From positions 1 to 64,000 of IMG/VR virus record IMGVR_UViG_3300028592_000008: a stretch of DNA of 64,000 nucleotides; one strand, written 5' to 3'. Both the position numbers and the translations under genes were made by a program. Numbering within the stretch: position 1 is the stretch's first letter; the number at the start of each line of letters is the position of its first letter. Shown piece after piece: positions 1 through 64,000 of this stretch. This DNA comes from a virus. The notes below the pieces were generated by a model that was given only the letters and a program-made list of their open reading frames with translations, had not been told where the DNA came from and ran no database searches.

Positions 1-36
1 GCCTGGGGCCGGGTGCCATTCCCGGCCGGAGGTAGA

Positions 37-690
37 TCACGCACTCATCAAGGCGACGTCGAGATCCCGGAGGGCCAGCCGGAAGCTGGGGTTCCAGTCT
101 CCCATACGGGGGTGACCGGCGGCGTCAGCGATCGGGCAGGCCCGGGACCCGGTTTCGGCTTCCCACACGTCGCAGGAGAACTCCTTGAGCGGGGCCGAGA
201 GGGCGGCGACCGTGTCGTTGAAGGCGAACTGCGTGCAGCGGTTGACGATCCGCTGTGGGAGCTTCTCGGGGTGGTTTGTCGTGAAGACGATCACCGATCT
301 GGCGGGCAACTGCTCGAGCCGGCCGAGCCAGATGTTCTCCGCGGCCGGGCTCATTCGGTCCGCTTCATCGACGGTCAGAACCTTCCACCCGGTCTTGCTG
401 AACATCGGGCGGAGGGCCAGGCCGCGGAAGGTCTCGATGACGCTCTCCGCGGTCTGCTGCCCGGCCGGGATCTGGTGGAAGCCGCCAAGGGCGTCCTTGG
501 ACGGGTCGGCGCCGAGGGCCGCGGCGAGCAGCCGGCCGGTCATCGTCTTCCCGACCCCGGACCCTCCGGAGAACATGAACACTTGCGGCGCCGGGTCGGC
601 GACGAACTTCGTGAGGTAGCGGACAATGTGCGGCTGACCCCGGAGTTCCGCGAGGCTCTTGGGGGCGTACTTGCGCTCGAGGCGTGACAT
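37..690 (-). CDS. Clamp-loader-like (DnaX/RFC family) AAA+ ATPase, ATPase domain only
   Basis: N-terminal LERKYAPKSLAELRGQ resembles the clamp-loader KYRP motif; Walker A GGSGVGKT; Walker B VLTVDEAD; IVFTTNHPEKL; NRC in place of SRC. Start moved to the ATG at 690, which follows an AAAGGA RBS. Confidence 0.8.
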   Translation of the reverse strand: MSRLERKYAPKSLAELRGQPHIVRYLTKFVADPAPQVFMFSGGSGVGKTMTGRLLAAALGADPSKDALGGFHQIPAGQQTAESVIETFRGLALRPMFSKTGWKVLTVDEADRMSPAAENIWLGRLEQLPARSVIVFTTNHPEKLPQRIVNRCTQFAFNDTVAALSAPLKEFSCDVWEAETGSRACPIADAAGHPRMGDWNPSFRLALRDLDVALMSA

Positions 691-725
691 AGCGTCCTTT
701 CTGGGGAACGGTGAAGCGGCCAGTA

Positions 726-742
726 GGTATTTCACAAACCGG
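726..742 (-). promoter_or_regulatory. Repeated motif GTTTGTGAAATACC upstream of a gene (copy 1)
   Basis: GGTATTTCACAAACCGG on the + strand, identical at 2365-2381, with variants at 3989-4003 and 4129-4144 and an inverted copy at 4191-4204. Confidence 0.65.
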
Positions 743-798
743 CTTTCTGAACAGCCCGCAGGCCGCCCGGGAGCGTTCCAGGGGGGCGAGCGGGAGTC

Positions 799-1593
799 TC
801 AGAACAGGAGTCCGGCCGGAGCGGCCTTCGTGGCGGGTGCAGCCGGCTCAGGCTCGCGGTCTTGCACCAGGGCGATCTCGACGACGATGTTCGTCATGTC
901 GAATCCGTCGTAATAAGTGCAGTCGATGCCGCAGTTCGCGGCGAGCGTGAGACCGGTCTCTCTTGACCAGGATTCGTACCGAGCGTTCTGCGTGTTCGTG
1001 TAGGACTGCCGGCCGGAGTATTCCCAATTCGTGGCCCCCCGGGGGAGGATCATCGTTCCGCCGTTGGTGCAGAGTCGCATTCCGATCTCGGCGACGGCGT
1101 GTGGGACGCTCGGCGCCGTGGGGTGCTGCTTGCGTCGCCCTTTGGGGACGGGCATGAACGGAGGGTTTGAGTAGAACTCCTCGAACTGCCGCCCCTTGAG
1201 AATCTCCGGGACGTCGAACACGTCCGCCACGATCCATTCAGCCTCGGGGAAGATTTGCCGGCCGATGGCGGCGTATTCTTCGTTGATCTCGACGCAGGTG
1301 ACCGCGGGGCGAGTCTCATTCCCCCAGCGTTCCCACTGGCGGTAGGAAAGGATTCCGTAGCCGGCACACAAATCGAGGACTCGCTTGGGCTCCTTGCGGT
1401 GCCAGTTCAGCGTTTCGATCTGGAAATCTCCGGCCAGGTCCCAAGGCGTGAAAAACGCTCCGCCGGCGCCGATGTCCGTTGTGGCGTACGGCTTGATGTC
1501 CCGGTAGAGCGCCTCGCGGTCGCTCAGGTCCCCGGCATTCAGGCGTTTCAAGGCGTTGTCCATCGCCTTGCGTTCGGGCTTCGTCAGCTTCAT
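799..1593 (-). CDS. SAM-dependent amino-methyltransferase (N6-adenine DNA MTase-like)
   Basis: GAFFTP motif, SAM-binding VLDLCAGYG, catalytic SNPPF motif. Confidence 0.8.
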   Translation of the reverse strand: MKLTKPERKAMDNALKRLNAGDLSDREALYRDIKPYATTDIGAGGAFFTPWDLAGDFQIETLNWHRKEPKRVLDLCAGYGILSYRQWERWGNETRPAVTCVEINEEYAAIGRQIFPEAEWIVADVFDVPEILKGRQFEEFYSNPPFMPVPKGRRKQHPTAPSVPHAVAEIGMRLCTNGGTMILPRGATNWEYSGRQSYTNTQNARYESWSRETGLTLAANCGIDCTYYDGFDMTNIVVEIALVQDREPEPAAPATKAAPAGLLF

Positions 1594-1659
1594 GGTGATC
1601 TCCAGTGGGGTCGGAACGGTCAATGTCCGCCAGGTCGGCGCCGGGCGGTTGTTGACGGC

Positions 1660-2292
1660 TCAGAGCTCGCAATGGGCGAGGATGTGGCGGCAGAGCCTCT
1701 TGGCTCCTGGCGAATCATCGACGATCTTCGTATACAGGTCGCGGCTCTTGATGTGTGGCATCGTCGGAGCAAGCCCGGAATAGAACCTCACCCGGCTCCG
1801 GAAGGAGTCGGCGAAATACTCTCCACCGTCCGTTCCGCCGCGCTGCAAGTCGAACCGTCCTTCGTAAACGGTTCCGTCCTCCCACTCGCACCTGAAGTCG
1901 CACTTGTCGTATCCCGTGGTCGGTGCCGAGTGCCCCCACGCTCGCATGCCGGATGATGCCTTGATGAAACCGGAGATCCAGTACGGCTTCTCCCAGTGCG
2001 ACCCCGGGACTCCGTCGCCAGGCTCCAGGGTGTTCACGAAGACCTCGGGGATTCCGCAGAGTTTGCTTGGCCCCTCGGCTCTGGTGATCGTGATCGACTT
2101 GAGTTTCACGAGCACTTCCGGAATGAGAACTCGCCACTGAAGCGATCCAGTGCCGGTGTCGAACAGCACGATTTCGAGCCCGTCTTCGGCTTTTGGTAGC
2201 CTCTCGAGGATTGCACCCTCAGCGGGGCTGCGGGTCAGGCGGTGCAGGTAGACTCCAACGTCCTCGACTGGCGGATGTTTTTCAGTTCCCAT
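1660..2292 (-). CDS. Hypothetical protein with LPD25-like (large polyvalent protein-associated) domain
   Basis: GYDKCDFRCEWEDGTVYEGRFDL resembles the GYDKxxF...YEGRxDL LPD25 signature as I recall it. Confidence 0.5.
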   Translation of the reverse strand: MGTEKHPPVEDVGVYLHRLTRSPAEGAILERLPKAEDGLEIVLFDTGTGSLQWRVLIPEVLVKLKSITITRAEGPSKLCGIPEVFVNTLEPGDGVPGSHWEKPYWISGFIKASSGMRAWGHSAPTTGYDKCDFRCEWEDGTVYEGRFDLQRGGTDGGEYFADSFRSRVRFYSGLAPTMPHIKSRDLYTKIVDDSPGAKRLCRHILAHCEL

Positions 2293-2364
2293 TAGCGTTT
2301 CTCCGTGGGTGAGTGTGAACGTCCAAGGCTCCCCGGCGGTCCGGGGAGCGAAGGTCGGCCACAA

Positions 2365-2381
2365 GGTATTTCACAAACCGG
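2365..2381 (-). promoter_or_regulatory. Repeated motif GTTTGTGAAATACC (copy 2)
   Basis: Exact 17-bp match to 726-742; intergenic, upstream of the gene starting at 2292. Confidence 0.65.
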
Positions 2382-2384
2382 GGT

Positions 2385-2561
2385 CTACTGGACGGCGTAG
2401 AGGGCCACAATCTCCTCTTCGGGCTCCTCGGGGGTGACGCCGAGCGAGAGCAGCTCCTGGGCGTGCTGGAACGATTCCCGGGTGCCGTGGACATGCCCGG
2501 CGCAGTAGCAGCCGACAGCAGTCATGGCGAACAGCAGGACGTGGATGGCGGTGGTCTTCAT
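2385..2561 (-). CDS. Small hypothetical protein (58 aa) with hydrophobic N-terminus
   Basis: Read manually: MKTTAIHVLLFAMTAVGCYCAGHVHG...; GGAG RBS; lies between repeated intergenic elements. Confidence 0.55.
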   Translation of the reverse strand: MKTTAIHVLLFAMTAVGCYCAGHVHGTRESFQHAQELLSLGVTPEEPEEEIVALYAVQ

Positions 2562-2630
2562 GGGGGCTCCGTGCGAGGGGGTGAACAGCCGAGTCCCGGG
2601 GCCATCCTGGCGGTCCCGGGGGACGGTAGG

Positions 2631-2792
2631 TCACTTTTCGATGCGAAACTCACAAATCAGCCATCGGGAAGGGACGATGCAGTGATTGAAAACCTTTCCG
2701 TTTCGCATGAACCAGACGTGGACGTGATCGGTCTTTCGCGGATCTTCGTCCGCAATGGCATCGCAAGTGGTGGATGTCAGCTTCGTCTTCAT
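2631..2792 (-). CDS. Small hypothetical protein (53 aa)
   Basis: Read manually: MKTKLTSTTCDAIADEDPRK...; GGGAG RBS; its stop lies inside the repeated TGACCTACC element. Confidence 0.5.
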   Translation of the reverse strand: MKTKLTSTTCDAIADEDPRKTDHVHVWFMRNGKVFNHCIVPSRWLICEFRIEK

Positions 2793-2827
2793 GGGCAACT
2801 CCCGGAGTGTGGTGAACAGCCGTCGCG

Positions 2828-2859
2828 CCGGGTGCCATTCCCGGCGGTGCGGTAGGTCA
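2828..2859 (-). repeat. Intergenic hairpin repeat CCGGG-AATGGCA-CCCGG downstream of a stop codon
   Basis: The 17-mer at 2828-2844 is identical to 9-25; related elements at 2580-2633 and, on the + strand, 5610-5632. Confidence 0.7.
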
Positions 2860-3051
2860 CTGGCGGTTGCCGATCGAACGCCGCAGGGCGTCGCGGTAGG
2901 TGGCGCAGTGGGCGTCGATGGCGGCTGACCCCTTGCGGGCGATCTTCAGCTCCTCGGGCGTGGGATTCAGGGCTCGGATCGCGTTGAGGCGCTCCCGGCG
3001 GCTGTCGACGTGGAATTCGTACCGGAACGTGGGGTCGTGCTTCACAGTCAC
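2857..3051 (-). CDS. Hypothetical protein
   Basis: 64-aa ORF with AAAGGA RBS in the leftward gene series. Confidence 0.55.
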   Translation of the reverse strand: MTVKHDPTFRYEFHVDSRRERLNAIRALNPTPEELKIARKGSAAIDAHCATYRDALRRSIGNRQ

Positions 3052-3078
3052 GGCTGGCGGTCCTTTCTGGCGTGCGTC

Positions 3079-3234
3079 TCACGCCCACAGCAGGTTGAGA
3101 ATCAGGATCAGGATGGCGGCGGCGACCAACGCGACCAGCAGCCCAACGGGAAGCGGTCCATCGTCGCCCGGATTCGTGTCCATTTCGTGCGTGTCCCCAT
3201 CGTGGGTGGCGTTGGGGTCGATGGGCTCAAACAT
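3079..3234 (-). CDS. Small membrane protein
   Basis: MFEPIDPN... with a C-terminal TM helix (LLVALVAAAILILILNLLWA). Confidence 0.5.
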   Translation of the reverse strand: MFEPIDPNATHDGDTHEMDTNPGDDGPLPVGLLVALVAAAILILILNLLWA

Positions 3235-3262
3235 GGTAAAAACCTCGGTCTGGCGGGTGCGT

Positions 3263-3276
3263 GTTTCCCGGGAAAC
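3263..3276. repeat. parS/NBS-like palindrome GTTTCCCGGGAAAC (first of 11 perfect copies)
   Basis: Other copies start at 3708, 10163, 18374, 19064, 28854, 32606, 39474, 49096, 54077 and 63841; one-mismatch copy at 54522. Confidence 0.85.
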
Positions 3277-3289
3277 GCTCCCGGGGGTC

Positions 3290-3682
3290 TCAGTAGCCGG
3301 CGGCCTCGGCGTAAGCGTCGCGGTGGAACGATCCTCCCCTGTGCCAGATGGGAACCATCGGAAGTCCGTCATCAGGCCCTTCGCCCGCCCGGAGGTCGAT
3401 GATCGGGCAGTGGAAGCCTCGGACGTCCTCGATTGGGCCGTCGCAGTCGCATCCTTCGCTCAGGCAATCGCACCGGACCTCCATGGCGTCCCGGTCGTAT
3501 TCGTACGTCACGCCCTCACCGCTCCAGCCTTCCTCGGTCTGGCGGGCGGAGTAGTGGCTCAGCTTCTGCCCGGGGCGGAGCGTGAGCGTCACATAGCCCC
3601 CGTCCTCGGGACCGGACCCGGAATGCCAAGTGTTGAACCTGGCGTTGGGCGGGAAGGCGCACATCGGAAGTTTGGCGGACAT
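3290..3682 (-). CDS. Hypothetical protein
   Basis: 130-aa ORF with AAAGGAG RBS. Confidence 0.7.
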   Translation of the reverse strand: MSAKLPMCAFPPNARFNTWHSGSGPEDGGYVTLTLRPGQKLSHYSARQTEEGWSGEGVTYEYDRDAMEVRCDCLSEGCDCDGPIEDVRGFHCPIIDLRAGEGPDDGLPMVPIWHRGGSFHRDAYAEAAGY

Positions 3683-3727
3683 GGGATGCTCCTTTCGTGA
3701 GCGTGGTGTTTCCCGGGAAACGATGGG

Positions 3728-3949
3728 TCAGATCATGCGGCTGCGGCGGACGTATCCACAGAAGCGAAACCAGTCAGCCACAAGCGCGGTGTTGATCGCC
3801 CGGCCTCTGGCGGCGGGCAGCAGATACGCCTTCCCGTCCTGGGCGTAGACATCCCAGCTCCTCATCGTGCCGACGTAGGTCGAATGGCCGACAACCATCT
3901 GGCGGATGCGTTGCGCCCGGGGGCCGCGGATCCGTTCAAACACTCGCAT
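3728..3949 (-). CDS. Hypothetical protein
   Basis: 73-aa ORF with AAGGAG RBS; first gene of the leftward arm. Confidence 0.6.
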   Translation of the reverse strand: MRVFERIRGPRAQRIRQMVVGHSTYVGTMRSWDVYAQDGKAYLLPAARGRAINTALVADWFRFCGYVRRSRMI

Positions 3950-4172
3950 TGTTGGTCTCCTTGTGGTGACTGGTCTGGCGGTCCGGGAGATATTTCACAA
4001 ACCCCGGTCTGGCGGTCTCCGGTCCACGTACGTCTGGCGCTCCTTCGAGTCAAGACGAGGGCTTGGTTTCGCGTCCGCCGCGTCCTGCATTAGTGAACGG
4101 CTGTCGCCGCAAACCAAAGCCTGCTAACGGTTTCACAAATCCGGTCCGTCTTGGAAAATCTCACGATGGGCA

Positions 4173-4204
4173 TTGACTTCATCCGAGACAGTTTGTGAAA
4201 TACC
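4173..4204 (+). promoter_or_regulatory. Putative promoter: TTGACT followed by the GTTTGTGAAATACC motif
   Basis: -35-like TTGACT at 4173, with the repeated motif covering the -10 position, at the divergence point. Confidence 0.5.
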
Positions 4205-4288
4205 TTCTGTCCGCCGGTCACGCTGACCCGGCAGACACGAACGGGACTAGGCTAGCTCGCTTTGCTGGCCGCTCTGAAAGGATCAATC

Positions 4289-4837
4289 ATGGTGGCTTCC
4301 GCACGGCTCGACTCAGGAACGGCTTTCTCTGCATTCGTGTCTCTCTTCCAGACCGCCGCCCGGCGCGGGGGACGCTGGCACAACATGCGGCGGAACATGG
4401 GGAATCCGTTCTCTCAGGATCATCAGCGCCACGCGACGGACGAGCAGGTACAGACGGGACTGGCATACGCTTGGCGCGAATGGCAGCGGCGGACCGGAAT
4501 CGAGGGGGCGCCGACGGACTGGACGGAGGCGACGCATCTCGCCAACAGCATCGCTCGGCGCGTTTGCCAACTGGTCAGCCGGGGGAGCGACTTCAATGCG
4601 GAACGTCGCGGACCCCGGACATGCGCCATGTCGCACGGCTTCGGGCGAGAGATCGACGAACGGGACCGGATCGAAGACGAAGAGACCGGCATCGAGGATC
4701 GGGGAGACGGCCGGATTGCCGAATACGATGAAGACGGCGGTTTCGTGGTCGCGCTCGGGGACGAGATCCGGGCGGAACTCTCGGCCGTCACGATCAAGCC
4801 GGTTCTCGCTTTCGTGAGCTTCGGACGCCGGGACTGA
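4289..4837 (+). CDS. Hypothetical protein
   Basis: AAAGGA RBS, ATG at 4289, coding-like composition. Confidence 0.6.
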   Translation: MVASARLDSGTAFSAFVSLFQTAARRGGRWHNMRRNMGNPFSQDHQRHATDEQVQTGLAYAWREWQRRTGIEGAPTDWTEATHLANSIARRVCQLVSRGSDFNAERRGPRTCAMSHGFGREIDERDRIEDEETGIEDRGDGRIAEYDEDGGFVVALGDEIRAELSAVTIKPVLAFVSFGRRD

Positions 4838-4952
4838 TCGACCGTAGGCGCTCCCGGCATCGCTCGGAGCGCCGTCGGCCGGTCACTCCGATCAGGCAAT
4901 CACCACACCGCCGGGACACGCTGACCCCCGGCACGAACAGGAGACTTTCGCT

Positions 4953-5594
4953 ATGGCTCGCACCATCAATCGCACCGCTCCGGCTGTCGTCATGTCGCTG
5001 CGCTCGGTTCTTTCGCTTGTTTCCGTCAACGGCCTGCAGCCGACGACCTTTCCGCAGGTCATCGGACTGACCGGCAAGCCCGCCGCCATCGTGCAGGCAG
5101 TTTGCTGCGGGCTCGCGGACAAGAGCATGGGCATCGACGAAGCCTTGGTCGCTCTCGGCGAACAGCCCGCACCGGCACCGGCGAAGCCTGCAGCACCGAA
5201 GAAGACCGCCGCCGAGCTGTTCCGGGAGTTTCAGGCCGGCAAGATCACCGAGGCGCAGCTTACGGCCGAGCTGGATCGACTGACCGTCCGCGCCCCGGCT
5301 CCGGTCAAACCGCTGGCAGAGATCACCATGACGGGCGACATGGTCGACCGTTGCATCCGGGACGCCGATGGGAATCTGATCCGCGAGCCCGGCAGCAAGA
5401 AGAACCAGAAGCACCAGATTGCCTACACGGGGAAGCCGATCATCAGCATCCGAGGCGGGAAGCCGATCCCGGCATGGACCGTCTACGCTGTGCTGAAACA
5501 CGCTGAGGCGCTCACGAAGGCACTGACGGAGCGAGGCTACACGGAATCCGAGGCCCGGAAGGATTCGACCGGAGCCGCCGCGCTGGCCGACTGA
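4953..5594 (+). CDS. Hypothetical protein
   Basis: AGGAG RBS; 213 aa with Pro/Ala/Lys linkers. Confidence 0.7.
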   Translation: MARTINRTAPAVVMSLRSVLSLVSVNGLQPTTFPQVIGLTGKPAAIVQAVCCGLADKSMGIDEALVALGEQPAPAPAKPAAPKKTAAELFREFQAGKITEAQLTAELDRLTVRAPAPVKPLAEITMTGDMVDRCIRDADGNLIREPGSKKNQKHQIAYTGKPIISIRGGKPIPAWTVYAVLKHAEALTKALTERGYTESEARKDSTGAAALAD

Positions 5595-5684
5595 TCGGAC
5601 TGGCCTTACGCGCCCGGCATGGCACCGGGCGCAGTAGGCCGGACCGACCCGGCACCGCTGACACACAGAACGGGAGAAAACGCT

Positions 5685-5897
5685 ATGACGGACGAGACGC
5701 TGTCGAGAATGGTCAATGCCTCACGGAGATCCGCAGCCGAGGTACTGCGCGGAATGATCGAATCGGGGGAGATGTTGCCCGGCACCAGTGTGCAGCACGC
5801 GATTCGGATTCTTGTCTGCCGAGGAGTGAACCTCACAGGCACAACACCGGAAGGTTGGGACCGCATCGAGGGAGGAGGAGAGACGCACGGCAGCTAG
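5685..5897 (+). CDS. Hypothetical protein
   Basis: GGGAG RBS; followed by a terminator. Confidence 0.5.
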   Translation: MTDETLSRMVNASRRSAAEVLRGMIESGEMLPGTSVQHAIRILVCRGVNLTGTTPEGWDRIEGGGETHGS

Positions 5898-5925
5898 ACC
5901 CGGCATTGAACGCGACGCAAGACAC

Positions 5926-5963
5926 AACCGCCTGCAGTCCACACCGGACGCAGGCGGTTTTTT
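5926..5963 (+). terminator. Rho-independent terminator
   Basis: AACCGCCTGC...GCAGGCGGTT stem followed by a T-run. Confidence 0.75.
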
Positions 5964-6365
5964 CATGCGCCGACCGGAACGCGGCAGACTGGCGTCAGGA
6001 TGGCCCGGCATCAGGAGGCGACCGGATTGCCACGCTGACGGATGAAACGCCCGGCAGCACGCACGGCAAGGCGTCTGGCGATGGAAACGAGACCGAGAGG
6101 AGGAAGCGAGATCCAGGCACGGGCGAACCAGGCACGCGGAGGAGGCGGAGAACGCCCGGCATCGGCTCGACCCGGCAGCATGCACTCAGCTACCAGGCAC
6201 AGAGAAGGCAACGACCTCGGCACAGAGCGAGGCCGCATGGACGACACGCATCGATGACACATGGGGATCGGACGGGGAGGGAGGGAGGAATGCAACCATC
6301 TGAGGCACGTATTGCACCGCGCTTATGCAGCGTAACGCAGCACGCTCCCGCGACGGAACCCTTGA

Positions 6366-6393
6366 AGTGAACATAACTTACATTATCGGACGT
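6366..6393 (-). other. dif-like XerC/XerD recombination site
   Basis: Minus strand reads ACGTCCGATAA-TGTAAG-TTATGTTCACT: 11+6+11 architecture with inner ATAA/TTAT and a XerD-arm TTATGT, in an AT-rich island in non-coding DNA. Confidence 0.75.
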
Positions 6394-6770
6394 TGAGCGA
6401 GGCGAGCGCAGGAGGCATCGCGAGGGCCGGACTGCAGCGGTTCGCAGCATCGGCACGGGTATCGGCCGTCATGCGCGAGGCACAAGGGGGGAGGGAGCCC
6501 CATCAGTCTGGCGGGTCGATGTGTATTGTCCCCCGTCCAAATTTTTCCCACAAAACCCCCCTGTCAGTCCGGCAGCCATTGGTTGCTCTAACCTCTATCC
6601 TCTTAGGGACTTTCTGCTGCTGCTCGCGGCGGGGCTTGGTGCCTGCTGGGTGGGCAGGTGTGGTTTGCTGGAGTTCTTCTGGGGTCGGGAGGGGTTGAAT
6701 TGGTTGGATCGTGTGGCGATGATGTGTTCATTGTCGGGGATTCTTGTCTGTATTGTGATGGGGTGATTGG

Positions 6771-7016
6771 ATGGAATGGCCGGTTGGACGGAAGCCTGTT
6801 TGGCCGGGGTACTTCTTTGACGGGAAGCTGTACCGCCGGACGCTGGTGGCGATGGTGGAGGAGGTGCCGATCCTGAAGGGTTGCGACCTGATGGGGGTAA
6901 AGGAGCGTCTCCGGGGGACGGCGAAGCGTCGCGGGGTAGGGATGCACGCGAAGGTGGAGGGGAAGGAGTTGGTGTTCCAGGCGATCCTTCGGGGGTCGGA
7001 AGGGGGTGCGGGGTGA
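6771..7016 (+). CDS. Hypothetical protein
   Basis: First ORF of the rightward operon; GTGA overlap with the next gene. Confidence 0.55.
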   Translation: MEWPVGRKPVWPGYFFDGKLYRRTLVAMVEEVPILKGCDLMGVKERLRGTAKRRGVGMHAKVEGKELVFQAILRGSEGGAG

Positions 7017-7540
7017 CGTTTGATTCTCAGCGGGCGATGGACCTGATCCGGTACTGTCGGGCGGAGTTGCAGGACGCTGGTCTGATTTCGGACAAGGAGT
7101 ACGCCGATCTGGTCGCCATGGGGAAGGACTCCCGGGAGCGTCTCGAGGATTACGACTCGATGCGGTCCCGGATTCGGGAGCTCGAGGGGCGGATCGCGGA
7201 CTACGAATCCGCTGGGGCGGACGTGCGGCGGCTGACCCGTCAGCTTGACGTGGAGATGCACGGGGAGGGGGCGGCTCCGCAGGCGAGTCTCTGCGACCTG
7301 ATGGGGTCCGGGAAGAAGCTGCGCGACCGGGCGGAGTTGGCGGAGCGGGTGGTCGCGGACCTTCTGGATCACTGGCCCGGGGAGTGGGTCTATGAGGACG
7401 CCCTCCCGGAGATGACGAAGGAACAGTTCGACCGGGCTTATCAGTTCAGCAAGGTCGATGGCGTGCGGATGTACCCGGCGATCCAGGGGATCATCGTTGA
7501 CTCGCTTGAAGGGGAGGCCGAGGCCGATGGGTCGTCGTGA
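7013..7540 (+). CDS. Hypothetical protein (coiled coil)
   Basis: GTG start overlaps the upstream stop; helical composition. Confidence 0.65.
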   Translation: MTFDSQRAMDLIRYCRAELQDAGLISDKEYADLVAMGKDSRERLEDYDSMRSRIRELEGRIADYESAGADVRRLTRQLDVEMHGEGAAPQASLCDLMGSGKKLRDRAELAERVVADLLDHWPGEWVYEDALPEMTKEQFDRAYQFSKVDGVRMYPAIQGIIVDSLEGEAEADGSS

Positions 7541-7630
7541 GAAGCATCGCCGGAAGGAAGAGCGGCGGCGCCGGGCGAAGATGGATCGGGCGTACGAGGA
7601 ATGGGTGGGGGCCGCGGGGGAGGTGGCGAA

Positions 7631-8161
7631 GTGAGTTCTATACGCGAACGTCTTTACGAGTCTGGAGAGGTCGCTCAGGTGGGCGACGTGGTGATGATCG
7701 ATTCTGTGTCGAGTGCAGAGGCGCGCGGCCTTGAGGCTGGCGAGCCTTATCGGGTCGTGGAGTTCAACTCGCTCGGTAATCTTGTGGTCGTTCCCCTGAA
7801 TGCAGTGGGCGAGAATCAAGGGCATGGTTCGCTCCGCTTCCGGTTGGTCAGGCGAGCAACTGCAGATGAAGTCCGAGAAGCCGCCAAGGATCGGCAGGCT
7901 CTTGTCGACGAGGTGGCGCGGCTGAAGGACGAGAACCAGCGGCTGCGGGAGGCGGGGGACAGTCCGGTGTTCTCGCCGATGGTCGTTCGTGCTGCGAGAC
8001 GGGCGCGGTCGCTCTATCTCGGTGAGCCTGTGCCGGACGCATGCCGCCTTCGCGCTCAGGACTGGGATGTGTTGGCAGAAGCCGCCCGTGACTTCCTCGC
8101 GTTGCACTTTGACCAGTTCGATGAATTGGGCGTCAGGACTGACACGAGTGCCCTGAAGTGA
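7631..8161 (+). CDS. Hypothetical protein
   Basis: GGAGGTG RBS, GTG start. Confidence 0.6.
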   Translation: MSSIRERLYESGEVAQVGDVVMIDSVSSAEARGLEAGEPYRVVEFNSLGNLVVVPLNAVGENQGHGSLRFRLVRRATADEVREAAKDRQALVDEVARLKDENQRLREAGDSPVFSPMVVRAARRARSLYLGEPVPDACRLRAQDWDVLAEAARDFLALHFDQFDELGVRTDTSALK

Positions 8162-8554
8162 TCCGCCCGCTGTCGACCGTCAAGTCAGCGTGCAGCCCGG
8201 TGCGAGGCCGGAGGGTGTCTGAACAAGTAACGCCGCCCTCGATCCGGGGCGAACTGAGGAGAGGTGGGAGATTCTGAGCCCGCTGATCGAGAAGCTGTGC
8301 TGGCGTAAGGGGTGTTACGAGCCCGGGGTCCCATCGGTCGCTCACGAGCTTTGCGAGTCCTGCCGGCGGGAGTGCTTCGCGCAGCTCGACCGGGCGGGGA
8401 TGCGTCATGGCGAAAAGGGGACTGTGATGCGGGCGATCCGGCGGTTCATGGAAGGGCTGCCGATCCTCCCGGATTCGGGATTGACCGACCGGGGTGGGCA
8501 GGGGTAGATTTCCGCCGCTGATTTCTGGAACGGGTTTGGACGCTTTGGGGAGAC

Positions 8555-10438
8555 ATGGGAATGGTCGAGATTCCGTCGTGGCTTTTCTGGTCAGTCTTTG
8601 TGTTGGCTTGGCTGCACGTGCTTGTTTCGTTTTGGGTCCTGTGGCAGTGGCGCCGAGAGAAGTCCCGGGCCGATGCGTTCCGCCGAGTTGTTGAGAAGTA
8701 TGAGGTTATTGTCGATCCAGGGGTCCCGGTGGGGGCACCCGCGGGGCGGAGCGGGGCGAGCGAGCCGGAGTACATGACCGAGGCTTCGCGGCCTTCGGTG
8801 GCCGGGGAGGACGGGAAGAAGCTCGCGGAGGACATGGTCGACCGTCAGCGGGAGCTCGATAAGTGCCGGGCGGAACTGACCAGCAAGGAGGAACTGCTCT
8901 CGGCTGAGATCGATCGGATCAGCGCGATCCGGCGGAACCTTGTCGCCGCGATGGAGGGCACCCGGGAGCAACTGAACTGGCTGGCCGGGCATCTCCGCCT
9001 GGAGCCACTGAAGATCGACGAGCCGACAGCGGACGCGGCGAAGCGGGTCGTGGCCGCGGCGGCTGAGAAGATTCGGGCGGCGACGCTGGAATCGCTCCCA
9101 GCGCCAGGCCCGGCGATCGTCGCCGTGAAGGGGCTGGCTGAGACTGTTCTGGTCCGCCACGACGGCCGGGACGTGGCGTGCCTGAAGTGGAAGCCGCGAC
9201 TCTGGGAGCCGCTCCCGGCCGAGTTCTACCACAAGGCCTCGGGGTCGGCCGGCTGGGCGATTCACAGGACCCAGCCGCAAGTCTCTGGGGAGTGGCTGAA
9301 GGTCTTCGGGGACGGGGAATTGGCCGTTCCGCTCTCGGTGCAGGCACACAGCCCGGAACTTGCGGAGATCGCGAAACTGTCCTCCGTGGCCGACCCGCTG
9401 AAGGTCCGGGCGATCGAGATCGAGGAAGCCCTCAAGGCCGTGCGTGAGACCGCCGGGGTGTACCTCAAGGCTCACGACGTCGCGAAGATCGGGGCCGCCC
9501 GGAACCGCCTGCAGCGCCGGGTCGATGGGCAACTGAAGCAGATCCACAAGCTGCTGAAGTGCATCGAGCGGCTGAAGCAGGAGGTCATCTCCGCCGTAGC
9601 CCGGGAGGGGACGCAGGTCTCCAAGTTCAAGGCCGAGGCGGACGACTGGCGGGCGAAGTACGACGAGATGCAGGGGCGGATCGGGACCGAGCGGAACACC
9701 GCCCTCGGACAGCTAAACGCCGAGAAGGAGCGGCTTGAGAAATGCGGTAAGGAGGCGAAAGATCCAGTCAAGGAGGCCTACTTCGCCAGCATGGCTGATG
9801 CCTTCCTGCGGGCGTACCAGATCGTCAACCGCTGCATCAAGCGGCGGGCCCCGGCGGGCGGATCGGCGGACGCTGGCCGGCGGGCGGCGACGGAGGTGGC
9901 CGTGGCCTGCGTGGAGGCGGCGATCGCGGCGGATGACGCTCCGCGGGAGATTGCTGTCAGAGGCGGATTGACAGCTTTTGCGAAGCCGTGGCACCCGAAG
10001 GCCGGAGACCTGCGTCCGGAGTTCTATTTCTGGAGGGGGTCGAGGTCGGTGGACAATGCGTGGTGTACGCGAAGCATGCCGGTAAGCGAGGCGATCAACG
10101 AATGGGAGCTACAAGACCGGGAACACATGGTCCCGTGCGACCATCCGCCGGCCGCGGAAATCGTTTCCCGGGAAACGCCGGCTCCTGGGACCGAGGAAAA
10201 AGCCTCTCCGGAGAAACCGAAGATCGAGCAGGGGGAGGTGTTCCGGGTCGGAACGGGGGAGTCCCTGGGGATCCACCAGTTCGTCCGGCTGAACCCCGGG
10301 GAGTGGCGTCCGGCGCCGCACATTGCGTGGTGTCCCGGGTGGGACCGCTTCTTCCGATTCGAGGTTCCCGGCTGGGTCCGGGAGGCGACGCCGTACCGTT
10401 TCTACCGCATTGCCACCGAGGAGGATCTGCTTCCATGA
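8555..10438 (+). CDS. Membrane-anchored coiled-coil protein
   Basis: N-terminal TM helix (WLFWSVFVLAWLHVLVSFWVLW) and long coiled coils; TTGACC-18-TAGATT promoter-like sequence at 8481-8510. Confidence 0.7.
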   Translation: MGMVEIPSWLFWSVFVLAWLHVLVSFWVLWQWRREKSRADAFRRVVEKYEVIVDPGVPVGAPAGRSGASEPEYMTEASRPSVAGEDGKKLAEDMVDRQRELDKCRAELTSKEELLSAEIDRISAIRRNLVAAMEGTREQLNWLAGHLRLEPLKIDEPTADAAKRVVAAAAEKIRAATLESLPAPGPAIVAVKGLAETVLVRHDGRDVACLKWKPRLWEPLPAEFYHKASGSAGWAIHRTQPQVSGEWLKVFGDGELAVPLSVQAHSPELAEIAKLSSVADPLKVRAIEIEEALKAVRETAGVYLKAHDVAKIGAARNRLQRRVDGQLKQIHKLLKCIERLKQEVISAVAREGTQVSKFKAEADDWRAKYDEMQGRIGTERNTALGQLNAEKERLEKCGKEAKDPVKEAYFASMADAFLRAYQIVNRCIKRRAPAGGSADAGRRAATEVAVACVEAAIAADDAPREIAVRGGLTAFAKPWHPKAGDLRPEFYFWRGSRSVDNAWCTRSMPVSEAINEWELQDREHMVPCDHPPAAEIVSRETPAPGTEEKASPEKPKIEQGEVFRVGTGESLGIHQFVRLNPGEWRPAPHIAWCPGWDRFFRFEVPGWVREATPYRFYRIATEEDLLP

Positions 10439-10833
10439 ACGTCAACCGCGAAATCCTGTTCTTTGGTGGCCCGGCGCACGGGATGGTCCAGACGATGCCA
10501 GACAGTGCCTTGAGCATTCCGTGCATTATCCAGCAGCGGGACGACGTGGACATCTGCCGGGCGTTCTCGCCGGCTTGGATCGACGTCCCGATGAACTGGC
10601 TGCAGCGGCTTGCCGCGACGCTCTTCTTGATCCCGCGGCGTGTCCTGAAACCATCCGAGCACTTCAAGCCGCGGGAGGTCAGATACCGTGCCGTGGGGCT
10701 ATACCGCCATCCTGAGACCTGGGCGGTGATGACCGTCGACGGGAAGCCCCTGGAGGGGCAGGATCTCGCCGACGCAGCCTACTACATCGACTCCCGGAGG
10801 CTGCAGCCGGTCGAGCGGTATCCGATACGCTGA
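10435..10833 (+). CDS. Hypothetical protein
   Basis: ATGA overlap; begins MNVNREILFFGGPAHG. Confidence 0.65.
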   Translation: MNVNREILFFGGPAHGMVQTMPDSALSIPCIIQQRDDVDICRAFSPAWIDVPMNWLQRLAATLFLIPRRVLKPSEHFKPREVRYRAVGLYRHPETWAVMTVDGKPLEGQDLADAAYYIDSRRLQPVERYPIR

Positions 10834-10844
10834 TTCGTGGTCAA

Positions 10845-10918
10845 TGGGGCGTAGCTCAATCGGTAGAGCGATCGAGGTGCATGCCTGAGAGATGCCGGTT
10901 CGAGTCCGGCCGCCCCTA
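10845..10918 (+). tRNA. tRNA-like element with aberrant anticodon arm (possible pseudo-tRNA; anticodon uncertain, perhaps GCA)
   Basis: Acceptor stem GGGGCG/CGCCCC, D-arm GCTC-AATCGGTA-GAGC and T-arm GCCGG-TTCGAGT-CCGGC are canonical; the anticodon arm does not form a clean 5-bp stem with a 7-nt loop. Confidence 0.6.
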
Positions 10919-10955
10919 CTCCCGGAATTCCCGGGCAAATTGAAAGGACACTGCA

Positions 10956-11147
10956 ATGCTGGTTCTGAGCCGCAAAGAGGGTGAGTCGATCATCATTGGG
11001 GATGGGATCGAGGTGAAGGTCGTCGACATCGACGGCAACAAGGTGCGGATCGGCATCGAGGCGCCGCGGAACGTATCGGTTCACCGCAAGGAGGTTTACG
11101 ACGCGATGAAGCGTGAAGCGAAGGAAGGAGGCAGCCGTGGGGCTTGA
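10956..11147 (+). CDS. csrA: Carbon storage regulator CsrA (RNA-binding translational regulator)
   Basis: [48 protein letters not shown] is a textbook CsrA. Confidence 0.95.
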
Positions 11148-12027
11148 AACTGGGATTAGCTGGACCGACTACACATGGAACCCATGGCAGGGCTGCACGA
11201 AGATCAGTCCGGCGTGCGCGAATTGCTATATGTTCCCGGGGATGTGGCGATGGGGCAAGGACCCGACAGTTGTCCGCCGCTCGTCTCCACAGACTTTCAA
11301 TCTGCCGCTCAAGCGGAAGTCGGCGAAGAACGGCGGCGGATACGCGATGGAGCCGGGCAAGTGGGTGTTCACCTGCTCGTGGTCCGACTGGTTCCACAAG
11401 GACGCGGACCCTTGGAGGGACGAAGCCTGGGCAATCGTGAGGGCTCGCCCGGACCTGAACTTCCAGATCGTCACGAAGCGGACGGAGCGGATCAAGGACT
11501 GTCTGCCATCCGATTGGGGCGACGGATACCGGAACGTCATCCTGATCGCGACTGTCGAGAATCAGGAGTTCCTCGAAAAGCGGGTTCCGGACCTGTTCTC
11601 CGTCCCGGCGTGGCGTCGCGGGTTGTCGTGCGAGCCGCTGCTGGGGCCGCTCGATTTCCACCGCAGGTGCTTTGCCGACAACTGCCAGGGAGAGTGCGGA
11701 TGGCCTTCTCCGTTCGATCTCCTTGGAGACAACAAAAACGGATCCGGCGCACTGATCGACTGGATCATCACCGGCGGGGAATCCGGAACAGGGGCGCGGC
11801 CATCGAATCCTCAGTGGTTCCGGGACGTCCGGGATCAGTGCTTCTTGGCGGGAGTTCCGTTCCACCACAAGCAAAACGGCGAGTGGGTGTCTGTCAGTGA
11901 GGTCGAGGGACCCGGGGAGCACTTCGCCTTCTCGGATCACAGGGTTGTGCGGCGGGTAGGTGTCGCCGCGGCTGGGAGAACGATCGACGGAAAGGTCTAT
12001 GATGCCTTCCCGTCCATGGGAGCATAG
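11137..12027 (+). CDS. DUF5131 / phage Gp37-Gp68 family radical-SAM-like protein
   Basis: [53 protein letters not shown]. Confidence 0.9.
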
Positions 12028-12031
12028 GGAA

Positions 12032-12559
12032 ATGCGTCGTTTAAGCTGCGCGATTCTCCCGGACCTGTCGCGGGTCCGGGAGGTGACGGTGTTCTACAGG
12101 ATGCGTTGGCGTTTCGTGCGGCCGGGGGACGAAGTCCTGCTGGTCGACCGGATCGCCAATCGATCGGGAGGCGAGGCGAAAGGCCTGTCGGTAGTCCGGG
12201 TCGTTTCGATCCGCGAGACCCGGCTTATCGAGATGACGGCGGCGGCTGACGGCGGCCGGGCGGAGACGGACAGGTGCGGCTTTTGGGGGAAGACCCCGCA
12301 GGAGTTCGTGGACGCGATGTGTGACGCGCACAAGACCGATCCGTGGTACATGATCTCCCGGATCGAGGTGGAGCACGCGGAGCCGCTTCCGGAGCCGAAC
12401 TTCCGCGGGTATCTCCCGATGGACGTTCACCCCGCCCCGGAAGGTCGCGTCGCCAAGGCGATGCGAAACGGGATCGCCGCCATGACGAAGTCTCCCAACG
12501 AGGATGACATCGAACGCTGGGATGACGACGGCGGCCCGGCAGTGGAGACCGAGCAGTGA
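12032..12559 (+). CDS. ASCH/PUA-like domain protein
   Basis: Pattern T...R..W....PGD.V; VRVVSIRETRL; GF...TPQEFV...ISRIEVE. Confidence 0.55.
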   Translation: MRRLSCAILPDLSRVREVTVFYRMRWRFVRPGDEVLLVDRIANRSGGEAKGLSVVRVVSIRETRLIEMTAAADGGRAETDRCGFWGKTPQEFVDAMCDAHKTDPWYMISRIEVEHAEPLPEPNFRGYLPMDVHPAPEGRVAKAMRNGIAAMTKSPNEDDIERWDDDGGPAVETEQ

Positions 12560-13059
12560 TCTTGCTGGCAATCGACCCCGGGAGCGCGGAGACCGCCTGG
12601 GTCAAAATCGAGCGTGAGACCGGGCGGATCTGCGGGAAGGAGATCGTCGAAAACGACGCCTTCCGGCTGCAGCTCTGGCGGCGCGAAATCGACGGGTACG
12701 ACCGGATCGCGCTCGAGTATTTCCAGCCGCGCGGGATGCCGACCGCTGCGGAGGAGATGGACACGATCTTCTGGTCCGGCCGCTTCATCGAGGCGGCGGG
12801 CCGGGACTGGGACAAGGTGTTCCGGATGCAGGAGAAAATCTCCATCTGCGGGCACGGCTCGGCGACGGACTCCAACATCTCCACGGCGCTCCGGGATATG
12901 TACGGGGGGCAGAAGGAGGCCAAGGGGCTCAAGGCGAGCCCGGGGCCGCTGTACGGGTTCAAGGACGACCTGTGGGCGGCCCTGGCAATCGGAGTGACGT
13001 GGTTTCGTCGGAACGGGAGCCCGGAGTGGGTTCCGAACCTCGAGGAGATTCGGAAGTGA
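12556..13059 (+). CDS. RuvC-like Holliday junction resolvase / RNase H-fold nuclease
   Basis: ILLAIDPG, IALE and DDLWAALAIG motifs. Confidence 0.75.
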   Translation: MILLAIDPGSAETAWVKIERETGRICGKEIVENDAFRLQLWRREIDGYDRIALEYFQPRGMPTAAEEMDTIFWSGRFIEAAGRDWDKVFRMQEKISICGHGSATDSNISTALRDMYGGQKEAKGLKASPGPLYGFKDDLWAALAIGVTWFRRNGSPEWVPNLEEIRK

Positions 13060-13475
13060 ACTACACGTTGGACGCTCTGGACAGCCAGGCAATCACGATG
13101 ATCTCGCGCGGCGTCGGGACCCTCCGGATTTCGGAGGCTGCGAAGCGGAAGATCATGGCGGCTTGGAAACCGCCGGATCACATGCGGCATCCGCTTATCT
13201 CATTCGAGGGGCTGCTCGGCCTGGGGATCGACGTCACGGTGGACCCGTCGATGCCGATCTTCGTGAAGTCGAACCGCCTGCGTTCCCGGGACCGCTTCAC
13301 GCTCTTCGAGGCCGCGGACGCCGATTGGGCGGTGGCGGCCGGGCTCGCGGAGTGGGAGCTGGACGAGGTCCATGCCGTCTGGTTCGACGAGCTGCGTCTT
13401 CAGTTCTACCGCTCGCACTACAACTTCGGGGTGAAGTTGATGGAGCCGCGGGGATTCATCCGGGGGCTCGCGTAG
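13056..13475 (+). CDS. Hypothetical protein
   Basis: GTGA overlap with the upstream gene. Confidence 0.6.
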   Translation: MNYTLDALDSQAITMISRGVGTLRISEAAKRKIMAAWKPPDHMRHPLISFEGLLGLGIDVTVDPSMPIFVKSNRLRSRDRFTLFEAADADWAVAAGLAEWELDEVHAVWFDELRLQFYRSHYNFGVKLMEPRGFIRGLA

Positions 13476-13476
13476 C

Positions 13477-13695
13477 GTGAAGCAGTTTCAGATCAGCGAG
13501 GAAGACCTGCAGTCCCTCGAGCACATTCTCCCGGCCGTGCTGTGGAAGCTGACCTGCAGGCCAGATGCGGACCCGCAGGATCGCGTCCACTTCCGTCAGG
13601 TCCGGGGCATCCTGACAAACGTGCGATGGGGATACTGGCCCCCGGAGAACGTAGAGATCATTCCGCCAGGGGAGACTGACCATGCTGCTGAGTGA
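13477..13695 (+). CDS. Hypothetical protein
   Basis: 72-aa ORF filling the operon gap. Confidence 0.55.
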   Translation: MKQFQISEEDLQSLEHILPAVLWKLTCRPDADPQDRVHFRQVRGILTNVRWGYWPPENVEIIPPGETDHAAE

Positions 13696-14428
13696 GTTTC
13701 AGGCGTTGCCATTTCAGGACGCCGCACTGAATTGTGGGCAGAAGATCCAGATCATCCGCGGGGGCAATCGGTCCTCGAAGAGCCTGGTCGCTGCCGTGAA
13801 GGTGGCCGCCGCGCTGACCGGGGAGACGGTGAAGCTGTCCAACGGGGCGGGCGTGGCGTACACCCCGGCGAAGCGGGTCTACTGCGCCGGGAAGGACTTC
13901 GAGCACGTCTCGGAGAAAATGGCGGCGCCGCTGTTCGGGTCGGCCATCGGAATCGGGGAGGCCCCGGGACTGATCGCCGCCGACAAGATCGAGATGGTTT
14001 CGTGGTTCAACAAGACGCTTGGCTGGCCGGCGATGGTCCGGCTGAAGAGCGGTGCCGAGGTTGTTTTCGGACAGGGATTCAGCAATCACGGGTTCCGCTT
14101 CGCGATCATCTGGGCAGACGAGAAGGTGCTCAGCGACGGGCGGCTCCTGTCGATGGTTGCGCAGGCCGACGTCTTCATCTGGTCGACCTGGCCGGACTCG
14201 ACGAACGACGAGCTCCGGAGGCTGTGCAAGCTGGCGGCGGAGACCGGCGCGGAGTTCGTCTTCCGGATGCAGGACAACACCACGATCTCCGAAGAGAAGC
14301 GGGCGTCGATCCTGGAGACGTGGGGAGCATTGGGGTCGCAGCATTTGCAGGCCCGGAACCTCGGCGAATTCCCGGCCGATCCGCCGGCCGAAGAGAAAGC
14401 TCTTGACACGGAGAAGCCGGCCCCCTAG
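13682..14428 (+). CDS. Truncated paralog of terminase large subunit (ATPase domain only)
   Basis: Colinear with TerL 24023-25774: IRGGNRSSKS vs IRGGNRSGKS; IIWADEK vs IIWVDEK; WSTWPDSTN vs WSTWPTSTN; WGALGSQHLQARNLGEF vs WQALGAGHVQARNEGEF. Ends before the nuclease domain. Confidence 0.85.
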   Translation: MLLSEFQALPFQDAALNCGQKIQIIRGGNRSSKSLVAAVKVAAALTGETVKLSNGAGVAYTPAKRVYCAGKDFEHVSEKMAAPLFGSAIGIGEAPGLIAADKIEMVSWFNKTLGWPAMVRLKSGAEVVFGQGFSNHGFRFAIIWADEKVLSDGRLLSMVAQADVFIWSTWPDSTNDELRRLCKLAAETGAEFVFRMQDNTTISEEKRASILETWGALGSQHLQARNLGEFPADPPAEEKALDTEKPAP

Positions 14429-14431
14429 TGT
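14403..14431 (+). promoter_or_regulatory. Sigma70-type promoter
   Basis: TTGACA, 17-bp spacer, TAGTGT. Confidence 0.65.
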
Positions 14432-14437
14432 TCCGCC

Positions 14438-15000
14438 GGTGACGCCTTCCTGTCCTCAACCGGGAAGTCGAAAATTTGATTTTGCATTTCGTAGGCTTCG
14501 GCCTGCGGAAATAAGCCCGTGTGGTTAGGCGAGTTGAGGCGCCTTCCACGCGGGCTATTTTCGTGGACTGAGGCGAATGAACGAGCCAAAGCTCTCATAG
14601 CGCCCATTTGCAGTTCTGGTTAAGCACGAACCCCTGGGTGCGACCGGAGCCAAGCATATGGGCACCTTAACGCCCAAGGTATGTCGGGGACGTGAACGCC
14701 GGGAAAGGGTTATTTGCTGCCCGTGTCGATTGCAGGCGAAGGTCGCCGCGAAGCACGGGGTAAGGCGTAATTCCCCGGAGACATGATGTGGCGATGGTAG
14801 CCTAAACCTCGCTGGGCAATATCACCTTCCACCTTGTGTGGACACCGCATTAAGCGGAGCAACCGTCGTGAGGAATCAGGCTGAGTTCGCAGCGACGTTA
14901 AACAAATGCGGGGAGTAGCCCCACAAGCCATCACGCGCCGGGACCAAACCCTTAGCGCTCAAGCCGGGACCGATGGACGCTGTTCTTTTGTTGGACGAAC
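14438..15000 (+). ncRNA. Candidate large structured non-coding RNA
   Basis: No credible ORF; lower GC than the flanks; consecutive nested stems including a C(UUCG)G hairpin at 14490-14507; directly downstream of a promoter. Confidence 0.5.
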
Positions 15001-15024
15001 ACTGGACTCTTTGAGGATTATGAC

Positions 15025-15456
15025 ATGCCACGTTACGAGCTTATCAATCCGAGCGACTACTACACCTTCGAAGCCCGGGACATCCTGATCGCCGGCGCGG
15101 TGACGATGTTCCTGAGTTCCAACTTCGGGGCGGTGCAGATCCACCCGGAGGGGGACGAGCGGACGCCGATGCTGTTCGGCTGGGAGGAGTGGTTCAAGTC
15201 GAAGGGGGTCGACCTGCATGATCCGAAGTGGACCCGGGAGAACCTGCAGGCGATCGCGGAGGCTTTCGAGTCGTTCGTCATCGGGGACCGGGCGGAGTAC
15301 ATGGCTGGGCTCGAGGCGACCCTGGAGGCAGACCGGCCGGCGTTCATCGAGAAGTGGAACAACGAGAAGCGGAGCAGCGTGAACGACATCGGGAAGGCCG
15401 CGCGGAGCTACGCGACTCAGTGTCGGAAGATGCTTGAGGCTGTGGCCGCGGGCTGA
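15025..15456 (+). CDS. Hypothetical protein
   Basis: GAGGA RBS; 143 aa. Confidence 0.7.
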   Translation: MPRYELINPSDYYTFEARDILIAGAVTMFLSSNFGAVQIHPEGDERTPMLFGWEEWFKSKGVDLHDPKWTRENLQAIAEAFESFVIGDRAEYMAGLEATLEADRPAFIEKWNNEKRSSVNDIGKAARSYATQCRKMLEAVAAG

Positions 15457-15491
15457 GTCGCCCGGGATCGAACACTGGACGCTGGGAGTCG

Positions 15492-15800
15492 ATGATGGTG
15501 ACGCCGATCGGCCCGGATGACGTGGTGGCAAACCGCGGGGTGACGACGATCCCGCAGGCGGTGATCCTCGCCTTCAACCGTCTGATCGAGGGGCGGTGGG
15601 ACGGGGTGCAGGCCCGGTTCACGCGGTCGGATGCGGTCGGAGCGATCTGGGCGGCGACGGGTCTGTGCGAGCAGGAGATGTTGCACGCCCGGCATCTGGA
15701 CATTGAGCCGCTGTACCGGGACGCTGGGTGGAAGGTGACGTACGAGGCCCCGGAGATCGGGGAGACGTGGGAAGCCCATTACGTTTTCGAGGTGCGGTGA
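15492..15800 (+). CDS. Hypothetical phage protein
   Basis: GGGAG RBS; LDIEPLYRDAGWKVTY segment. Confidence 0.65.
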   Translation: MMVTPIGPDDVVANRGVTTIPQAVILAFNRLIEGRWDGVQARFTRSDAVGAIWAATGLCEQEMLHARHLDIEPLYRDAGWKVTYEAPEIGETWEAHYVFEVR

Positions 15801-16210
15801 TGGACCCGGTGTCTTTTCAGATCGCTCTGCTGTTCGTCGTCCTGGGCGTCTGCGCGGCCGCGGTGTTGCGGAAGATGCAGGAGACCAGGGAGTTCGAGTT
15901 GCGGATGTTTCAGATCGCCGAGCGGTGGGACAATCGCTGCGACTATCGATGGCAGGACCGGGTCGAGATTGACCCTGTGAAGGCCGAGGAGGCGCACGAC
16001 AAAATCGTCCGAGATCACAAGGCGTATTTCATCGAACTCGAGTGGCGCCGTCTCGGCGCGGGAGGATCCAGTGGTGGCGAGAAACCAGAAGACTCAGCCG
16101 GACCCGGTGGCGGCGATGATCGGGCCGATGCGTCGGGCGGCCCTGGCGGGGACGTATGCCGGGAAGGTGCCGACTCCGTACTTCATGTCGTGCCGCCGGG
16201 TGATTCCTGA
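15800..16210 (+). CDS. Membrane protein, hypothetical
   Basis: TGATG coupling; N-terminal TM helix. Confidence 0.55.
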   Translation: MDPVSFQIALLFVVLGVCAAAVLRKMQETREFELRMFQIAERWDNRCDYRWQDRVEIDPVKAEEAHDKIVRDHKAYFIELEWRRLGAGGSSGGEKPEDSAGPGGGDDRADASGGPGGDVCREGADSVLHVVPPGDS

Positions 16211-16634
16211 GCTCGGGGTGAGCGTCTGCTTCACCCGGGACGTCGGGTATCACACGAGCGGCTGGTGGAAGAACCCGGACTACGAACGCTGCTTCCACCT
16301 GAGCCTCGCGTTCTACCATCCGTACTCGAACAACGAGCCACGGCCGCGGGACTACGCGATCACCGATCGGTTCATCCGCGGGTTGTACGGGGACGCCCGG
16401 CGGATGATCTGGTGCGAGCCTCCGTACTCTGAGAAGGGGAAGCGGGAGGACATCTGGCACTACCGGCTGTTCTGCGACGAGGGGTGGCAGCCGATCAAGC
16501 CTCGCGGCGAGGTGTACGAGAAGGAGCTGACGGAGGCCGGCTGGAAGTCCTACAGCGACGTGCAGGCGGACGCACTGAAGAAGTCGCTCGCCGAACTGAA
16601 CGGCTACATGCAGGGAGGCCGCGGCCGACCATGA
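16071..16634 (+). CDS. Hypothetical phage protein
   Basis: GGAGGA RBS; GYHTSGWWKNPDYERCFHLSL segment. Confidence 0.7.
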   Translation: MVARNQKTQPDPVAAMIGPMRRAALAGTYAGKVPTPYFMSCRRVIPELGVSVCFTRDVGYHTSGWWKNPDYERCFHLSLAFYHPYSNNEPRPRDYAITDRFIRGLYGDARRMIWCEPPYSEKGKREDIWHYRLFCDEGWQPIKPRGEVYEKELTEAGWKSYSDVQADALKKSLAELNGYMQGGRGRP

Positions 16635-16906
16635 TCGAGGAAGGGGAAGTCCAGCCCGGCGTCCTGCGTCGCTGCGAAGCGTGCGGTCACCGGGACGACT
16701 ACCCGGCCTACGCGGATCGGTGCATCGCCTGCAGCCATCGGTTCGGGGAAGCGATCTCCCGGGTCCCGGCGAAGGAATTCATGATCCTCTGGCACTGCGG
16801 GCCCTGCGATAAGTTTCACGAGTCCGACTACCGTTTCGACGCCCGGTGTTCGTGCGGGAAGACGGGGATCATTGGGCGGGCGGAGCTGCCCGGGAGAGAG
16901 CCTTGA
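16631..16906 (+). CDS. Cys-rich zinc-ribbon protein
   Basis: Three CxxC pairs plus CxC; ATGA overlap. Confidence 0.6.
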   Translation: MIEEGEVQPGVLRRCEACGHRDDYPAYADRCIACSHRFGEAISRVPAKEFMILWHCGPCDKFHESDYRFDARCSCGKTGIIGRAELPGREP

Positions 16907-17283
16907 GTCTTTGCCCAGCGTTTGTTCGCGCCGAGGACGGCAATCTGTACCGGAACCCGACGATCCGCGGGGAGGACTGGTACGTCTGCTTCGATGATGA
17001 CGATCCGCCGGAGTTGGTCGTCTTCGCGCCGACGTTCGAGCGAGCGTGGCGGAGGATGTGGACGCTGAAGAGGCAGCACGGATTCATCGGGTCGTTTCAG
17101 GAGTACTGGCACCCGGTCAGATATTCCTGGAGAAACGGCTGCCCGAAGAATCTGTCCGCATGGAGCCGGTTCTTCGGGTTGGCGGCGCCAATCCCTGTTC
17201 CTACTGACAGGGGCCCGGTGACAAACCTGAAGCGGGAGTACGTCCTGTACGATCCTGTGGCCGCTGGCCGAGAGGTGTGGTGA
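16903..17283 (+). CDS. Hypothetical protein
   Basis: TTGA overlap with the upstream gene. Confidence 0.5.
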   Translation: MSLCPAFVRAEDGNLYRNPTIRGEDWYVCFDDDDPPELVVFAPTFERAWRRMWTLKRQHGFIGSFQEYWHPVRYSWRNGCPKNLSAWSRFFGLAAPIPVPTDRGPVTNLKREYVLYDPVAAGREVW

Positions 17284-17621
17284 TGAAGTACCTCGAGTCG
17301 ATGCGAGCCGGCGACCCCGCGCGGTCCAAGGCGATGAAGAAGGCCAGGGCACGGTACGGTCGCATGCTCTGGAACGAGATGGCGAGGATGCGAACGGAGG
17401 AGGAGCGGAACGCTCTGATCCGGCGGTGTGGCGAGAAGGCGTGTGAGCGTGGTCTCTACGCCAAGACGTACGGGTGGAAGCTGGCCGGGTGCGCGCTGGT
17501 CAGGTGGGCAGTGACCAGGATGTCCAGCCTTGAGAGCTATCACGAATGGAAGAACCGGGTCGGATTCATTCCTTACGCGGGCGGGTTCACCCGGCTGCGG
17601 CTGATGAGGGATGCCGGATAG
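17283..17621 (+). CDS. Hypothetical basic protein
   Basis: GAGGTG RBS; TGATG coupling. Confidence 0.55.
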   Translation: MKYLESMRAGDPARSKAMKKARARYGRMLWNEMARMRTEEERNALIRRCGEKACERGLYAKTYGWKLAGCALVRWAVTRMSSLESYHEWKNRVGFIPYAGGFTRLRLMRDAG

Positions 17622-17817
17622 AGATCATTTCGCCGCGGACTGGAACGGCTTGTAAACAGGTGCCGGGAAAGACCCACCCGGGGGCAATAGGAGCTCCCGG
17701 CCGCGGCGAACGTAGGGGCAGTCACCGACCCGAAGTGCGAACTCGAGCGCCTGGGGGTGAGCGTGTGGGGGTTGCCGAGCATGGACGCAAAAGCCCCTTG
17801 TTTCGTAGGCTGATGCA

Positions 17818-19155
17818 ATGAAAACTCTGACCTACCATTGTTCCCGGGAACCGAGGCCGCAGGACGTCGAGACTGCCTACCTCGAGGCTCGAGGCCTGGC
17901 GGGTCCGGCGAGTTTCTGGGACAGGGCTGGCGGGAAGAAGGGTCCGTTCACCCAGCGGCGCGATGGCGGCCGGCTGATGGCTGATCTTGGGCCCGGCGAC
18001 CATGTCGTCTTTCGGTCGATCGGCTCGGCGTTCGGAAGCCTGGCTGACTGGCGGGACACGGTGCGGCTGATGCTGGTCCGCGGGGCGACGGTCCATTTCA
18101 TCGGCGAGGGGCTGGTCATCTCCCGGGAATCTTCGTGGGTCGTGGGGACCGTGCTCGACGTCTACCTCCGCTTCGTGGCCGAGTTCGCGTCGGCGGACCG
18201 GCGGCGGCCGACGGAACCGTGCTCACAGCGGAAGCGGCGGTGTTCCGGAGGTGAAGTGGAGATTCCGGCCGGGAAGTTCGACGAGCTGTTGCGCCAGCAG
18301 AAGTGGGGCGACTGCCGGTTCCCGGCGACGACCGGGACACGGCACTCATACGCCATGCTGGAGGAGCCGCCGCGTTTCCCGGGAAACGATTTCCGGTACT
18401 GGCGCGAGGTGCGATACCTCCACACGCAGTACCCGTTCATCGAGCGTCCGGAGGGGAAGCGGCTGGTGCTGCGGGCCAAGCCAGGCGACGCGATGTTCGT
18501 CTGCGCCGGAAAGGCCTTCCGTTCTGTCGAAGACATGGTCTCCGCTTCCCGGACGCTTGCCGCCATTGGTGTCTCGGTGACGATCACGGACTTCGGGATC
18601 ACGACGCTGGCCGAGGAGGGGCGCGCCCTGATGAACCTGCTGGCGGTGTACGACATCTTGGCCCGGCGGCGGAAGTCGGAAGAACGCAAAGAACGCGGGC
18701 AGCGGAAGCAGATAACGATGGAGCTCCCGTTCTACCTGAAACGGCGGCCGAACGGGCGGGTCGTCATCAACGAGTTCCGGCTGTGGGGCGTCCTGCAGGT
18801 TCTCAATCGTCGGGAAATGAGGGGGATCGAGCTCGAGGACTGGATGGAAGAGCAGGAGGCCGAGCACTTCGGGGACCGGAAGCTGCCCCGCCACACGATC
18901 AACCGGCGGGCCAGGTATCGCTGGCACCCGGATCACGGCACGCTGCTTCGGCACCCGGGGCGCGGATACTGCCGGTCGCGATTCTGGCACAAGGCCCGGA
19001 TCAACGACATCCGTCGCGCGGGGCTGGAGCCGGTGAAGACCATGCTCGCCCAATACGGAATTCGTTTCCCGGGAAACGATATGCCCCGGCCACCGAAGGC
19101 CAGCCGGCGGAAGCGGGGAGTCACGAGCGGAACTGATTCCAGTCAGCCAGAGTGA
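17818..19155 (+). CDS. Protein with two tandem degenerate serine-recombinase (resolvase-like) domains
   Basis: Two copies of PF..R..G.RL...L.PGD.........AF.S..D.......L...G..V; the second is followed by EGRALMNLLAVY...ERK (helix E). The catalytic YxRVS and DRLxR motifs are absent. Confidence 0.6.
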   Translation: MKTLTYHCSREPRPQDVETAYLEARGLAGPASFWDRAGGKKGPFTQRRDGGRLMADLGPGDHVVFRSIGSAFGSLADWRDTVRLMLVRGATVHFIGEGLVISRESSWVVGTVLDVYLRFVAEFASADRRRPTEPCSQRKRRCSGGEVEIPAGKFDELLRQQKWGDCRFPATTGTRHSYAMLEEPPRFPGNDFRYWREVRYLHTQYPFIERPEGKRLVLRAKPGDAMFVCAGKAFRSVEDMVSASRTLAAIGVSVTITDFGITTLAEEGRALMNLLAVYDILARRRKSEERKERGQRKQITMELPFYLKRRPNGRVVINEFRLWGVLQVLNRREMRGIELEDWMEEQEAEHFGDRKLPRHTINRRARYRWHPDHGTLLRHPGRGYCRSRFWHKARINDIRRAGLEPVKTMLAQYGIRFPGNDMPRPPKASRRKRGVTSGTDSSQPE

Positions 19156-19339
19156 CGTAAACTACGCCGCCGATTTCCTTTGAGCCGAGAATGCGGGTCG
19201 AGCCGTTCTGCAATTTGGCTCCAACTTTGATCCATCGGTAGATCGTCCGAGCGCTCTTGACGATCCCGAATCGCTCCTGCAGGACCCGGACGAAATTCGC
19301 CACCGTCCACTCTTCGGGTGCCTTGCTTCGCTTTGCCAT
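19121..19339 (-). CDS. Small winged-HTH DNA-binding protein (DUF1580/excisionase-like)
   Basis: ARTIYRWIKVG...LGSKEIGGVVYVT; transcribed divergently from the virion operon. Confidence 0.6.
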   Translation of the reverse strand: MAKRSKAPEEWTVANFVRVLQERFGIVKSARTIYRWIKVGAKLQNGSTRILGSKEIGGVVYVTLADWNQFRS

Positions 19340-19437
19340 TTCGTGACATCCATCGGGGGATGATTGCGTGAAGGGAATCTGGGGAGCCATCGTAATCGCC
19401 TGCGGCGGGAAGTTCTAACTCACGGTGACACGCGATT

Positions 19438-20730
19438 ATGGCACGTCCAAGATCAACCAAAGGGGCTCAGACAGCGACCGGCCCGGCCGCCGCGCCGAGC
19501 GTGAAGGACGAACGGGCTCCGTCCATGCGGGAGCTCGGCGAGCAGGTTCTCGCCGGCCGCAGCGAGACGGACTCGAACGCCAGCGACGCCGCGGCAAGTG
19601 CGGCCCTCGGCGGAGTCCCAGGTGCCAGCGACGACGTTGAGGAAGACAGTCCGCTCTCGACCGACGATTCGGACTTCGGCGTGCAGGCTCAGGGGCAGGA
19701 CGGCGACATCTTCGAGGACGACGATGTCCCTGCTCAGGGGCAGCAGGACGGCCAAGCTCCTCCGTCCCGCGCGATCGCCGAGGCGTTCAAGGCCCGGAAC
19801 ATGGGCTGGGACGAGGACGTCACCGACGAAGACATCATCGCGGAATTCCAGCACACGAACACGCTGCTCGCCCAGCAGCAGGAAGAGCTCAACTGGTATC
19901 GGCAGCAGGCCGCAGCGGGCGGCCAGGGGAATCAGGGTGCAGGCTCAGCCGCTCCGGCGCCGGGCACGGGCGCGACCGGGGGGGCGTCACCTGCCCCCGG
20001 CGCGCCTAAGTTGCCTGAGTTCAAGGTAGACGCGCCGGAGTGGGACCCGGCGTGGGAAGCCGGCCTGAAGGTGGACGAAGAGGGCACGATCGTCGCGAAG
20101 CCCGGCTGGGATCCGAGCTTGCCCGGGAAGTACAACCGCTTCAAGCAATGGGAATCGCAGCAGATTTCCACCTTGGCCCGGAACCCGTACCTCCTGCAGA
20201 TGGCTCAGAATCCGCAGGCGTTCCTCGAGCAGATCGTTCGCCCGATGGCCGAGCAGATCGCCACCGCCCGGACGAACGAGCTGGCCGGTCAGTACCAGCG
20301 TCAGAGCGAGGACGCCTACATCAACCAGATCCGGGCTCAGGCCGGGTATCTGAACACGAACGCCGCTGGGCAGGTCGTTCGGCACGCGAAGACCGGGCAG
20401 GTCATGCTCACCCCGGAGGGGCAGGCGTTCGAGCGTGAATTCGCCGCGCTCCTTCAGGACGCCCCGGGGATGTCCCGGGTCAAGGCTGCCGAACTCGCCT
20501 CCCGTCTGCACCCGCCGCGCAAGGCCGCGGCCCCGGCCCGGCAGACCAACGGCGGTGCGGCTCCGGCTCAGCGTGCGACGAGCCCGACGTACGGGCAGCG
20601 TCTCGGGGGAACCGTTCATCAGCCGCGGCGGACCCCGGCAAATCGAATCCCGACTGACGGTCGGGGTCTCCCGGATCAGCGAGCTCTCGGAGAAGCGTAC
20701 CTCCGGGAAAAGCAGTCCGGGGCGCAGTGA
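19438..20730 (+). CDS. Capsid scaffolding protein (putative)
   Basis: Acidic disordered N-terminus and helical core; immediately upstream of the major capsid gene. Confidence 0.6.
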   Translation: MARPRSTKGAQTATGPAAAPSVKDERAPSMRELGEQVLAGRSETDSNASDAAASAALGGVPGASDDVEEDSPLSTDDSDFGVQAQGQDGDIFEDDDVPAQGQQDGQAPPSRAIAEAFKARNMGWDEDVTDEDIIAEFQHTNTLLAQQQEELNWYRQQAAAGGQGNQGAGSAAPAPGTGATGGASPAPGAPKLPEFKVDAPEWDPAWEAGLKVDEEGTIVAKPGWDPSLPGKYNRFKQWESQQISTLARNPYLLQMAQNPQAFLEQIVRPMAEQIATARTNELAGQYQRQSEDAYINQIRAQAGYLNTNAAGQVVRHAKTGQVMLTPEGQAFEREFAALLQDAPGMSRVKAAELASRLHPPRKAAAPARQTNGGAAPAQRATSPTYGQRLGGTVHQPRRTPANRIPTDGRGLPDQRALGEAYLREKQSGAQ

Positions 20731-20797
20731 TCGGTCCGGTTTCACTTTCAGGTTTCATGTAACTGCCGGGTGACCCCGGATCACGAGGAGTCCAGCG

Positions 20798-21955
20798 ATG
20801 GCGAACTTGGTGCCGCAGACGACTGACGAAGCGACGGAAGTCGCGCGGGCAACAGCTCCGACCTTCATCAAGGGGTTTGCGGACCTCACGATGCGGAAGC
20901 GGATTTGGATGGCCCTCCTGCGGAAGTACGGTCGGGTCCTGTTCAACCAGGGCGGTCACACGACCGTCTGGGGTGTCCGGGTCCGGGAGGCGACGCCGCA
21001 CACGATCGGGGCGAACCCGACGTTCGACTTCAACTCCATCAACCGGAACGAGCAGCTCTCGCTCGACTGGCGTGGCTACGGGCACGAAGGCGTGCTGTGG
21101 GTGAAGGACAAGCTGATGAACGGCCAGGCTGGCGCGTCGCAGCTTTGGAACATGCTGAACGACCGCACGGAAACGCTCGCGGAAGAGTTCGCCCGCATGT
21201 TCAACCGCGAGATTTACGTTGACGGCGAAGCGGCCGGCAACGGCGAGCGGTTCCACGGTCGCGGGACGTTCCTGAACTACAAGGCCGGGGTGACCTCGGA
21301 CGACCGCGTCGCTCTTCCGGACGGCAGTTACGCCGGCCTGTCGATCGAGCTCGGCGGCCTCGGCGGCTCCTGCACCAATGCGATCTCGGCCGGCGAGAAG
21401 CCGAACACCGACCTCGGGGCCGACTGGCCGGAAGGTCAGGCGACGGCGGACTTCGACGCGACGAGCCCGCTGATCCTGAACATCTCGTCGGATCGCTGGA
21501 CGCCGGACGGCGGCACGACCTGGCGGGACAACAACGAGGCGATTCTCTCGTACACCAACGAGATCCAGTCGGCTCGCGGCGCCCGGGAATCCCGGACGGC
21601 AGGTGAGGCTCCGATCCTCAACCTGATGACGGCGAAGATGAAGAACGAGTTCGAGATGGGACAGCGCGGGCGGTTCCAGATCAACCTGCAGATGCAGGAG
21701 ATGATCGACCTCGGATTCCCGGACACGTACCGCTACGAAGGTGCGGTGATCGCGGCGGACTACGAATGCCCGCACGGCGAAATGCACCAGCTTTCCCCGG
21801 GCACGATGGAGTACGCGGCGCTGACCGAGGACTACTGGACCTTCGAAGGTCCGACGTACCTCCCCGGGCAGATGAAGTGGATCTGGCTGCTGTACACCTA
21901 CGGCAACTTCCGCTTCCAGCCCAAGTGTGAGGCGTTCGGCAAGAGCATCGCCTGA
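20798..21955 (+). CDS. Major capsid protein
   Basis: 385 aa, strong GAGGAG RBS, position, HK97-like features (EIYVDG...G..F.G; C-terminal YTYGNF). Confidence 0.75.
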   Translation: MANLVPQTTDEATEVARATAPTFIKGFADLTMRKRIWMALLRKYGRVLFNQGGHTTVWGVRVREATPHTIGANPTFDFNSINRNEQLSLDWRGYGHEGVLWVKDKLMNGQAGASQLWNMLNDRTETLAEEFARMFNREIYVDGEAAGNGERFHGRGTFLNYKAGVTSDDRVALPDGSYAGLSIELGGLGGSCTNAISAGEKPNTDLGADWPEGQATADFDATSPLILNISSDRWTPDGGTTWRDNNEAILSYTNEIQSARGARESRTAGEAPILNLMTAKMKNEFEMGQRGRFQINLQMQEMIDLGFPDTYRYEGAVIAADYECPHGEMHQLSPGTMEYAALTEDYWTFEGPTYLPGQMKWIWLLYTYGNFRFQPKCEAFGKSIA

Positions 21956-22035
21956 TCCGATCCTGCGTAGGGACCGGCAGTTCTGTTCGATAGAAAACCT
22001 GCGGCGAGGGCCGCAAACCTCTGAGGGGACGAGTC

Positions 22036-23058
22036 ATGGTGGATCAGGTTCAGAACATCACGAAGCTGGGGAGTGTCGACTTCATCGGCACTTCCAGCCG
22101 GAAGATGGGGCTGGTCGGGAAGTACAAGGACAACCAGCCGGACCCGTCCGCGCCGGGTGCTCCGCCGACGACCGATTACGAGCAGTGGATTCACGCTCTG
22201 ACCGTCGTGAATCGTTCGGGCGGTCTGCTGCTTCCCGGCCGCCGGGTCATCTTCGAGGACGGCACGACCTACGCCGGTCCGTACCGCGCTATCTCCGGAT
22301 ACGCGGCTGCGGGTCAGCGTGGGGACGGCGTGGTTCCCTGGACCTGCCCGTCCGCTGGTGTCGGAAACGGGAGCGTCTTCAACATCATCACGAAGGGCCC
22401 GGCGAAGCTGGTGTTCGACGGGGTGAACGTCGCGATCGCCAAGAACGACCTGATCGGTGGTTCGGCGGACGGGAAGGCGGCGAAGTACGGGTCGACGACT
22501 CAGGTCGCCAACTCGGCCACCTTCACCAACACGACCGACGCCGCGGACGTCGCGACGAAGCAGATCGCCCCGGCGAACGGGCTCAAGAAGTACGACCGCT
22601 TCCGGATCGTCATGGCCGGGACCTGCCCGTCGACGAACTCGACCGACACCCTGACGCTGCTCGCCAAGATCGGCGGACAGACGGCGGGGAGCACGGGCGC
22701 GATCGACGTCGCGAACAACGACCCGTTCGTCGCGGTTCTCGACTGCGTCGTCTGGGCGACCGGAGCGAGTGGTTCGATCCAGGTCACCGGATTCGTGGCC
22801 CTCAAGACAACGACCGTCCCGGTCTCCACGACGCTGACCGTCGACACCACGGCGGCCGTCTCCGCGGCGGTCAACGCCGACTGGTCCGCGATCAGCACGA
22901 GCGACCAGTTCGTGGTGACCGCACTCTCGGTCGACTTCCAGGCCGGGACGGGACCGTTTGCCCTGCCGTTCGCCCGCGCACTCGAAGTCGTGGCGGCCGA
23001 TGCGGCGGACGACACGCAGTTCAAGTGCATGGTCGACTTCGAATCGCCGATCGCCTGA
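22036..23058 (+). CDS. Capsid decoration/cement-like protein with inserted beta-rich domain
   Basis: Follows the capsid gene; Thr/Ala/Val-rich; cement-like N- and C-terminal segments. Confidence 0.5.
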   Translation: MVDQVQNITKLGSVDFIGTSSRKMGLVGKYKDNQPDPSAPGAPPTTDYEQWIHALTVVNRSGGLLLPGRRVIFEDGTTYAGPYRAISGYAAAGQRGDGVVPWTCPSAGVGNGSVFNIITKGPAKLVFDGVNVAIAKNDLIGGSADGKAAKYGSTTQVANSATFTNTTDAADVATKQIAPANGLKKYDRFRIVMAGTCPSTNSTDTLTLLAKIGGQTAGSTGAIDVANNDPFVAVLDCVVWATGASGSIQVTGFVALKTTTVPVSTTLTVDTTAAVSAAVNADWSAISTSDQFVVTALSVDFQAGTGPFALPFARALEVVAADAADDTQFKCMVDFESPIA

Positions 23059-23140
23059 TCGAAGTCTCCCCCGGGGGCGTGAGATCGGATAGAGTTTTTG
23101 TGGGGCTCGATTCTGAGCTCAGTCCTCGAGGGGGTTTGAG

Positions 23141-23314
23141 ATGGCGAACGAAAACATGCAGCTCCGCCCGGACAAGGCGGCCAACAAGTATCCGAAGCTG
23201 CCGACTCGGGAGAACGCGACCGGAGGGGTGACGACCGGCCGGGCGAACGTCGAGCCGAAGTGCGACAAGTCAAGCAACGGGATCAAGGGCGAGTCCACCA
23301 AGGGCAAGTATTGA
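23141..23314 (+). CDS. Small basic hypothetical protein (57 aa)
   Basis: Read manually: MANENMQLRPDKAANKYPK...; GAGGGGG RBS; precedes a terminator. Confidence 0.5.
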   Translation: MANENMQLRPDKAANKYPKLPTRENATGGVTTGRANVEPKCDKSSNGIKGESTKGKY

Positions 23315-23343
23315 TCCTTCTGCACGCGAAGCACTGAAGGGGG

Positions 23344-23377
23344 GCGGTCTGGGGCGTCAGTCTCAGACCGCTTTTTT
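23344..23377 (+). terminator. Rho-independent terminator
   Basis: GCGGTCTGGG...CTCAGACCGC followed by TTTTTT. Confidence 0.75.
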
Positions 23378-23391
23378 CATTGGGTGACACC

Positions 23392-24042
23392 ATGCCGCGG
23401 ACGGTCTACGAAACTCCGACGAAGCGATGCCAAGCCTGTCAGCGGATGTTGACGGTTCACTGCTTCAAGCCGGCGACGGCGGTCTACTGTGAGGGCTGCA
23501 CGGAGACCGTACAGCCGATCGCGGTGAAGCTGGCCGAGGAGAAGGTCGGGGCGGTCGCGATCAGCCTGGCGGACTCCCTGCAGCGCACAGTCGACGCCAG
23601 TCAGCCGGACATGGAACAGATCGTCCGGCTGACGATGAGGGCCATGGGCGGCCCGGATGGCATCGTGGGCATCGTCTCCCGGCAGATCGCGGACCTCGAG
23701 GGGCGGCTGATCAACGGGAAGATCGTCAGCTACGAAGAGGCGGTCCGACTGAACGAGGGAAAGACGAAAGACCGGAAGACGTTGCTCGCGTACCTGAAGC
23801 TGTTCACGGCGATGGTCGCGAAGAACGACGAGGCGAAGGCGGACGAGCGGAAGCGGACCGCCGGGCTGAATGTCGTCGAGATGGGGAACCGCCTGCTCGA
23901 CTTCTGCTGGAAGCAGATCAACGGGGACAAGTCGTTCCGCGAGCGGCTGATCCGGCTGCTGGTGTCGAAGTTCCGGGACGACGTCGCCCGGGCGATGAAC
24001 ACGATCGAGACGGAGGCGGTCGGTGGGACAGCTCAACCTTGA
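23392..24042 (+). CDS. Putative terminase small subunit (N-terminal Zn finger)
   Basis: CQAC...CEGC plus a helical body; overlaps the TerL start. Confidence 0.45.
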   Translation: MPRTVYETPTKRCQACQRMLTVHCFKPATAVYCEGCTETVQPIAVKLAEEKVGAVAISLADSLQRTVDASQPDMEQIVRLTMRAMGGPDGIVGIVSRQIADLEGRLINGKIVSYEEAVRLNEGKTKDRKTLLAYLKLFTAMVAKNDEAKADERKRTAGLNVVEMGNRLLDFCWKQINGDKSFRERLIRLLVSKFRDDVARAMNTIETEAVGGTAQP

Positions 24043-25774
24043 GGAGACGGACTACGTACCGTACTCCGAAGACGACCTGCAGTGGATCGCCCAATGGGCG
24101 GCCGAAGAGTCGGACGCGATCAAGCTCTTCCGGCCGATGCCCCCGGAGTTCATGTCGCAGGAGGACGTGCTCCGCGCGGAGTGTCTGCACAAGCTGATCC
24201 GCGGCGGAAATCGTAGTGGAAAATCCACGATCGCGGCGGTCATGTTCGCCGCGGCGGCCCGGGACATGCCGATCACGACCTGGAGCGGGGAGGAGATCCA
24301 CGTCCGGCGGCCGTGGCAGCGCGGGAAGCCGCTGCTGATGTGGGTCGTGGGCTACGATTGGGACCATATCGGCGACACGATTTACCGGCTCCTGTGCGAG
24401 CCGAATCACTCGCTGAAGATGATCCGGGACCTCGAGACGGGGGTCCTTCGCGCGTTCAAGCCGTGGGACCCGTCCGACGCCGCGCGGGAGGACGAGACCG
24501 AGCCCTGCCCTCCGCTGATCCCCGGGCACGAGATCGAGAGGATCGTCTGGAAGAATGCGGGCGCGCATATCTTCGACCAGATCCGGCTCAGGAACGGCAC
24601 CGTCATTCACGGTCACAGCTCGAAGGAGGCCAAGGCAGGGGACCCGGTCGACATCATCTGGGTCGACGAAAAGGTGGAGTACGAGATCAACGTCGCCGAG
24701 TGGCAGGCGCGTCTCGGGGACAAGCGCGGGCAGTTCTGGTGGAGCACCTGGCCGACCTCCACGAACACCGCGCTGCGGTCCATGTCACGAAAGGCGAAGT
24801 CGGACGACGTCGAGATCCGGGAGGGAAAGCGGAAGCGGAGGACGGTGCAGGAATGGGTTTTCAAGATGTACAAAAACCCGTACATGCCCGCCGAGTCCAA
24901 ACAGGACTTGCTCGAGAACTGGCAGGCCCTCGGCGCCGGGCACGTCCAGGCTCGAAACGAGGGGGAGTTCGTCGACGAGGGGGACCGCGCGTATCCGATG
25001 TTCAACGAGGACACCTGCGCGGCGATCGTGCATGGGGACCTCGAGGACGTGATCTCCCGGATCCTGCGGAAGCGGAATGGGGAGCCGCCGAGCGATTGGG
25101 CCCGGTTCATGATGCTCGACCCCGGGACGACGCGACCGGCCCTGCTCTTCGGGGCGATCCCGCCGCCGGCACTCGGGGACTGGCGAGTCATCTACCAGGA
25201 GATCATCGCCCCGGGGCACGACGCATTCCGGCTGATGAAGCTGGCGGAGCCGTTCTTCCAGAACTACTCGTTTCAGACGTTCGTCATCGACATGCAGGCT
25301 GGCCGGAAGACGGGCGAAGGCCACCGGATCAGCAACGCCGAGAACTACTCGAACGCCATGCGGAAGTACGGAATCCGCTCGGAGAAGACCGGGTTCGGGT
25401 TCGTCCCCGGGTCGCCGGACATCAATGCCCGGCGCGGCATCATCCAGTCGTGGATGCACGTCGGAGCGAGCGGCCTGGCGAAACTGCGGATCGTGAAGGA
25501 GCGGTGCAAGATCCTTGTCCACGAGCTCAGTACGGTCAAAACCAAGGTGACGCAGGCTGGCGCGGAGAAGATCGACGGCCGGGAACACGACGCGACGGAC
25601 ACGCTCGAATACTTCGGCTCGATCGACCCGCAGTGGGAACCTCCTGTTCACGTAGAGCGGCAGGTGCTAAAAAATCCTGCGGAAGTGCTCAGGGAATACC
25701 TTGAGACTCTGCGTCCCTCGGAACGGCCGAAGAGCAGCGGAAGCGTCTTCGGCGCATGCGGAAATGGAAGGTGA
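24023..25774 (+). CDS. terL: Terminase large subunit
   Basis: Walker A GGNRSGKS, Walker B IIWVDE, nuclease MLDPG and C-terminal HDATDTLEY. Confidence 0.9.
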   Translation: MGQLNLEETDYVPYSEDDLQWIAQWAAEESDAIKLFRPMPPEFMSQEDVLRAECLHKLIRGGNRSGKSTIAAVMFAAAARDMPITTWSGEEIHVRRPWQRGKPLLMWVVGYDWDHIGDTIYRLLCEPNHSLKMIRDLETGVLRAFKPWDPSDAAREDETEPCPPLIPGHEIERIVWKNAGAHIFDQIRLRNGTVIHGHSSKEAKAGDPVDIIWVDEKVEYEINVAEWQARLGDKRGQFWWSTWPTSTNTALRSMSRKAKSDDVEIREGKRKRRTVQEWVFKMYKNPYMPAESKQDLLENWQALGAGHVQARNEGEFVDEGDRAYPMFNEDTCAAIVHGDLEDVISRILRKRNGEPPSDWARFMMLDPGTTRPALLFGAIPPPALGDWRVIYQEIIAPGHDAFRLMKLAEPFFQNYSFQTFVIDMQAGRKTGEGHRISNAENYSNAMRKYGIRSEKTGFGFVPGSPDINARRGIIQSWMHVGASGLAKLRIVKERCKILVHELSTVKTKVTQAGAEKIDGREHDATDTLEYFGSIDPQWEPPVHVERQVLKNPAEVLREYLETLRPSERPKSSGSVFGACGNGR

Positions 25775-25778
25775 CACT

Positions 25779-26228
25779 GTGGCGAAGAAGGCAGCATCGA
25801 AGGGTCGGGCTCCGGCCGGCGGGAGCAATCGCGAGACTCCGCGGCAGCTCGGCGACGCGCCGATCGTTGACGCGGCGGGGCTCGTGATTCCGACGCCTGG
25901 TTGGCGGGTGAACTACTGGCCGAACGGTCAGGGGATCGGGGCCCCGCTTCCGGCGGACGTGATCTCGGTGACGGGGTCGCAACTCAACCTGAGCGTCCTG
26001 CGGATCAGCGGGGCGGTCCCGGCGGAGAACGTCTACTGCCGGCACGACAAGCGGGTCGTCGACAATCCGAAGGCGGCGAAGACCGGGGTCTGGGACTGGA
26101 TGCAGGGGTACGAGCCGGAGAGACTGTACGGCGACAAGCTGCAGCCGCGCCCGGCCCTGTTGGACGGGAAGAAGGGCGGCGGCGCGCCGAGCGGCGGATC
26201 GACTCCGCCGATCAAGAACGCCGAGTGA
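25779..26228 (+). CDS. Hypothetical protein
   Basis: GTG start after GGTGACACT; lies between TerL and portal. Confidence 0.6.
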   Translation: MAKKAASKGRAPAGGSNRETPRQLGDAPIVDAAGLVIPTPGWRVNYWPNGQGIGAPLPADVISVTGSQLNLSVLRISGAVPAENVYCRHDKRVVDNPKAAKTGVWDWMQGYEPERLYGDKLQPRPALLDGKKGGGAPSGGSTPPIKNAE

Positions 26229-26257
26229 TTCTGGCGGAGTGATCCGGAGGGGGCGGG

Positions 26258-28603
26258 ATGGACATTTTGCAGAATCGGCAGCCGAACGTGGTGAAGCGGC
26301 TCGCGGCGCTTTGGTCGACAAAGATCAAGGCGGGCGTCGAGGCGCGGAAGACGTTCGACAACATCGCCGACCAGTGCCGCATGTTCATGTACGCCCCCAA
26401 CGGCTTTCTCTGGGACGAGGGGTATCGCCGCCGCTTCAAGATCGAGGCGGAGGTGCCGAAGTTCCAGGTCACCATCAACAAGCTGTTCGAGCTTGTCGCG
26501 ATCGTAGGCCCATACATCTATTGGGATTACGCGGACCGCAAGGTGTCGTCACTGGTCCCGGTGGACATCGTCGAAGGGGCTTTCGGCGAGGGGATGGACC
26601 AGCAGGTCGAGCAACTCCGGATGGAGCAGCAGTTCCAAGCGAACCGCATGGAACAGGCCTGCAAGCTGTTCGAGAAGGTTCTGAATCACACGCAGCGGAG
26701 CCAGCGGAACGGGGGGCTGATTTCGGAAGGCCGGCAGATCGTCCAGGACTTCCTCATGACCGGCTGGGGGATTGCCTGGCCGGAGGTGACGAGCAGTCCC
26801 GGGCTCCCGCGGAAGATCACCGGCTGCTACCGCATGGACCCGAAGGAGATGGTCGTCGATCCGGACTGTTCGGATCCGACCCTTGAGAGCGCGGGCTGGG
26901 TCGGGCGGCGACGGATCACGCCGCACTACCAGCTCGAGCGGATGTTCGGCCGGAAGCCCGGGTCGCTGAAGCAGTACGCCACGGTTCAGGGCACGGACGC
27001 GATGGCGGATCAGGCCTCGCGCAAGGGCCGGAAGTTCAGCCAGTCGTTCGATCACGTCGTCTGGTTCGAGATTTACAGCAAGTGCGGGATCGGGTTCAAC
27101 CTGTCGAATTCGATCCGCGACGAGCGGGGGAAGTTCGAGGAGCCGCTCATGTCGCCGGTTGAGCAGATGCTCGACGACGATGTGCAGGACTTCGCCTACG
27201 TCTGCGTGATCCCCGGGCACGACGTCATCCTCAACCTCGAGAAACCGCTCCCGGAGATGACGAGCGAGGAGGTGCAGGACGCCTTCCGCTGGCCGTTCCA
27301 GAGCTACAAGGCGGACCGCTGGCCGTTCGCGAAGTACGCCTGCTACTCGGATGGCACGGGGCCGTATCCGATCGCCCCGCTGGCCCCAGCGCTCGGCCAC
27401 CTGATCTGCATCTCCGTCCTGACCGCGGCCTACGTCGAGAAGGCGTGGACGAACCGGAAGGACATCATCGCGGTTCTCGACACGTACTACAAAGACTTGA
27501 CCGAGGCGCTCAAGTCGAACAACAGCGAGACGATCGTCAAACTGTCGAAGGAACTCGGGAAGCCGATCAACGAGCTGATCCAGTTCCTCCAGCGCCCGGA
27601 TCAGAATTACGACATCCTCAAGGCGCTCGAGTGGGAGACCCAGAACTTCCGGGAATCCTCGGGGCTGTACGAGGTTCTGTACGCCGCGTCCGCCGGGATC
27701 GAGCGTTCCGCGGAGGGGACGAAGCAGAAGGCCAAGTCCGCGTCGATCCGCCCGGACGATATGTCCGCGCAGTTCGGCCGGTTCATGGGCGAGCTTGCCT
27801 ACCTGGAGCTCCTGCTGATGTGGGAAAAGCTGGACCCGGACGACGTGGTCGACATTCTGGGTGTCGGCGGGGACATGCTCTGGCAGGAGTTCGTGCTCTC
27901 CCTGCAGGAGACCGAGGTCTACCGGATGTGCCGGGTGGAGGTGTCGGCGACGGACATGCGGCGCCCGGACCGGGACAAGGAGCTCGCGGATCTGAAGGAA
28001 GTCATCCCGGTCATCATGCCGATGCTGCAGCTTGCCGCGCAGTCCGGGACGCCGGAGGGGATCGAGCCAATCAACGTGCTGATGCGTCAGTTTGCGAAGG
28101 CACTCAACTGGAAGGAGCCGATCCAGTTCGCTCCGATCCAGCCGCCGGCCCCTCCGCCGGAAGTCGCGGAGCAGCAGACCCGGATGACCGAGGCCGAGAT
28201 CGCGAAGACGGAAGCCGACGCCGCTCTCAAGGGTGCGCAGGCTCAGGCCGCGGGTGCGGACGGCGAGGGCGAGATGGCGATGCGAGAGCAGGAACTCGAG
28301 CACGACCGGATCCGAATGGACATGGAACTCGAGAAGGGTCAGCAGGAGATGGCGCTCGAGGGGGCGAAGGGCGAGCAGCAGATGGCCCTCGATGGAGCCA
28401 AGGCCCGGCAGTCGATGATGCTCGCCGCCGCGCAGGGGCGTCAGCAACTCGACCTGACCAGCGCGAAGGGGGCGCTGGACCTGAAGAGTGCTATCCTGAA
28501 GTCGCAGCTCGCTCTCCGGCAGCAGTCGGAAATGGGCGACGCGAAGGTGGCGACGGCAAAGAAGATGGCCGCCGCCAAGCCGAAGACTTCAACGCAGGGG
28601 TGA
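26258..28603 (+). CDS. Portal protein (P22-like, long helical C-terminus)
   Basis: 781 aa after TerL; VTINKL, VDPD, ESSGL...G...SAE motifs; Gln/Ala/Glu-rich tail. Confidence 0.8.
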   Translation: MDILQNRQPNVVKRLAALWSTKIKAGVEARKTFDNIADQCRMFMYAPNGFLWDEGYRRRFKIEAEVPKFQVTINKLFELVAIVGPYIYWDYADRKVSSLVPVDIVEGAFGEGMDQQVEQLRMEQQFQANRMEQACKLFEKVLNHTQRSQRNGGLISEGRQIVQDFLMTGWGIAWPEVTSSPGLPRKITGCYRMDPKEMVVDPDCSDPTLESAGWVGRRRITPHYQLERMFGRKPGSLKQYATVQGTDAMADQASRKGRKFSQSFDHVVWFEIYSKCGIGFNLSNSIRDERGKFEEPLMSPVEQMLDDDVQDFAYVCVIPGHDVILNLEKPLPEMTSEEVQDAFRWPFQSYKADRWPFAKYACYSDGTGPYPIAPLAPALGHLICISVLTAAYVEKAWTNRKDIIAVLDTYYKDLTEALKSNNSETIVKLSKELGKPINELIQFLQRPDQNYDILKALEWETQNFRESSGLYEVLYAASAGIERSAEGTKQKAKSASIRPDDMSAQFGRFMGELAYLELLLMWEKLDPDDVVDILGVGGDMLWQEFVLSLQETEVYRMCRVEVSATDMRRPDRDKELADLKEVIPVIMPMLQLAAQSGTPEGIEPINVLMRQFAKALNWKEPIQFAPIQPPAPPPEVAEQQTRMTEAEIAKTEADAALKGAQAQAAGADGEGEMAMREQELEHDRIRMDMELEKGQQEMALEGAKGEQQMALDGAKARQSMMLAAAQGRQQLDLTSAKGALDLKSAILKSQLALRQQSEMGDAKVATAKKMAAAKPKTSTQG

Positions 28604-28607
28604 CACT

Positions 28608-29375
28608 GTGGGGATTCGTTTTGAGGTGGTCGATGGTCAAGTCGTTCGCGTCGGGGGTCCGCCCTCGAAGGCCGAGGAAGCCCGGGTTCGGCGCAATCGT
28701 CGGGCCCTGGCGGAGTCAAAGCCCGTCGTGGTCGAGGAAACGCTCGAGGCTCCGCCGGCCGACTTCGCTGGAACGGCCGAGGATTACGCGCGATTCAAGC
28801 GGGAAGTCCGCCGCCGGGTGAACGGCCGGGAAGTCACCGAGGAGGAGTTCCGCGTTTCCCGGGAAACGAAACGGGAGGAGCTCGACGCCAATTTGCAGGG
28901 GATCATCGAGTCAAAGAAGTTCCCCGGGATCAAGGGGGACGACACGACCTTCAACAACGCCACCCGGTACTCCGACCTGGTGAAGCGGTACGGCGAGAAG
29001 AAGGTCAAGCGGATGATGGCCAAGGCCCGGAAGGCGGGCGTTCCTGTCGGCCCGGACTGGACTTACGACGCCGGACTCGCGACGGGGGCGGAGTCGCCGG
29101 ACGGGTGGATCGCTCCCACGGAAACGCGGGGGGACATCAAGCGGCGGATCCGGAAGTCCGGGGGAGTGTGCGAGGACTTCGGGGTGAAGGCCCGGCCGCT
29201 GGAGAAAGATCCGCACGAGCGGGTCCACCGGCTCGCCCCGGATCTCGTGAATGAGCAGGTCGTCCAGAAGCTCCGCGCGGACGGGGACCTGCTGGCGCGG
29301 GTGAAGGAGAAGCCCCGGAAGATCCGGGAACTCAAGGAAGCCGTCATCGATAAGCATGGGGCGAAGGGAAAATGA
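28608..29375 (+). CDS. Hypothetical protein in the virion module
   Basis: Basic 255-aa protein downstream of the portal gene. Confidence 0.65.
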   Translation: MGIRFEVVDGQVVRVGGPPSKAEEARVRRNRRALAESKPVVVEETLEAPPADFAGTAEDYARFKREVRRRVNGREVTEEEFRVSRETKREELDANLQGIIESKKFPGIKGDDTTFNNATRYSDLVKRYGEKKVKRMMAKARKAGVPVGPDWTYDAGLATGAESPDGWIAPTETRGDIKRRIRKSGGVCEDFGVKARPLEKDPHERVHRLAPDLVNEQVVQKLRADGDLLARVKEKPRKIRELKEAVIDKHGAKGK

Positions 29376-30535
29376 GCCAGCGACTCGACGTTGATCGTTC
29401 TCAGCCACTTCCGACATGGCAGGATGCCGTGGACGAAGTGCTGCTGGCGTTTGATGTCGACGCGCGGGGGCGGCACCTGCAGTGGGCCCGGCGGGCCGTA
29501 CGGCAGGCTGGGCGGGACTTTGCCGGGAAGTGGAACTGGACGTACTACCTCCGGCATCAGACCGTGCAGACGCTTGCTCCGTTCTCGGACGGGACGATCG
29601 CGATGACGACCGGCGGCGTGGTGACGCTGACCGGCGCGACGTGGCCGGCGGACATGCTCTACCGCCGGCTGCTGATCTCGGATCAGGTCTACTTCGTGAC
29701 GTCGATCACGAGCTCGACCGTGTTGACCGTCTCCGGGCCGCCGATCACCGCGATCGCCTCGGGGAGTTCGTACCAGGCCCTCCTCGCGGAGTACCCGCTC
29801 CCGCAGAACACCAGGCGGATCACCGAGCTTGTCCCGACGTCTGGCGTGACGGCGTGCGTCTACACGCCACCGGATCAAGCCCTGCAGTACCGAAGCTGGC
29901 AGAACACCGCGGGCAATCCCTCGAGCTACACGATCCGCGGGGACCAGAAGCGAGCCGGCCGCCAGGTCATCGAGTTCTCGCCGATGCCCACTTCGGCCCG
30001 GCGGTACGAGTTCATGACCTACGCTTCGCCAGGGGACGCGGAGCCGAAGATGTATCCCGGCGGTTCGTACCAGTACAACGTCGGGAACGCGACGTGGTCG
30101 GACGGCGGGACGACGATCACCGGCGCCGGGACCGCGTGGACGGAGAGCATGGTCGGTTCGATCATCCGCTTCTCGTCGATCAAGTCGCCGCCGGATGGGG
30201 AGTTCGGGAAAAATCCCGCAGTCGCCGCGAGGGTCGTCACGGCGGTCGGAAGCGGGACGTCGCTGACGGTGGACGAGGCGATGGAGGGGGCCGGGTCGCA
30301 GCTTGGCTACTCGATCTCCGATCCGCTCGATGTCCCCCCGGAGATGTGGAACTTCTTCGTCCGGATGGCGGAGTACGAGTTCGCGAAGGGCACCAAAGGC
30401 GGCCCGGAGCTTCAGTTCCGCAGGGACAATTACCTGATGGCGCTCGAGGGGGCCATGGTGGCTGACCAGGCGATGCGTCCGCCGCAGTGGGGCTCCTGGG
30501 CTTGGATTCCGATTACGCAGGTGCTCCCGGTATGA
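29372..30535 (+). CDS. Head-tail adaptor protein (putative)
   Basis: W.W.YL; EYPLP...RI; G.P..YTI; IEFSP.P pattern, with inserted beta domains. Confidence 0.6.
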   Translation: MSQRLDVDRSQPLPTWQDAVDEVLLAFDVDARGRHLQWARRAVRQAGRDFAGKWNWTYYLRHQTVQTLAPFSDGTIAMTTGGVVTLTGATWPADMLYRRLLISDQVYFVTSITSSTVLTVSGPPITAIASGSSYQALLAEYPLPQNTRRITELVPTSGVTACVYTPPDQALQYRSWQNTAGNPSSYTIRGDQKRAGRQVIEFSPMPTSARRYEFMTYASPGDAEPKMYPGGSYQYNVGNATWSDGGTTITGAGTAWTESMVGSIIRFSSIKSPPDGEFGKNPAVAARVVTAVGSGTSLTVDEAMEGAGSQLGYSISDPLDVPPEMWNFFVRMAEYEFAKGTKGGPELQFRRDNYLMALEGAMVADQAMRPPQWGSWAWIPITQVLPV

Positions 30536-31062
30536 GCGAACGAATCTACCAGTGGGAGGCGATCTGCTGGATCCGGACGGAGCTCAAGAACGTCAAGTTC
30601 GCGGGCTTCCCTGGCATCGAGGCGATCCCGGAAGAGAACATCGTCGTCCACCCGTTCACGCTCGACCAGGACAGCAACGACGACTGGCTGCGGGAGTTGC
30701 GGCCGGGGGTCGTCATCAGCCCGGCGAGGACGGCGTCGGTCGGCGGAAGTCTGAACTGCGAAGACGACGTCGATTACCCGATCACGATCCAGTTCTTCGA
30801 CCGTGACATGAGCACGCGCCCGGACGAGGAGCGGCTGCAGGGGTGGCTCCTCTGGCAGCAGAAGGCCCGGCAGATTTTCAGCGAGACGGACTGTCGCGGA
30901 GAGATCCCGGACCTGCTCTGGATGTCCGTTCCGAGCCAGCAGTGGGTCGAGAAGCAGCGGTTCCAGCGGCACCGCTTGGCGTTGTGGGCGATGCCCGTTG
31001 TCGTGAAGATGCGTGAGCCGCGGGCGGCGAGCAGCCGGTCCGGCGGGATCAACGGGGAGTGA
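30532..31062 (+). CDS. Tail completion/terminator-like protein
   Basis: Position before the tail tube gene; size. Confidence 0.45.
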   Translation: MSERIYQWEAICWIRTELKNVKFAGFPGIEAIPEENIVVHPFTLDQDSNDDWLRELRPGVVISPARTASVGGSLNCEDDVDYPITIQFFDRDMSTRPDEERLQGWLLWQQKARQIFSETDCRGEIPDLLWMSVPSQQWVEKQRFQRHRLALWAMPVVVKMREPRAASSRSGGINGE

Positions 31063-31065
31063 GCG

Positions 31066-31953
31066 ATGGCAGACGAAGGTGAACAGTCCGCGTTCGGCCA
31101 GTTCGCGATCGGCGGCTACAAGATGTGCTTCATGCGCATCCTTCCGATCGACACGGCGAAGATCAAGGATCACTCCGACGATCTGAACTGCGGCACCCGC
31201 GCGCGGTCCGCCGACGACCAGTCGCCGTCGATCATCACGCCGGGGCTGAACGTGCTCCTGCAGCCGACCCCGGAGGAGCTGGCCGTCCTGCTGCCCCTGA
31301 TCGGGTTCACGCTCGACACGACCTACAAGTGGACGGACACGGCACTTCCGTCGTTCAACATGAAGTGGGACCGCGGGGTGGCGGCGGCGATCCGCGCGTA
31401 CACGGGGGCCAAGGTCGACCAGGCTCAGTTCTACAGCGTGAAGGGGTCGGCGCTGATCCTGTCCCTCCGGATCTTCGCCATGACGATCTCGGACGGCGCG
31501 ACGTTCACGGAGGCGCCGGTCGCCAACAACTCGACGCCGTTCGTTCACAGCCAAGGGGTCATCAATCTGGACGGATCCGCCCGGAAGTACACCCGGGTCC
31601 AATACTCGGTTTCGAACCGGCTGACGGTCGAGCACAACAACTCGGTCTACCCCACGAACATCGACGCCGGGGACCGGATCGAGCAGGTCTCCGTCAACTT
31701 CCCGGCGAATACCGAGCACGAGGATCTGATCGCCGAAGGGTGGGGAGCGACTCGCGCGGACGGGATCGCCGGGGATCTGCAGTTCACCCGCGGGGGCAAG
31801 AGCGTCCTGTTCGATTGGGACGTCATGAAGGCGGACGGCAAGGAGCCGCCGATCCCGCCGCGTGGGCAGGAGATCCGATTCGACCAGACTTGGAGCGTCT
31901 ACAAGGGCGAGGCAGCCTCCTCGACGATCGTCACCCTCGACACGACGGCTTGA
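31066..31953 (+). CDS. Major tail tube protein (putative)
   Basis: 295 aa, beta-rich; GTRAR, YTGAKVD, YSVSNRL pattern. Confidence 0.6.
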   Translation: MADEGEQSAFGQFAIGGYKMCFMRILPIDTAKIKDHSDDLNCGTRARSADDQSPSIITPGLNVLLQPTPEELAVLLPLIGFTLDTTYKWTDTALPSFNMKWDRGVAAAIRAYTGAKVDQAQFYSVKGSALILSLRIFAMTISDGATFTEAPVANNSTPFVHSQGVINLDGSARKYTRVQYSVSNRLTVEHNNSVYPTNIDAGDRIEQVSVNFPANTEHEDLIAEGWGATRADGIAGDLQFTRGGKSVLFDWDVMKADGKEPPIPPRGQEIRFDQTWSVYKGEAASSTIVTLDTTA

Positions 31954-31956
31954 GCC

Positions 31957-32658
31957 ATGGAATTCATCCCGGACGGCTACAATCGGGTGGCCGAGATTTC
32001 CGGCGGGCGGAAGCTCGTGTTCCGGCCGCTCGTCCGCGAGTCCCGGGTGCAGGCCGTGGGGATCGCCAGGTCGCTCGACAAGCCGACCGGCTGGAGCTTC
32101 CTCGAGGAGATCGCCCGGACGCGGATCATCCATCCGCGCGAGATCGGGGATCTGCTCCCGGAGGACATGAAGATCATTTTCGGCCAGGACTCCTCGGCCG
32201 CGCAGCTCGCGGACGTCGAGAACCTCCGGGCCGGGGTCGAGTTCGCCCTGCAGTACCCGCACCTGATCGACGTCGAGTGCAGCCAGTGCCGGGCGTGGTG
32301 GTTCTCTCCGCTGGAAGGTAGGCTGGTCCGGGATGCGGACGGGAAGCCTTACCGGCGGACGGACGAGCCGCTCCTGTGCGAGACTGGCGATTGCCCGTTG
32401 GGGCATTACAGTTCACGCAAAGGGTTTACGCCGAAGAATCGGCTGGCCTTCCGTCACTGGCAGCGATGCAAACTGACGGGCGTATTCCCGGACGACGAAA
32501 TCGTGCGGCGGAATGCGGGAGTGATCCAGGAGGTTCTCGATGGACGACGATCTCGAAAACTGGCAGGAGGCGGAAGAGCCGCTGCCGGAAGCGGAAGAGA
32601 TGATCGTTTCCCGGGAAACGCCGGAGGAGCCATCCGAGGAGGAGCCGTCACCGCCTGA
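31957..32658 (+). CDS. Tail assembly chaperone-like / hypothetical protein
   Basis: Follows the tube gene; contains CxxC and CxxxxCP. Confidence 0.45.
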   Translation: MEFIPDGYNRVAEISGGRKLVFRPLVRESRVQAVGIARSLDKPTGWSFLEEIARTRIIHPREIGDLLPEDMKIIFGQDSSAAQLADVENLRAGVEFALQYPHLIDVECSQCRAWWFSPLEGRLVRDADGKPYRRTDEPLLCETGDCPLGHYSSRKGFTPKNRLAFRHWQRCKLTGVFPDDEIVRRNAGVIQEVLDGRRSRKLAGGGRAAAGSGRDDRFPGNAGGAIRGGAVTA

Positions 32659-33049
32659 GCCGGCAGAAATGCCGGAGGGGGAACAAGTTGGGTCTGACGA
32701 AGATGTTCCGGTTGATCCGCCAGAGGAGGACGTCCCGCCGCCACCGGAGGCAACGGGAATGGCGGAGTTCGGACTTCAGGAGGATTCCGCCGCCGAGGCG
32801 TCTCCGATGGCGGAGTCTGACGGGCCGCCCCCGGACCCGGATGCCGTAGACGAGCCGGAGCGGACGGAGGGCCCGGATGATACGACGCTCTTGGAGATGG
32901 CGCAGAAGTACACCGACTCGAACATGGAATACAAGCCGACGCAGTACGAGGCGGAGGAGTCGGCCCGCGGCGGCGGGGTGACCCGGGGCGAAGTGCAGGA
33001 GATGCTCAGCCAGTCGCTCTATCAGAATCAGGCGGGGGCGTTCGGATGA
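32540..33049 (+). CDS. Acidic low-complexity hypothetical protein
   Basis: AGGAGG RBS; Glu/Asp/Pro-rich. Confidence 0.6.
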   Translation: MDDDLENWQEAEEPLPEAEEMIVSRETPEEPSEEEPSPPEPAEMPEGEQVGSDEDVPVDPPEEDVPPPPEATGMAEFGLQEDSAAEASPMAESDGPPPDPDAVDEPERTEGPDDTTLLEMAQKYTDSNMEYKPTQYEAEESARGGGVTRGEVQEMLSQSLYQNQAGAFG

Positions 33050-33768
33050 TTCTCAAGGTCGGCGCGACGTCACTGCCGCAGAACGAGGTCCGGCTCCGCC
33101 AGGTCGAGAAGACGGGGATCATCGGGCCCCGCGGGTATTTCAACGGCTACCGGATGCGGGCGGTCATCAGCGGGATCGTGCGGGAGGCGACTCAGTCCGC
33201 GCTCAAGACGACGGTCGACGCCCGGATCGCGCTGTTCAACTCGAAGGACTACAACCGGGACATAGGGCTGTATTTCAACAACGGGACGACGCCGACGAGC
33301 GACATCCTCACGGCGACCGGCAGCACAAACGGCGTGGTGATCCGGAACGTCACCTGGTCCGACGAGGGCTCGGCCCGCGGGGCGATGGTCGAGTGGGTGT
33401 ACTACCGGCATTACACGTTCGTCGCCGACGTCGAGTTCGCGGACGCATCCCAGAGCACGGTCGTCTCTTACAGCGAGGGTCTCGAGATCATCGGGGACGG
33501 AAGCTCCGACTACGCGATCCTCGAGTGCCTCACGGCGACCCCGCAACCACAAACGACAAAGCTGTTCACGAAGCAGGCGTTCCGGCAGTGGGGGAGCGCG
33601 GTCGGACTGCTGACATACGAAGCGTTCCCGCTTCCACTGGCGACGCCGAAGCCGAAGGGGATCCGCCGGTCCCGGCTCAGTCCGCAGGTCCGCGGCCGGC
33701 TGGTCGATCGGAACTGGCCTTGTAGCTGGTCGTATTACGGCGAAGCGACGGGAGGCCTCGATTTCTGA
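33046..33768 (+). CDS. Tail/baseplate protein (putative)
   Basis: Beta-rich; translationally coupled within the tail module. Confidence 0.5.
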   Translation: MILKVGATSLPQNEVRLRQVEKTGIIGPRGYFNGYRMRAVISGIVREATQSALKTTVDARIALFNSKDYNRDIGLYFNNGTTPTSDILTATGSTNGVVIRNVTWSDEGSARGAMVEWVYYRHYTFVADVEFADASQSTVVSYSEGLEIIGDGSSDYAILECLTATPQPQTTKLFTKQAFRQWGSAVGLLTYEAFPLPLATPKPKGIRRSRLSPQVRGRLVDRNWPCSWSYYGEATGGLDF

Positions 33769-35399
33769 TGTCACTGAGCGTTTCATTCCCGGGGCTCGTC
33801 GGAACGCGGCGGGGGACCTACACCGGCGTCCATGGGATGCAGCCGGGGGTCGCCGTCGTGGAGACCGTTCCGCAGACGATCTCGACGACGGTCGGAAGCT
33901 TGGTCCTGTCGGATGCCTCCACGTCGCTGACGCTGACCGGGGCGCTCCTGTCCGAGACAGGGGTTCGGGCGAACGGTGAGCGAACGATCCAGGTCAACTA
34001 CCTGAAGGATCGCCGCTGGCGGTGGCAGAAGCCGATCTGCGTTGGGGAGTGGAATGTCCCGCTCCCAGACGGAACGGTCGACTCGGCGACGCAGAAGTCC
34101 GCCCGGGAGCTGGTGTCGGAACTGTTCGATTCCATGGGGGAGACCGTCGACTGCACGGCCCTTCCGGCGGACGACTACCCGCACGTCGAGTGGCGGGGGC
34201 GGAAGTCCTGGGTTGAGTGCCAGGAGCTCATGGCGCGGTACGGCTGCGACGTCGCACCGAACTTCTTCACGGACACGTTCGTCGTCGTCCGGCTGAACGC
34301 CGGGGCGTCGCTGCCGACCGGCGGGACGGAAATGAGCGTCTCGGTGGGGACGAGCTTCGACCCTTGGCCGGACATCATCGGGATCATCTGCGGGCGGTCG
34401 ATCTGGGAAACGAAGTTCGTCCTGCAGGCGGTTGCCCCGGACACGGACGGGCAGATCAAGGCGATCGACGATCTGAGCTATGCGCCGGCGGAGGGCTGGG
34501 CGGCGCACGGCGGGGTGAACACGACGGGCGAGGGGGACCTGACGAACCTGATACCGACCGCGGGGGCGCAGGCGTACGGCCTCGCGAATCGGTACATCTA
34601 CCGGATGTATCAGATCGCCTCGATCGTCGGAGGGGAGCTCGCGGACGGGACGATCCCGGCGTCGGTCGAGCACTGCCTGCCCCTCGAGCGGGAGAGGCTG
34701 CTGACCTACAACACGGCGAACGAGCAGTACCGAGCGCCGGCGCTGGTGGAGGGGACGTTTTTGATTCAGGCGGCCCCGGACGCGCTCGAGAACTCGGCCG
34801 AATTCACGCAGGTCGACACGCCGTTCACGATCAACCGGGAGAAGGGGTACATTCTCTTCGCGGTTCCGGTCGTCAAGGTCAGCGAATCGAACGACCAGAT
34901 CCTCCCGGCGACGCTCTACCTGACCACCGCCCATTACGTCCAGGACGAGACGAAGAACTTCCTGCGGTACTACCAGACGCTCACGATCGCGTCGAACGGG
35001 GTTCCTTCCGAGGGCCGGCTCCGCGAGGAGTACCGGGCGATGATCCGCGGCGTCTACACCGGGGAGACGCTGGACGACACGATCACGAACGAGACGGCCC
35101 TGACCGGGACGATCGACATTGAGCTGGCGGCATGGGCGAACAGCTACGTCGTGCAGTCGGCGACGGCGATCACCTACGCGAACCTTCAGGCGATCGGCCT
35201 CTCAGGGAAGATTCGGGCGGTGACCTGGACGGTGGACTGCGGCGACCCCGGGGACGGCTACTGCATCACGCAGGGGACCGAGAACTCGGAGTGCATCATC
35301 GGCATCATCCCGCGTTGGGCCCGGTATCGGAACGCTATGTCCGAGCCATACTACGCGAGCTCCGGATACCGGCGGCGCAGAATGCGTGGGCGTGAATGA
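33768..35399 (+). CDS. Baseplate hub-like tail protein (putative)
   Basis: 543 aa, beta-rich; LKDRRWRW; position. Confidence 0.5.
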   Translation: MSLSVSFPGLVGTRRGTYTGVHGMQPGVAVVETVPQTISTTVGSLVLSDASTSLTLTGALLSETGVRANGERTIQVNYLKDRRWRWQKPICVGEWNVPLPDGTVDSATQKSARELVSELFDSMGETVDCTALPADDYPHVEWRGRKSWVECQELMARYGCDVAPNFFTDTFVVVRLNAGASLPTGGTEMSVSVGTSFDPWPDIIGIICGRSIWETKFVLQAVAPDTDGQIKAIDDLSYAPAEGWAAHGGVNTTGEGDLTNLIPTAGAQAYGLANRYIYRMYQIASIVGGELADGTIPASVEHCLPLERERLLTYNTANEQYRAPALVEGTFLIQAAPDALENSAEFTQVDTPFTINREKGYILFAVPVVKVSESNDQILPATLYLTTAHYVQDETKNFLRYYQTLTIASNGVPSEGRLREEYRAMIRGVYTGETLDDTITNETALTGTIDIELAAWANSYVVQSATAITYANLQAIGLSGKIRAVTWTVDCGDPGDGYCITQGTENSECIIGIIPRWARYRNAMSEPYYASSGYRRRRMRGRE

Positions 35400-36487
35400 C
35401 CCCGATCAGCTTTCGAAACGACAGCGGCGAGACGATCCCGTCCTACGCGATCGTCGGGCTGGCGTACGTGGCGTCCCCGGCGACGGGGAGGAAGGTGGCC
35501 TCCGGGGACCAGATCGTCAATTCGTCGAATCCGTGGGTCGTCAACTCCCGGGTCGCGGTGTCGAGTGACGGCCCTGGCTGGGGGTTCGGTTCCGCGAATC
35601 GGTACGAGTGGATCGCGTACGAATCGGCGGATGGGACGCCCGCTGTCGGGGACGAGTGGGGGCCGAAGGCGGACAGTTGGAAGCTCCGGCGCGCGGCGGC
35701 CGGGTGCCGGATCGTCTCAGTCGGGAGCGGCGTCGTCTTTTGCGAGATCATGGGGCGATCCGGGATTCGGGTCGCGTACTGCACGCAGAAGTGCAAGAAG
35801 GGGCAGACGAAGACGTTCCAGCTCCGCGAGGGGTATGGGTCGAGCGAGGCCGGCGCGGAGATCCAGGTCAAGAATCGGATCTACGGGACGATCAGCTCGG
35901 GGACTCCCTGTTACGTCTCGGAAATCTACGGGACGTGGGAGGTCATCGCTGTCAATGACGACGACGAGTCCGACTCCTCGAGCTCGAACACGGGGACTGG
36001 AACGGCGACAGACACCGGGACTGGAACGGGCGACACTGGAACGGGCGACACTGGAACGGGCACGGGGACCGGCGACACCGGAACGGGGACCGGCAAGGAC
36101 ACCGCGGTCGTCAAGGCCGACTGGTCGCCCGGGGGCTACGCGGCTCTGTTCGTCGAGGAATCCCCGGAGGTCCGCTTCAACGATGTGATGGTCGTCGAGA
36201 TGCGGGAGTTGTCCGGGAGTTTTGACATCGACCCGCGGTTCGTGAAGGTTTGCGAGCGGGACACGATTGAGGTCTGCGGCTTCTCCGTGGACGGGGCCGT
36301 CGCGGTGGGAGCCCGCGCGAGAAATGGCCGGGTGACGGTTTCGCACAGCGGCGTTCCCGGGAACACGATGCGGATCGTCCTGCGACTGACCGGCATCCGC
36401 AAAGGCTTCAAGGGCGTGCGGTTCCCAGAACGGACCCGGGACGAGTTCATGGCGAACGAAGCCTGGCTCAAGCGGGGTGCGAAGTGA
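35396..36487 (+). CDS. Tail tip/spike-like protein with Ser-run and (TG/TGD)n linker
   Basis: DDDESDSSSSNTGTGTATDTGTGTGDTG... linker followed by a YAALFVEESPEVRFND domain. Confidence 0.55.
   Translation: MTPISFRNDSGETIPSYAIVGLAYVASPATGRKVASGDQIVNSSNPWVVNSRVAVSSDGPGWGFGSANRYEWIAYESADGTPAVGDEWGPKADSWKLRRAAAGCRIVSVGSGVVFCEIMGRSGIRVAYCTQKCKKGQTKTFQLREGYGSSEAGAEIQVKNRIYGTISSGTPCYVSEIYGTWEVIAVNDDDESDSSSSNTGTGTATDTGTGTGDTGTGDTGTGTGTGDTGTGTGKDTAVVKADWSPGGYAALFVEESPEVRFNDVMVVEMRELSGSFDIDPRFVKVCERDTIEVCGFSVDGAVAVGARARNGRVTVSHSGVPGNTMRIVLRLTGIRKGFKGVRFPERTRDEFMANEAWLKRGAK
35990..36093 (+). repeat. Coding tandem repeat (Thr-Gly / Thr-Gly-Asp)
   Basis: GGAACGGGCGACACT repeated in tandem, with degenerate flanking units. 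Confidence 0.8.
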
Positions 36488-36843
36488 GCGACGGGTCGGC
36501 GAAGGAGTCGAGCGACGAGGGGACGGCGCCGTGCAAGGCCGGCGTTGCAACTCTCGATGTGGCCGGCGAACTGACCGGCACCCTCCTGAGCGGCGGCGGG
36601 ACGACATACGGCGGCCTCTGCACGCCGGTCCCGCCGATCGGGTTCTTCCAGTTCCAGATCGGTATCGGCTGCGCGCTGGGGGAGTACAGCGGGACGTACG
36701 TCAAATACTCTCTTGGCGGTCCGGCATCACCCCCCGAGAGCGGCAGCGTCGCCGTCACGATTGTCAGTGCTGACCCGATCTCCCTGATCTGCAGCTTCAC
36801 GTCCCCCTCGCTGGGTGGCTTTGACTTCACGGTGCAAGAGTGA
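36484..36843 (+). CDS. Hypothetical protein
   Basis: GTGA-coupled at both ends. Confidence 0.5.
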   Translation: MSDGSAKESSDEGTAPCKAGVATLDVAGELTGTLLSGGGTTYGGLCTPVPPIGFFQFQIGIGCALGEYSGTYVKYSLGGPASPPESGSVAVTIVSADPISLICSFTSPSLGGFDFTVQE

Positions 36844-39053
36844 GGTACATCGAGGACGTCCTGGCCGGAGACTCCGATCTTCCCCCGGAAACGGTGGAGA
36901 AGTACCGCCGTTTCTACGAAGACTGGCAAAAGCGGGTCGGGGTGGACGTCGGGAACGGTCTGACGGAGGAGCAAGCGGCCGACCGCTGGCCGTGCGCCTT
37001 CCGGGTTCCGACCGACGAGATCGTTGTGTGCCAGCCATGCCAAGGGGCCCGGACGCACACGCTCTGCGACTGCCTGATGCTGAAGAAGAAATGCACGGTC
37101 AGAGCCTCCAGTCAGCGGGGCGTCCTGACGTGCCTGACGTGTCAAGAAAGGGAGGGGCAGGTGACAGCTCCGATGGACGATGGCCGGTGGGTGGTGGGGG
37201 TGACAACGGCGCCGCGGCGCGGGTCGACTCTGGGGCAGTGCCTCGCGTCGCTGGTGGCGGCGGGGTGGCGGCCGATCGTCTTCGCGGAACCCGGGACCGA
37301 CGTCACGGCGGCGAAGCAACTCGGCCTGCAGGTCGTCCAGTGGAAGAAGCGGATGGGCTGCTGGGGGAACTGGACGGCGATGTCCCGGCACCTGATCGCG
37401 TCGTTCCCGGACGCCGAGATCGTCATGACCGTCCAAGACGACACGATCTTCCACTTGGAGTCGAAGCGCTTCGCCGAGGCGAACGGGGTGTTCCCGGCGA
37501 CGCCAGAGACGACCGGGTTCTTCAGTTTCTACACGGCGAAACACTACCAGTACCGCTACCACGTTGTCCGGCCTGACGGGTCAATGGTGCAGGACTACCC
37601 GAGCCTGCTCGCGGCGGACAAGGCGATCAAGAATCCGAAGTACCCGGGCCGAAAGCTGAAGTGGGTCCAGAAGCCCCGCGGCGCGCACCAGATTGTCACC
37701 CGCGGGTTCTGGGGGGCGTGCGCGCTGGCTTTCCCGCGGGAGTCCCTTCGGCGGATCATCAATCACCGGATCGCGCTCGAGTGGCGCGGGGCGAACGGGA
37801 ACCAGAGCGGGGCGGGGATCAAGAACTCCGACACGGCGATCGGTAAGATTTGTGACACGCTCAACCTGACGATGTGGGTCTGGCAGCCGTCCCTCGCCCA
37901 GCATGTCGCGAAGCACTCGACCCTGGGGCACGGGGACAACTCCGGCCGGCGGGCGGCGCAGATCGTCACGAAGGACCCCTGGAAGGACGGGATCCCGGAT
38001 CAGCGGATGACGTGGGCCGACATGAACGATCTCGACGTCCAGTGCGCGAGGCTGGCCGCGAGACTCCCGAAAGACATCCGCGCCGTGGCCGGCGTCCCGC
38101 GGTCCGGACTCCCGGCGGCGGCCCTGCTCGCGAAGCACCTGCATCTGCCGCTTATCACGATCGACGAGTGCATGGGGCGGACGCAGAACTCCTATCGACC
38201 GAAGGTCAGCCGGCCGATCCTGAATCCCGCGGAGGGGAAGGTTCTGATCGTCGACGACTCCATCGGGAAGGGGAAGACGTGGAAGGAACTCAAGCCGCTG
38301 ATTAAGGTTCCGTTCTACACGGCGACGCCGTACTCCCGGGACCAGGGGATTCAGCACACTGACTTCGTCGGATGCGAGATCCAGAATCCTCAACTCTTTC
38401 ACTGGCAATGGCTTAGCGTGAATTCGACCAAGCTGTGCGCGTTCGACATGGACGGGGTGATCTGTGAGGACTGGACGGGTCCAGAGCAGGCACACGAGGT
38501 CGCGCGGGTCGCGTACGAGGACTTCCTGCGGAACGTGCTCCCCTTGCACCTGCCTCGGGTCCGGATCCAGGCGATCGTCACCGGCCGGCGGGAGCGGTAT
38601 CGCGCCGAGACGGAGGAGTGGCTGTCGCGGCACGGCGTCGAGCATGGCGGCCTGCATATGCTGCCAGACGACTCCCGGCTCAATCACGCAGAATTCAAGG
38701 CCAGGACGCTGCAGCGGCTTACGGGGGTGGTATGCTTCGTGGAGTCCAGTTCGCGGCAAGCCGAGCACATTGCCCGGGTGACGGGGCGATCGGTCTTGTG
38801 CGTTGAGAACTGGCGGATGCTGAACGGCCTCGCGCCGAAACCCCATGCAGCGACTCAAGCCGGTCATCCTCGACCCAAGAATCAAAAGCCAGTTCCCGCC
38901 GCCCCCCGTGTGGTCGATGAAGGAGTTGTCGATGGCGGCCCCGTTCGTCCAGTCACTCTCGACGCGGCGGGTCTACCTCGAGATCGGGGGTTTTCGCGGC
39001 GGCACGCTGCTGCACGCGAGCCAGTGGGTGAAGCCCGGGGGGCTGCTGATTAG
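36840..39053 (+). CDS. Multidomain enzyme: Cys-rich N-terminus, GT-A glycosyltransferase-like, PRTase-like and HAD-like domains
   Basis: VGVTTAPR...VMTVQDD...QH...HSTLG (GT-A); AGVPRSGL...VLIVDDSIGKGKT (PRTase); AFDMDGVIC...IVTGR...K...FVESS (HAD). Confidence 0.75.
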   Translation: MRYIEDVLAGDSDLPPETVEKYRRFYEDWQKRVGVDVGNGLTEEQAADRWPCAFRVPTDEIVVCQPCQGARTHTLCDCLMLKKKCTVRASSQRGVLTCLTCQEREGQVTAPMDDGRWVVGVTTAPRRGSTLGQCLASLVAAGWRPIVFAEPGTDVTAAKQLGLQVVQWKKRMGCWGNWTAMSRHLIASFPDAEIVMTVQDDTIFHLESKRFAEANGVFPATPETTGFFSFYTAKHYQYRYHVVRPDGSMVQDYPSLLAADKAIKNPKYPGRKLKWVQKPRGAHQIVTRGFWGACALAFPRESLRRIINHRIALEWRGANGNQSGAGIKNSDTAIGKICDTLNLTMWVWQPSLAQHVAKHSTLGHGDNSGRRAAQIVTKDPWKDGIPDQRMTWADMNDLDVQCARLAARLPKDIRAVAGVPRSGLPAAALLAKHLHLPLITIDECMGRTQNSYRPKVSRPILNPAEGKVLIVDDSIGKGKTWKELKPLIKVPFYTATPYSRDQGIQHTDFVGCEIQNPQLFHWQWLSVNSTKLCAFDMDGVICEDWTGPEQAHEVARVAYEDFLRNVLPLHLPRVRIQAIVTGRRERYRAETEEWLSRHGVEHGGLHMLPDDSRLNHAEFKARTLQRLTGVVCFVESSSRQAEHIARVTGRSVLCVENWRMLNGLAPKPHAATQAGHPRPKNQKPVPAAPRVVDEGVVDGGPVRPVTLDAAGLPRDRGFSRRHAAAREPVGEARGAAD

Positions 39054-39471
39054 CATTGACGCCCCGGATGGCCCGGGCGGTGGCGGGGCCCGGGCGTGGG
39101 ATGACCTGCAGGATTCGGCCAAGATCGTCCGAGATCGAGGGTTCCGGGTTCACGTCATCGAGGGGCTGTCGTCTTCGCCGGAAGTCATGGAACGGGTCCG
39201 GGATATCCTGGGAGAGCGGAAGATCAACATCTTGGTGATCGACGGGGACCACGGCCCGGGGGCGGCCTATGCGGACTGGACCCGGTTCTCGCCGCTGCTC
39301 GATGGCTTGGGGATCTGGCACGACTGCGGGGTGCCGAACGGGCTCTACGATCTGTCGACCGAGTCGATTGAGTGCATGCGGTGGACTCGCGCGGGTTTCG
39401 ACTGCGCGGCGGTCGGCCATTGCTTCGCCACCCTGCAGGATGACTTCGGAACCGGGCTGATCTGGTCCTGA
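38845..39471 (+). CDS. Class I SAM methyltransferase (Methyltransf_24-like)
   Basis: YLEIGGFRGGT, LISID, ILVIDGDH, IWHD. Confidence 0.85.
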   Translation: MQRLKPVILDPRIKSQFPPPPVWSMKELSMAAPFVQSLSTRRVYLEIGGFRGGTLLHASQWVKPGGLLISIDAPDGPGGGGARAWDDLQDSAKIVRDRGFRVHVIEGLSSSPEVMERVRDILGERKINILVIDGDHGPGAAYADWTRFSPLLDGLGIWHDCGVPNGLYDLSTESIECMRWTRAGFDCAAVGHCFATLQDDFGTGLIWS

Positions 39472-39530
39472 GCGTTTCCCGGGAAACGATTTGCCGGTAG
39501 CATGTCCCCCGGGTGACCGAGGAGACGGCG

Positions 39531-39863
39531 ATGCTTTTCCCGAAATTGTGGCTGGATTTCATCAGCGATCAGCTCGTGAATGCGAAGGCAGTTCGCATGT
39601 CCGGCTGCCGCGCCGCGCACGTCCATGTCCCGGCCTCGACGAGCGTTACGACGCTGACGTGGTACGGGTCACCGACGCGGGACGGGGCGTTCGCCGCGAT
39701 CCAAGGATCGACCGGAACTGCCATCACGTCGACGAACATCGACGGGACGGCCGGCTGCTATGCGGTCCCGGCGGAAGTCCTGGGGGTGCCGTGGGTCAAG
39801 GCCGTGGGCAACGCGGACGGGGACATCACGCTCTCGGCGGACTACGATAGCGCGGACGTCTGA
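39531..39863 (+). CDS. Hypothetical beta-sandwich virion protein
   Basis: GAGGAG RBS; beta-rich. Confidence 0.5.
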   Translation: MLFPKLWLDFISDQLVNAKAVRMSGCRAAHVHVPASTSVTTLTWYGSPTRDGAFAAIQGSTGTAITSTNIDGTAGCYAVPAEVLGVPWVKAVGNADGDITLSADYDSADV

Positions 39864-39884
39864 ACTTTCGCGCGGGGGTAGGTC

Positions 39885-40256
39885 ATGAAGGTCCCGGTCA
39901 TCCATTTCGATGTCTACGATGAAGCTCTGACGTGGGAGGAGTTCGAGCTCACGGACGAGGACACCGGGGACCCGATCCTGCTGACGAGCGACGGGACGTC
40001 TGGGGGCGTGGCCGACAAGGCGCGGGCTACCATCTTCGACCCGAACGGCGGCAACGTGCTGTGGACTGCTCAGTCCGACGACGTCAACGCCCAGATTTCG
40101 ATCACCCCGCTCAGCGGGAAGATTCAGCTCATGCCGGACTTCAGCAGTGCCGGCCCGCAGTCCTGGCCGGATGGTGCCAAGATCAAGATTGACCGCTTGC
40201 GGAACGACGGGGCGGTGATCCCGTTCGCCCGCGGAACCGCAAAGCTCAATAAATGA
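39885..40256 (+). CDS. BppU-like / tail fibre attachment protein (putative)
   Basis: FELTDEDTGDPI.L...A.ATI pattern; directly precedes the fibre gene. Confidence 0.45.
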   Translation: MKVPVIHFDVYDEALTWEEFELTDEDTGDPILLTSDGTSGGVADKARATIFDPNGGNVLWTAQSDDVNAQISITPLSGKIQLMPDFSSAGPQSWPDGAKIKIDRLRNDGAVIPFARGTAKLNK

Positions 40257-43200
40257 CCAATCTGATCCAGCGGACGACGAACATCACGCTCCGGCAGAGC
40301 GGCCCGACCCGGCTGACGACTCGCCCGGTGTCGAACCGGGTGATGGGTCAAACCCGAATGCGGCTCGTCCAGAAGGCCCTCCAGACGCGGACGCTGTACG
40401 TCAACCAGGGGCTCCCCGGTCCGCAGGGCGTTGGGGTGCCGGTCGGCGGGACAACGGGGCAGGCGCTCGTGAAGGCGAGCGGCACCGATTACGACACCGA
40501 GTGGGCGACCGTCTCTGGAAGCGGGGAGGCGAACACCGCGTCGAACGTCGGGGCGGGGCAGGGGGTCTTCAAGGCGAAGTCTGGCGTCGATCTGCAGTTC
40601 TTCTCGCTCGCCGCCGCGGCGAACGATGTGTCCGTCACGCTGGACGGGGACACAATCAAGATCGGCGTGGTGGAGTCGAATTTCGCGGGCATCCCGCAGT
40701 CTGCGGTGACGAACCTCACGACAGACCTGGCCGGGAAGGTGGACGAGAACCCGGCGATCACTGCGGCGACGAAGACGAAGATCACGTACGACGTCAAGGG
40801 GCTGGTGACCGGCGGGGCGGATGCGACTACTGCGGACATCGCTCCTTCGACGGACCGGCAGTACCTCACGGACGCGCAGCAGACGGTCGTCCAGAACACC
40901 TCGGGGGTGAACACCGGGGACCAGAACGCCTTCACGACGCTGGTCGTCGCGGGGCAGTCGAACGTGGTGGCGGATCAGCCCGGGGACACGCTGACGATCG
41001 CCGCGGGGACGAGCATTGCGATCACGACCAATGCCGGAGCGGACACCGTCACGATCGCGGTGGACGGCCTCGACATCGGCTCCGATGTGCAGGCGTGGGA
41101 CTCGACGCTGGACGCTCTCGCGGCGTTCAACACGAACGGGTTCATGGTGCAGACCGCGGCCGACACCTTCGGGGCCCGGACCATGACCGGCACCTCGAAC
41201 CGGATCACCGTCACGAACGGGGACGGCACCGTCGGGAATCCGACCTTCGACATCGCGGCGACGTATGTCGGGCAGAGCTCGATCACGACCTTGGGGACCG
41301 TGACGACGGGGACCTGGCAGGCGACGCAGGTCGGCATCCTCTACGGCGGCACGGGGGCGACGACGGCGAGCGGCGCGCGGACGAACCTCGGCCTGGGGAA
41401 CTCGGCGACGCGGGACGTGGGGACCGGCTCCGGGGACGTGGCGGCCGGTGACCACACGCACACGTCGAGTGCGATCACCGACTTCAACTCGGCGGTTGAT
41501 GCCAGGATCGCGGCCTCGACGCTGGCGATCACGGACACGTTCGTCGTGGCGGATGAGACGGCCCGGCTCGCGCTGACGGATGCGGAGCGGGGGGACGTGG
41601 CGATCCAGACGGACGACGGGTCGTCGTGGATCCTCGGCGGGGCGAACGATCCGAGCGACCCGGCTGACTGGTTCCAGCTTGGGGTTCCCGGCTCGGCGCC
41701 GGTGACGTCGGTCAATGGGCAGACCGGGGCGGTCGTGCTGACGACGGCGGACGTGGCCGACAGCACGAATAAGCGGTACGTCACGGACGCGCACCTGACG
41801 ATCCTCGGGGACACCTCCGGCACCAACACGGGGGACCAGAACACGTTCAGCACGATCGCCGTCTCGGGGCAGTCGAATGTCGTGGCCGACGCGACGACGG
41901 ACACGCTGACGCTCGCGGCCGGGGCGAACATCGCGATCACGACGAACGCCTCGACGGACACGGTCACCTTCGCCGTGACGGGGCTGACGATCGGCTCCGA
42001 CGTGCAGGCCTTCGACGCGGATCTCTCGGCCCTGGCGGCGCTGACCGGGACGAACACGATCTACTACCGCTCAGGGGTCTCGACGTGGACCGCGGTGACG
42101 GTGGGGACCGGACTCGGCTTCAGCGGCGGGACGCTCTCGGCGACGGGCGTGTCGGTGACGGACGGCGACAAGGGGGATATCACGGTCTCCTCGACCGGGA
42201 CCGTCTGGACGATCGACAACGGCGTGGTGACCTACGCCAAGATGCAGGCCACGTCGACGACGGACGTCCTGCTGGGGCGATCCAGCTCCGGCGGCGGGAC
42301 GATTCAGGAGATCGCCTGCACCAGTTTCGCGCGGTCGATTCTGGACGACGTGGATGCGTCAGCAGTCCGGTCGACTTTGGGGCTCGTGATCGGGACCAAC
42401 GTCCAGGCGTACGACGCGACGCTGGCGGCGCTGGCGGCCTACAACTCGAACGGGCTGGTCTGCCAGACGGCGGCGGACACCTTCACGTCCCGGACGATTA
42501 CGGGGACGGCGAGCCGGATCTCGGTGACGAACGGGGACGGGGTGAGCGGCCAGCCGACGATCGACATCCACTCCAGCTACGCCGGGCAGACGTCGATCAC
42601 GACGCTCGGGACGGTGACGACCGGGTATTGGGCAGGGACCGCGGTTGACGTGGCCTACGGCGGAACGGGCTCGAACACGCCGGCAGGGGCCCGGTCGGCC
42701 TTGCAGCTCGAGTATGGCGTTCACGTCATGGCGTACGATGCCGGGCTGCAGGCGCTCGCCGGCAACACCCCGGCGGCGAACAAGCTCCCGTACTACACCG
42801 GCTCCACAACGTCGGCCATGACGGACTTCACCGCCGCGGGGCGGGCGCTGGTCGGGCTCGCGAACGCGGCGTTCCTGGTGTGCGGGCGGCTGACCCTCGA
42901 GAGCGGGGTTCCGGTCTCGACTTCCGACCAGTCGGCGAAATCAACGATCTATTTCACCCCGGACGGCGGGGACGTGGTCTGCATCTATGACGGGACGCGG
43001 TTCGTCCCTCGAACCTTCGCTGAGCTCAGTCGTTCCATCTCCGGCCTGACCTCCGGCAAGAATTACGACGTCGTGGCGTACTGGTCGGGCTCCGCTGTCG
43101 TCATCGACCTGGCCCTCGCATGGACGAGCGATACCGCCCGGAACACCGCCTTCTCGCTGCTCAACGGGATCTGGGTCAACACGTCGAGTTTCACGACGGT

Positions 43201-43699
43201 CATGGGGAGCGTGTCGATCTCGGCGAACCAGGCGACTCTCCTCGGGACCATTCGGACGACGGCAACGAATCAGACCGAGGACTCTCAGACGAAGCGGTTT
43301 GTGTCGAACTTGTGGCGCCCGGCGATTCGCCACTTCAACCGCACGGACGCTACGAACCACACCTACAGCTCGACGACCGTGCGCGGCTGGAACAACGCCA
43401 GCACGCATTGCCTGGAGTGGGTGACGTGCATTCCGCGGAACTCGGCCACCCTGACGCTGAACGCTGCCTTTAACGCGAGCGGCGCCGGGTCGCAGGGGGC
43501 GCGGGTCGGCGTTGGCAGCGTCACGACGGCGCACATCCAGTGGCTCGACTGGAACAGCACAATCATCCCCGGGCTGGCGATCCCGTTGGTCGTCGCCCCG
43601 GCTGGTGGCTACAACATTTACTACGTGACGGAATCTGCGACGGGGTCCGGGAACTCGAACTACTATTACTACACGTTCGGCGGGGGGGTCTGGAATTGA
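40253..43699 (+). CDS. Tail fibre protein with internal repeats
   Basis: 1148 aa, Thr/Gly/Ala-rich; GLPGPQG, KITYDVKGLVT, YGGTGATTASGARTNLGL, DVQA.D..L.ALA, GRLTLESGVPV modules. Confidence 0.85.
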   Translation: MTNLIQRTTNITLRQSGPTRLTTRPVSNRVMGQTRMRLVQKALQTRTLYVNQGLPGPQGVGVPVGGTTGQALVKASGTDYDTEWATVSGSGEANTASNVGAGQGVFKAKSGVDLQFFSLAAAANDVSVTLDGDTIKIGVVESNFAGIPQSAVTNLTTDLAGKVDENPAITAATKTKITYDVKGLVTGGADATTADIAPSTDRQYLTDAQQTVVQNTSGVNTGDQNAFTTLVVAGQSNVVADQPGDTLTIAAGTSIAITTNAGADTVTIAVDGLDIGSDVQAWDSTLDALAAFNTNGFMVQTAADTFGARTMTGTSNRITVTNGDGTVGNPTFDIAATYVGQSSITTLGTVTTGTWQATQVGILYGGTGATTASGARTNLGLGNSATRDVGTGSGDVAAGDHTHTSSAITDFNSAVDARIAASTLAITDTFVVADETARLALTDAERGDVAIQTDDGSSWILGGANDPSDPADWFQLGVPGSAPVTSVNGQTGAVVLTTADVADSTNKRYVTDAHLTILGDTSGTNTGDQNTFSTIAVSGQSNVVADATTDTLTLAAGANIAITTNASTDTVTFAVTGLTIGSDVQAFDADLSALAALTGTNTIYYRSGVSTWTAVTVGTGLGFSGGTLSATGVSVTDGDKGDITVSSTGTVWTIDNGVVTYAKMQATSTTDVLLGRSSSGGGTIQEIACTSFARSILDDVDASAVRSTLGLVIGTNVQAYDATLAALAAYNSNGLVCQTAADTFTSRTITGTASRISVTNGDGVSGQPTIDIHSSYAGQTSITTLGTVTTGYWAGTAVDVAYGGTGSNTPAGARSALQLEYGVHVMAYDAGLQALAGNTPAANKLPYYTGSTTSAMTDFTAAGRALVGLANAAFLVCGRLTLESGVPVSTSDQSAKSTIYFTPDGGDVVCIYDGTRFVPRTFAELSRSISGLTSGKNYDVVAYWSGSAVVIDLALAWTSDTARNTAFSLLNGIWVNTSSFTTVMGSVSISANQATLLGTIRTTATNQTEDSQTKRFVSNLWRPAIRHFNRTDATNHTYSSTTVRGWNNASTHCLEWVTCIPRNSATLTLNAAFNASGAGSQGARVGVGSVTTAHIQWLDWNSTIIPGLAIPLVVAPAGGYNIYYVTESATGSGNSNYYYYTFGGGVWN

Positions 43700-44145
43700 T
43701 TCCGACGATCGAGGAGATGCTGCAGTGCCGGGGCAGTTTTGAGGATCTCAGCCGGCGGCTCGTCGCGGCGGGGGTGCCGTTTGTCGGCATGGCAAAGGAC
43801 CGGATCGACTTCGCGGAGGGAGCCACTCCTGAGCAGCAGGCCGCGGGGAACGCGATCCTCGCCGCCTGGGACTGGAACGCTCCGCCCTGCCCGGAGTCGG
43901 TCTATATGTTCCAGTTGCGGAAAGCCATGCGCGATACCCTGATGGTTGAGGGGGCTCCGCAGTACGGCTACACGCTCCCGGTGCTCGAGGCCTACATCGT
44001 GGAAGCGAACGACGAGGATCTGCGGGACGACTTCGAGGCGGCCGAAGTGCGGCGGGATCATCAGACCGTTATCGGCCTGGCCCTGATGTTCGGCTGGAAC
44101 GATGATCGGCTGGACGATCTGTTCCGTCTCGCGAAGACGAAGTAG
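43696..44145 (+). CDS. Tail fibre-associated (chaperone-like) protein
   Basis: Follows the fibre gene; ends ..V.RDH..V......GW.D.RLDDLFRLA. Confidence 0.55.
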   Translation: MIPTIEEMLQCRGSFEDLSRRLVAAGVPFVGMAKDRIDFAEGATPEQQAAGNAILAAWDWNAPPCPESVYMFQLRKAMRDTLMVEGAPQYGYTLPVLEAYIVEANDEDLRDDFEAAEVRRDHQTVIGLALMFGWNDDRLDDLFRLAKTK

Positions 44146-44147
44146 GC

Positions 44148-44175
44148 TTGATCTGTTCGGGCATGCGGTTAATAT
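44148..44175 (+). promoter_or_regulatory. Putative sigma70 promoter for the recombination/replication module
   Basis: TTGATC-16-TAATAT at the module boundary. Confidence 0.4.
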
Positions 44176-44210
44176 TTCGCCCGCTGGCTGGAACGGGACA
44201 CGGGTGACAC

Positions 44211-45164
44211 ATGGACTCTTTTGGCGACGAGCCGAATGTTTCCGGCGAAATGGTGAAGTGGGATCACGACACCTACAACGCCGACCGGACGCGGGTTCGA
44301 TCAACGAGCATGAAGTGGCTGTCGACGGCGCAGGGGCCGCGGGCTTACTTCTGGAACGTCTTTCATCCGGAGTACGTCGAGTCCGGCCGGCTGTGTGACC
44401 GCAAGGTCGGGCCGATGCAGCTCGGGACGATTTTCCACGACTTTCTCCTCGAGGGGAACCGGAACTGGCGGGTCCTGAAAAGCCGGCGGAATTCGCACGC
44501 CGCTCAGGACGAGATGAATGAGTTCCCGGACGTCTGGTTCATCAGCGAGCAGCAGCAGAAACAGATCCTCGGGATGCGGGACGGCGCGATGGCGAACGCC
44601 ACCATCCGCCGGCTGATTGAGACTCCCCGGAAGAAGGTCGAGCAGACGGTCCTGTTCGACGGGCCGCACGGGATCGCCTCGAAGATCCGCCTCGACATCC
44701 TCTGCCGGGAGATGAACGAGGACATGGGCATCTGGGACCTGAAGACGTCCCTCGCCGAGAGTCGCGACAAGTTCGATCACGAGGTCCGGCGGCTCCGGTA
44801 CTACCAGTCCGCGGCGCTGTATTCCTACGGGCTCCGGACGGTCAAGGAGTGGAAGGATTGGGACCCGACCTTCCGGCACATCGTCGTCTCAAAGAAGTGG
44901 CCCTACTACTCTTACGCTTTTGACCTCGACTTCGAGACCTACATCAAGCCGGGGCTTGTGCAGGTCGCGATGGCGTACACGACGCTCGCCGAAATCTACT
45001 CCACCTGCAAGGAAAACGGGGTGGACCCGGCCTCGATGGAGGCGCTGCCGTTCTGGTACGACCGCGTGGAGCGGAATCAGGGGAACCCGCTGGTCGCCCC
45101 GCAGTGGTTCAAGCCGGATCTCTTCGACCCGGATTCTGTGATTGGCGAGCCGGAGGATTACTGA
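44211..45164 (+). CDS. RecE/exonuclease VIII-like PD-(D/E)XK nuclease (DUF3799-like)
   Basis: MQLGTIFH...LLE; KIRLD; IWDLKTS; YYQSAALY. Confidence 0.85.
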   Translation: MDSFGDEPNVSGEMVKWDHDTYNADRTRVRSTSMKWLSTAQGPRAYFWNVFHPEYVESGRLCDRKVGPMQLGTIFHDFLLEGNRNWRVLKSRRNSHAAQDEMNEFPDVWFISEQQQKQILGMRDGAMANATIRRLIETPRKKVEQTVLFDGPHGIASKIRLDILCREMNEDMGIWDLKTSLAESRDKFDHEVRRLRYYQSAALYSYGLRTVKEWKDWDPTFRHIVVSKKWPYYSYAFDLDFETYIKPGLVQVAMAYTTLAEIYSTCKENGVDPASMEALPFWYDRVERNQGNPLVAPQWFKPDLFDPDSVIGEPEDY

Positions 45165-45165
45165 G

Positions 45166-46128
45166 ATGGGTGAGATGATCGTCCTGCCGGCCGTAAAGCA
45201 CTCGATGGCCGCGCAGTTCAAAACCGACCTGATCCGGCTCGACCCGTTCGTACCGGAGCACATGCGGCAGGCTTTCTATCCGTCGTTTCTGGCCGAGGTC
45301 AACAACCTCAAGCCGAACGTCGACTATCGCTCCGTCATGGTCGCGGCGATGAACTGCGCCGTCGTTGGCCTGGCCCCGGGCGCGGCGAGGGGGCACTGCT
45401 ACTTAGTTCCGTTCTGGGACAAAGACAAGGAGGTCGCATGCGCTCAGCTCGTGATGGGCTACAAGGGGTGGATGGAGCTCGGGTATCGGTCGAACCATCT
45501 GGGTATCATCCACACGCCGCAAGTCGTTCTCGAGGGGGAGGAGTTCGAGCTCTGGAGCGACGAGAACGGCCACCACTTCCGGCATCGCCGTCCGCCGACG
45601 CGGAGGGACAAGGGGTCCCGGAGGAATGTCGTCGGGGCGTACGTCGCCTATGGGACGACGAGCGGGCACAACTCGTACACCTACGTTGACCGCGGGGAAC
45701 TGGACGAGGTCGACAGCCAGAAGAACGTCTGGAAGTCCGACTACATCGCCATGTGCATGAAGACCGCGATCCACCGGGCGGCGAAGACCTGGCGGACGAC
45801 GTCGGAACTTTCGGCGGCGCATCGCTCGGACGAGACGATGGAGTACGCGAACGACGAGGTCGCTGCGGCGGCCGATGCGATCCTGACCACAGCCAAGGAG
45901 CAAAACCAAGGGGCCCGGGTGAAGGCGATGTTCGAGGCCGAAATGCAGGCCATCACGCCGAAGCGGGAGAAGTGGGTCGACTTCTGCCGCTGGGTACTTG
46001 GCGACCCGACCGTTGACCGTCCACATCTTGACGATCCGTACTTCTGCCAGCGGGTCATGGATGAACTGGAGCAGCGCAAGGCTCCTCCAGAAGACTTGGC
46101 CCGGCAGAGCGGAGTGATGAGCGAATGA
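45166..46128 (+). CDS. recT: RecT-family single-strand annealing protein
   Basis: GL.P...GHCYLVPF, AQLVMGYKG..EL..RS, W..DY.AM..KT. Confidence 0.85.
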   Translation: MGEMIVLPAVKHSMAAQFKTDLIRLDPFVPEHMRQAFYPSFLAEVNNLKPNVDYRSVMVAAMNCAVVGLAPGAARGHCYLVPFWDKDKEVACAQLVMGYKGWMELGYRSNHLGIIHTPQVVLEGEEFELWSDENGHHFRHRRPPTRRDKGSRRNVVGAYVAYGTTSGHNSYTYVDRGELDEVDSQKNVWKSDYIAMCMKTAIHRAAKTWRTTSELSAAHRSDETMEYANDEVAAAADAILTTAKEQNQGARVKAMFEAEMQAITPKREKWVDFCRWVLGDPTVDRPHLDDPYFCQRVMDELEQRKAPPEDLARQSGVMSE

Positions 46129-47033
46129 GCCGACCCCCACGTCTGAACGAGTGGAAGTACGAAAACCTGCATCCCCACCCGCTGAACGCCGAAGTGTTCG
46201 GCCCCCTCGAGCCGGGGATCGACGCCCTGGTCGAGCGGATCCGGGAGCACGGGCAGCAGCGGCGGACGGAGATCCTGCCCCAGAAGACGATCGCGTCGGA
46301 CGGCACGGAGCTCCCGGCGGGGACGATCATCAAGGGGCACCGCGGCTCGCTCGCGACGCATCTGGCCGGGTTCGCGGACGTGAAGGTCATCGAGCGGTGG
46401 GATCTGATCGACAGCCCGATGGAGGCCGAATTCGAGCTCCTGTCGGACAACGATGTTGAGCTCTACCGGAAGATCACGGACAAGATCAAGGTCCGGATGA
46501 TCGCCGAGATGCGGAAGCGGACCGGCAAGAGCATGTCGGACGTGGCGGAGGCCATGGGGACCAGCAAGTCGACGGTCCACCGGGCCGAGAAGATTGCCGA
46601 GGCTCAGGAGGTCGCGCACCCGGAAGACAAGGCGGCCATCGACGCCGTGCTCGAGGAGGAGGGGATTCGCCCGGCGATGGACCTGGCCGAGACCGTCCTG
46701 AAAGAGCGGGACCGGATCGAGGCGGCGGAGCCGAAGAAGAGGCGGACCACAACGAGCAAGCCGGCCGAGGAGAAGCCGCGGAAGAACCCGGCCCCCGTCG
46801 TCGCCCCGCGGGAGACCCCGGCGGACTTGCCGGTCAGCCAGGCGTTCGGGATCGCGACCGACATGAAGCGGATCATCCGGGACACCCTCGGCTCCAAGAT
46901 CAAGAAGATCGAGGAACTGATCGGCGCTCCCGGAGGGACTCCGAACACGCTGGCCGTGCAGACGTCGCTCGAGCGGGCGGCGGAACTCGTCCAAGACCTG
47001 ATCGACGCGCACCTGACCGACTTCCAGGGATAG
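46125..47033 (+). CDS. ParB-like protein (ParB N-terminal domain plus HTH)
   Basis: LHPHPLNAEVFG...LVERIREHG...IIKGHRG...LLSDN; HTH SMSDVAEAMGTSKSTVHR. Confidence 0.75.
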   Translation: MSRPPRLNEWKYENLHPHPLNAEVFGPLEPGIDALVERIREHGQQRRTEILPQKTIASDGTELPAGTIIKGHRGSLATHLAGFADVKVIERWDLIDSPMEAEFELLSDNDVELYRKITDKIKVRMIAEMRKRTGKSMSDVAEAMGTSKSTVHRAEKIAEAQEVAHPEDKAAIDAVLEEEGIRPAMDLAETVLKERDRIEAAEPKKRRTTTSKPAEEKPRKNPAPVVAPRETPADLPVSQAFGIATDMKRIIRDTLGSKIKKIEELIGAPGGTPNTLAVQTSLERAAELVQDLIDAHLTDFQG

Positions 47034-47036
47034 GCA

Positions 47037-49088
47037 ATGTCCGATTGGGACGACATGCAGCGCGACGGGGTTGATCGGCTGATCGACCGCGCGCAGTCGA
47101 AACTCGCCGTCGTCGGCTCTTCACCCACCGGGTCCGGCAAGACGACGATGGCTGCCATGTGCGTTCAGGACTGGTGCGTCCCGTCCAATCTGTCGTGGGA
47201 GTTCATGACGAACCGGCGGACGCTGCTGGATCAGACGGTCGATGCCTTCCGGCAGTTCCGCGAGAAGGGGCTGGAGTTCGGCGTTCGAGGGGCAGGGTAT
47301 CGCCCCAACCTCGAGCGCCGGGGGCAGGTGACGATCGTCCAGACGGACGCGAAGGCGGTGAAGGAGAAGCGGTGGGAGCCACATCAGGCGGACGTCCTGA
47401 TTATCGACGAGGTCCACAACAACATGCCGGAGTACCTGCAGTGGCGGGTGCAGCGGCAACTCGACCGCGGGTATCCGGTCATCGGTCTCTCGGCGACGCC
47501 GATCGGCCTCGGACGCTGGTTCCGGCATCTGGAGCCGCTTTGCACGCTGTCCATGCTTCGGGAGGTCAAGGGAGCGCTGATCGCCGAGTGCCACACGCCG
47601 AACGAGCTCGACCTGAAGCACATTCGCCGGGTGAAGTACGGGGAGAAGAAGGACGAGATGGCCCGGCTGTTCACGCAGCAGCAGGTCGTCGGCTCGATCA
47701 TCGACACATGGCGGGCCCTGAATCCGAAGGCGCTCCCGACGATCCTCTTCGCGCCGTGCGTCGAGTCGTCGAAGTGGTTCTGCGAGGAGTTCAACCGCCA
47801 GGGAATCCCCGCCGCCCACATCGACGGGGGGAACATTTACTACGGCCGGAAGAAGGACGGCGAGCGGGAGTACATTCCGTCCACCCGCGCGTCCCGGAAG
47901 GAACTGAAGAAGCAGGTCCGACAGGGGCACATTAAGGTTGTCACGAATCGCTTCGTTATGAGAGAGGGCGTGGATTGGCCGTTCCTGTATCACGCGATCT
48001 TCGCGACGAAGATGGGGGGCGTCGTCCCGTGGGTGCAGTCCTGCGGGCGAGTCCTGCGCGCGGACCACAATCGCCCGTGGATGGACCACGTCATCATTCA
48101 GGATCACGGCGGGAACCTGTATGGCCTCGGCCTGGGGAGCCCGAACGCCGACCGGGTTTGGGAGCTCGGGGACACGGCGAAGATCCTGAAGGACAAGGCC
48201 AGGGAGCGGCTCAAGGAAGGACTTGACCATCAGCCGGTGTGCTGCCCGCGGTGCCATCGCCCGGTGAAATGGGAGGTCTGGACCAAGCTGGGGAACACCT
48301 GCCCGTACTGCAAGAACAAGTTCGACGCCAGCGAGCGGATCGTCATCCAGAAGGACGGGCGACTGCTGCCGGTGGAGGGGGACGCGATCAAGATCCGGGT
48401 CCGAACGGATCAGAAGGACATGCAGAAGGCGTGGGACGGCCTGTTCTACCCCTCCTCGAAGAGTAAGGGCGTCCGGGCGAATACGTTCGGCCAGCTATGC
48501 GGGCGGCTCAAGTCGGCGCACCCGCACCTGCAGGTCTGCGACGACGTTGTGGCGATTCAGAACGGGGTCCGGAAGCGGGTCTCCGGGATACGAGACATGC
48601 GGTCGATGAAGTTCTACGTCATCGACAACATGCCCAAACCGGGCAGTCCGGTTTGGAAGCAAGAGGTCCGGCGAACGAGCCGGGACATCCTTCAGAGGTA
48701 CGAGGGCAAGTATGGCGGATCAGCAGGTGACGCAGGATCAGGCAACGGAGAAGCAGGCGGAGGAGAGCGGCCGGCAGAAGTCGGCGCCGCGCAAGGCTCC
48801 AACGCTGGTGACGGATCGGGTGGAAATGGCCTACGGTCACGTCTGCCAGATCAAGGGCGTGGTGGTGAAGTACCAGCTCAAGGGGGGGCAGGAGCTCTTC
48901 GCGGTGGCGGCAACACCCGGCGCCGCCAAGGAAGCCTTTCTTTTGGAAATGGTGACCAAGGAGGAGCCGCTCACACAGGCGGAGCTCACGGCGGAGATGC
49001 ACGCGGCGATGGTCCGGCGGTGGGAAGCGGACCGGCGGCCGGCGAATCCGCTGCCGGATCTGGGGTCGGTGATGGATCCGTTGGGTGA
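47037..49088 (+). CDS. SF2 helicase (RadD/YejH-like) with C-terminal Zn ribbon
   Basis: SPTGSGKT, IIDEVH, LSATP, EGVDWP, QSCGRVLR, IIQDH.GN, CPRC...CPYC. The last ~125 codons overlap the next gene. Confidence 0.9.
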   Translation: MSDWDDMQRDGVDRLIDRAQSKLAVVGSSPTGSGKTTMAAMCVQDWCVPSNLSWEFMTNRRTLLDQTVDAFRQFREKGLEFGVRGAGYRPNLERRGQVTIVQTDAKAVKEKRWEPHQADVLIIDEVHNNMPEYLQWRVQRQLDRGYPVIGLSATPIGLGRWFRHLEPLCTLSMLREVKGALIAECHTPNELDLKHIRRVKYGEKKDEMARLFTQQQVVGSIIDTWRALNPKALPTILFAPCVESSKWFCEEFNRQGIPAAHIDGGNIYYGRKKDGEREYIPSTRASRKELKKQVRQGHIKVVTNRFVMREGVDWPFLYHAIFATKMGGVVPWVQSCGRVLRADHNRPWMDHVIIQDHGGNLYGLGLGSPNADRVWELGDTAKILKDKARERLKEGLDHQPVCCPRCHRPVKWEVWTKLGNTCPYCKNKFDASERIVIQKDGRLLPVEGDAIKIRVRTDQKDMQKAWDGLFYPSSKSKGVRANTFGQLCGRLKSAHPHLQVCDDVVAIQNGVRKRVSGIRDMRSMKFYVIDNMPKPGSPVWKQEVRRTSRDILQRYEGKYGGSAGDAGSGNGEAGGGERPAEVGAAQGSNAGDGSGGNGLRSRLPDQGRGGEVPAQGGAGALRGGGNTRRRQGSLSFGNGDQGGAAHTGGAHGGDARGDGPAVGSGPAAGESAAGSGVGDGSVG

Positions 49089-49149
49089 CGAAATCGTTTC
49101 CCGGGAAACGATTGAAGAGCCCACCAGTCAAAATGCTGGGGCAGAGTAG
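48712..49149 (+). CDS. Hypothetical protein
   Basis: GAGGG RBS; coding-like, whereas the overlapping helicase tail is low-complexity. Confidence 0.6.
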   Translation: MADQQVTQDQATEKQAEESGRQKSAPRKAPTLVTDRVEMAYGHVCQIKGVVVKYQLKGGQELFAVAATPGAAKEAFLLEMVTKEEPLTQAELTAEMHAAMVRRWEADRRPANPLPDLGSVMDPLGDEIVSRETIEEPTSQNAGAE

Positions 49150-49216
49150 GCGGCGCGGCCCGGGGTCATGGTGACACCGGAGGAGTTTTTCGGATCCAGA
49201 CTCAACAGGTGACACT

Positions 49217-50731
49217 GTGACTCAGAAATCAGCGAATTCGCTTCACATCCAGAACGTCCGGGCGATCGAGAACCTGCACATCCCCATCCCGGATGAGGGG
49301 GGCGTGGTCGTCCTGCAGGGGTATCACGGGACCGGGAAGTCGACGGCGCTCCTCGCGGTCGACATGGTCGCGGGGCGGGGCCCGGCCAAGCTGGAGAAGC
49401 ACGACGGCTCGCTCCGCGGGGAGGTCGTCGGCCTGGGCGTGACGATCAAGATGGACAAGACGACCCGGCGGGAGGGGGAGTGTCCCTTCCAGCAGCTTGA
49501 CGGGGCGTCCATCGCGCGGCTCGTGAACCCCGGTATCAAGGATCTGAAGGCGGCGGACGCGGACCGGACGAAGGGGCTGTTGGAGATCACCGGGGCGTCG
49601 ATCACGGTGGCGGACTTCAAGGACTGCGGTCTCGACCAGCCGGAGATCATCTCGGCCACGAAGGGGACCGATGGGGCCCCGGTGGCGGCCGTGCAGGGCG
49701 TGAAGGAGGCGCTCAACGCCAAGGCCTTGAAGCTCGAAAAGGAGGCCGCAGAGCTCACGGGCGAGCACGACGCGATCAGCAAGCGGCTGAACGAGGCCGG
49801 CGTCGGCAGCGAGGCGGAGCTGCGGACGGACGCGGAGATCGACAAGGACCTGGAGGATTGCCGCGCGAAGATCCGGGTGGCGGAGACCGACAAGAAGTGG
49901 GTCGACGAGAACCGGGCCGCGTACGAGGAGGCCAAGGGGGCGGCGGATTCGGATGAGACGGTCGAGTCCGTGCAGGACCGCATCACCGAGCTCGGCGACA
50001 GAATCAAGGCTGGGACGGCGAAGATCGACGCGCTGACCGAGGAGCGGAACCTCAAGCTGGCGGAGATCAGCAAGGAGTACGCCGCCAAGATTAAACTGGC
50101 GGAGGACGCTCAGGACGAGTTGATTGCCGAGAAGAGAGCCGAGTCTGCTCGCCTGGAGGTCGTGCAGCAGAACGTCGCCGCGGCGGCCTCCCGGAAGTCG
50201 CTGCTCGCGATGTTCGAGTCCCGGATGACGACCGACAACCAAGGTGTGATCGACGGAGAGCGGGCGAAGGAGGAGACGCTGCTCAAGGAGCGGACCGACA
50301 ATGCCGCCGCCCGGGTCCGGCTGGCCGACGCGAAGCTGCAGAAGGAGATCGTCGCCAAGATCAAGGCCGCGCAGGAGGGAGCGAAGGCGCTCCGCGAGAA
50401 GGCGAAGGGAGTGGAGAAGCTGCTCGGGAAGATCATCCCGGAGACGTCGCCGATCAAGTTCGACGAGTCCGGCCGGCTGGTGGTCAAGACCGACCGGGCG
50501 GATCAGGAATACTTCACGGAGCTCTCGGACGGCGAGCGGTGGGGGCTGGCGATCGACATCGCCGTCTCGACCATGAAGACCGGGGGGATCATGACGATCC
50601 CGCAAACGGCGTGGCAGGAGCTTGCGCCTACGGTGCAGGCCGAGATCGCGGCGAAGTGCCGGGAGCGGAAGGTGACCGCCGTCACTGCGGCGATCACGGA
50701 CGACCCGGCGATTGTTCCGAAGGTGATGTAG
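49217..50731 (+). CDS. SMC/Rad50-like ABC ATPase with long coiled coil
   Basis: IQNVRAI, Walker A GYHGTGKST, coiled coil, ELSDGER signature; Walker B is degenerate. Confidence 0.75.
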   Translation: MTQKSANSLHIQNVRAIENLHIPIPDEGGVVVLQGYHGTGKSTALLAVDMVAGRGPAKLEKHDGSLRGEVVGLGVTIKMDKTTRREGECPFQQLDGASIARLVNPGIKDLKAADADRTKGLLEITGASITVADFKDCGLDQPEIISATKGTDGAPVAAVQGVKEALNAKALKLEKEAAELTGEHDAISKRLNEAGVGSEAELRTDAEIDKDLEDCRAKIRVAETDKKWVDENRAAYEEAKGAADSDETVESVQDRITELGDRIKAGTAKIDALTEERNLKLAEISKEYAAKIKLAEDAQDELIAEKRAESARLEVVQQNVAAAASRKSLLAMFESRMTTDNQGVIDGERAKEETLLKERTDNAAARVRLADAKLQKEIVAKIKAAQEGAKALREKAKGVEKLLGKIIPETSPIKFDESGRLVVKTDRADQEYFTELSDGERWGLAIDIAVSTMKTGGIMTIPQTAWQELAPTVQAEIAAKCRERKVTAVTAAITDDPAIVPKVM

Positions 50732-50795
50732 GGGTAAACTCCCTCCTTCGCTGAAGTCGGACGGTTTCTGTTTTCCTTGGATTCTGGAGGGTCTC

Positions 50796-51155
50796 ATGAG
50801 CACGAAAGCGGCGTTGAATCGGCAGGACGTCAATCTGTCCCAGCTCGCCGGTATGGACAGCGAGAAGCTGTCCCGGGTGGTGCAGCAGCAGATCGGCATC
50901 GCGTCGGCGGACATCTACAACCGCCCGAACGAGAAGAAGCCGCGGGAGGTGACGATCAAGCTCAAGTTCGCCCCGGCGGACGACGAGGGCGATCGGGTCC
51001 TGTTCGAGTTCGAGGTGTCCGGGAAGACGCCGCCCCGGAAGTCGAAGTCCTACGGGATGGAGAACAACGGCGCGATGAAGAAGATGGTGTTCAACGACAT
51101 CACGCCGGGTGACGATGAGGATGAGTCGCAGGAGGGCGACGACGACAAGGAGTGA
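50796..51155 (+). CDS. Hypothetical phage protein (usual partner upstream of YfdQ-like genes)
   Basis: DI..RP...KPREVTIKLKFAP pattern. Confidence 0.6.
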   Translation: MSTKAALNRQDVNLSQLAGMDSEKLSRVVQQQIGIASADIYNRPNEKKPREVTIKLKFAPADDEGDRVLFEFEVSGKTPPRKSKSYGMENNGAMKKMVFNDITPGDDEDESQEGDDDKE

Positions 51156-51218
51156 GTAGCCCCGGCCGGTGTTCGGCTTGGCGGTAGGTGATTACTCAGG
51201 CATTTCGGAGGGTTCTCA

Positions 51219-52061
51219 GTGAGTCAGGAACAGGAGAAGGTGACGTCGCAGCAGACCGTTGCGCGCGGCGTCGTGACGGAGATTCGGGATCTAGTGAAGG
51301 AGCAGCAGCACAGCGGCGGCCTGCACTTTTACACGACCGTCCCCGGCATGGTGATCGTCAAGGTCCCGGGCAAGGAGGACTACGAAAAGATCCCGGTCCA
51401 GCAGAAGCGGCGTTACAACTTGGAGACGCTGCAGGGCGTGGCCGAGGCCGCCAAGGTCGCCAAGGAAAAGTTCGGCGGCGACCCGGTCATCTTCGTGGAT
51501 CGGAACGAAGTCGTCCTGTCGTTTCAGGAGAACGCGGCATCGCTGCACCTGGCCTCCGGTGTCTACAAGCACCGACTGTCCCCGGAGTGGAAGTGCCTGC
51601 TCGGCCTGAAGCAGCAGCCGACGATGGGGGTCGAAGGCGTCCGGAAGTGGCTCCGGATCGACATGCGGGCCGGGGCGACCGATTCGTCCAAGGCGCTCGA
51701 GCGGTCCCTGCAGAGTCTCTCTGCGAAGACCGAGCAGCGGACGCGGTCGATGCGCGAGGGCGGCAAGGAGAGCCTCGGCCGGGACATCGACGCGGAGGTG
51801 ACGTCGGCGAACGGGGAGATCCCGAACGCCTGCGCCTTCCATGTCCGTCCGTTTCTCGATCCGGACGTCTCCGCTGGTGACGCCGTCGAGGTGTTTGTCG
51901 ACGTCGAGCCGCGGAACCTGGACGTGACCCTGGTCGCTCAGGAAGCCGACATGGAGGAGGTGCTCGTCGGGGCTGTGCTGAAGGCCGTGGAGGTCCTGAA
52001 GCTGCGTCTCAGCGAGGTCGACCTGCCGGATGTCCCGGTGATCTTGGGATCGGCTTCGTAA
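51219..52061 (+). CDS. YfdQ/DUF2303-like phage protein
   Basis: Size, synteny, and C-terminal IP....F.V.PF...VILG. Confidence 0.5.
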   Translation: MSQEQEKVTSQQTVARGVVTEIRDLVKEQQHSGGLHFYTTVPGMVIVKVPGKEDYEKIPVQQKRRYNLETLQGVAEAAKVAKEKFGGDPVIFVDRNEVVLSFQENAASLHLASGVYKHRLSPEWKCLLGLKQQPTMGVEGVRKWLRIDMRAGATDSSKALERSLQSLSAKTEQRTRSMREGGKESLGRDIDAEVTSANGEIPNACAFHVRPFLDPDVSAGDAVEVFVDVEPRNLDVTLVAQEADMEEVLVGAVLKAVEVLKLRLSEVDLPDVPVILGSAS

Positions 52062-52088
52062 TCTGTCCGCGGTTTTGTTGAACGAGCG

Positions 52089-52124
52089 CCCGGGTGTCGG
52101 AAGGAACCGCACCCGGGTTTCTTT
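52089..52124 (+). terminator. Rho-independent terminator
   Basis: CCCGGGTG...CACCCGGG followed by TTTCTTT. Confidence 0.6.
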
Positions 52125-52139
52125 ACGGGGAGCGGCGTC

Positions 52140-52766
52140 TTGGGAAAAAACCGAGGCGCAACGCTGGTCTACCCCCGGGACGAGTGGGCGGAGTCTGTTC
52201 TCCTGAGCGCGGCGGTCACCGGCTGGTGGTGGGAGCCTGCGCTCGCGGAGGAGTGGACGGACGAGCTATTCCCGGATCCGATTGACAGGTCCATCCTGCG
52301 GGCAGTGCGGGTGGTGCGGTTTCATGGCGGCCGGCGGCGAGTCCGCTTCGACATGATGGCGCTGAACGTCTTCATCCGGCGGCACTTCGGGGAGAATCCC
52401 GGCAAGATTCGGGAGCGTTTCCTCGAGCTGATCGACCCGGTGTTCGCGTGGGACGTGGATTATCACTGGCCGGTGTGGTCGTCTCGGGCGATCCATCGCT
52501 GGCGGGATCGGGCGGCGGTAGATCATGCGGTTGCGGTTGTCCGGCTGGCTCGCGCCGGGCAGCACAAGGAGATTCGCGAGCTGGTGAGGTGCTTCAGTGC
52601 CGAAGATGAGCGAGCAAGACAAGCGGGAGATGCGGCGGGAATATCTGGACGCCTTCCCGGAATGCCAATACTCAGCGGCATTCGGGCCGGATCTCCAGTG
52701 GCCACGGATCAAGAGGGGGCAGGTTTGTGTGGAGCACATATGGGCTCGACACGGGGCGGCGAGTGA
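52140..52766 (+). CDS. Hypothetical protein, weakly resembling the DnaB N-terminal domain
   Basis: AESVLLSA...ELFPDPIDRSILRAV pattern; no helicase domain. Confidence 0.35.
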   Translation: MGKNRGATLVYPRDEWAESVLLSAAVTGWWWEPALAEEWTDELFPDPIDRSILRAVRVVRFHGGRRRVRFDMMALNVFIRRHFGENPGKIRERFLELIDPVFAWDVDYHWPVWSSRAIHRWRDRAAVDHAVAVVRLARAGQHKEIRELVRCFSAEDERARQAGDAAGISGRLPGMPILSGIRAGSPVATDQEGAGLCGAHMGSTRGGE

Positions 52767-53055
52767 GCACTGGTCGAATTACGCGACGGTGTGGATGACG
52801 CCGGGGGGCCCGCACGACTGGAAGCATGACAACTCCGTCGAGGCCCGGATCGTCATCACGGCGTTCAAGTTCGATCTGTACCTGGCAACGAAGGACGAGC
52901 GGCATTTCGACATCGAGGCGCTCCGCGCGGCTTCCGGGGTGTACGTCCCGGGCTGGGTCGAGGTGAAGCTGGAGACCCAGGGGCACCGGCTCCCGGAATA
53001 CGTTTTGCGGATCGGCCAAGACTTCATCGAAAGGTTCAACGCTTCGCGAGGGTGA
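52597..53055 (+). CDS. HNH-like hypothetical protein
   Basis: YL..FPECQ...VEHI...NYATV...HDWKH. Confidence 0.45.
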   Translation: MPKMSEQDKREMRREYLDAFPECQYSAAFGPDLQWPRIKRGQVCVEHIWARHGAASEHWSNYATVWMTPGGPHDWKHDNSVEARIVITAFKFDLYLATKDERHFDIEALRAASGVYVPGWVEVKLETQGHRLPEYVLRIGQDFIERFNASRG

Positions 53056-53112
53056 CCGCGGGTCGGAGTTTGTCTATGGTGTCTTCGGAGGATTGAATCC
53101 CCGGAGGGCAAC

Positions 53113-53508
53113 ATGATCGGTTTTCTGCCACATTTGATTGCCCAAACCCCAGTCGCTTCACAAATGCCGACGACTCTTGAGGGGGCGATCATCTTTATTG
53201 CGGTTAGTGCTGTAGTGGCGTCGCTGACCTTCATCAACAAACTTTCGACCGACAACCGGCTAGACCGGCAGGAGGAGCGGAAGAACATCGAGAAGATCGC
53301 TGATGCCGTAACTGCTGCGACCAACGAGTTTAAGACAGCGTCAGTTAAGATGCTGGACGAGCACAAGGAGGACCGCGAGGTCTACCAGGACTCTATGGCT
53401 GAACTGCAGCGGGAAATCTCCGCCGGATTCGCCTCCATGAAGACCGAGATGGCGGGCGTCAAAGATGCACTCAGGGAAAGCCGTCGCCTCCAAGGGGGCG
53501 GCGGATGA
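53113..53508 (+). CDS. Membrane protein with coiled coil
   Basis: One TM helix (GAIIFIAVSAVVASLTFI); GGAGGG RBS. Confidence 0.65.
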   Translation: MIGFLPHLIAQTPVASQMPTTLEGAIIFIAVSAVVASLTFINKLSTDNRLDRQEERKNIEKIADAVTAATNEFKTASVKMLDEHKEDREVYQDSMAELQREISAGFASMKTEMAGVKDALRESRRLQGGGG

Positions 53509-53804
53509 ATCCCGTGCTCGAGGAACTGTTGAGGAACCTCCAAGTCACACAATCGCGTATCTCCTGGCGGCACTCGATGCTCGTTCTGTGTGTGTCGACG
53601 GTGGTTACGTCGCTGGCCTGCGCGTACTTCACGCTCAAGTCAGAGCGGGATGTCTACATGCTGCTCGGCGAGGTGCGCGCGTTGCGGGACACAGTCGAGT
53701 CTTCCCGGTGCAACTGTCACTCGCTATCCAGGGGGCTGGGCAGCTTGAAGGGGGCGGGCGTGCGTGGGCATATGTCACTGGACGTTAAGCCGGGCGTCGA
53801 GTAG
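53505..53804 (+). CDS. Membrane protein
   Basis: One TM helix; ATGA coupling. Confidence 0.55.
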   Translation: MNPVLEELLRNLQVTQSRISWRHSMLVLCVSTVVTSLACAYFTLKSERDVYMLLGEVRALRDTVESSRCNCHSLSRGLGSLKGAGVRGHMSLDVKPGVE

Positions 53805-53837
53805 CGTGATACCTGCTTTCTCTTTCCAGCAGGTGAC

Positions 53838-54062
53838 GTGATGCAGAAGACGACTCTCCTCGGGATCATGGGCATCATCGGCGTCGTGATGGGCTTTCTC
53901 ACGGCGACCTTCGATGGAAACCCGGCAACGGTTCCGGATTCGCTTCCCTCGGTCATCCAGCAGATCACTACGCTCTGCGTGAGCGCGGGGCTGATCGTCT
54001 CGCGTGACAACAAGGTCTCCGACGAGCAGGCCGGAGCCGGGGACCTCGGGAAGAAGAAGTAG
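53838..54062 (+). CDS. Holin-like small membrane protein
   Basis: 74 aa, two TM helices, KTT..G...GLI..RD pattern, basic C-terminus. Confidence 0.55.
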   Translation: MMQKTTLLGIMGIIGVVMGFLTATFDGNPATVPDSLPSVIQQITTLCVSAGLIVSRDNKVSDEQAGAGDLGKKK

Positions 54063-54119
54063 CTGGACCGTCCAGCGTTTCCCGGGAAACGAATCTCAGC
54101 CGGCCAAGGGGAGAGAGTC

Positions 54120-54689
54120 ATGCGCGTCACATACTTCACGGGCAACGACCGCCAGGGCACCAAGGCCTACGATGGCGAGATCGTCAGCGAGAACGATTCG
54201 ATTCTCGTGGTCCACAACGACCGGGGCGGGAACCGGACGATCGACAAGAGCCTGATCGTCAGCCGGTCGGACCAGCCGGACCTCCCGAAAGCGAAGAGCT
54301 CGACGGAGCTGGAGGCTGAGCGGAAGCGTAAGGTCGCCGCCCAGCAGGCACAGATCGCCCCGGCGATCGAAGTGGCGAACCCGGAGGCCAAGCCGCTCGA
54401 GCCTGGCCCGCTTGTCCCGATAGACATTGAGACGCCCGTCGCAAGCAACACGGAGTCCGGCGCGGAAAGCGAGTCGGTCGTGGGGGCCGCGTCGGACTCC
54501 GGTTCTTCCGAGGAAGCCAGCGTTTCCCGGGAAGCGACCGAGCAGGAAGCGGAAGCTCCGGCCGGCGGTTCGGGCGAGCCGGCGCCGCCTGCGACGGAAG
54601 GCGAGGGCAGCGACACGATTTCCGGGTCCGGCGAGGATCGTCCCTCCCCGGAGGCCTCGGAACTGAACACGTCGATGAAGGTCGACTGA
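54120..54689 (+). CDS. Hypothetical protein (small beta-barrel domain plus acidic tail)
   Basis: N-terminal domain is paralogous to the next gene. Confidence 0.65.
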   Translation: MRVTYFTGNDRQGTKAYDGEIVSENDSILVVHNDRGGNRTIDKSLIVSRSDQPDLPKAKSSTELEAERKRKVAAQQAQIAPAIEVANPEAKPLEPGPLVPIDIETPVASNTESGAESESVVGAASDSGSSEEASVSREATEQEAEAPAGGSGEPAPPATEGEGSDTISGSGEDRPSPEASELNTSMKVD

Positions 54690-54699
54690 GGGTAGAGCG

Positions 54700-54888
54700 A
54701 TGGCCGTCTTCGTGTATGACAAGGGCGACGGTGGTAAGCCGAAAACTTACACCGGCGAGATCATCACGGAGACGCCAACGCATCTCATCATCCGAAACAA
54801 CGCGGATGGCGTGCCGCGGAACTTTGTGAAGAGCAAGCTGGTGAGCCGGTCGGATCAGCCGCCGGCCGAGAAGCCGAAGGACGGGTGA
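54700..54888 (+). CDS. Hypothetical protein, paralog of the upstream N-terminal domain
   Basis: Shared K.Y.GEI..E....L...N....R...KS..VSRSDQP. Confidence 0.65.
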   Translation: MAVFVYDKGDGGKPKTYTGEIITETPTHLIIRNNADGVPRNFVKSKLVSRSDQPPAEKPKDG

Positions 54889-54889
54889 C

Positions 54890-55177
54890 ATGAACTGGAT
54901 CCAGCAGCATCCCTACATCACGGGGAGCCTCGGCGTTCTCCTGACGCTCATCGGGACGGTCGTCGTTCCGTTCGGCGACAAGATTATGGCCGGCGTGAAG
55001 GGGCTCCGGCGGGCTCCGGCGGCGGCCGAGGGCACCGACGAGGATCAGATGTCCGCAGACCTGTTCCGGATCGAGAAACACGCCCGGGACGAGTTGAAGG
55101 ACCAGCAGCTCGTCGACCTCCTGGGGCAGGCCCGGTCGCGGCTCATGATGGTCCGGACCACGAACGCTGCAGGGTGA
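54890..55177 (+). CDS. Membrane protein
   Basis: N-terminal TM helix. Confidence 0.6.
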   Translation: MNWIQQHPYITGSLGVLLTLIGTVVVPFGDKIMAGVKGLRRAPAAAEGTDEDQMSADLFRIEKHARDELKDQQLVDLLGQARSRLMMVRTTNAAG

Positions 55178-55178
55178 C

Positions 55179-55601
55179 ATGCGAGTCTTCGGTGCGATTT
55201 GTACGACGCTTGGCGGCTTCCTCCTGATCGCCCTCGCGGTGTCCGGCGGCGGTGGCGGACTTCTCCCCGCCACCCCTCCGCCGATTCCAGGAATCGCGAA
55301 GGCGTTTCTTGTCGTGCATGACCAGGCGAACCGCCGGAACCTCAAGCCGGACCAGCTCGCCGTCCTGACGTCGACGATCCTTGTCGACAAGCTGAATCAG
55401 AACGGCTTCCAGTCCCGGTATTGGGACAAGTCCAACGTCTTGAACGGCACGGGCCCCATTGCCGAGGCCGGCAAGAAAGTCCTGGCCGAGAACAAGCCCC
55501 TCCCGTGGATGCTGATCTCCAACGAGACGGCCGGGAAGGGGTACTCCGGCCCGGTGGAGACGCTGGACGGGGCATTGAAGCACGTCGACGAGGTCAAGTG
55601 A
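55179..55601 (+). CDS. Exported or membrane-anchored hypothetical protein
   Basis: Signal/TM segment, Gly-Pro linker, LPWMLI motif. Confidence 0.6.
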   Translation: MRVFGAICTTLGGFLLIALAVSGGGGGLLPATPPPIPGIAKAFLVVHDQANRRNLKPDQLAVLTSTILVDKLNQNGFQSRYWDKSNVLNGTGPIAEAGKKVLAENKPLPWMLISNETAGKGYSGPVETLDGALKHVDEVK

Positions 55602-55602
55602 G

Positions 55603-56421
55603 ATGCCGCAGTCATTCTTCTCGGACCTGCACAACCGGCTCGTCATCGACGACTCGAACTTCCAGAAGTACGTCCAGCCGGTGATCGACGGGGACGTACG
55701 GTTCCGCGGGTACAAGCCGCGCGACTGGAACGCGGAGCCGTACGGGTCGAGCGGCGTCGCGGTGCCGATGTCCATGCCGCTGATCCCCCGAACGGAGTGG
55801 GTCGAGCGGATCCGGGACATCAACAAGGCGAAGGGGCTGCTCAGCCAGCGGCGGAAGCAGGCCGGCATCGGTCCGTTCAACCAGCAGAACACGAACTTCT
55901 GCTGGGGCAACGGCGTCCTCAAGTGCTTCCAGATCCTCCGGATGCTGCAGGGGGAGGATTTCGTCGATCTCTCCCCGGCGTCCATCTGCTGCATGATCAC
56001 GAACTTCCAGAACGTCGGGGGCTGGGGGACGCAGTTCCTCAAGTACCTGAACTTGAAGGGGGCGGTCCCGGCGCAGTTCTGGCCGCACAACGCGATCAAC
56101 CGGAAGTACAACACCGCCGAGACGATGGCGATGCGGGCGAAGTTCCGCGTCCCGGACGGCGGGTGGTACGACATCGACCCCCGGCAGAGCTTCGATGCAA
56201 CGATGACGCTGGTCCTGCTCGGGATCCCGGTTGCCGTGGCCTACAACTGGTGGGGGCACCTTGTCCTGGCGGAAGATCCAATCGTTGACAAGGACGGCCG
56301 CTTCGGTCTGGGCGAACTGAATTCGTGGGGGCCGTGGGGCGAGAATGGCGACGGGACGTTCGTCCTGATGGAAGGCAAGGGGACGCCTTCGGAAGCCGTG
56401 GCCCCGGCCCTCGCGGTCTGA
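55603..56421 (+). CDS. Papain-like (C1 family) cysteine peptidase
   Basis: Q..TNFCW (oxyanion Gln and catalytic Cys), DLSP, WGH and NSWG..WG motifs. Confidence 0.8.
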   Translation: MPQSFFSDLHNRLVIDDSNFQKYVQPVIDGDVRFRGYKPRDWNAEPYGSSGVAVPMSMPLIPRTEWVERIRDINKAKGLLSQRRKQAGIGPFNQQNTNFCWGNGVLKCFQILRMLQGEDFVDLSPASICCMITNFQNVGGWGTQFLKYLNLKGAVPAQFWPHNAINRKYNTAETMAMRAKFRVPDGGWYDIDPRQSFDATMTLVLLGIPVAVAYNWWGHLVLAEDPIVDKDGRFGLGELNSWGPWGENGDGTFVLMEGKGTPSEAVAPALAV

Positions 56422-56426
56422 AGTAC

Positions 56427-56500
56427 ACCCCGTTAGCTCAATCGGGAGAGCACCGGTCTCCAAAGCCGGCGGTTGCCAGGTTCGATTCCGGCACGGGGTG
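56427..56500 (+). tRNA. tRNA-Trp(CCA)
   Basis: Acceptor ACCCCGT/ACGGGGT, D-stem GCTC/GAGC, anticodon arm CCGGT-CTCCAAA-GCCGG, T-loop TTCGATT; bulged A in the T-stem; 3' CCA not encoded. Confidence 0.85.
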
Positions 56501-56530
56501 CTGAGTTCCTTTCTCTTTCGGAGGTTTGCG

Positions 56531-57514
56531 ATGTTGCGAAGGATGTTGTCTGGGCTCGTGATGGCCTGCGCGGGGCTGGTGTTTGGTGCGATCAGCGTGT
56601 CGACTCCGGGGCCGGGGGTCTCCGGCAATCTCAGCGCCCGGGAGTACCAGCCGGCGGACACGATTGGTCAGTACCCGGTGAATCCCAACGTCACGGTCGC
56701 CGATGACGTCGTCAGTCAGGGGGAGGTGGCCCCGGCGGCGAACACCTTTCCCGGTGAGGTACAGCTCCAGGCAAACGCGGAGGGAGCGTCGCCGGGCGTC
56801 GCCGCCTCGAGCTCGCCGCAGGTCTCGGCAATCCATGCAGTTCGCGTCATCGGCCGCAGTTCCGATCCCCGCAGCTACGGGCAGCGGGCAGAAGCCGGAG
56901 GAACCGCCGTCGCCGTGAAGGCCGACAAGCTCCACACGGCAAGCCATCTGACAGCCAGGCTGATGCCCGGGTGGACGATCGAGGTCGAGGTCGACGGAAA
57001 GTGGGTGGCTGCGACGTATGCCGGGGTCCCGGGAAAGGACCTGGCCGTGCTGACGATCCCAAACGGAAGCCTGCAGGGGGTCCCGGTGCGGGAGCCGATC
57101 TACGGCGAGCGGCTGACAGTGTACGGCCTCAAGACGAAGTCCTTCTCTCAGGGGACATACGCTGGGGACATGAACAAAGCCATCGGAAGTGGGCACGTCC
57201 CGCTCGACGTCGGACAGGCCCCGGCATTGGAAGGCGACAGCGGCGGCGGCGTCTTTGGGGATGACGGCGCTCTGGTCGGGACGATCAGTGGGAGCCCGGT
57301 GGACTCGCCGATGGTCGTCACGATGGTTCCGATCGTCAGTTCGCCCCCGGCCGCCGCGGCTGCACCGAAGCGAACGTCGAGCGTCTACGTCTCGGCGGAC
57401 CTGGCTCCGTCTTCCGGGAACTGCGTGAACGGGGTATGCTCGGCGCCACCCCAGCAGATGTACCAGCCCACCTTCGGGAAGCAGCGGCGGGGGGGCTTCG
57501 GCTTCAAGAAGTAA
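56531..57514 (+). CDS. Secreted trypsin-like serine protease
   Basis: Signal peptide; TASH, DLAVL and GDSGGGVF give a complete triad. Confidence 0.85.
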   Translation: MLRRMLSGLVMACAGLVFGAISVSTPGPGVSGNLSAREYQPADTIGQYPVNPNVTVADDVVSQGEVAPAANTFPGEVQLQANAEGASPGVAASSSPQVSAIHAVRVIGRSSDPRSYGQRAEAGGTAVAVKADKLHTASHLTARLMPGWTIEVEVDGKWVAATYAGVPGKDLAVLTIPNGSLQGVPVREPIYGERLTVYGLKTKSFSQGTYAGDMNKAIGSGHVPLDVGQAPALEGDSGGGVFGDDGALVGTISGSPVDSPMVVTMVPIVSSPPAAAAAPKRTSSVYVSADLAPSSGNCVNGVCSAPPQQMYQPTFGKQRRGGFGFKK

Positions 57515-57957
57515 TGTCCGCCACACGGCTCGATTCAAAGCAAGCCGCGGTTGCCCGGGATTGGATCCCTCGGGTGATCGCGGCTTGTTCCTCTTCCGGG
57601 GCTCAGTTCGGCGGCGCGGGGTTCAAGCTGTTTGGGCTCCCGGCGCCGCAGCGGGTGGCCGGGGCGGTGATCCTCGAGCTCATGTTCGGGGAGATCCGGC
57701 TGACGGACCAGTGGTTCCTCGATTGGGCGGCGGGGAAGCCGGTGCCGGTCGGGTCGCACACGATCGAGTTCCCGAAGCCGATGCCGATGCTGAAAACGCT
57801 GGCCGGCGGGGTGCGGCTGCAGTGGGAGGAGTCGCCGCGGATCGTCACGAACTTCGCGACCCGGCTGGTGGGAGTAGCCATCGCACACATCGACGCATAT
57901 CCTTCCCGTGCTGTTGCTGTCATCGAACGGGGTCCGGACCAAGTCTGGGAGTGGTAA
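57514..57957 (+). CDS. Hypothetical protein
   Basis: TAATG coupling. Confidence 0.55.
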   Translation: MSATRLDSKQAAVARDWIPRVIAACSSSGAQFGGAGFKLFGLPAPQRVAGAVILELMFGEIRLTDQWFLDWAAGKPVPVGSHTIEFPKPMPMLKTLAGGVRLQWEESPRIVTNFATRLVGVAIAHIDAYPSRAVAVIERGPDQVWEW

Positions 57958-57958
57958 A

Positions 57959-58222
57959 ATGTCGCGGGATATGCATGTTCTCGTGTTCGCTTTCGCTGTT
58001 TGCGTGGTCGCGTGGAGGCACAACGACCGGGTCGACGCGCTCGAGAAGGCGGAGACGGCCAGGGCGGCGGCCGAGGCCCGGCAGAAGGAGCCGGCCCTCG
58101 AGCACAGGCTGACCCGTGTCGAGCGGCAGATCATCATCCTCCAGCCGGTGATCGACGCGATCCATGGTGACGCGGAGAGTGTCCCGGAGCCGGCGGCAGA
58201 TCCGAAGGGGGTAGAGCTGTGA
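57959..58222 (+). CDS. Small membrane-anchored coiled-coil protein
   Basis: N-terminal TM helix. Confidence 0.5.
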   Translation: MSRDMHVLVFAFAVCVVAWRHNDRVDALEKAETARAAAEARQKEPALEHRLTRVERQIIILQPVIDAIHGDAESVPEPAADPKGVEL

Positions 58223-58566
58223 ACTTGAGACGCAGGATGTTGCGGGCTGGGCGGCGGTCGTCGAAGTCGATGATGACGCTCTTGGAACTGGAGAAGGCCG
58301 GGGCGGTCAAGCCGGAGGAGCCGGAACCGCCGCGGCAGATCCTTCCTAAGCTGGTCATGGATATGGCGAACGACCGCATCCGTGGCGGGGCGTCGACGGC
58401 GGAGGCCCGGCAGTTCATCCTCGAGATGACGAAACCGGAGGGAGGCGAGCATGAAGGTCCGGGAGTGGAAGATCGTCAACCCGGTGTACCACTACGTCAT
58501 CCTCATCAGGCAAGGCGGGACGCTGAAGCAGGCGATCGCGTGGGCGAAGAAGAAGTTGGGGTGTGA
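58219..58566 (+). CDS. Hypothetical protein
   Basis: GTGA coupling. Confidence 0.45.
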   Translation: MNLRRRMLRAGRRSSKSMMTLLELEKAGAVKPEEPEPPRQILPKLVMDMANDRIRGGASTAEARQFILEMTKPEGGEHEGPGVEDRQPGVPLRHPHQARRDAEAGDRVGEEEVGV

Positions 58567-58804
58567 GTTCCGGATTAAGGGGCATGTGACTGTCGGCCGG
58601 ATCTTCATCAAGGATGACGAGATCACGCACTGCATCTGGTTCCCGGAGAAGCCCGGGGGCGGGACGGTGGCGCACGAGGCGTACCACTCGATCATGCACG
58701 TCATGGAGTCCGTTGGCATGGAGCGGCCGACGCGGGAGAACGAGGAGGCCTACGCCTATCTGTTGGCGTGGACAGTGATTGAAATCGGGAGGCTGCTCTG
58801 GTGA
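58451..58804 (+). CDS. Zincin-like HExxH metallopeptidase-fold protein
   Basis: TVAHEAYH...NEEAYAYL. Confidence 0.65.
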   Translation: MKVREWKIVNPVYHYVILIRQGGTLKQAIAWAKKKLGCEFRIKGHVTVGRIFIKDDEITHCIWFPEKPGGGTVAHEAYHSIMHVMESVGMERPTRENEEAYAYLLAWTVIEIGRLLW

Positions 58805-58990
58805 CGCACGGACTCTTTTCACCGGAGCTCGCCGAGAAGTGGAAGCGGGCCGATCTCGCCGAGAGTCTCCGGTGCCATCGAGTGTGGACGGGGATCGCCA
58901 CGGGCCGGATTCGCCAAGTGAAGCATGACCCGCCTTGCACGGTGCAGGACGGGAAGATTTCGTGCCGGTCATTCCCGGCGGGAGGTTGAG

Positions 58991-59428
58991 ATGGAACGAC
59001 GCGGGTTTCTGAGGACGATGGCGGCGGTGGCGCTCGGGGCCCTCGGCTTCCGGGCAGCGAAGGGGGCGAATGGAACGCACCATGAATACTCCGCTTCGCA
59101 TGTTCGGCCGTACCAGCCGAGCGCCGCTGGGGGCGACTTCGGAGGTTGGAATTGCAAGACCTACATCCCGGACAAGGAGTGGTTCGAGATGCGAAAGCTC
59201 CCGGCCGGGTATTCATGGAAGAGGTGGGTCGGGAAGTGCCAGTTGCTTTGCCACCCGGACCGCCGCATGGTGGAGATCCGCTTCAACCGGATCGAGGACT
59301 CGCCGATGCTGGATCAGCTATGCGGGTTCTACGTCGTCCGGATCGACGAGTTCGTTCGTCGGCACGTCTACCGATTCCCCAGGGGCGGCCAGTCCGAGTG
59401 GGGGCCTGGCTGGCACCGTCCGGAGTAA
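58991..59428 (+). CDS. Hypothetical protein with Tat-like signal peptide
   Basis: MERRGFLRTMAAVALGALG twin-arginine motif. Confidence 0.55.
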   Translation: MERRGFLRTMAAVALGALGFRAAKGANGTHHEYSASHVRPYQPSAAGGDFGGWNCKTYIPDKEWFEMRKLPAGYSWKRWVGKCQLLCHPDRRMVEIRFNRIEDSPMLDQLCGFYVVRIDEFVRRHVYRFPRGGQSEWGPGWHRPE

Positions 59429-59545
59429 GGTGGCCTTGCCATGCATGAGGGGGTGACGTAGACTTCCGCCGCTCGGTGTCGAATGCCCGGTGGGAGTACA
59501 GGTTAGTTCCTCTCGCCAAGCCCTTGTCGACCATGAGCCCCTCCA

Positions 59546-59574
59546 AAGCCGCCCGATCTGGGCGGCTTCTTTTT
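59546..59574 (+). terminator. Rho-independent terminator
   Basis: AAGCCGCCC-GATCT-GGGCGGCTT followed by CTTTTT. Confidence 0.75.
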
Positions 59575-59619
59575 TGCCCGGGCGTTCTTGACGCTCCGGG
59601 AACCGGCGATAGAGTTGCC

Positions 59620-59742
59620 GCGCCGGCGCGATGCCATCCCTTCAGCAAGGAACCATTGCACTAAGCGTGGAAGGTGGGGCCAGACTGGTTTGGTGGCTTA
59701 CGTCCCATGTTCGCCAGTCCGCCCTGCCTTCCTCGCCGGCGC
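59620..59742 (+). ncRNA. Candidate structured RNA or 5' leader
   Basis: Nested 9-bp, 12-bp and 6-bp stems starting just after TTGACG-16-TAGAGT (59588-59615). Confidence 0.4.
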
Positions 59743-59770
59743 TGAAGCTGAAAAACGAACGGGTGACATC

Positions 59771-60505
59771 TTGGAACTGATCGACAGGGAGGCCCGGCTG
59801 GGTCTCGAGAAACGGCGTGCCATCTATTCCGCGGACGAGCGGTTCCGGTACGCGCTGCACATCGAATTCGGGGACGACCTGTTCCCGGGAGTGAGCCCCT
59901 CCTACGTCGCGTACATCGGCCTCAATCCATCGACCGCCACAGAGAACGAGGACGACCCGACCGTCAGGCGGTGCAAGGAGCGGGCGCGGCGGATGGGGTT
60001 CGGCGGGATGGTGATGCTGAACCTCTACGCCTTCCGGGACACTGATCCCCGGAAGCTCAAGGAGGCGGGGTATCCCGTGGGCCCGGCGAATGACCGAACT
60101 GTCCGAGCTGTCTGCGAAGAGGCCGGGATGGTTATCCTTGCCTACGGTCAGCTTGGCGAGGCGGAGCGGGTGAAGGCCCTCTTGAGCGTGCTCGAGGGGA
60201 TTCCTTGCCACTGCCTCGGGGTGACTCAGTCGGGGCGGCCGAAGCATCCGCTCTATCTGTCGTACGACGTCAAACCAGTCCCTTACGAGTTTGGAGCCGG
60301 CGATGCGGTCGATCGAAGAGATTCAGGCGCAGCTCGTGGCGAGCTACGGGTCGGAGAAGACGACGTCGTCGATGGCGGCGGCGAACAGCGCGTCCCGGGA
60401 AGGGGTGGCGATTGTCATGGCGATCGCGGAGAAGGAAGGTTTCTCTGGGGATCGCTCCCGGCGGACGAATCGCAAGCTGAATCGGGAGATGTCCCATCGG
60501 TATGA
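59771..60505 (+). CDS. DUF1643 family protein
   Basis: RYAL...YIGLNPSTA...DDPTVRRC...NLYAFR.TDP..L...PKHPLY. Confidence 0.85.
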   Translation: MELIDREARLGLEKRRAIYSADERFRYALHIEFGDDLFPGVSPSYVAYIGLNPSTATENEDDPTVRRCKERARRMGFGGMVMLNLYAFRDTDPRKLKEAGYPVGPANDRTVRAVCEEAGMVILAYGQLGEAERVKALLSVLEGIPCHCLGVTQSGRPKHPLYLSYDVKPVPYEFGAGDAVDRRDSGAARGELRVGEDDVVDGGGEQRVPGRGGDCHGDRGEGRFLWGSLPADESQAESGDVPSV

Positions 60506-60686
60506 CGCGGCGAAGGGGGCGTTCCTCGATGCCGAGCGAGTCCGTTACGGGATGATCGGCGGGAGTTGGCTGGCCTCGATGGGGCTATGGTTCGCCTGGG
60601 TGGCGCTCCGGACCGTGCTGACGGAACTGTTCGATGCGTATTGGGAAGAGCAGCAGGTCGCCCGCGGGATCGAGGTGCTCGACTGA
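60303..60686 (+). CDS. Hypothetical protein
   Basis: GGAG RBS; hydrophobic C-terminal helix. Confidence 0.55.
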   Translation: MRSIEEIQAQLVASYGSEKTTSSMAAANSASREGVAIVMAIAEKEGFSGDRSRRTNRKLNREMSHRYDAAKGAFLDAERVRYGMIGGSWLASMGLWFAWVALRTVLTELFDAYWEEQQVARGIEVLD

Positions 60687-61057
60687 TGCGAGTCACCCCT
60701 CGGCAGCGCGAGGCGGCGGCGGACATGATCCTGGAGCTGGAGGGAACCCGGCTGCAGGTGGCGAAGATCCCGTCCGGGGACGGCTACATCCGGGTCGTCC
60801 TGCAGGAGAATCCCCGGTGGTACTGCAAGTTGTGCGCGGAGCACCTTTCCGTCCGGCGACGGTTTCCGCGGCCTCGGCCGTTCATCAAGCGGCGAGACAC
60901 GCTGAATGCCTTGCGACGGATCTCTGAAGGTCATGCGAATCCCGGCGGGGCGTACTTCGAACGGTTGATGCCGCTGGTCCGGAAGCGGGCGTTGGAGCTG
61001 AGGCGGCGGCCGGTTGTCGAGCTGGCCCCGGCAATGGAGGCGGTTTATGACTGGTGA
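60686..61057 (+). CDS. Hypothetical basic protein
   Basis: TGATG coupling. Confidence 0.55.
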   Translation: MRVTPRQREAAADMILELEGTRLQVAKIPSGDGYIRVVLQENPRWYCKLCAEHLSVRRRFPRPRPFIKRRDTLNALRRISEGHANPGGAYFERLMPLVRKRALELRRRPVVELAPAMEAVYDW

Positions 61058-61751
61058 CCAGATGATCGTGATGCCGTCGAACAACAAGAAGATGGAGGTT
61101 GGCTACATGGCGGGGAAGTATCCCGGCCGGGTCGGTCACCTTTACGCCCCCGGGGGCTACCCGGCGACGCCGTACGGAGACTGGCTGCCGTACGCGCTCG
61201 ACAACGGGATGTTCGGGGCGTTCCTGAAGACGCAGGAGTTCGGCAAGACTCAGCGGGAGTGGTGGCCGGAGCACGACTTCGACCGGATGGTCGCGCAAAT
61301 GTGCTCGTTCAGCCAGAAGCCCCGGTGGATCGTCGTTCCGGACTGCGTTTGCGATCCTGGCGAAACGCTCCGAATGTGGGCTGAGTTCGCCCCGAAGCTC
61401 CGGAAGTACGGGGTCCCGCTGGCGATCGCCGTCCAGGACGGGATGACGGTGGCCGATGTCCCCGGGGACGCGGACGTCGTCTTCGTGGGCGGCTCGACGG
61501 AATGGAAGTGGTGCTACTTCGACGTCTGGCCTCGCGCGGGTTTCCGGACGCACGTCGGCCGGGTCAATTCGTATCGCTATCTCGTCGACTGCCACAAGGC
61601 GGGGATCGAGTCCGTCGACGGGACGGGGTGGTTCCGCGGGGACCAGAAGCAGGTCCGCGGGCTCCGGGCGTATCTCGAGCAAGCCGCCAACGACAATTTC
61701 GGCCCGGAACAGATGACGCTGTTCCAAGCCACGGAGTTCTCGAATGTCTAG
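61047..61751 (+). CDS. TIM-barrel protein distantly like tRNA-guanine transglycosylase (TGT/DpdA-like)
   Basis: YALDNG.F, WIVVPD.V.D, AVQDG, VFVGGSTEWK, HVGRVNS, ESVDGTG. Confidence 0.5.
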   Translation: MTGDQMIVMPSNNKKMEVGYMAGKYPGRVGHLYAPGGYPATPYGDWLPYALDNGMFGAFLKTQEFGKTQREWWPEHDFDRMVAQMCSFSQKPRWIVVPDCVCDPGETLRMWAEFAPKLRKYGVPLAIAVQDGMTVADVPGDADVVFVGGSTEWKWCYFDVWPRAGFRTHVGRVNSYRYLVDCHKAGIESVDGTGWFRGDQKQVRGLRAYLEQAANDNFGPEQMTLFQATEFSNV

Positions 61752-62013
61752 CTACCAGAGCATCCTCGAGCGCGAGTGCGGCTACAACACCTGCCCGCCG
61801 CCGCGCACAGAGTTTTTCCCAAAGCTGGAGCCGGTTCTGCAGAAGGGGACGATGGCCGAACATCTGGGCGTCGATCTTGCTCCGGAGCTCGCCGGAGGTA
61901 CGCCCAATGAGTTCATTGAAGTCGTTTTGCCTGTCCGTCCGCGCCGAATTGCCATGCTTCCCGGGGACCGGCCACACCTTCACCCTCGCGATCACGGCCC
62001 GGACGGAGCTTGA
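61744..62013 (+). CDS. Hypothetical protein
   Basis: GGAG RBS; overlaps the upstream stop. Confidence 0.4.
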   Translation: MSSYQSILERECGYNTCPPPRTEFFPKLEPVLQKGTMAEHLGVDLAPELAGGTPNEFIEVVLPVRPRRIAMLPGDRPHLHPRDHGPDGA

Positions 62014-62108
62014 GGCGATCCAAATTGCCCAGCGTCGCCGGCTCACTGTGTTGGCGGTGATCTGACGGGACTGGTAGCATTGCACCCGGCTTTCAACTGG
62101 AGGGTGCG

Positions 62109-64000
62109 ATGGCGAGCTATCCCGGATCTGCAATGCGTGGTTACCCGAACCGGGCCGGCGTCCCCAAGTTGGGGGGCGTTCGCCGTGGCGGCCGTTCGAC
62201 CGGAGTGGGCGGGAATGCGATGCTCGGCCGGCGTCGGTTCGCGGGTCCGATGACGGAATACGATCAGGAGTCGGACGGGTTCATCGGCGACCCGGGACCG
62301 TCGTTCCGTCAGAGTGGGGCTGATCGGTACATGCCGATGGGCAGTTACGGCTACGCTTCTGGCGCGTCCAAGTTCGACACTGGCCCTCTCGGGTACGGGT
62401 ACAACAGTGATCCGGCCCGGGTCATCAGCACGATGGCCGGGCGTCCCCGGCTTGACGAACAGCTCCAGCGTGGGCAGGGCGTGCTCGACGAGGCGAATGC
62501 GGCTTACGGTCGCATGATGGCTCCGCGGTACGACTCTGGCCCGGGGCAGGCGTTCTACAGCATTCCGGCTGCACCGCTGCGTCGACGATTTCAGGGGCCC
62601 CAGACGGCACAAGATGCACAGTTCGACGTCCCGCAGAAAGACTCTATCGCCTTTCCGGGATTCAATGGTTATGACACTACGGCGGCGGATCGGCAGAACT
62701 ACGCCTTTCCGGACCCCGGCGGAGGCGTTTACGGAGACCCTTTTTCGATCGCCACTGCTCAACAGTATCCCTTGGGTGGTATTCGTGGCGTGAACGCTCC
62801 CCCTGTCACATTGGCTGGGCGTTCTGTTCGTTCCACAAATCGCTCCGCCACCCCACCGGCACCGGGTGCTGTCCCGCCGTCCGCTCCGATCCGACTGAAC
62901 GGGGTTGGCGGCGCGATGGGCGGGCAGGGGTCGATGCTGGCTCCCCCGGCGGGACCGATGCAGTCCGTGCCGCCGATCGGTTCGCCGATCACTCCTCAGC
63001 AGGGCTGGTGGGATTCGATGTTCCGTCCCGGGCCGGCGATGCAGGCCTCTCCGGGCGTAATGCCGAATCAGGGCAGCGGGTTCAGCCCCTCGCGCGGCAT
63101 GACGCGGATGGGCGATCCGTACGACCTGGCGATGCAGGGCGTGCAGAACGTCCGGGAGCGATTCCGCGGCTACGTCCCGCAGCCGTACGTCTCTCCCCCT
63201 CCGCCGCCGACGCCTGGCACTCCGTTCGATGCGGGTCGGGGCGGGTACGGTTTCGGCGGTCCGCCGCAGCCGTCGCCTGTTGCACCGTACGGTGCAGGTG
63301 GGGCGGGTGACGTGATGGAGCGGTCCCGGATGCCGAGTCAGCCGGTCGACGGCCGGTACGCTGTCGCTCCACGGGGGCAGTATGCGCAGGGCGGACGGTA
63401 CGTTCAGCCAGGCCCGGCGGGTCGGTCTCAGTCGGCGGCAGTCCCGGACACGCGGAGCATCCCTGGGATCGGCCCGGATGGAACGGGTTTCATGATGATC
63501 GGCGGCCGGCGGCGTCAGTTCGTACAGCTCCCGGGACGGGACACTCCGACCATGGTCCCGGACGGCATGATGGTGCGGCAGAATCCGGACGGCGGGATGG
63601 AGATCGTCGACGCGCAGGGGAATGTCGACCCGCGGTACAACCGCGCTCTCCCGGGCTCGGCTGTCGACGGGCAGGTCCGCGGCGGCATCGTGAATCCGGT
63701 CATGCGAACCGCGAACGCCGCGGGGCAGTACGTCCCGGTGGGGGCGATTCCGCCGGAGGAGTGGGCGTATCGCCGGACGGCGGCTCGAGCAGCGAGGGAG
63801 GAACGGGCGGCGTCCCGGCAGCAGTCGCTCACTCAAAATCGTTTCCCGGGAAACGGCGGCGGGTTTGGGGCAATGAATCCATTCACGTCGGACGCCTCCC
63901 CTCCTGGCCCGGAGGTTGCCAGCGCGGACGCTGGGGCTCCCCCGCCGCCGGCTCTGACCGCGGAGAACAATCCGATCACGATGGCGGTTGCGTCCGCAAT
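62109..64000 (+). CDS. Long Gly/Pro/Arg-rich low-complexity protein, truncated by the window end (possible internal virion/ejection protein)
   Basis: GGAGGGTG RBS, then MASYPGSAMRGYPNRAG...; open wherever I read it, including the last codons; presumably missing from the ORF track because it has no stop. Confidence 0.7.
   Translation, partial: MASYPGSAMRGYPNRAGVPKLGGVRRGGRSTGVGGNAMLGRRRFAGPMTEYDQESDGFIGDPGPSFRQSGADRYMPMGSYGYASGASKFDTGPLGYGYNSDPARVISTMAGRPRLDEQLQRGQGVLDEANAAYGRMMAPRYDSGPGQAFYSIPAAPLRRRFQGPQTAQDAQFDVPQKDSIAFPGFNGYDTTAADRQNYAFPDPGGGVYGDPFSIATAQQYPLGGIRGVNAPPVTLAGRSVRSTNRSATPPAPGAVPPSAPIRLNGVGGAMGGQGSMLAPPAGPMQSVPPIGSPITPQQGWWDSMFRPGPAMQASPGVMPNQGSGFSPSRGMTRMGDPYDLAMQGVQNVRERFRGYVPQPYVSPPPPPTPGTPFDAGRGGYGFGGPPQPSPVAPYGAGGAGDVMERSRMPSQPVDGRYAVAPRGQYAQGGRYVQPGPAGRSQSAAVPDTRSIPGIGPDGTGFMMIGGRRRQFVQLPGRDTPTMVPDGMMVRQNPDGGMEIVDAQGNVDPRYNRALPGSAVDGQVRGGIVNPVMRTANAAGQYVPVGAIPPEEWAYRRTAARAAREERAASRQQSLTQNRFPGNGGGFGAMNPFTSDASPPGPEVASADAGAPPPPALTAENNPITMAVASA

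Follow-up and report, generated by a model that had tools for sequence, protein, structure and literature searches.

A tailed phage from soil that encodes no integrase carries one dif-like site of 28 bp, and both arms of this site are identical to those of dif-like sites in planctomycete genomes. Judged from these sequences, the phage probably borrows the XerC and XerD recombinases of its host, a trick so far described for plasmids and small non-tailed phages. The phage is represented in IMG/VR by a single contig of 72,427 nt that is classed as "linear". The first 64,000 nt of this record form the window, which is the whole stretch of DNA analyzed here. The record has a G+C content of about 65% and a CheckV completeness estimate of 100%, and the phage is present in five soil metagenome runs.

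A single dif-like site in a non-coding stretch

The dif-like XerC/XerD core site lies on the minus strand at positions 6366–6393 and reads ACGTCCGATAA-TGTAAG-TTATGTTCACT. It is composed of an XerC-type arm (6383–6393), assigned from its sequence and from comparison with a bacterial family, a central region of 6 bp (TGTAAG, 6377–6382), assigned from its sequence and from host spacers, and an XerD-type arm (6366–6376), assigned from its sequence and from host sites. The two arms are each 11 bp long and show inner ATAA/TTAT dyad symmetry around the 6-bp centre, which is the architecture of dif-type sites. The phage site and the dif of Frankia alni, as quoted in PMC3025954, are identical at 18 of 28 positions.

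The site is genuine, has no second copy, and far exceeds what chance would yield. With up to three mismatches, the 28-mer matches once in the 64,000-nt window, and none of 100 shuffled sequences reaches a single match. The host-derived pattern ACGTCCGATAA-N6-TTATGTT, searched with the same tolerance, also matches once in the window and in none of 100 shuffles. The shorter motif ATAA-N6-TTATGT has a single occurrence in the full 72,427-nt record; in 1.15 Mb of related phage loci it is found at one other place, which is not dif-like and is present in two loci. At the base composition of the phage, the chance expectation of an exact match to 18 fixed bases is 1.4e-7.

The site sits in a non-coding stretch of about 1.17 kb (5595–6770) in which no open reading frame (ORF) of at least 50 aa passes the coding filter (GC3 > 0.72 and GC2 < 0.60). 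Sequence and ORF filter agree with the original prediction, which had placed a dif-like site on this strand within a long non-coding stretch. The plus strand of the stretch is purine-rich to the left of the site, and GC skew is 0.24 over positions 6001–8000. Two plus-strand ORFs (4262–4837 and 4953–5594) precede it, and a terminator-like inverted repeat followed by a T run (5913–5972, plus strand) would close these genes; the repeat is not in the output of a consensus terminator scan.

In soil run X3, a contig of 286 nt spans positions 6309–6594 with zero differences, and the site is therefore intact in that run. Contigs of four soil runs, with 26–49% of each run read, were compared with positions 1–14000, and among the matches listed there is no junction between phage and chromosome at the site, a result that is uninformative either way.

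Host dif-like sites and the probable host

The first host scan used the pattern CCGATAATG-N4-TTATGTT, which leaves the spacer and the outer arms free, and matched at least 120 genome contigs. The outer arm ACGT, which lay outside the query, is present in 64 of 120 genome contigs among the matches listed, and the record titles place 57 of these 64 in Planctomycetota lineages (Pirellulales, Planctomycetaceae, Gemmataceae, Thermoguttaceae, Phycisphaerae, Gimesia, and others). A comparison with host dif sites had been expected to help name the host, and it led to this phylum. A further search with the phage arms, in which the spacer could vary, covered 401 genomes from the phylum of a Gemmataceae genome. 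With up to two mismatches it matched 31 of the 401 Planctomycetota genomes, and the reversed control matched 0 of 401.

Two of these genomes, G388 and G260, contain the dif-like site ACGTCCGATAATGTCCGTTATGTTCACT in single copy. Its arms are identical to those of the phage at 22 of 22 positions and the whole site at 26 of 28; the spacer is TGTCCG in the bacteria and TGTAAG in the phage, and spacer positions 4 and 5 are the sole differences. Each genome also encodes two strong PF00589 matches (E 1e-43 to 5e-46) in frames of 312–377 aa, which are XerC/XerD-sized but untyped. In the family of G388, 103 of 121 genomes match the phage arms with up to three mismatches, 101 of them exactly once, compared with 1 of 121 for the control. 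The family consensus is ACGTCCGATAA-TGTC[CT]G-TTATGTTnnnT. The XerC-type arm is identical across the listed family sites, with the exceptions of contig G401:C38, G142, and a poor second match in G473, and the XerD-type arm TTATGTTCACT is identical in G388, G260, G142, and G401:C38. A second dif-like site is found in just two of the 121 genomes, namely on a plasmid in G401 and as the poor match in G473.

Similarity between the phage and the host dif locus is confined to 31–32 nt and ends 2 nt outside the 28-mer on each side. The site itself is thus what is kept, and the lack of flank homology beyond 2 nt argues against recent passive capture of host DNA. By its sequence, the site is a mimic of host dif, which goes beyond mere likeness to the E. 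coli site. The titled records with a TGTC[CT]G-type spacer are Gimesia, Schlesneria, and "Planctomycetaceae", and it is from these that the family is named. The host is probably a soil planctomycete of the family that, by record titles, includes Gimesia and Schlesneria. Local G+C is 58–61% in G388 and G260, about 63.5% in G161, 66% in another family member, and 65% in the phage.

A related prophage provides independent support for a planctomycete host. A profile of the phage terminase matches 2 of the 121 family genomes, one of which is G388. A 351-kb contig of G388 holds syntenic homologues of the phage head protein, terminase, and portal at 27–44% identity, and the prophage also matches six further ORFs of the structural region and the C-terminus of a 1590-aa phage protein. 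This distantly related prophage (C22:184828–249000) has a tyrosine integrase at one end (C22:184828–185361), 4.5 kb from the last homologue. It is not at dif, since the prophage is on contig C22 and the dif-like site on C28. The integrase-bearing prophage indicates that the phage lineage has temperate members in bacteria whose dif it copies.

A second host candidate comes from a metagenome scan with the inner arms and the phage spacer, which found 29 contigs. Of these, 24 have 63–70% G+C and read ACTTCCGATAA-TGTAAG-TTATGTTnnnn, with a spacer identical to that of the phage; in the best match, L393, 20 of 22 arm positions and 6 of 6 spacer positions agree. This site type was found in 0 of 301 genomes of the Acidobacteriota phylum, three of which matched with other spacers, and in 0 of 251 Planctomycetota genomes. 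The genes on the high-GC contigs, restriction-modification genes and a transposase, are uninformative on lineage. The XerC-side flank of these contigs (L373–L398, L400, L401) is conserved and the XerD-side DNA varies, containing MmeI-type and other restriction-modification genes or a transposase, so that they look like variable defence islands beside dif. The host is thus a Planctomycetaceae-like bacterium whose spacer differs slightly, or else a member of a high-GC lineage whose spacer is identical.

Whether the host sites are true dif sites at the replication terminus was examined by GC skew in one family member, with a mixed outcome. In E. coli, a switch from negative to positive GC skew marks the origin. 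In G161, a single contig of 6.76 Mb, skew flips at the dif-like site (C1:4025385–4025412) from -0.039 on the left to +0.027 on the right (p 0.0046). Position 0 shows no such switch, and the polarity at the site is the reverse of that expected of a terminus by the E. coli convention. Matches to DnaA lie at 28 and 2,882,525. This lineage may have inverted skew, or else an unusual replication map.

Some planctomycete genomes have paired sites. In Gemmatales, two inverted dif-like sites have their XerC arms facing each other with 34–59 bp between them (G001:C5:135946–136035, G004:C45:10818–10919, and G005:C891:2065–2179), and Xer recombination between them would flip the short intervening segment. 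In G121, another of these Gemmatales genomes, the two sites are separated by 2 kb (C753:95–2148). A genome-wide dif prediction in 2011 failed for the one Planctomycetota genome tested (PMC3025954).

Gene content and relatives of the carrier phage

The carrier is a tailed phage with genes for a major head protein (20798–21955), a large terminase (24023–25774), a portal (26258–28603), and a tail tube (31066–31953). It encodes tRNA-Cys(GCA) at 10845–10919 and tRNA-Trp(CCA) at 56427–56501, and nothing else matched in Rfam. Its DNA metabolism genes comprise a clamp loader, a DNA methyltransferase, DUF5131, a Holliday-junction resolvase, a PDDEXK nuclease, RecT, a helix-turn-helix protein, and a helicase. 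The clamp loader and DNA methyltransferase genes lie to the left of the dif-like site; DUF5131, the Holliday-junction resolvase, and the head protein, terminase, portal, and tail tube genes lie to its right. With phage genes on both sides, the site is not a prophage boundary, in agreement with the original prediction.

The phage appears to lack a recombinase of its own, one of the properties of an IMEX (integrative mobile element exploiting Xer). Across the whole record, no tyrosine recombinase domain (PF00589) was found at E <= 1 and no "Recombinase" domain of large serine recombinases (PF07508), and the sole candidate is a partial Resolvase-like domain. It lies in a 445-aa ORF (17818–19155, plus strand) with two resolvase-like halves and a Resolvase-type match of 38 bits, which aligns solely to residues 51–155 of gamma-delta resolvase (E 2e-4). 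Neither half has a canonical N-terminal serine motif by eye, and the ORF contains no DNA-binding or "Recombinase" domain. The predicted lack of a tyrosine integrase or an intact serine integrase therefore holds, the latter as far as it is testable.

The search of the remaining contig that had been suggested, for an integrase, parA, or rep, recognized none in the 72,427 nt. No ParB_N domain or plasmid replication initiator was recognized in the record, most genes of which have no family match. No ParA match rose above the cut-off, and the only CbiA match (11.6 bits) is inside the clamp loader gene. The 72 kb encode no FtsK-like activator, no repressor or other sign of lysogeny was recognized, and the record has no end repeats.

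The phage has few known relatives. A collection of isolate phages contained no match to positions 5000–25000 by megablast or to the large terminase by tblastn, and searches of IMG/VR with two single proteins adjoining the site returned no close relatives. The best terminase relatives have 55% identity in a large protein collection, where P0002–P0006 reach 51–55% and are encoded on contigs of up to 72,803 nt, and at most 39% in IMG/VR. Sixteen of these distant IMG/VR relatives contain no credible dif-like site, with three weak matches compared with eight for the control, and 4 of the 16 encode a tyrosine integrase.

Candidate roles of the site

The site is likely a working substrate of host XerC and XerD, as its arms and the host comparison suggest. 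Its role is tentatively proposed to be multimer resolution of a circular phage replicon. The replicon, either a replicative form or an episomal, carrier-state prophage, would form dimers and multimers by homologous recombination, which the phage RecT and exonuclease would promote. XerC and XerD would then bind the two arms and recombine two directly repeated phage sites to restore monomers, and a spacer unlike that of chromosomal dif would prevent full recombination with the chromosome.

Several observations are consistent with multimer resolution. The arms agree with a host site that is single-copy across its family, XerC/XerD-sized recombinases are present in both genomes with identical arms, similarity to the host is restricted to the site, and the phage encodes RecT, a PDDEXK nuclease, and a Holliday-junction resolvase. 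The 121 family genomes show no tandem-dif prophage signature. A plasmid of the same family also has this type of site. Contig G401:C38 is 56,953 nt long, its ends overlap by 141 nt, and its genes include metabolic cargo and one for a TraG/TrwB-type coupling protein; from its sequence, it is a circular plasmid of about 57 kb. Its dif-like site (10486–10513) combines the same XerD arm with a spacer, TGTATC, that is not the chromosomal one.

This design is that of known plasmid Xer sites. ColE1 cer, pSC101 psi, and the dif sites of secondary replicons likewise consist of a single host-type core site on a replicon without its own recombinase, with host-dif-like arms and a spacer unlike the chromosomal one. 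The carrier here is instead a 72-kb tailed phage in which no accessory sequences, partition genes, or replication genes were recognized, whereas cer and psi depend on accessory proteins according to the available text of PMC5357621.

Among tailed phages, P1 keeps its circular prophage monomeric with the site-specific Cre-lox system. P1 has a recombinase and a partition system of its own, and the present phage encodes neither. Multimer resolution is also weakened by the lack of a recognized ParB_N, ParA above cut-off, plasmid replication initiator, or repressor, by a record that is "linear" and without end repeats, which leaves circularity putative, and by the 16 distant relatives without a credible site. 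Multimers would be harmless to a concatemer-packaging phage during lytic growth, so a benefit would require a putative episomal phase.

Similar sites are common on viral contigs. The pattern ACGTCCGATAA-N6-TTATGTT is present in at least 116 IMG/VR contigs with 34–67% G+C, compared with 2 for the reversed control, an enrichment of at least 58-fold. From contigs of at least 25 kb with varied sites, 30 records were chosen (G512–G541); each contains exactly one site (control 0 of 30), and seven have direct terminal repeats. PF00589 is absent from 21 of the 30, including 10 of the 16 records that are at least 90% complete, and 13 of these 16 encode a large terminase. The stretches around the other viral sites share no more than isolated gene matches with this phage.

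Three records (G512, G520, and G541) encode a tyrosine integrase at a long distance from their one dif-like site. Two of them, G520 and G541, are listed as proviruses; their integrase gene is at the end of the record and their dif-like site in the interior. This distance indicates that phage dif-like sites can serve a non-integrative job, which favours multimer resolution and counts against integration. In seven records (G512, G514, G520, G521, G525, G528, and G530), the site is about 0.3–1 kb from the large terminase gene. G533 encodes an Xer-like recombinase (E 2.5e-50), and the integrase genes of G524 and G532 are about 1 kb away from the site.

Alternatively, the site may be an attP for integration at host dif, which would make the phage a tailed IMEX; this is possible but doubtful. 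Host XerC and XerD would pair the phage site with chromosomal dif, and the first strand exchange, by XerC, would fall in the part common to both spacers (TGT). Replication, a junction resolvase, or XerD would then complete the junction, and the system would replace the tyrosine integrase carried by distant relatives. The phage has no tyrosine or large serine integrase of its own, its distant relatives (the G388 prophage and 4 of the 16 from IMG/VR) are temperate with an integrase, and most of the chosen dif-bearing records also lack PF00589. The 24 high-GC contigs share the phage spacer, and such a host would permit complete exchange.

The double-stranded attP of VGJphi is described to act by this mechanism. 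The arrangement also resembles the attP of VGJphi, as described in the available text of PMC5357621. That attP is likewise one double-stranded dif-like site with both arms, in a phage that encodes no integrase, and its spacer matches that of host dif next to XerC and departs from it towards XerD; the two spacer differences found here, at positions 4 and 5, are also on the XerD side. VGJphi, however, belongs to the small inoviruses, and its integration at dif1 is documented, whereas the phage described here is a tailed dsDNA phage for which no integrated form was found.

Other results argue against integration. The site lies between phage genes, 6.3 kb into the contig, and the scans for an integrated copy were empty: a 20-mer of phage flank plus arm matched 0 metagenome contigs, and the exact 23-nt core was absent from viral contigs and from species genome contigs. 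No dif-flanked prophage is present in the 121 family genomes, among which the true host genome is not included, and the related prophage in G388 is located away from dif.

That plasmids, filamentous phages, microviruses, and tailless phages exploit host Xer is an established fact. Gokushovirus dif motifs are reportedly a counterpart case of a dif-like attP in phages. In dif-type double-jelly-roll vibriophages, a dif-like attP has replaced the integrase module and "int-type" relatives keep the integrase, according to the available text of PMC12715192; the integrase-bearing distant relative in G388 parallels this division. The double-jelly-roll and gokushovirus cases involve small-genome, non-tailed phages for which dif-flanked prophages have been curated, in contrast to the tailed phage described here. 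Use of dif/Xer by Bifidobacterium prophages was considered as a further case and dropped; the available part of PMC6109161 says nothing of it. Among the open-access papers listed by literature searches, no description of a tailed phage as an IMEX was found. A broader proposal is speculative and rather unlikely as a whole. It holds that tailed phages of many bacterial phyla commonly use one dif mimic to borrow host XerC and XerD, as a hitherto undescribed way of maintenance or lysogeny, and that this phage is a VGJ-like, reversibly integrating tailed IMEX whose mimic names its host.

It is improbable that the site is unused by Xer, whether as a relic of captured host DNA or as an AT-rich palindrome that serves as an origin element or binds a phage protein. 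The site lacks a conserved counterpart in the 16 distant relatives, and its long non-coding setting could be an origin or control region. A chance match is nevertheless far too rare to account for it, all 22 arm positions equal host dif next to flanks without homology, and the site type is strongly enriched among viral contigs.

The original prediction had also described parS-like sites. With up to three mismatches, canonical parS matches two copies of TGTTTCCCGGGAAACG (13 of 16 positions) and nothing else, and these are assumed to be the sites that were meant. Both belong to a 14-bp perfect palindrome, GTTTCCCGGGAAAC, which has 13 exact copies between 3263 and 69454 that are scattered throughout the 72 kb, most of them at gene boundaries or in short intergenic gaps. 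Copies in the window are at 3263, 3708, 10163, 18374, 19064, 28854, 32606, 39474, 49096, 54077, and 63841; another is at 69454 of the record, and a variant is at 54522. Two copies are in frame within ORF 17818–19155, and both encode RFPGND. None of 5 candidate host genomes contains the palindrome, and G388 and G260 have one perfect canonical parS each. As a centromere of the parS type would match the palindrome of host ParB and be clustered, GTTTCCCGGGAAAC looks like a phage regulatory repeat (an operator or promoter) or a terminator-like element instead. Its centre resembles the Bacillus Noc-binding site more than parS.

A phage mini-chromosome that mimics dif to recruit host XerCD and parS to recruit host ParB is thus highly implausible: the dif mimic stands and a palindrome with a partial parS match exists, but its copies are scattered, candidate hosts lack it and use canonical parS, and the phage encodes neither ParA nor ParB. 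An Xer-type site on an integrase-less phage is the part of the original interpretation that stands, and the parS and mini-chromosome part is set aside.

If the site works as a substrate of host XerC and XerD, viromics could no longer safely take the lack of an integrase to mean a virulent lifestyle. The 28-bp site would also serve as a marker for host prediction, which in this case assigns a phage without an isolate match to the Planctomycetota, and would come with a consensus dif for that phylum. It would further raise a testable question about how phages are carried in slow-growing soil bacteria.

Follow-up and report, generated by a model that had tools for sequence, protein, structure and literature searches.

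The large terminase (TerL) is a protein that every tailed phage must make; it is also the most conserved protein of these phages and a main target of bacterial pattern-recognition immunity. Stand-alone and reduced forms of it have been described. The protein vs.8 of T4-like phages carries Walker A and B motifs and is limited to some taxa, as reported in PMC13601566, while gp16 of phi29 is described in PMC7672431 as having a vestigial, nuclease-like C-terminal domain. The isolated ATPase domain of the D6E TerL was reported to form pentamers (PMC5727402). With regard to the host, the account in PMC13601566 states that EcAvs2 binds the ATPase domain and touches the terminase-bound ATP via a bridging ATP, and that SeAvs3 reads features of the terminase active site.

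A second terminase-type gene in the window

The window analyzed here is a stretch of 64,000 nucleotides from one viral record. It encodes a full-length TerL of 583 aa, with ATPase and nuclease domains, at positions 24023..25774 on the plus strand (phrog_2, E 4.7e-9), which was used as the reference throughout; the portal gene lies behind it at 26258-28603 (phrog_156), and a candidate gene for the small terminase is located at 23380-24042. This TerL has 141 homologs at E<=1e-5, its closest relatives (P0004-P0008) share 51-55% identity with it, and a search against GenBank phages gave no match at 1e-5. Its AF2 model has a pLDDT of 83.8.

A search of the whole record for TerL-type genes identified only terL and one other, encoding the protein P0002, a stand-alone paralog of the TerL ATPase domain. 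The ORF list places this gene at 13682..14428 on the plus strand, with an ATG start and 248 aa, exactly as an earlier note on this DNA had it. The ribosome-binding site claimed in that note was also found, in the form of a Shine-Dalgarno-like GGGGAG (13669..13674, plus strand) 7 nt 5' of the ATG, which was read from the sequence and would presumably act as such. A location about 10 kb upstream of the late operon had been proposed; the gene in fact ends 9.6 kb before the start of terL, with the portal gene behind terL, and thus lies outside the packaging module. The frame is coding, since its GC3 (0.871 vs. 0.868 for the TerL gene) and its codon-usage score (-3.69 vs. -3.71) match those of TerL; two overlapping alternative ORFs scored -4.41 and -4.30. 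It is unbroken over 248 codons in a genome of 65% GC. No population variants over the window were seen in four sibling soil-metagenome runs, which yielded only short pieces, all identical.

The P0002 gene is the last of a tight co-directional string that includes genes for CsrA, a DUF5131 protein (E 5.6e-64) and a Holliday-junction resolvase (12556..13059, plus strand; phrog_1770, E 1.4e-9). Directly upstream is a 72-aa ORF (13477..13695, plus strand) without a family match, the stop of which overlaps the start of P0002 by 14 nt, and translational coupling of the two is possible. The string ends in a 596-nt stretch (14429..15024), for which the ORF list has no entry of 40 aa or more that spans its length. 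Rfam gave no match on 13300-15200 (E<=1), and a promoter/terminator scan returned no promoter-like sites and two terminator-like sites, fewer than in shuffles and neither of them directly behind the P0002 stop. A split terminase, in which the resolvase-like gene at 12556-13059 would supply the missing nuclease half, was considered and rejected on the basis of the phrog_1770 match; the gene is unrelated to the TerL nuclease domain, and the best segment that it shares with TerL is only 32 residues long (E 0.022).

BLASTP aligned residues 23-230 of P0002 with residues 57-316 of TerL (78/261 identical, 30%; E 2e-21), the order of motifs is the same and the folds superpose, bearing out the proposed match to the ATPase half of TerL. 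The AF2 model of P0002 (pLDDT 93.4, pTM 0.90) returned large terminases throughout as the top matches in Foldseek and VIA-align. With VIA-align, it superposed on the D6E TerL with a Z of 19.0 (rmsd 2.5 A, 195 residues) and on the P74-26 TerL ATPase domain with a Z of 18.8 (rmsd 2.7 A, 203 residues). Alignment and modeling, the check put forward in the earlier note, hence both establish a significant similarity to TerL, and BLASTP, Foldseek and VIA-align all identify a terminase-type N-terminal ASCE ATPase domain in P0002.

Family profiles were less informative. PF03237 Terminase_6N (gathering threshold 22 bits) did not match P0002 at E<=10; the phage's own TerL likewise stays below the threshold, at 14.9 bits, so that the failure of P0002 says little, and the nearest ESM Atlas clusters carry PF03237. 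NCBIfam and Pfam contained no family for P0002, P0123, P0124, P0135 or P0127. The PDB yielded no useful match by sequence: alignment A1 matched T4 gp17 (E 0.039 over 45 residues) and alignment A2 matched only HflX (E 0.68).

Motifs kept and lost in P0002

The Walker A motif, or P-loop, of P0002 reads GGNRSSKS (G27-S34; 13760..13783, plus strand); here S32 replaces the Gly that is usual in TerLs and K33 is kept, and the Walker B strand IIWADE (14105..14122, plus strand; the strand comprises residues 140-146 in the model) retains D146 and the catalytic E147. Both readings agree with the earlier note. In alignment A4, the column of S32 is occupied by Gly in 52/55 TerLs and by Ser in the other three (3/55), and because these are presumably working enzymes, the substitution alone is no proof of inactivation. 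The Walker A Lys and the catalytic Glu are each present in 55/55 TerLs. The C-motif WSTWP (W167-P171; 14180..14194, plus strand; alignment A4) is kept as well, and P0002 thereby retains all of its own (cis) ATP-site residues, namely Q12, R30, K33, S34, D146, E147 and the C-motif.

A different picture emerged in the region of helix alpha-3 and the loop before strand beta-4 (R154-V164; 14141..14173, plus strand), as delimited by two alignments. This loop is four residues shorter than in TerLs, and in neither alignment does P0002 have an Arg or Lys at or near the position of TerL R230, where 54/55 TerLs have Arg. In the TerL model, R230 is situated at the end of a helix (residues 222-232), ahead of a strand (residues 237-242), and its place in the fold makes it the likely trans-acting finger. 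In the D6E TerL, hydrolysis was reported to require an Arg that acts in trans from the corresponding place in the fold (PMC5727402), the equivalence being drawn from spacing and secondary structure rather than from superposition. Compared with the full TerL catalytic set, P0002 hence has the Lys and the Glu, carries Ser for the P-loop Gly and lacks R230.

Also missing are the N-terminal helices (TerL 1-30), a beta-hairpin insert of about 30 residues (TerL 129-157) and the RNase H-like nuclease domain. The lid/linker QARNLGEF (Q223-F230; 14348..14371, plus strand) is present, and only 18 residues follow it before the stop, which falls where a nuclease domain would be expected to start; the description of a protein that stops just after this linker was therefore accurate. 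A pseudogene or frameshift with a nuclease remnant downstream was rejected, since tblastn with four TerLs detected no C-terminal TerL similarity within 12000-17000 at E<1. With the nuclease, the N-terminal helices, the hairpin and R230 all lost, there are strong grounds to conclude that P0002 cannot by itself serve as a subunit of the packaging motor.

Short relatives and distribution

The nearest relatives of P0002 are two metagenomic proteins, P0123 (245 aa, 39% identity) and P0124 (242 aa, 30-33%). All three have the same N- and C-termini and align end to end without frame breaks. Both match P0002 better (E 4.7e-39 and 7e-21) than the phage's own TerL does (E 5.3e-15), which argues against a recent copying of terL. 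The earlier description of P0002 as a copy of the phage's own terminase is thus right insofar as it is a paralog of the TerL ATPase domain, and wrong if a recent copy of this terL was meant. The clade of P0002 (support 99/99, stem 1.16) nests within the TerL sub-clade to which the phage's own TerL belongs (10 rows, 98/98; in the other tree 18 rows, 99/94), and the sequence comparisons mark P0002 as a long-standing paralog rather than the product of a recent duplication.

Beyond the P0002 clade, there is a second clade of short forms, placed at a different point within this TerL family, as well as a single additional short protein. Eight other short matches (P0152, P0180, P0191, P0200, P0201, P0216, P0160 and P0174) resemble pieces of TerL truncated where their contigs end and were not counted as short forms. 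The encoding contigs measure 2.8 kb for P0123, 3.7 kb for P0124, 19.8 kb for P0188, up to 4.9 kb for P0135, P0219 and P0220, and 72.8 kb for the TerL relative P0006. In a quick 61-row tree, which is not the best tree, a single clade of six short forms was not rejected (p-AU 0.785); in the careful tree, which comprises 41 of the 61 rows with 20 full TerLs left out, a single short-form clade was 15.8 log-likelihood units worse (p-AU 0.065).

One may ask whether P0002 is a remnant without function, left by an old duplication of terL or by a recombination accident and not yet erased. Its end branch of 1.94 is roughly threefold the median of 0.66, and it is absent from 20/20 related records, as a remnant could be. 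Against this are the unbroken 248 codons at 65% GC with the GC3 and codon usage of TerL, the ribosome-binding site, the overlap of its start with the stop of the upstream gene, and the very confident AF2 model. Moreover, three clade members keep the same termini without frame breaks at only 30-39% identity, which is not what neutral decay would leave, and we regard a remnant as very improbable. The claim that the protein is diverged and intact is borne out by same-length homologs at 33-39% identity and by codon usage matching that of the phage; the sequence data support a gene that is maintained rather than decaying.

At least one catalytic element is altered in every short form (7/7). Both the Walker A Lys and the catalytic Glu are lost in 4/7, and both are kept in all 55 full TerLs compared. 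The six short forms in alignment A4 have K,K,L,R,A,A at the position of the Lys and E,E,N,D,G,G at that of the Glu. P0002, P0123 and P0188 keep both residues, and there the P-loop Gly is replaced by S, A and A, respectively. The loss of R230 in P0123 and P0124 depends on the alignment, the residue being deleted in A4 and aligned to Arg in the L-INS-i alignment. Catalysis thus appears to be dispensable among the short forms, and the alteration of catalytic elements in all of them, with the fold retained, points to a binding role. We consider that P0002 probably works by binding and not as a motor.

These data also bear on the alternative of an active, independent ATPase, that is, a DNA-dependent ATPase or translocase that would serve replication, recombination or DNA processing together with its operon neighbors. 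The Holliday-junction resolvase, the DUF5131 protein and CsrA encoded in the same string would suit such a role, as would the retention in P0123, as in P0002, of the Walker A Lys, the Walker B Asp-Glu, the P-loop Arg and the C-motif. However, P0124 has lost both Lys and Glu at the same length and with its fold-defining motifs kept, so that the clade can do its work without hydrolysis; the likely trans-acting finger is absent from P0002, and TerL-type ATPases, on the D6E data given in PMC5727402, hydrolyze poorly as monomers. An independent enzyme consequently seems unlikely.

The distribution of P0002 is narrow. None of 20 related viral records has a second TerL-type copy (each has a single gene), and none was present within +/-10 kb at 80 viral and 11 genome loci. 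No closer homolog of P0002 was found in 5.8 billion protein clusters. Searches of viral contigs with P0002, P0123 and P0124, and of metagenome contigs and genome contigs with alignment A3, smaller than A2, gave no match. A word-based search with alignment A2 recovered only P0002, P0135, P0217 and the fragment P0218. By tblastn, P0002 had no match in 50,697 GenBank phage records (E<=1e-3) and none in PLSDB plasmids. The same truncation, for which the earlier note had suggested looking in related phages, hence occurs in the same-ended metagenomic P0123 and P0124 and is absent from the 20 related records. Taken together, the comparisons characterize P0002 as an accessory, sporadic and fast-evolving gene.

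Fast evolution, sporadic presence, accessory position and recurrent origin are typical traits of conflict genes, and all four may be claimed for P0002. This would fit an immune-conflict protein, a look-alike engaging host proteins that sense the ATPase domain of terminases (Avs1-3, Upx). It could be an antagonist that sits on the sensor and keeps it from oligomerizing, or an anti-defense protein of a different type with no more than a resemblance to TerL. Scattered losses in the active site would then reflect escape from sensors of its ATP-bound form, and the residues altered in 4/7 short forms are the catalytic ones that these sensors recognize. The sensing modes of EcAvs2 and SeAvs3 are in line with this proposal, as is a possible anti-defense function of T4 vs.8 and other stand-alone activators, which the authors of PMC13601566 raise themselves. 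Nevertheless, the only experimental precedent given in that report is one of triggering, not protection: the ATPase domain alone suffices to activate EcAvs2 (5/5 terminases tested) as well as each of the three Upx homologs examined, and T4 vs.8, a stand-alone TerL-ATPase-like protein, is toxic with EcAvs2 (PMC13601566). Since ATPase-only proteins trigger the sensors, a protein like P0002 is no less likely to set off a response than to shield from it, which weakens the Avs decoy proposed in the earlier note. In addition, P0002 itself retains K33, D146 and E147, so that the site it offers to a sensor would probably still have ATP bound. Our literature search on terminase decoys, dominant-negative terminases and terminase paralogs found nothing beyond vs.8, and hence no description of a terminase decoy. 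An immune role is in our judgment doubtful, albeit less so than an independent ATPase.

Candidate role and comparison with described systems

The reading that we favor, at a probability of roughly 0.3, is that of a terminase look-alike which joins or caps ATPase assemblies of TerL. The P-loop pocket is retained in P0002 and may still bind nucleotide; once in the assembly it could not activate its neighbor, and it would bring neither a nuclease nor a portal-binding half. The outcome would be that packaging by the phage's own terminase is damped or timed, or that packaging by a related rival phage is blocked. The earlier note had proposed a dominant-negative subunit, and the catalytic losses in the relatives fit the non-motor binding role that this requires. 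On the other hand, poisoning one's own motor needs tight control, and none was seen; all cis ATP-site residues are kept, so that P0002 could be catalytically active in a task of its own; and a host-conflict gene would account for the sporadic distribution and the fast evolution no less well than a poison subunit. A complex prediction of TerL 1-325 with P0002 scored 0.00 and, having been run without controls, weighs neither way on binding.

A broader view would be that nuclease-less look-alikes are convergent, recurrently invented conflict proteins of phages, which antagonize Avs1-3 and Upx or poison the motors of competitors. In that case, the scattered loss of the Lys, the Glu or the arginine finger would show that these proteins have been freed from catalysis and have evaded sensors of the active site. 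We put this forward as speculation that is rather unlikely to hold.

With the TerLs of known structure (D6E, 5OE8/5OEA; P74-26, 4ZNK; Sf6, 4IEE; T4 gp17, 2O0H), P0002 shares the same ASCE fold, including the lid, at Z values of 16-19, and the same order of motifs, from the Q-motif through the P-loop with its arginine, the Walker B Asp-Glu and the C-motif to the lid/linker. It differs from them in lacking the nuclease, the N-terminal helices, the 129-157 hairpin and R230, and in being encoded outside the packaging module. Like gp16 of phi29, it is a terminase-type ATPase without a working nuclease, as that protein is portrayed in PMC7672431; gp16, however, is the sole packaging ATPase of its phage and keeps its C-terminal domain, whereas P0002 ends at the linker and exists beside a complete TerL. 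T4 vs.8 is reported to be a small protein with a gene of its own and with homology to the terminase ATPase domain of its lineage (PMC13601566), and P0002 is likewise the product of a separate, ATPase-only gene in a genome that also has a complete terL. The two differ in that vs.8 derives from another TerL lineage, and the lack of a tblastn match to P0002 in the GenBank phage records suggests an independent origin. To the class of stand-alone terminase ATPases represented by vs.8, the present case adds a small family of short forms from an uncultured soil-phage lineage.

Gene context and fold of P0002

The viral record, 72,427 bases long with a GC content of 64.8%, was rated complete by CheckV, and the window comprises its first 64,000 bases. 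P0002 is encoded by a 248-residue ORF at positions 13682–14428 on the + strand, which has a genuine gene's composition: GC3 amounts to 0.871 in the P0002 frame and 0.868 in the gene for the phage's own large terminase (TerL), and the codon-usage scores are -3.69 and -3.71, compared with -4.41 and -4.30 for two long overlapping alternative ORFs. A GGGGAG sequence lies 7 nt 5′ of the ATG, and a 72-aa ORF upstream ends in a stop that overlaps the P0002 start by 14 nt. The gene is the last member of a co-directional, mostly overlapping string headed by a gene for a 63-aa CsrA homolog (10956–11147, +; PF02599, E 3.5e-27, whole profile covered), whose stop region overlaps the gene for a DUF5131 protein (11113–12027, +; E 5.6e-64); a Holliday-junction resolvase gene (+; phrog_1770, E 1.4e-9) and unnamed ORFs make up the rest. 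The 596 nt directly 3′ of the gene (14429–15024) contain no credible ORF; Rfam matched nothing in them at E ≤ 1, and neither a promoter nor a terminator of consensus type was called there. The packaging genes lie 9.6 kb further on, close to the 10 kb given in the earlier note, with terL at 24023–25774 (+; phrog_2, E 4.7e-9) and the portal gene at 26258–28603 (phrog_156). Between the P0002 gene and terL, a 445-aa protein (17818–19155, +) shows a partial match to a resolvase N-terminal domain (PF00239, E 2.2e-9, residues 209–295) and was the only integrase-like product among the ORFs scanned; a partial major-head-protein match (phrog_9953, E 8.9e-9, residues 13–159) occurs at 20798–21955 (+), upstream of terL and not after the portal gene.

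The proposed similarity to the ATPase half of TerL proved significant both in sequence and in fold. BLASTP aligned P0002 residues 23–230 with residues 57–316 of the 583-aa TerL at 30% identity (E 2e-21). Pfam terminase families gave no match to P0002, the phage's real TerL also falling below the Pfam threshold, and phrog_2 matched P0002 at E 0.033 only. The AlphaFold2 model based on a 61-row alignment (pLDDT 93.4, pTM 0.90) had as its best PDB matches in Foldseek only large terminases, namely those of D6E, T4 (gp17 ATPase domain), Sf6 (gp2) and P74-26. VIA-align superimposed residues 7–234 of the model on the D6E TerL chain (13–234; Z 19.0, rmsd 2.5 Å, 195 residues) and residues 1–237 on the isolated P74-26 TerL ATPase domain (11–260; Z 18.8, rmsd 2.7 Å, 203 residues); P0002 therefore covers a terminase ATPase domain in full, lid included, and has nothing beyond it. 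Its nuclease-less character was upheld, as tblastn with four TerLs detected nothing of a nuclease domain in the vicinity of the gene. The nearby resolvase was considered as a detached nuclease half and ruled out by its phrog_1770 match. P0002 has no counterpart of TerL residues 1–30 (two helices in the TerL model), 129–157 (a hairpin and short helix, with a model pLDDT of about 90), 263–275, four residues at 227–230, or anything beyond 320.

Distribution of P0002 and its short relatives

The P0002 gene occurs rarely and sporadically. When 1.84 billion representatives were searched exhaustively with HMMER, 98 matched at E ≤ 1e-3, and the best two are P0002-sized proteins, not terminases: P0123 (245 aa, 39% identity, E 4.7e-39) and P0124 (242 aa, 33% identity, E 7e-21). 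Both align with P0002 end to end, with a common start and a common stop past the linker, so that the truncation described in the earlier note recurs among proteins. The phage's own TerL was the fifth match (E 5.3e-15), right after one foreign TerL. A second short group consists of P0135 and P0217 (300 aa, with an unrelated tail of about 60 residues each) and the fragment P0127. A third short form, P0188 (293 aa, from a 19.8-kb Logan contig), matches TerL 10–319, ends six residues past the linker and still has both the helices at the N-terminus and the hairpin insert; it may represent this kind of gene at a stage of lesser reduction. The short relatives stem from short ENA or Logan contigs, and the other short matches inspected were rejected as ordinary TerL fragments, interrupted where a contig ends. 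No closer homolog emerged from word-based searches of 5.8 billion protein clusters. Many viral clusters in the ESM Atlas have representatives of 225–323 aa and members mostly with Terminase_6N only, some of which may be fragments.

The same truncation was not encountered as a second gene in related phages. Matches to P0002 by tblastn in 47 of 80 related viral loci each lay inside the locus's own terL, and no second copy was present within ±10 kb in the 80 loci or in 11 genome loci. All 20 whole related viral records (six of them at least 90% complete) carried a single TerL-type gene. The relatives surveyed are distant, with TerL identity ≤40%, closer ones standing at 51–55%. Two extra matches in related records were rejected as second copies, both being pieces of terLs with an intein. 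No match to P0002 was found among GenBank phages or PLSDB plasmids, nor any to TerL among the phages.

Four sibling soil-metagenome runs, which belong to other studies from the same year, contained short contigs identical to the window over 12500–15500, with zero variants; one phage genotype thus turns up again in several samples. Inteins are frequent in this terminase clade, many TerLs reaching 700–940 aa with intein or homing-endonuclease domains PF14528, PF14890 and PF13403 (proteins P0029, P0034, P0038, P0070, P0078, P0081, P0088 and P0120; records G004, G007 and G017); the phage's own TerL has none. Of the 11 genome contigs that encode a related TerL, four (L084, L087, L090 and L091) were binned as Planctomycetes MAGs, a weak hint at the host because binned contigs may be free phage; the labels of the rest are scattered (Porticoccaceae, Flavobacteriaceae, Chloroflexota, Parcubacteria and others).

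Descent from the terminase

In a quick 61-row tree the P0002 clade came out basally, on a long branch; constrained searches gave better trees, so this topology was not optimal. In a careful tree built from 41 of these rows, P0002, P0123 and P0124 formed a clade (99/99) within a 10-row set (98/98) that includes the phage's own-TerL clade (P0001, P0004–P0008) and P0019, and the other short clade fell beside P0109 in a separate 24-row set (99/97). A second careful tree, with a new alignment and P0188 added, again placed the P0002 clade with the own-TerL clade (18 rows, 99/94) and the other short clade elsewhere; the position of P0188 is unsure owing to its branch of 4.68 and unusual composition. 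Forcing the six short proteins into a single clade was 15.8 log-likelihood units worse (p-AU 0.065), a result that favours two origins but does not prove them. The end branch of P0002 in the 41-row tree measures 1.94, against a median of 0.66. Together with the nesting, this indicates that the gene descended long ago from a terminase of the phage's own TerL sub-clade and has evolved fast since. That it is a relic is very improbable: length is conserved and reading frames are intact among homologs at 30–39% identity, which contradicts neutral decay. P0002 is a paralog of the terminase ATPase domain that lacks the nuclease, is maintained and evolves fast.

Catalytic residues and possible function

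In an alignment of 55 full-length TerLs and the six short proteins, P0002 keeps the adenine-binding Gln (Q12), the P-loop Arg (R30), the Walker A Lys and Ser (K33, S34), the Walker B Asp (D146), the catalytic Glu (E147), the C-motif WSTWP and the lid/linker QARNLGEF. The Walker A Gly-to-Ser change singled out in the earlier note is present as S32; Ser also occupies this column in 3 of the 55 TerLs, so the change alone is no proof of inactivation. TerL R230 is Arg in 54 of the 55; in the TerL model it ends helix 222–232 just ahead of strand 237–242, 14 residues after E216 in the same element, and is probably the finger of this TerL family. Past R154 and up to the C-motif, P0002 shows neither Arg nor Lys in either of two alignments. 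In P0123 and P0124, R230 is deleted in the first alignment and matched by Arg in an L-INS-i alignment, and its loss is therefore claimed for P0002 only.

The Walker A Lys and catalytic Glu, invariant in all 55 TerLs, are L and N in P0124, R and D in P0127, and A and G in both P0135 and P0217. P0002, P0123 and P0188 have both residues, with S, A and A in the P-loop Gly column; the P-loop of P0188 reads GGCRSAKS, and Ala stands at its R230 position. Thus all seven short forms deviate somewhere from the TerL catalytic consensus, and judging from their sequences, members of this kind have repeatedly lost catalytic residues. The fold-defining motifs are kept: GGNRS, the Walker B Asp, the C-motif Pro, the DN motif and the linker Arg-x-x-Gly. 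An independent ATPase role alongside the neighbouring DNA-metabolism genes appears unlikely, being weakened by P0124, a member of the same clade that is catalytically dead by its residues.

By itself P0002 cannot be a packaging motor, and we infer that it works by binding. Our leading reading, to which we give a probability of roughly 0.3, is that P0002 is a putative terminase look-alike that would join or cap TerL ATPase assemblies. There it may still hold nucleotide, would be a subunit unable to activate its neighbour, and would bring neither a nuclease nor a portal-binding half. Our literature searches brought up neither a terminase decoy nor a terminase paralog with a dominant-negative effect. 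Somewhat less probable is that P0002 engages host terminase sensors. In one study, the ATPase domain alone from five terminases activated EcAvs2, and for all three Upx homologs tested it was sufficient even when the aspartates of Walker B and of the nuclease were mutated (PMC13601566); this sole experimental precedent is one of triggering and not of shielding. The remaining probability is assigned to functions outside these readings. A counterpart of P0002 is vs.8 of T4, an uncharacterised stand-alone homolog of the T4 terminase ATPase domain, whose function the authors leave open, naming anti-defence as one possibility (PMC13601566). Like P0002, vs.8 is a separate phage protein homologous to the terminase ATPase domain and, as described there, contains a Walker A motif as well as a Walker B motif.

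Follow-up and report, generated by a model that had tools for sequence, protein, structure and literature searches.

Phage transcripts are processed by RNase III at hairpins such as those of the early and late sites of T7 and the N-leader and sib sites of lambda. T7-type sites comprise approximately 20 bp, and the 38-bp hairpin described here is much longer. In phi29, the pRNA works with the nuclease-less packaging ATPase gp16, and a pRNA model is included in Rfam. ROOL and GOLLD are large phage-associated, non-coding RNAs of approximately 600 nt (PMC5737381; bioRxiv 10.1101/2024.12.08.627333).

The locus under study is a gap between two genes of a soil phage. It was analyzed within a window of 64,000 nt (the whole stretch of DNA considered), and all positions given below are those of the window. 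Like the phage RNase III sites, the gap has a long, near-regular hairpin between genes, which exceeds two A-form turns, is broken by small internal loops and bulges, and lacks a U-tract. Unlike those sites, to which it has no sequence relation, this hairpin is predicted and is bistable, with a three-hairpin alternative. The gap shares with ROOL and GOLLD a phage-borne, non-coding character and a length of ~600 nt. It differs from them in that no model matches, only ~100–125 nt appear structured beyond chance, no homolog family was found and no tRNA genes are adjacent. As in attenuators and leader switches, two near-isoenergetic folds (-62.7 and -60.4 kcal/mol) are predicted behind a putative promoter and ahead of an operon. 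In contrast to attenuators, neither fold is an intrinsic terminator, and no leader peptide, ligand-aptamer family or antiterminator protein was identified. The likeness to phi29 pRNA and gp16 is one of adjacency only, in that a structured RNA candidate adjoins a nuclease-less terminase-type ATPase. Unlike phi29, this phage also has a full-length TerL, and the gap has no Rfam match.

The reading preferred here, tentatively and with somewhat less than even confidence, is that the gap is the leader of an mRNA or marks an operon boundary, and that its bistable hairpin may act as an RNA-level processing, stability or attenuation element of the RNase III-substrate type.

Genomic setting and coding status of the gap

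The phage is a 72,427-bp IMG/VR virus record that is rated complete by CheckV, and the window is its first 64 kb. The genome has a GC content of ~64%, and its gene content includes a terminase, a portal, a head-protein candidate, a RusA-like resolvase, a DUF5131 gene and two tRNAs. Nearly all genes near the gap are carried by the + strand, and the gap itself extends from the stop codon of one + strand gene to the ATG of the next (Table 1). The tRNAs called by ARAGORN are tRNA-Cys (10845–10919) and tRNA-Trp (56427–56501), the nearer of which is 3.5 kb away from the gap. A 445-aa protein encoded at 17818–19155 (+) has a resolvase (serine recombinase) catalytic domain at residues 209–295 and not at the N-terminus, a domain layout that is unusual for an integrase or invertase.

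Table 1. Coordinates of the gap, its flanking genes and the elements predicted within it (window positions).
Feature	Position	Strand	Basis or description
Upstream gene, 248 aa	13682–14428	+	TerL-like ATPase domain alone, without nuclease domain
Promoter-like site, TTGACA-17 nt-TAGTGT	14403–14431	+	Sequence; overlaps end of upstream gene
Non-coding gap	14429–15024	+	596 nt; putative leader of operon starting at 15025
Long imperfect hairpin, conformer A	14488–14581	+	94 nt; MFE -58.0 kcal/mol, z = -6.99
Three hairpins, conformer B	14490–14606	+	14490–14507 (7 bp, UUCG loop), 14508–14562, 14569–14606
3´ module, three small hairpins	14845–14922	+	Predicted
Downstream gene, 143 aa, phrog_10705 (function unknown)	15025–15456	+	PHROG E = 2.3e-16

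The original prediction had found no credible open reading frame (ORF) in this stretch, and two lines of evidence bear it out. The GC content at the third codon position is 0.8–0.97 in the flanking genes versus a flat 0.45–0.70 at all three positions inside the gap. Fifteen ORFs of at least 20 aa overlap the gap by mechanical count, all of which are short or out-of-frame overlaps of the neighbors. None of the seven small gap ORFs tested matched a Pfam or PHROG family at E ≤ 0.001 (best E = 0.055), and small protein genes were rejected. In a genome-wide periodicity scan, the gap is the second longest of 47 segments with weak codon-position periodicity, and its GC content (57% versus ~64% for the genome) is that of the non-coding DNA of this phage. 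The longest such segment (1,280 nt; 5451–6730 of the window) holds several inverted repeats, one of which is terminator-like (5913–5972). The gap is truly non-coding.

Flanking genes

No Pfam or PHROG match at E ≤ 0.001 was obtained for the upstream protein, and a word-indexed search of 5.8 billion proteins returned only the protein itself. Its relationship emerges within the same genome: by blastp, residues 23–230 align with residues 57–316 of the 583-residue TerL of the phage (24023–25774) at 30% identity (E = 1.8e-21). ESM Atlas features and structure place it with Terminase_6N clusters, with TM values of 0.73–0.83 by query. The upstream protein is thus a paralog of this TerL, confined to its ATPase half, and a Q-type antiterminator identity was rejected in favor of a TerL-like ATPase. 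No nuclease half for this ATPase was found anywhere in the genome, and when the remainder of the genome was searched by tblastn with TerL for a nuclease-domain exon 3´ of the ATPase, nothing but the ATPase paralog itself was matched at E < 0.3.

This truncation raises the reading that the gap is a non-functional relic, either the decayed nuclease half of a duplicated terminase or a neutral inserted palindrome (MITE/ERIC-like), which is considered unlikely. The paralogy stops at TerL residue 316 of 583, and the missing 267 aa (~800 nt) resemble the 596-nt gap in size. The gap has no relatives anywhere searched, and its GC content of 57% suits a relic, as it is that of the genome's non-coding DNA. 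When the phage's own TerL was compared with the gap by tblastn, nothing inside it was found at E < 1 (best E = 1.3), and the sole match at E < 1 falls in the 3´-terminal part of the upstream gene. No codon periodicity is left over in the gap. Moreover, 600 nt of junk are rarely kept in phage genomes, which counts against the relic.

The downstream gene has a ribosome-binding site (GAGG at 15013–15016), and an exhaustive HMMER search found 594 relatives of its product at E ≤ 1e-3, the best non-self relative at 50% identity. Its homolog in Burkholderia phage JC1, JC1_25, is located behind the replication module. Terminators are annotated in JC1 at ~900 nt (+) and ~230–270 nt (-) upstream of JC1_25, with no long gap directly ahead of the gene, which fits an operon boundary at the corresponding position. 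Alignment-based homolog loci of the downstream gene comprise 13 viral loci, 12 genome loci and phage JC1. ORF maps were drawn for 14 loci including JC1, and in all 14 another ORF ends within ~115 nt upstream of the homolog, so a long leader is not a trait of the family. By nhmmer, the gap has no similarity to the homolog loci.

One hairpin carries the folding signal

On the + strand, the 596 nt fold at -239.6 kcal/mol (z = -3.10), and none of 100 shuffled sequences folds as well. The - strand reaches z = -1.76, with 5 of 100 shuffles as good. The two parts of the gap contribute very unequally. The 101 nt at 14484–14584 reach z = -6.99, a level that none of 200 shuffles equals, versus z = -0.18 for the 440 nt at 14585–15024, where 42 of 100 shuffles fold at least as well. 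In 42 sliding windows of 150 nt across 13600–15799, only 14450–14599 (z = -8.5) and 14500–14649 (z = -5.2) stand out on the + strand, and the remaining + strand windows, coding or not, range from z = -2.65 to +2.15. The whole-gap folding signal comes from one element at the 5´ end.

The same element dominates the genome. In a GC-adjusted scan of ~3,600 windows of 110 nt per strand, the three most extreme windows (residual z of -5.7, -4.9 and -4.7) all overlap the long hairpin, which is the strongest GC-adjusted folding outlier of the 72-kb genome; the best - strand window reaches -3.0. The next best residual z (-4.2) belongs to 57541–57650 (+), in a gap 3´ of a gene ending at 57514, ~1 kb downstream of tRNA-Trp.

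These results divide the original prediction of a densely base-paired region of ~560 nt. Every helix it listed was recovered at its position, and the energy comparison that it had proposed favors the whole gap (z = -3.10) but not 14585–15024 (z = -0.18). Dense pairing stands for the 5´ end (z = -6.99) and lapses over the 440 nt that behave like shuffles. According to the folding model, structure beyond chance is confined to ~100–125 nt at the 5´ end. The helices listed in 14614–14842 are real pairings that are no more than expected for such a composition. Nor are the helices at the 5´ end arranged back to back as had been described, since the UUCG hairpin (14490–14507), TCCACG/CGTGGA and the pairing at 14572–14604 are alternatives to one long hairpin.

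Two conformations and a preferred strand

Conformer A consists of 38 pairs, 7 of which are G·U, arranged in helices of 5, 7, 11, 10 and 5 bp beneath an 8-nt apical loop. The helices are interrupted by a 2×2 loop, a C·A mismatch, a 1-nt bulge and a 2×1 loop. With 7 + 11 + 10 predicted base pairs broken only by the 1×1 mismatch and the 1-nt bulge, the hairpin is long enough for an RNase III substrate. The idealized E. coli RNase III substrate has 22 bp, or two turns (PMC3867540). The central helices of 11 and 10 bp, with a single bulge and a 7-bp flank, are longer than that substrate.

The lower stem of conformer A competes with the UUCG hairpin and the hairpin at 14569–14606, both of which belong to conformer B. 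In a constrained fold of 14484–14610, conformer B (-60.4 kcal/mol) lies 2.3 kcal/mol above conformer A (-62.7 kcal/mol). A stretch inside the upstream gene (14380–14393) is complementary to 14496–14509 at 13 of 14 positions.

The complementary strand of the hairpin folds at just -37.6 kcal/mol versus -58.0 kcal/mol on the + strand. Among the transition-type departures from Watson–Crick pairing, seven of eight favor the + strand (one-sided binomial p ~0.035, by our own arithmetic). The energy asymmetry and the G·U bias point to an RNA of the + strand, as the original prediction had argued. The claim of RNA-level structure is upheld by the 7 G·U pairs, the z of -6.99 and the favored + strand.

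A function of the inverted repeat in DNA, as a replication origin or single-strand initiation site, a packaging site or a recombinase site, is considered very unlikely. The hairpin arms do form an imperfect inverted repeat, which lies in the largest clean intergenic gap beside an AT-rich patch (14468–14490), 3´ of recombination genes and adjoining the terminase-like ATPase gene. Single-stranded DNA also tolerates G·T pairs, and the + strand still gives z = -5.1 with DNA parameters. However, pairing with these parameters is limited to the apical 43 nt and the small UUCG hairpin, and the two strands are then nearly equal (-26.9 versus -22.8 kcal/mol); the large asymmetry is seen with RNA parameters only. 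There are no iterons above chance, the GC skew has no turn at this position, and the serine-recombinase-like gene is 3 kb away.

Repeat searches found no iterons or internal repeats in the gap beyond chance-level repeats of 9–16 nt, and the palindrome does not recur in the phage genome; internal repeats, iterons and a second genome copy were rejected. The imperfect inverted repeat formed by the arms would also suit the inserted-palindrome form of the relic reading. Against it, the palindrome is single-copy in the phage, and its apex is unmatched in 401 Burkholderiales genomes and, beyond four unrelated stretches, in IMG/VR. Decayed coding DNA, the other form of that reading, is not expected to yield a hairpin more stable than any other in the genome, with a G·U bias of 7:1. 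As no homolog shows the hairpin to be conserved, it could be a recent, neutral palindrome.

Candidate signals for transcription through the gap

The promoter-like site consists of TTGACA (14403–14408) and TAGTGT (14426–14431), the TAG of which doubles as the stop codon of the upstream gene. Transcripts are predicted to start at ~14438. The original prediction had called this a consensus promoter. The TTGACA-17-TAGTGT arrangement is indeed present, but the -10 hexamer shares just three of its six positions with TATAAT, and a consensus promoter scan of 13500–16000 made no call. A looser pattern of our own construction (TTGAC-N16-18-TANNNT) occurs three times in the 72-kb genome, at 8481, 14403 and 59588, each time on the + strand. 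This number is only marginally above the chance expectation of 0.83 ± 1.0 sites (30 first-order Markov simulations). A promoter at 14403–14431 is plausible from its sequence and not proven.

The other two sites of this pattern are located as follows. The site at 8481–8510 (+; TTGACC-18-TAGATT) lies just 5´ of a 627-aa gene at 8555. The site at 59588 (TTGACG-16-TAGAGT) directly follows a textbook intrinsic terminator at 59545–59578 (+), a GC hairpin with a T-run, an arrangement (window positions 59545–59616) that demonstrates the use of canonical sigma-70-type signals by this phage. All three promoter-like sites have TAG in common at the start of the -10 hexamer.

No + strand terminator-like site was found in 14429–15024; a transcript should therefore run on into the gene at 15025. 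The long hairpin is followed by CGAGCCAAAG, without a T-run, and an intrinsic (rho-independent) terminator was ruled out here as there is no U-tract 3´ of the hairpin. Canonical hairpin-plus-T-run terminators occur elsewhere in the phage, as at 59545–59578. On the - strand, the GGGG/CCCC hairpin of the 3´ module constitutes a terminator-like site (14907–14925; a stem followed by TTTGTTT), for which no - strand promoter was seen. From the sequence, a short antisense RNA ending there is conceivable.

Comparison with known RNA families

All 4227 families of Rfam 15 were searched by cmscan, with the window taken at the gathering threshold and 14200–15200 at E ≤ 10. The former search yielded only the two tRNAs, both outside the gap. 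The latter yielded only MIR3454 (14.9 bits versus a gathering score of 142) and SAM_alpha (13.1 versus 36). The gap thus contains no family at its gathering score. The original prediction, which had not recognized the region as a tmRNA, RNase P or an intron, agrees with this search and with the negative ARAGORN result for the gap.

The SAM_alpha match falls within the 3´ module and covers model positions 10–52 of 79, that is, the P1 stem and the next single strand, with E = 5 in a 1-kb search and E = 1 in a 205-nt search. Judged against a score of at least 36 bits with the 3´ pseudoknot strand included, a SAM-II/SAM_alpha riboswitch (RF00521) was rejected at 13.1 bits.

Several other classes were considered. 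ROOL (RF03087; gathering score 99.1 bits) was rejected because no match at E ≤ 10 exists in the whole 72-kb record; the 14 control genomes likewise had no match, so this search had no positive control. GOLLD, HEARO, raiA, OLE and other large Rfam RNAs gave no covariance-model match. A group I or group II intron was rejected with no intron family at E ≤ 10 and no group-II-D1D4-1 match, and ARAGORN found no tRNA or tmRNA in the gap. A retron msr-msd RNA was rejected because RVT_1 (PF00078) is absent from the 72-kb record, and an OMEGA/TnpB guide RNA because the record lacks PF07282 and the neighbors have no TnpB/IscB-type Pfam matches. Placement in the size class of ROOL and GOLLD, which the original prediction had proposed, fails on other grounds as well: 440 nt of the gap resemble shuffles, and no terminator or 3´ end marks a discrete RNA.

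Searches for relatives and the 3´ module

A blastn search of 14380–15060 against 50,697 phage records gave no match. Neither flanking protein had a match in IMG/VR, each matched only itself among the 5.8 billion word-indexed proteins, and TerL matched nothing in IMG/VR or the phage records. The phage appears from these comparisons to be a singleton in the phage records, IMG/VR and the protein collections. Loci around homologs of the DUF5131 gene (73 viral loci, 819 kb) gave a single nhmmer match, with E = 3.3 and no synteny. In 401 Burkholderiales genomes, the order of one distant prophage host, one genome had a 32-nt match, and its E of 6.5e-4 per genome is at chance level over the 401. Among the sequencing runs listed as containing the region, none was an RNA run. 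Four further soil DNA runs contained only 100%-identical short contigs of the phage and short stretches of <90% identity from other organisms, so they offer no usable natural variation.

The exception is a 213-nt soil metagenome contig (run X3, another organism), which aligns to 14862–14905 with 7 mismatches and 2 insertions. The aligned segment lies in the 3´ module, whose hairpins are CCGC-AUUAA-GCGG (14845–14857), a 6-bp stem (14864–14869/14892–14897) and GGGG-AGUAG-CCCC (14910–14922). In the 60 letters of visible unaligned ends, just outside the aligned segment, the contig has two hairpins, one of the form GGGG-loop-CCCC and a small one with a UUUAA loop, that mirror those of the window, and apparent compensatory changes occur in a stem of 3–4 bp. 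The contig is a possible partial homolog and a weak lead, as its combined similarity is near chance level by a rough estimate.

Four motif scans were built on the similarity to this contig or on the hairpin apex. A scan of viral contigs with the motif AAACAA..GGGGAGNNGCCCC retrieved 23 stretches, none of which resembles the window. Two metagenome scans retrieved 0 and then 81 stretches (80 with DNA), again with none like the window, and the hairpin-apex pattern retrieved 4 unrelated stretches from the viral contigs of IMG/VR.

These data bear on whether the gap encodes a discrete new phage ncRNA, with its own promoter, freed by processing and acting in trans, either as the whole ~560–590 nt or as a shorter RNA around the bistable hairpin. 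This is on balance rather improbable. A dedicated promoter-like site lies directly upstream, the exceptional, strand-specific hairpin belongs to no known family, and the possible homolog of the 3´ module brings look-alike hairpins and apparent compensatory changes. The neighboring TerL-ATPase-only paralog is unusual, and a partnership of the RNA with this nuclease-less terminase-like ATPase is a speculative extension. However, most of the gap (440 of 596 nt) folds like shuffled sequence, and the gap contains no terminator or 3´ end signal. Homologs were not found in the phage, viral, metagenome and 401-genome searches, and the similarity of the one metagenome contig is close to chance.

The fuller version, a new phage RNA with its own promoter, the bistable 38-bp hairpin and a conserved three-hairpin 3´ module, which has relatives in soil metagenomes and is processed out, is highly doubtful. 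In its boldest form, by analogy, this RNA would work with the nuclease-less ATPase as phi29 pRNA works with gp16.

A bistable hairpin in a putative mRNA leader

In the preferred reading as a structured mRNA leader, transcription would run rightwards into 15025, either from the sigma-70-like promoter at 14403–14431 or by read-through from upstream. The hairpin, ~50 nt past the predicted start, would then act at the RNA level on the + strand. Judged from helix length alone, it may serve processing and stability through a double-strand-specific (RNase III-type) enzyme. Refolding into three smaller hairpins of near-equal energy would make it a possible conformational attenuator within the leader. 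The other ~440 nt would be ordinary spacer or leader with chance-level pairing. By analogy with the phage RNase III sites, the most likely mechanism would be processing or stabilization of the flanking RNAs, with a conformational attenuator as a close second. We infer transcription of the gap, its leader role and the action through RNase III or attenuation.

Certain observations count against the leader. Only 8 positions underlie the G·U bias, the promoter-like site has a weak -10 hexamer, and the number of such sites is marginal. The possible homolog of the 3´ module, if it holds, would hint at a function in a stretch that is read here as spacer.

Should a discrete RNA prove true, it would raise the question whether packaging-type motors beyond the phi29 group also have RNA partners, for which the present evidence falls short. 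If the leader-hairpin reading is right, the gap would be a regulatory feature of an ordinary kind, in a soil phage that is otherwise uncharted. Its hairpin would then be an extreme processing or stability hairpin at an operon boundary, unsurprising in kind and helpful for annotation of the genome.
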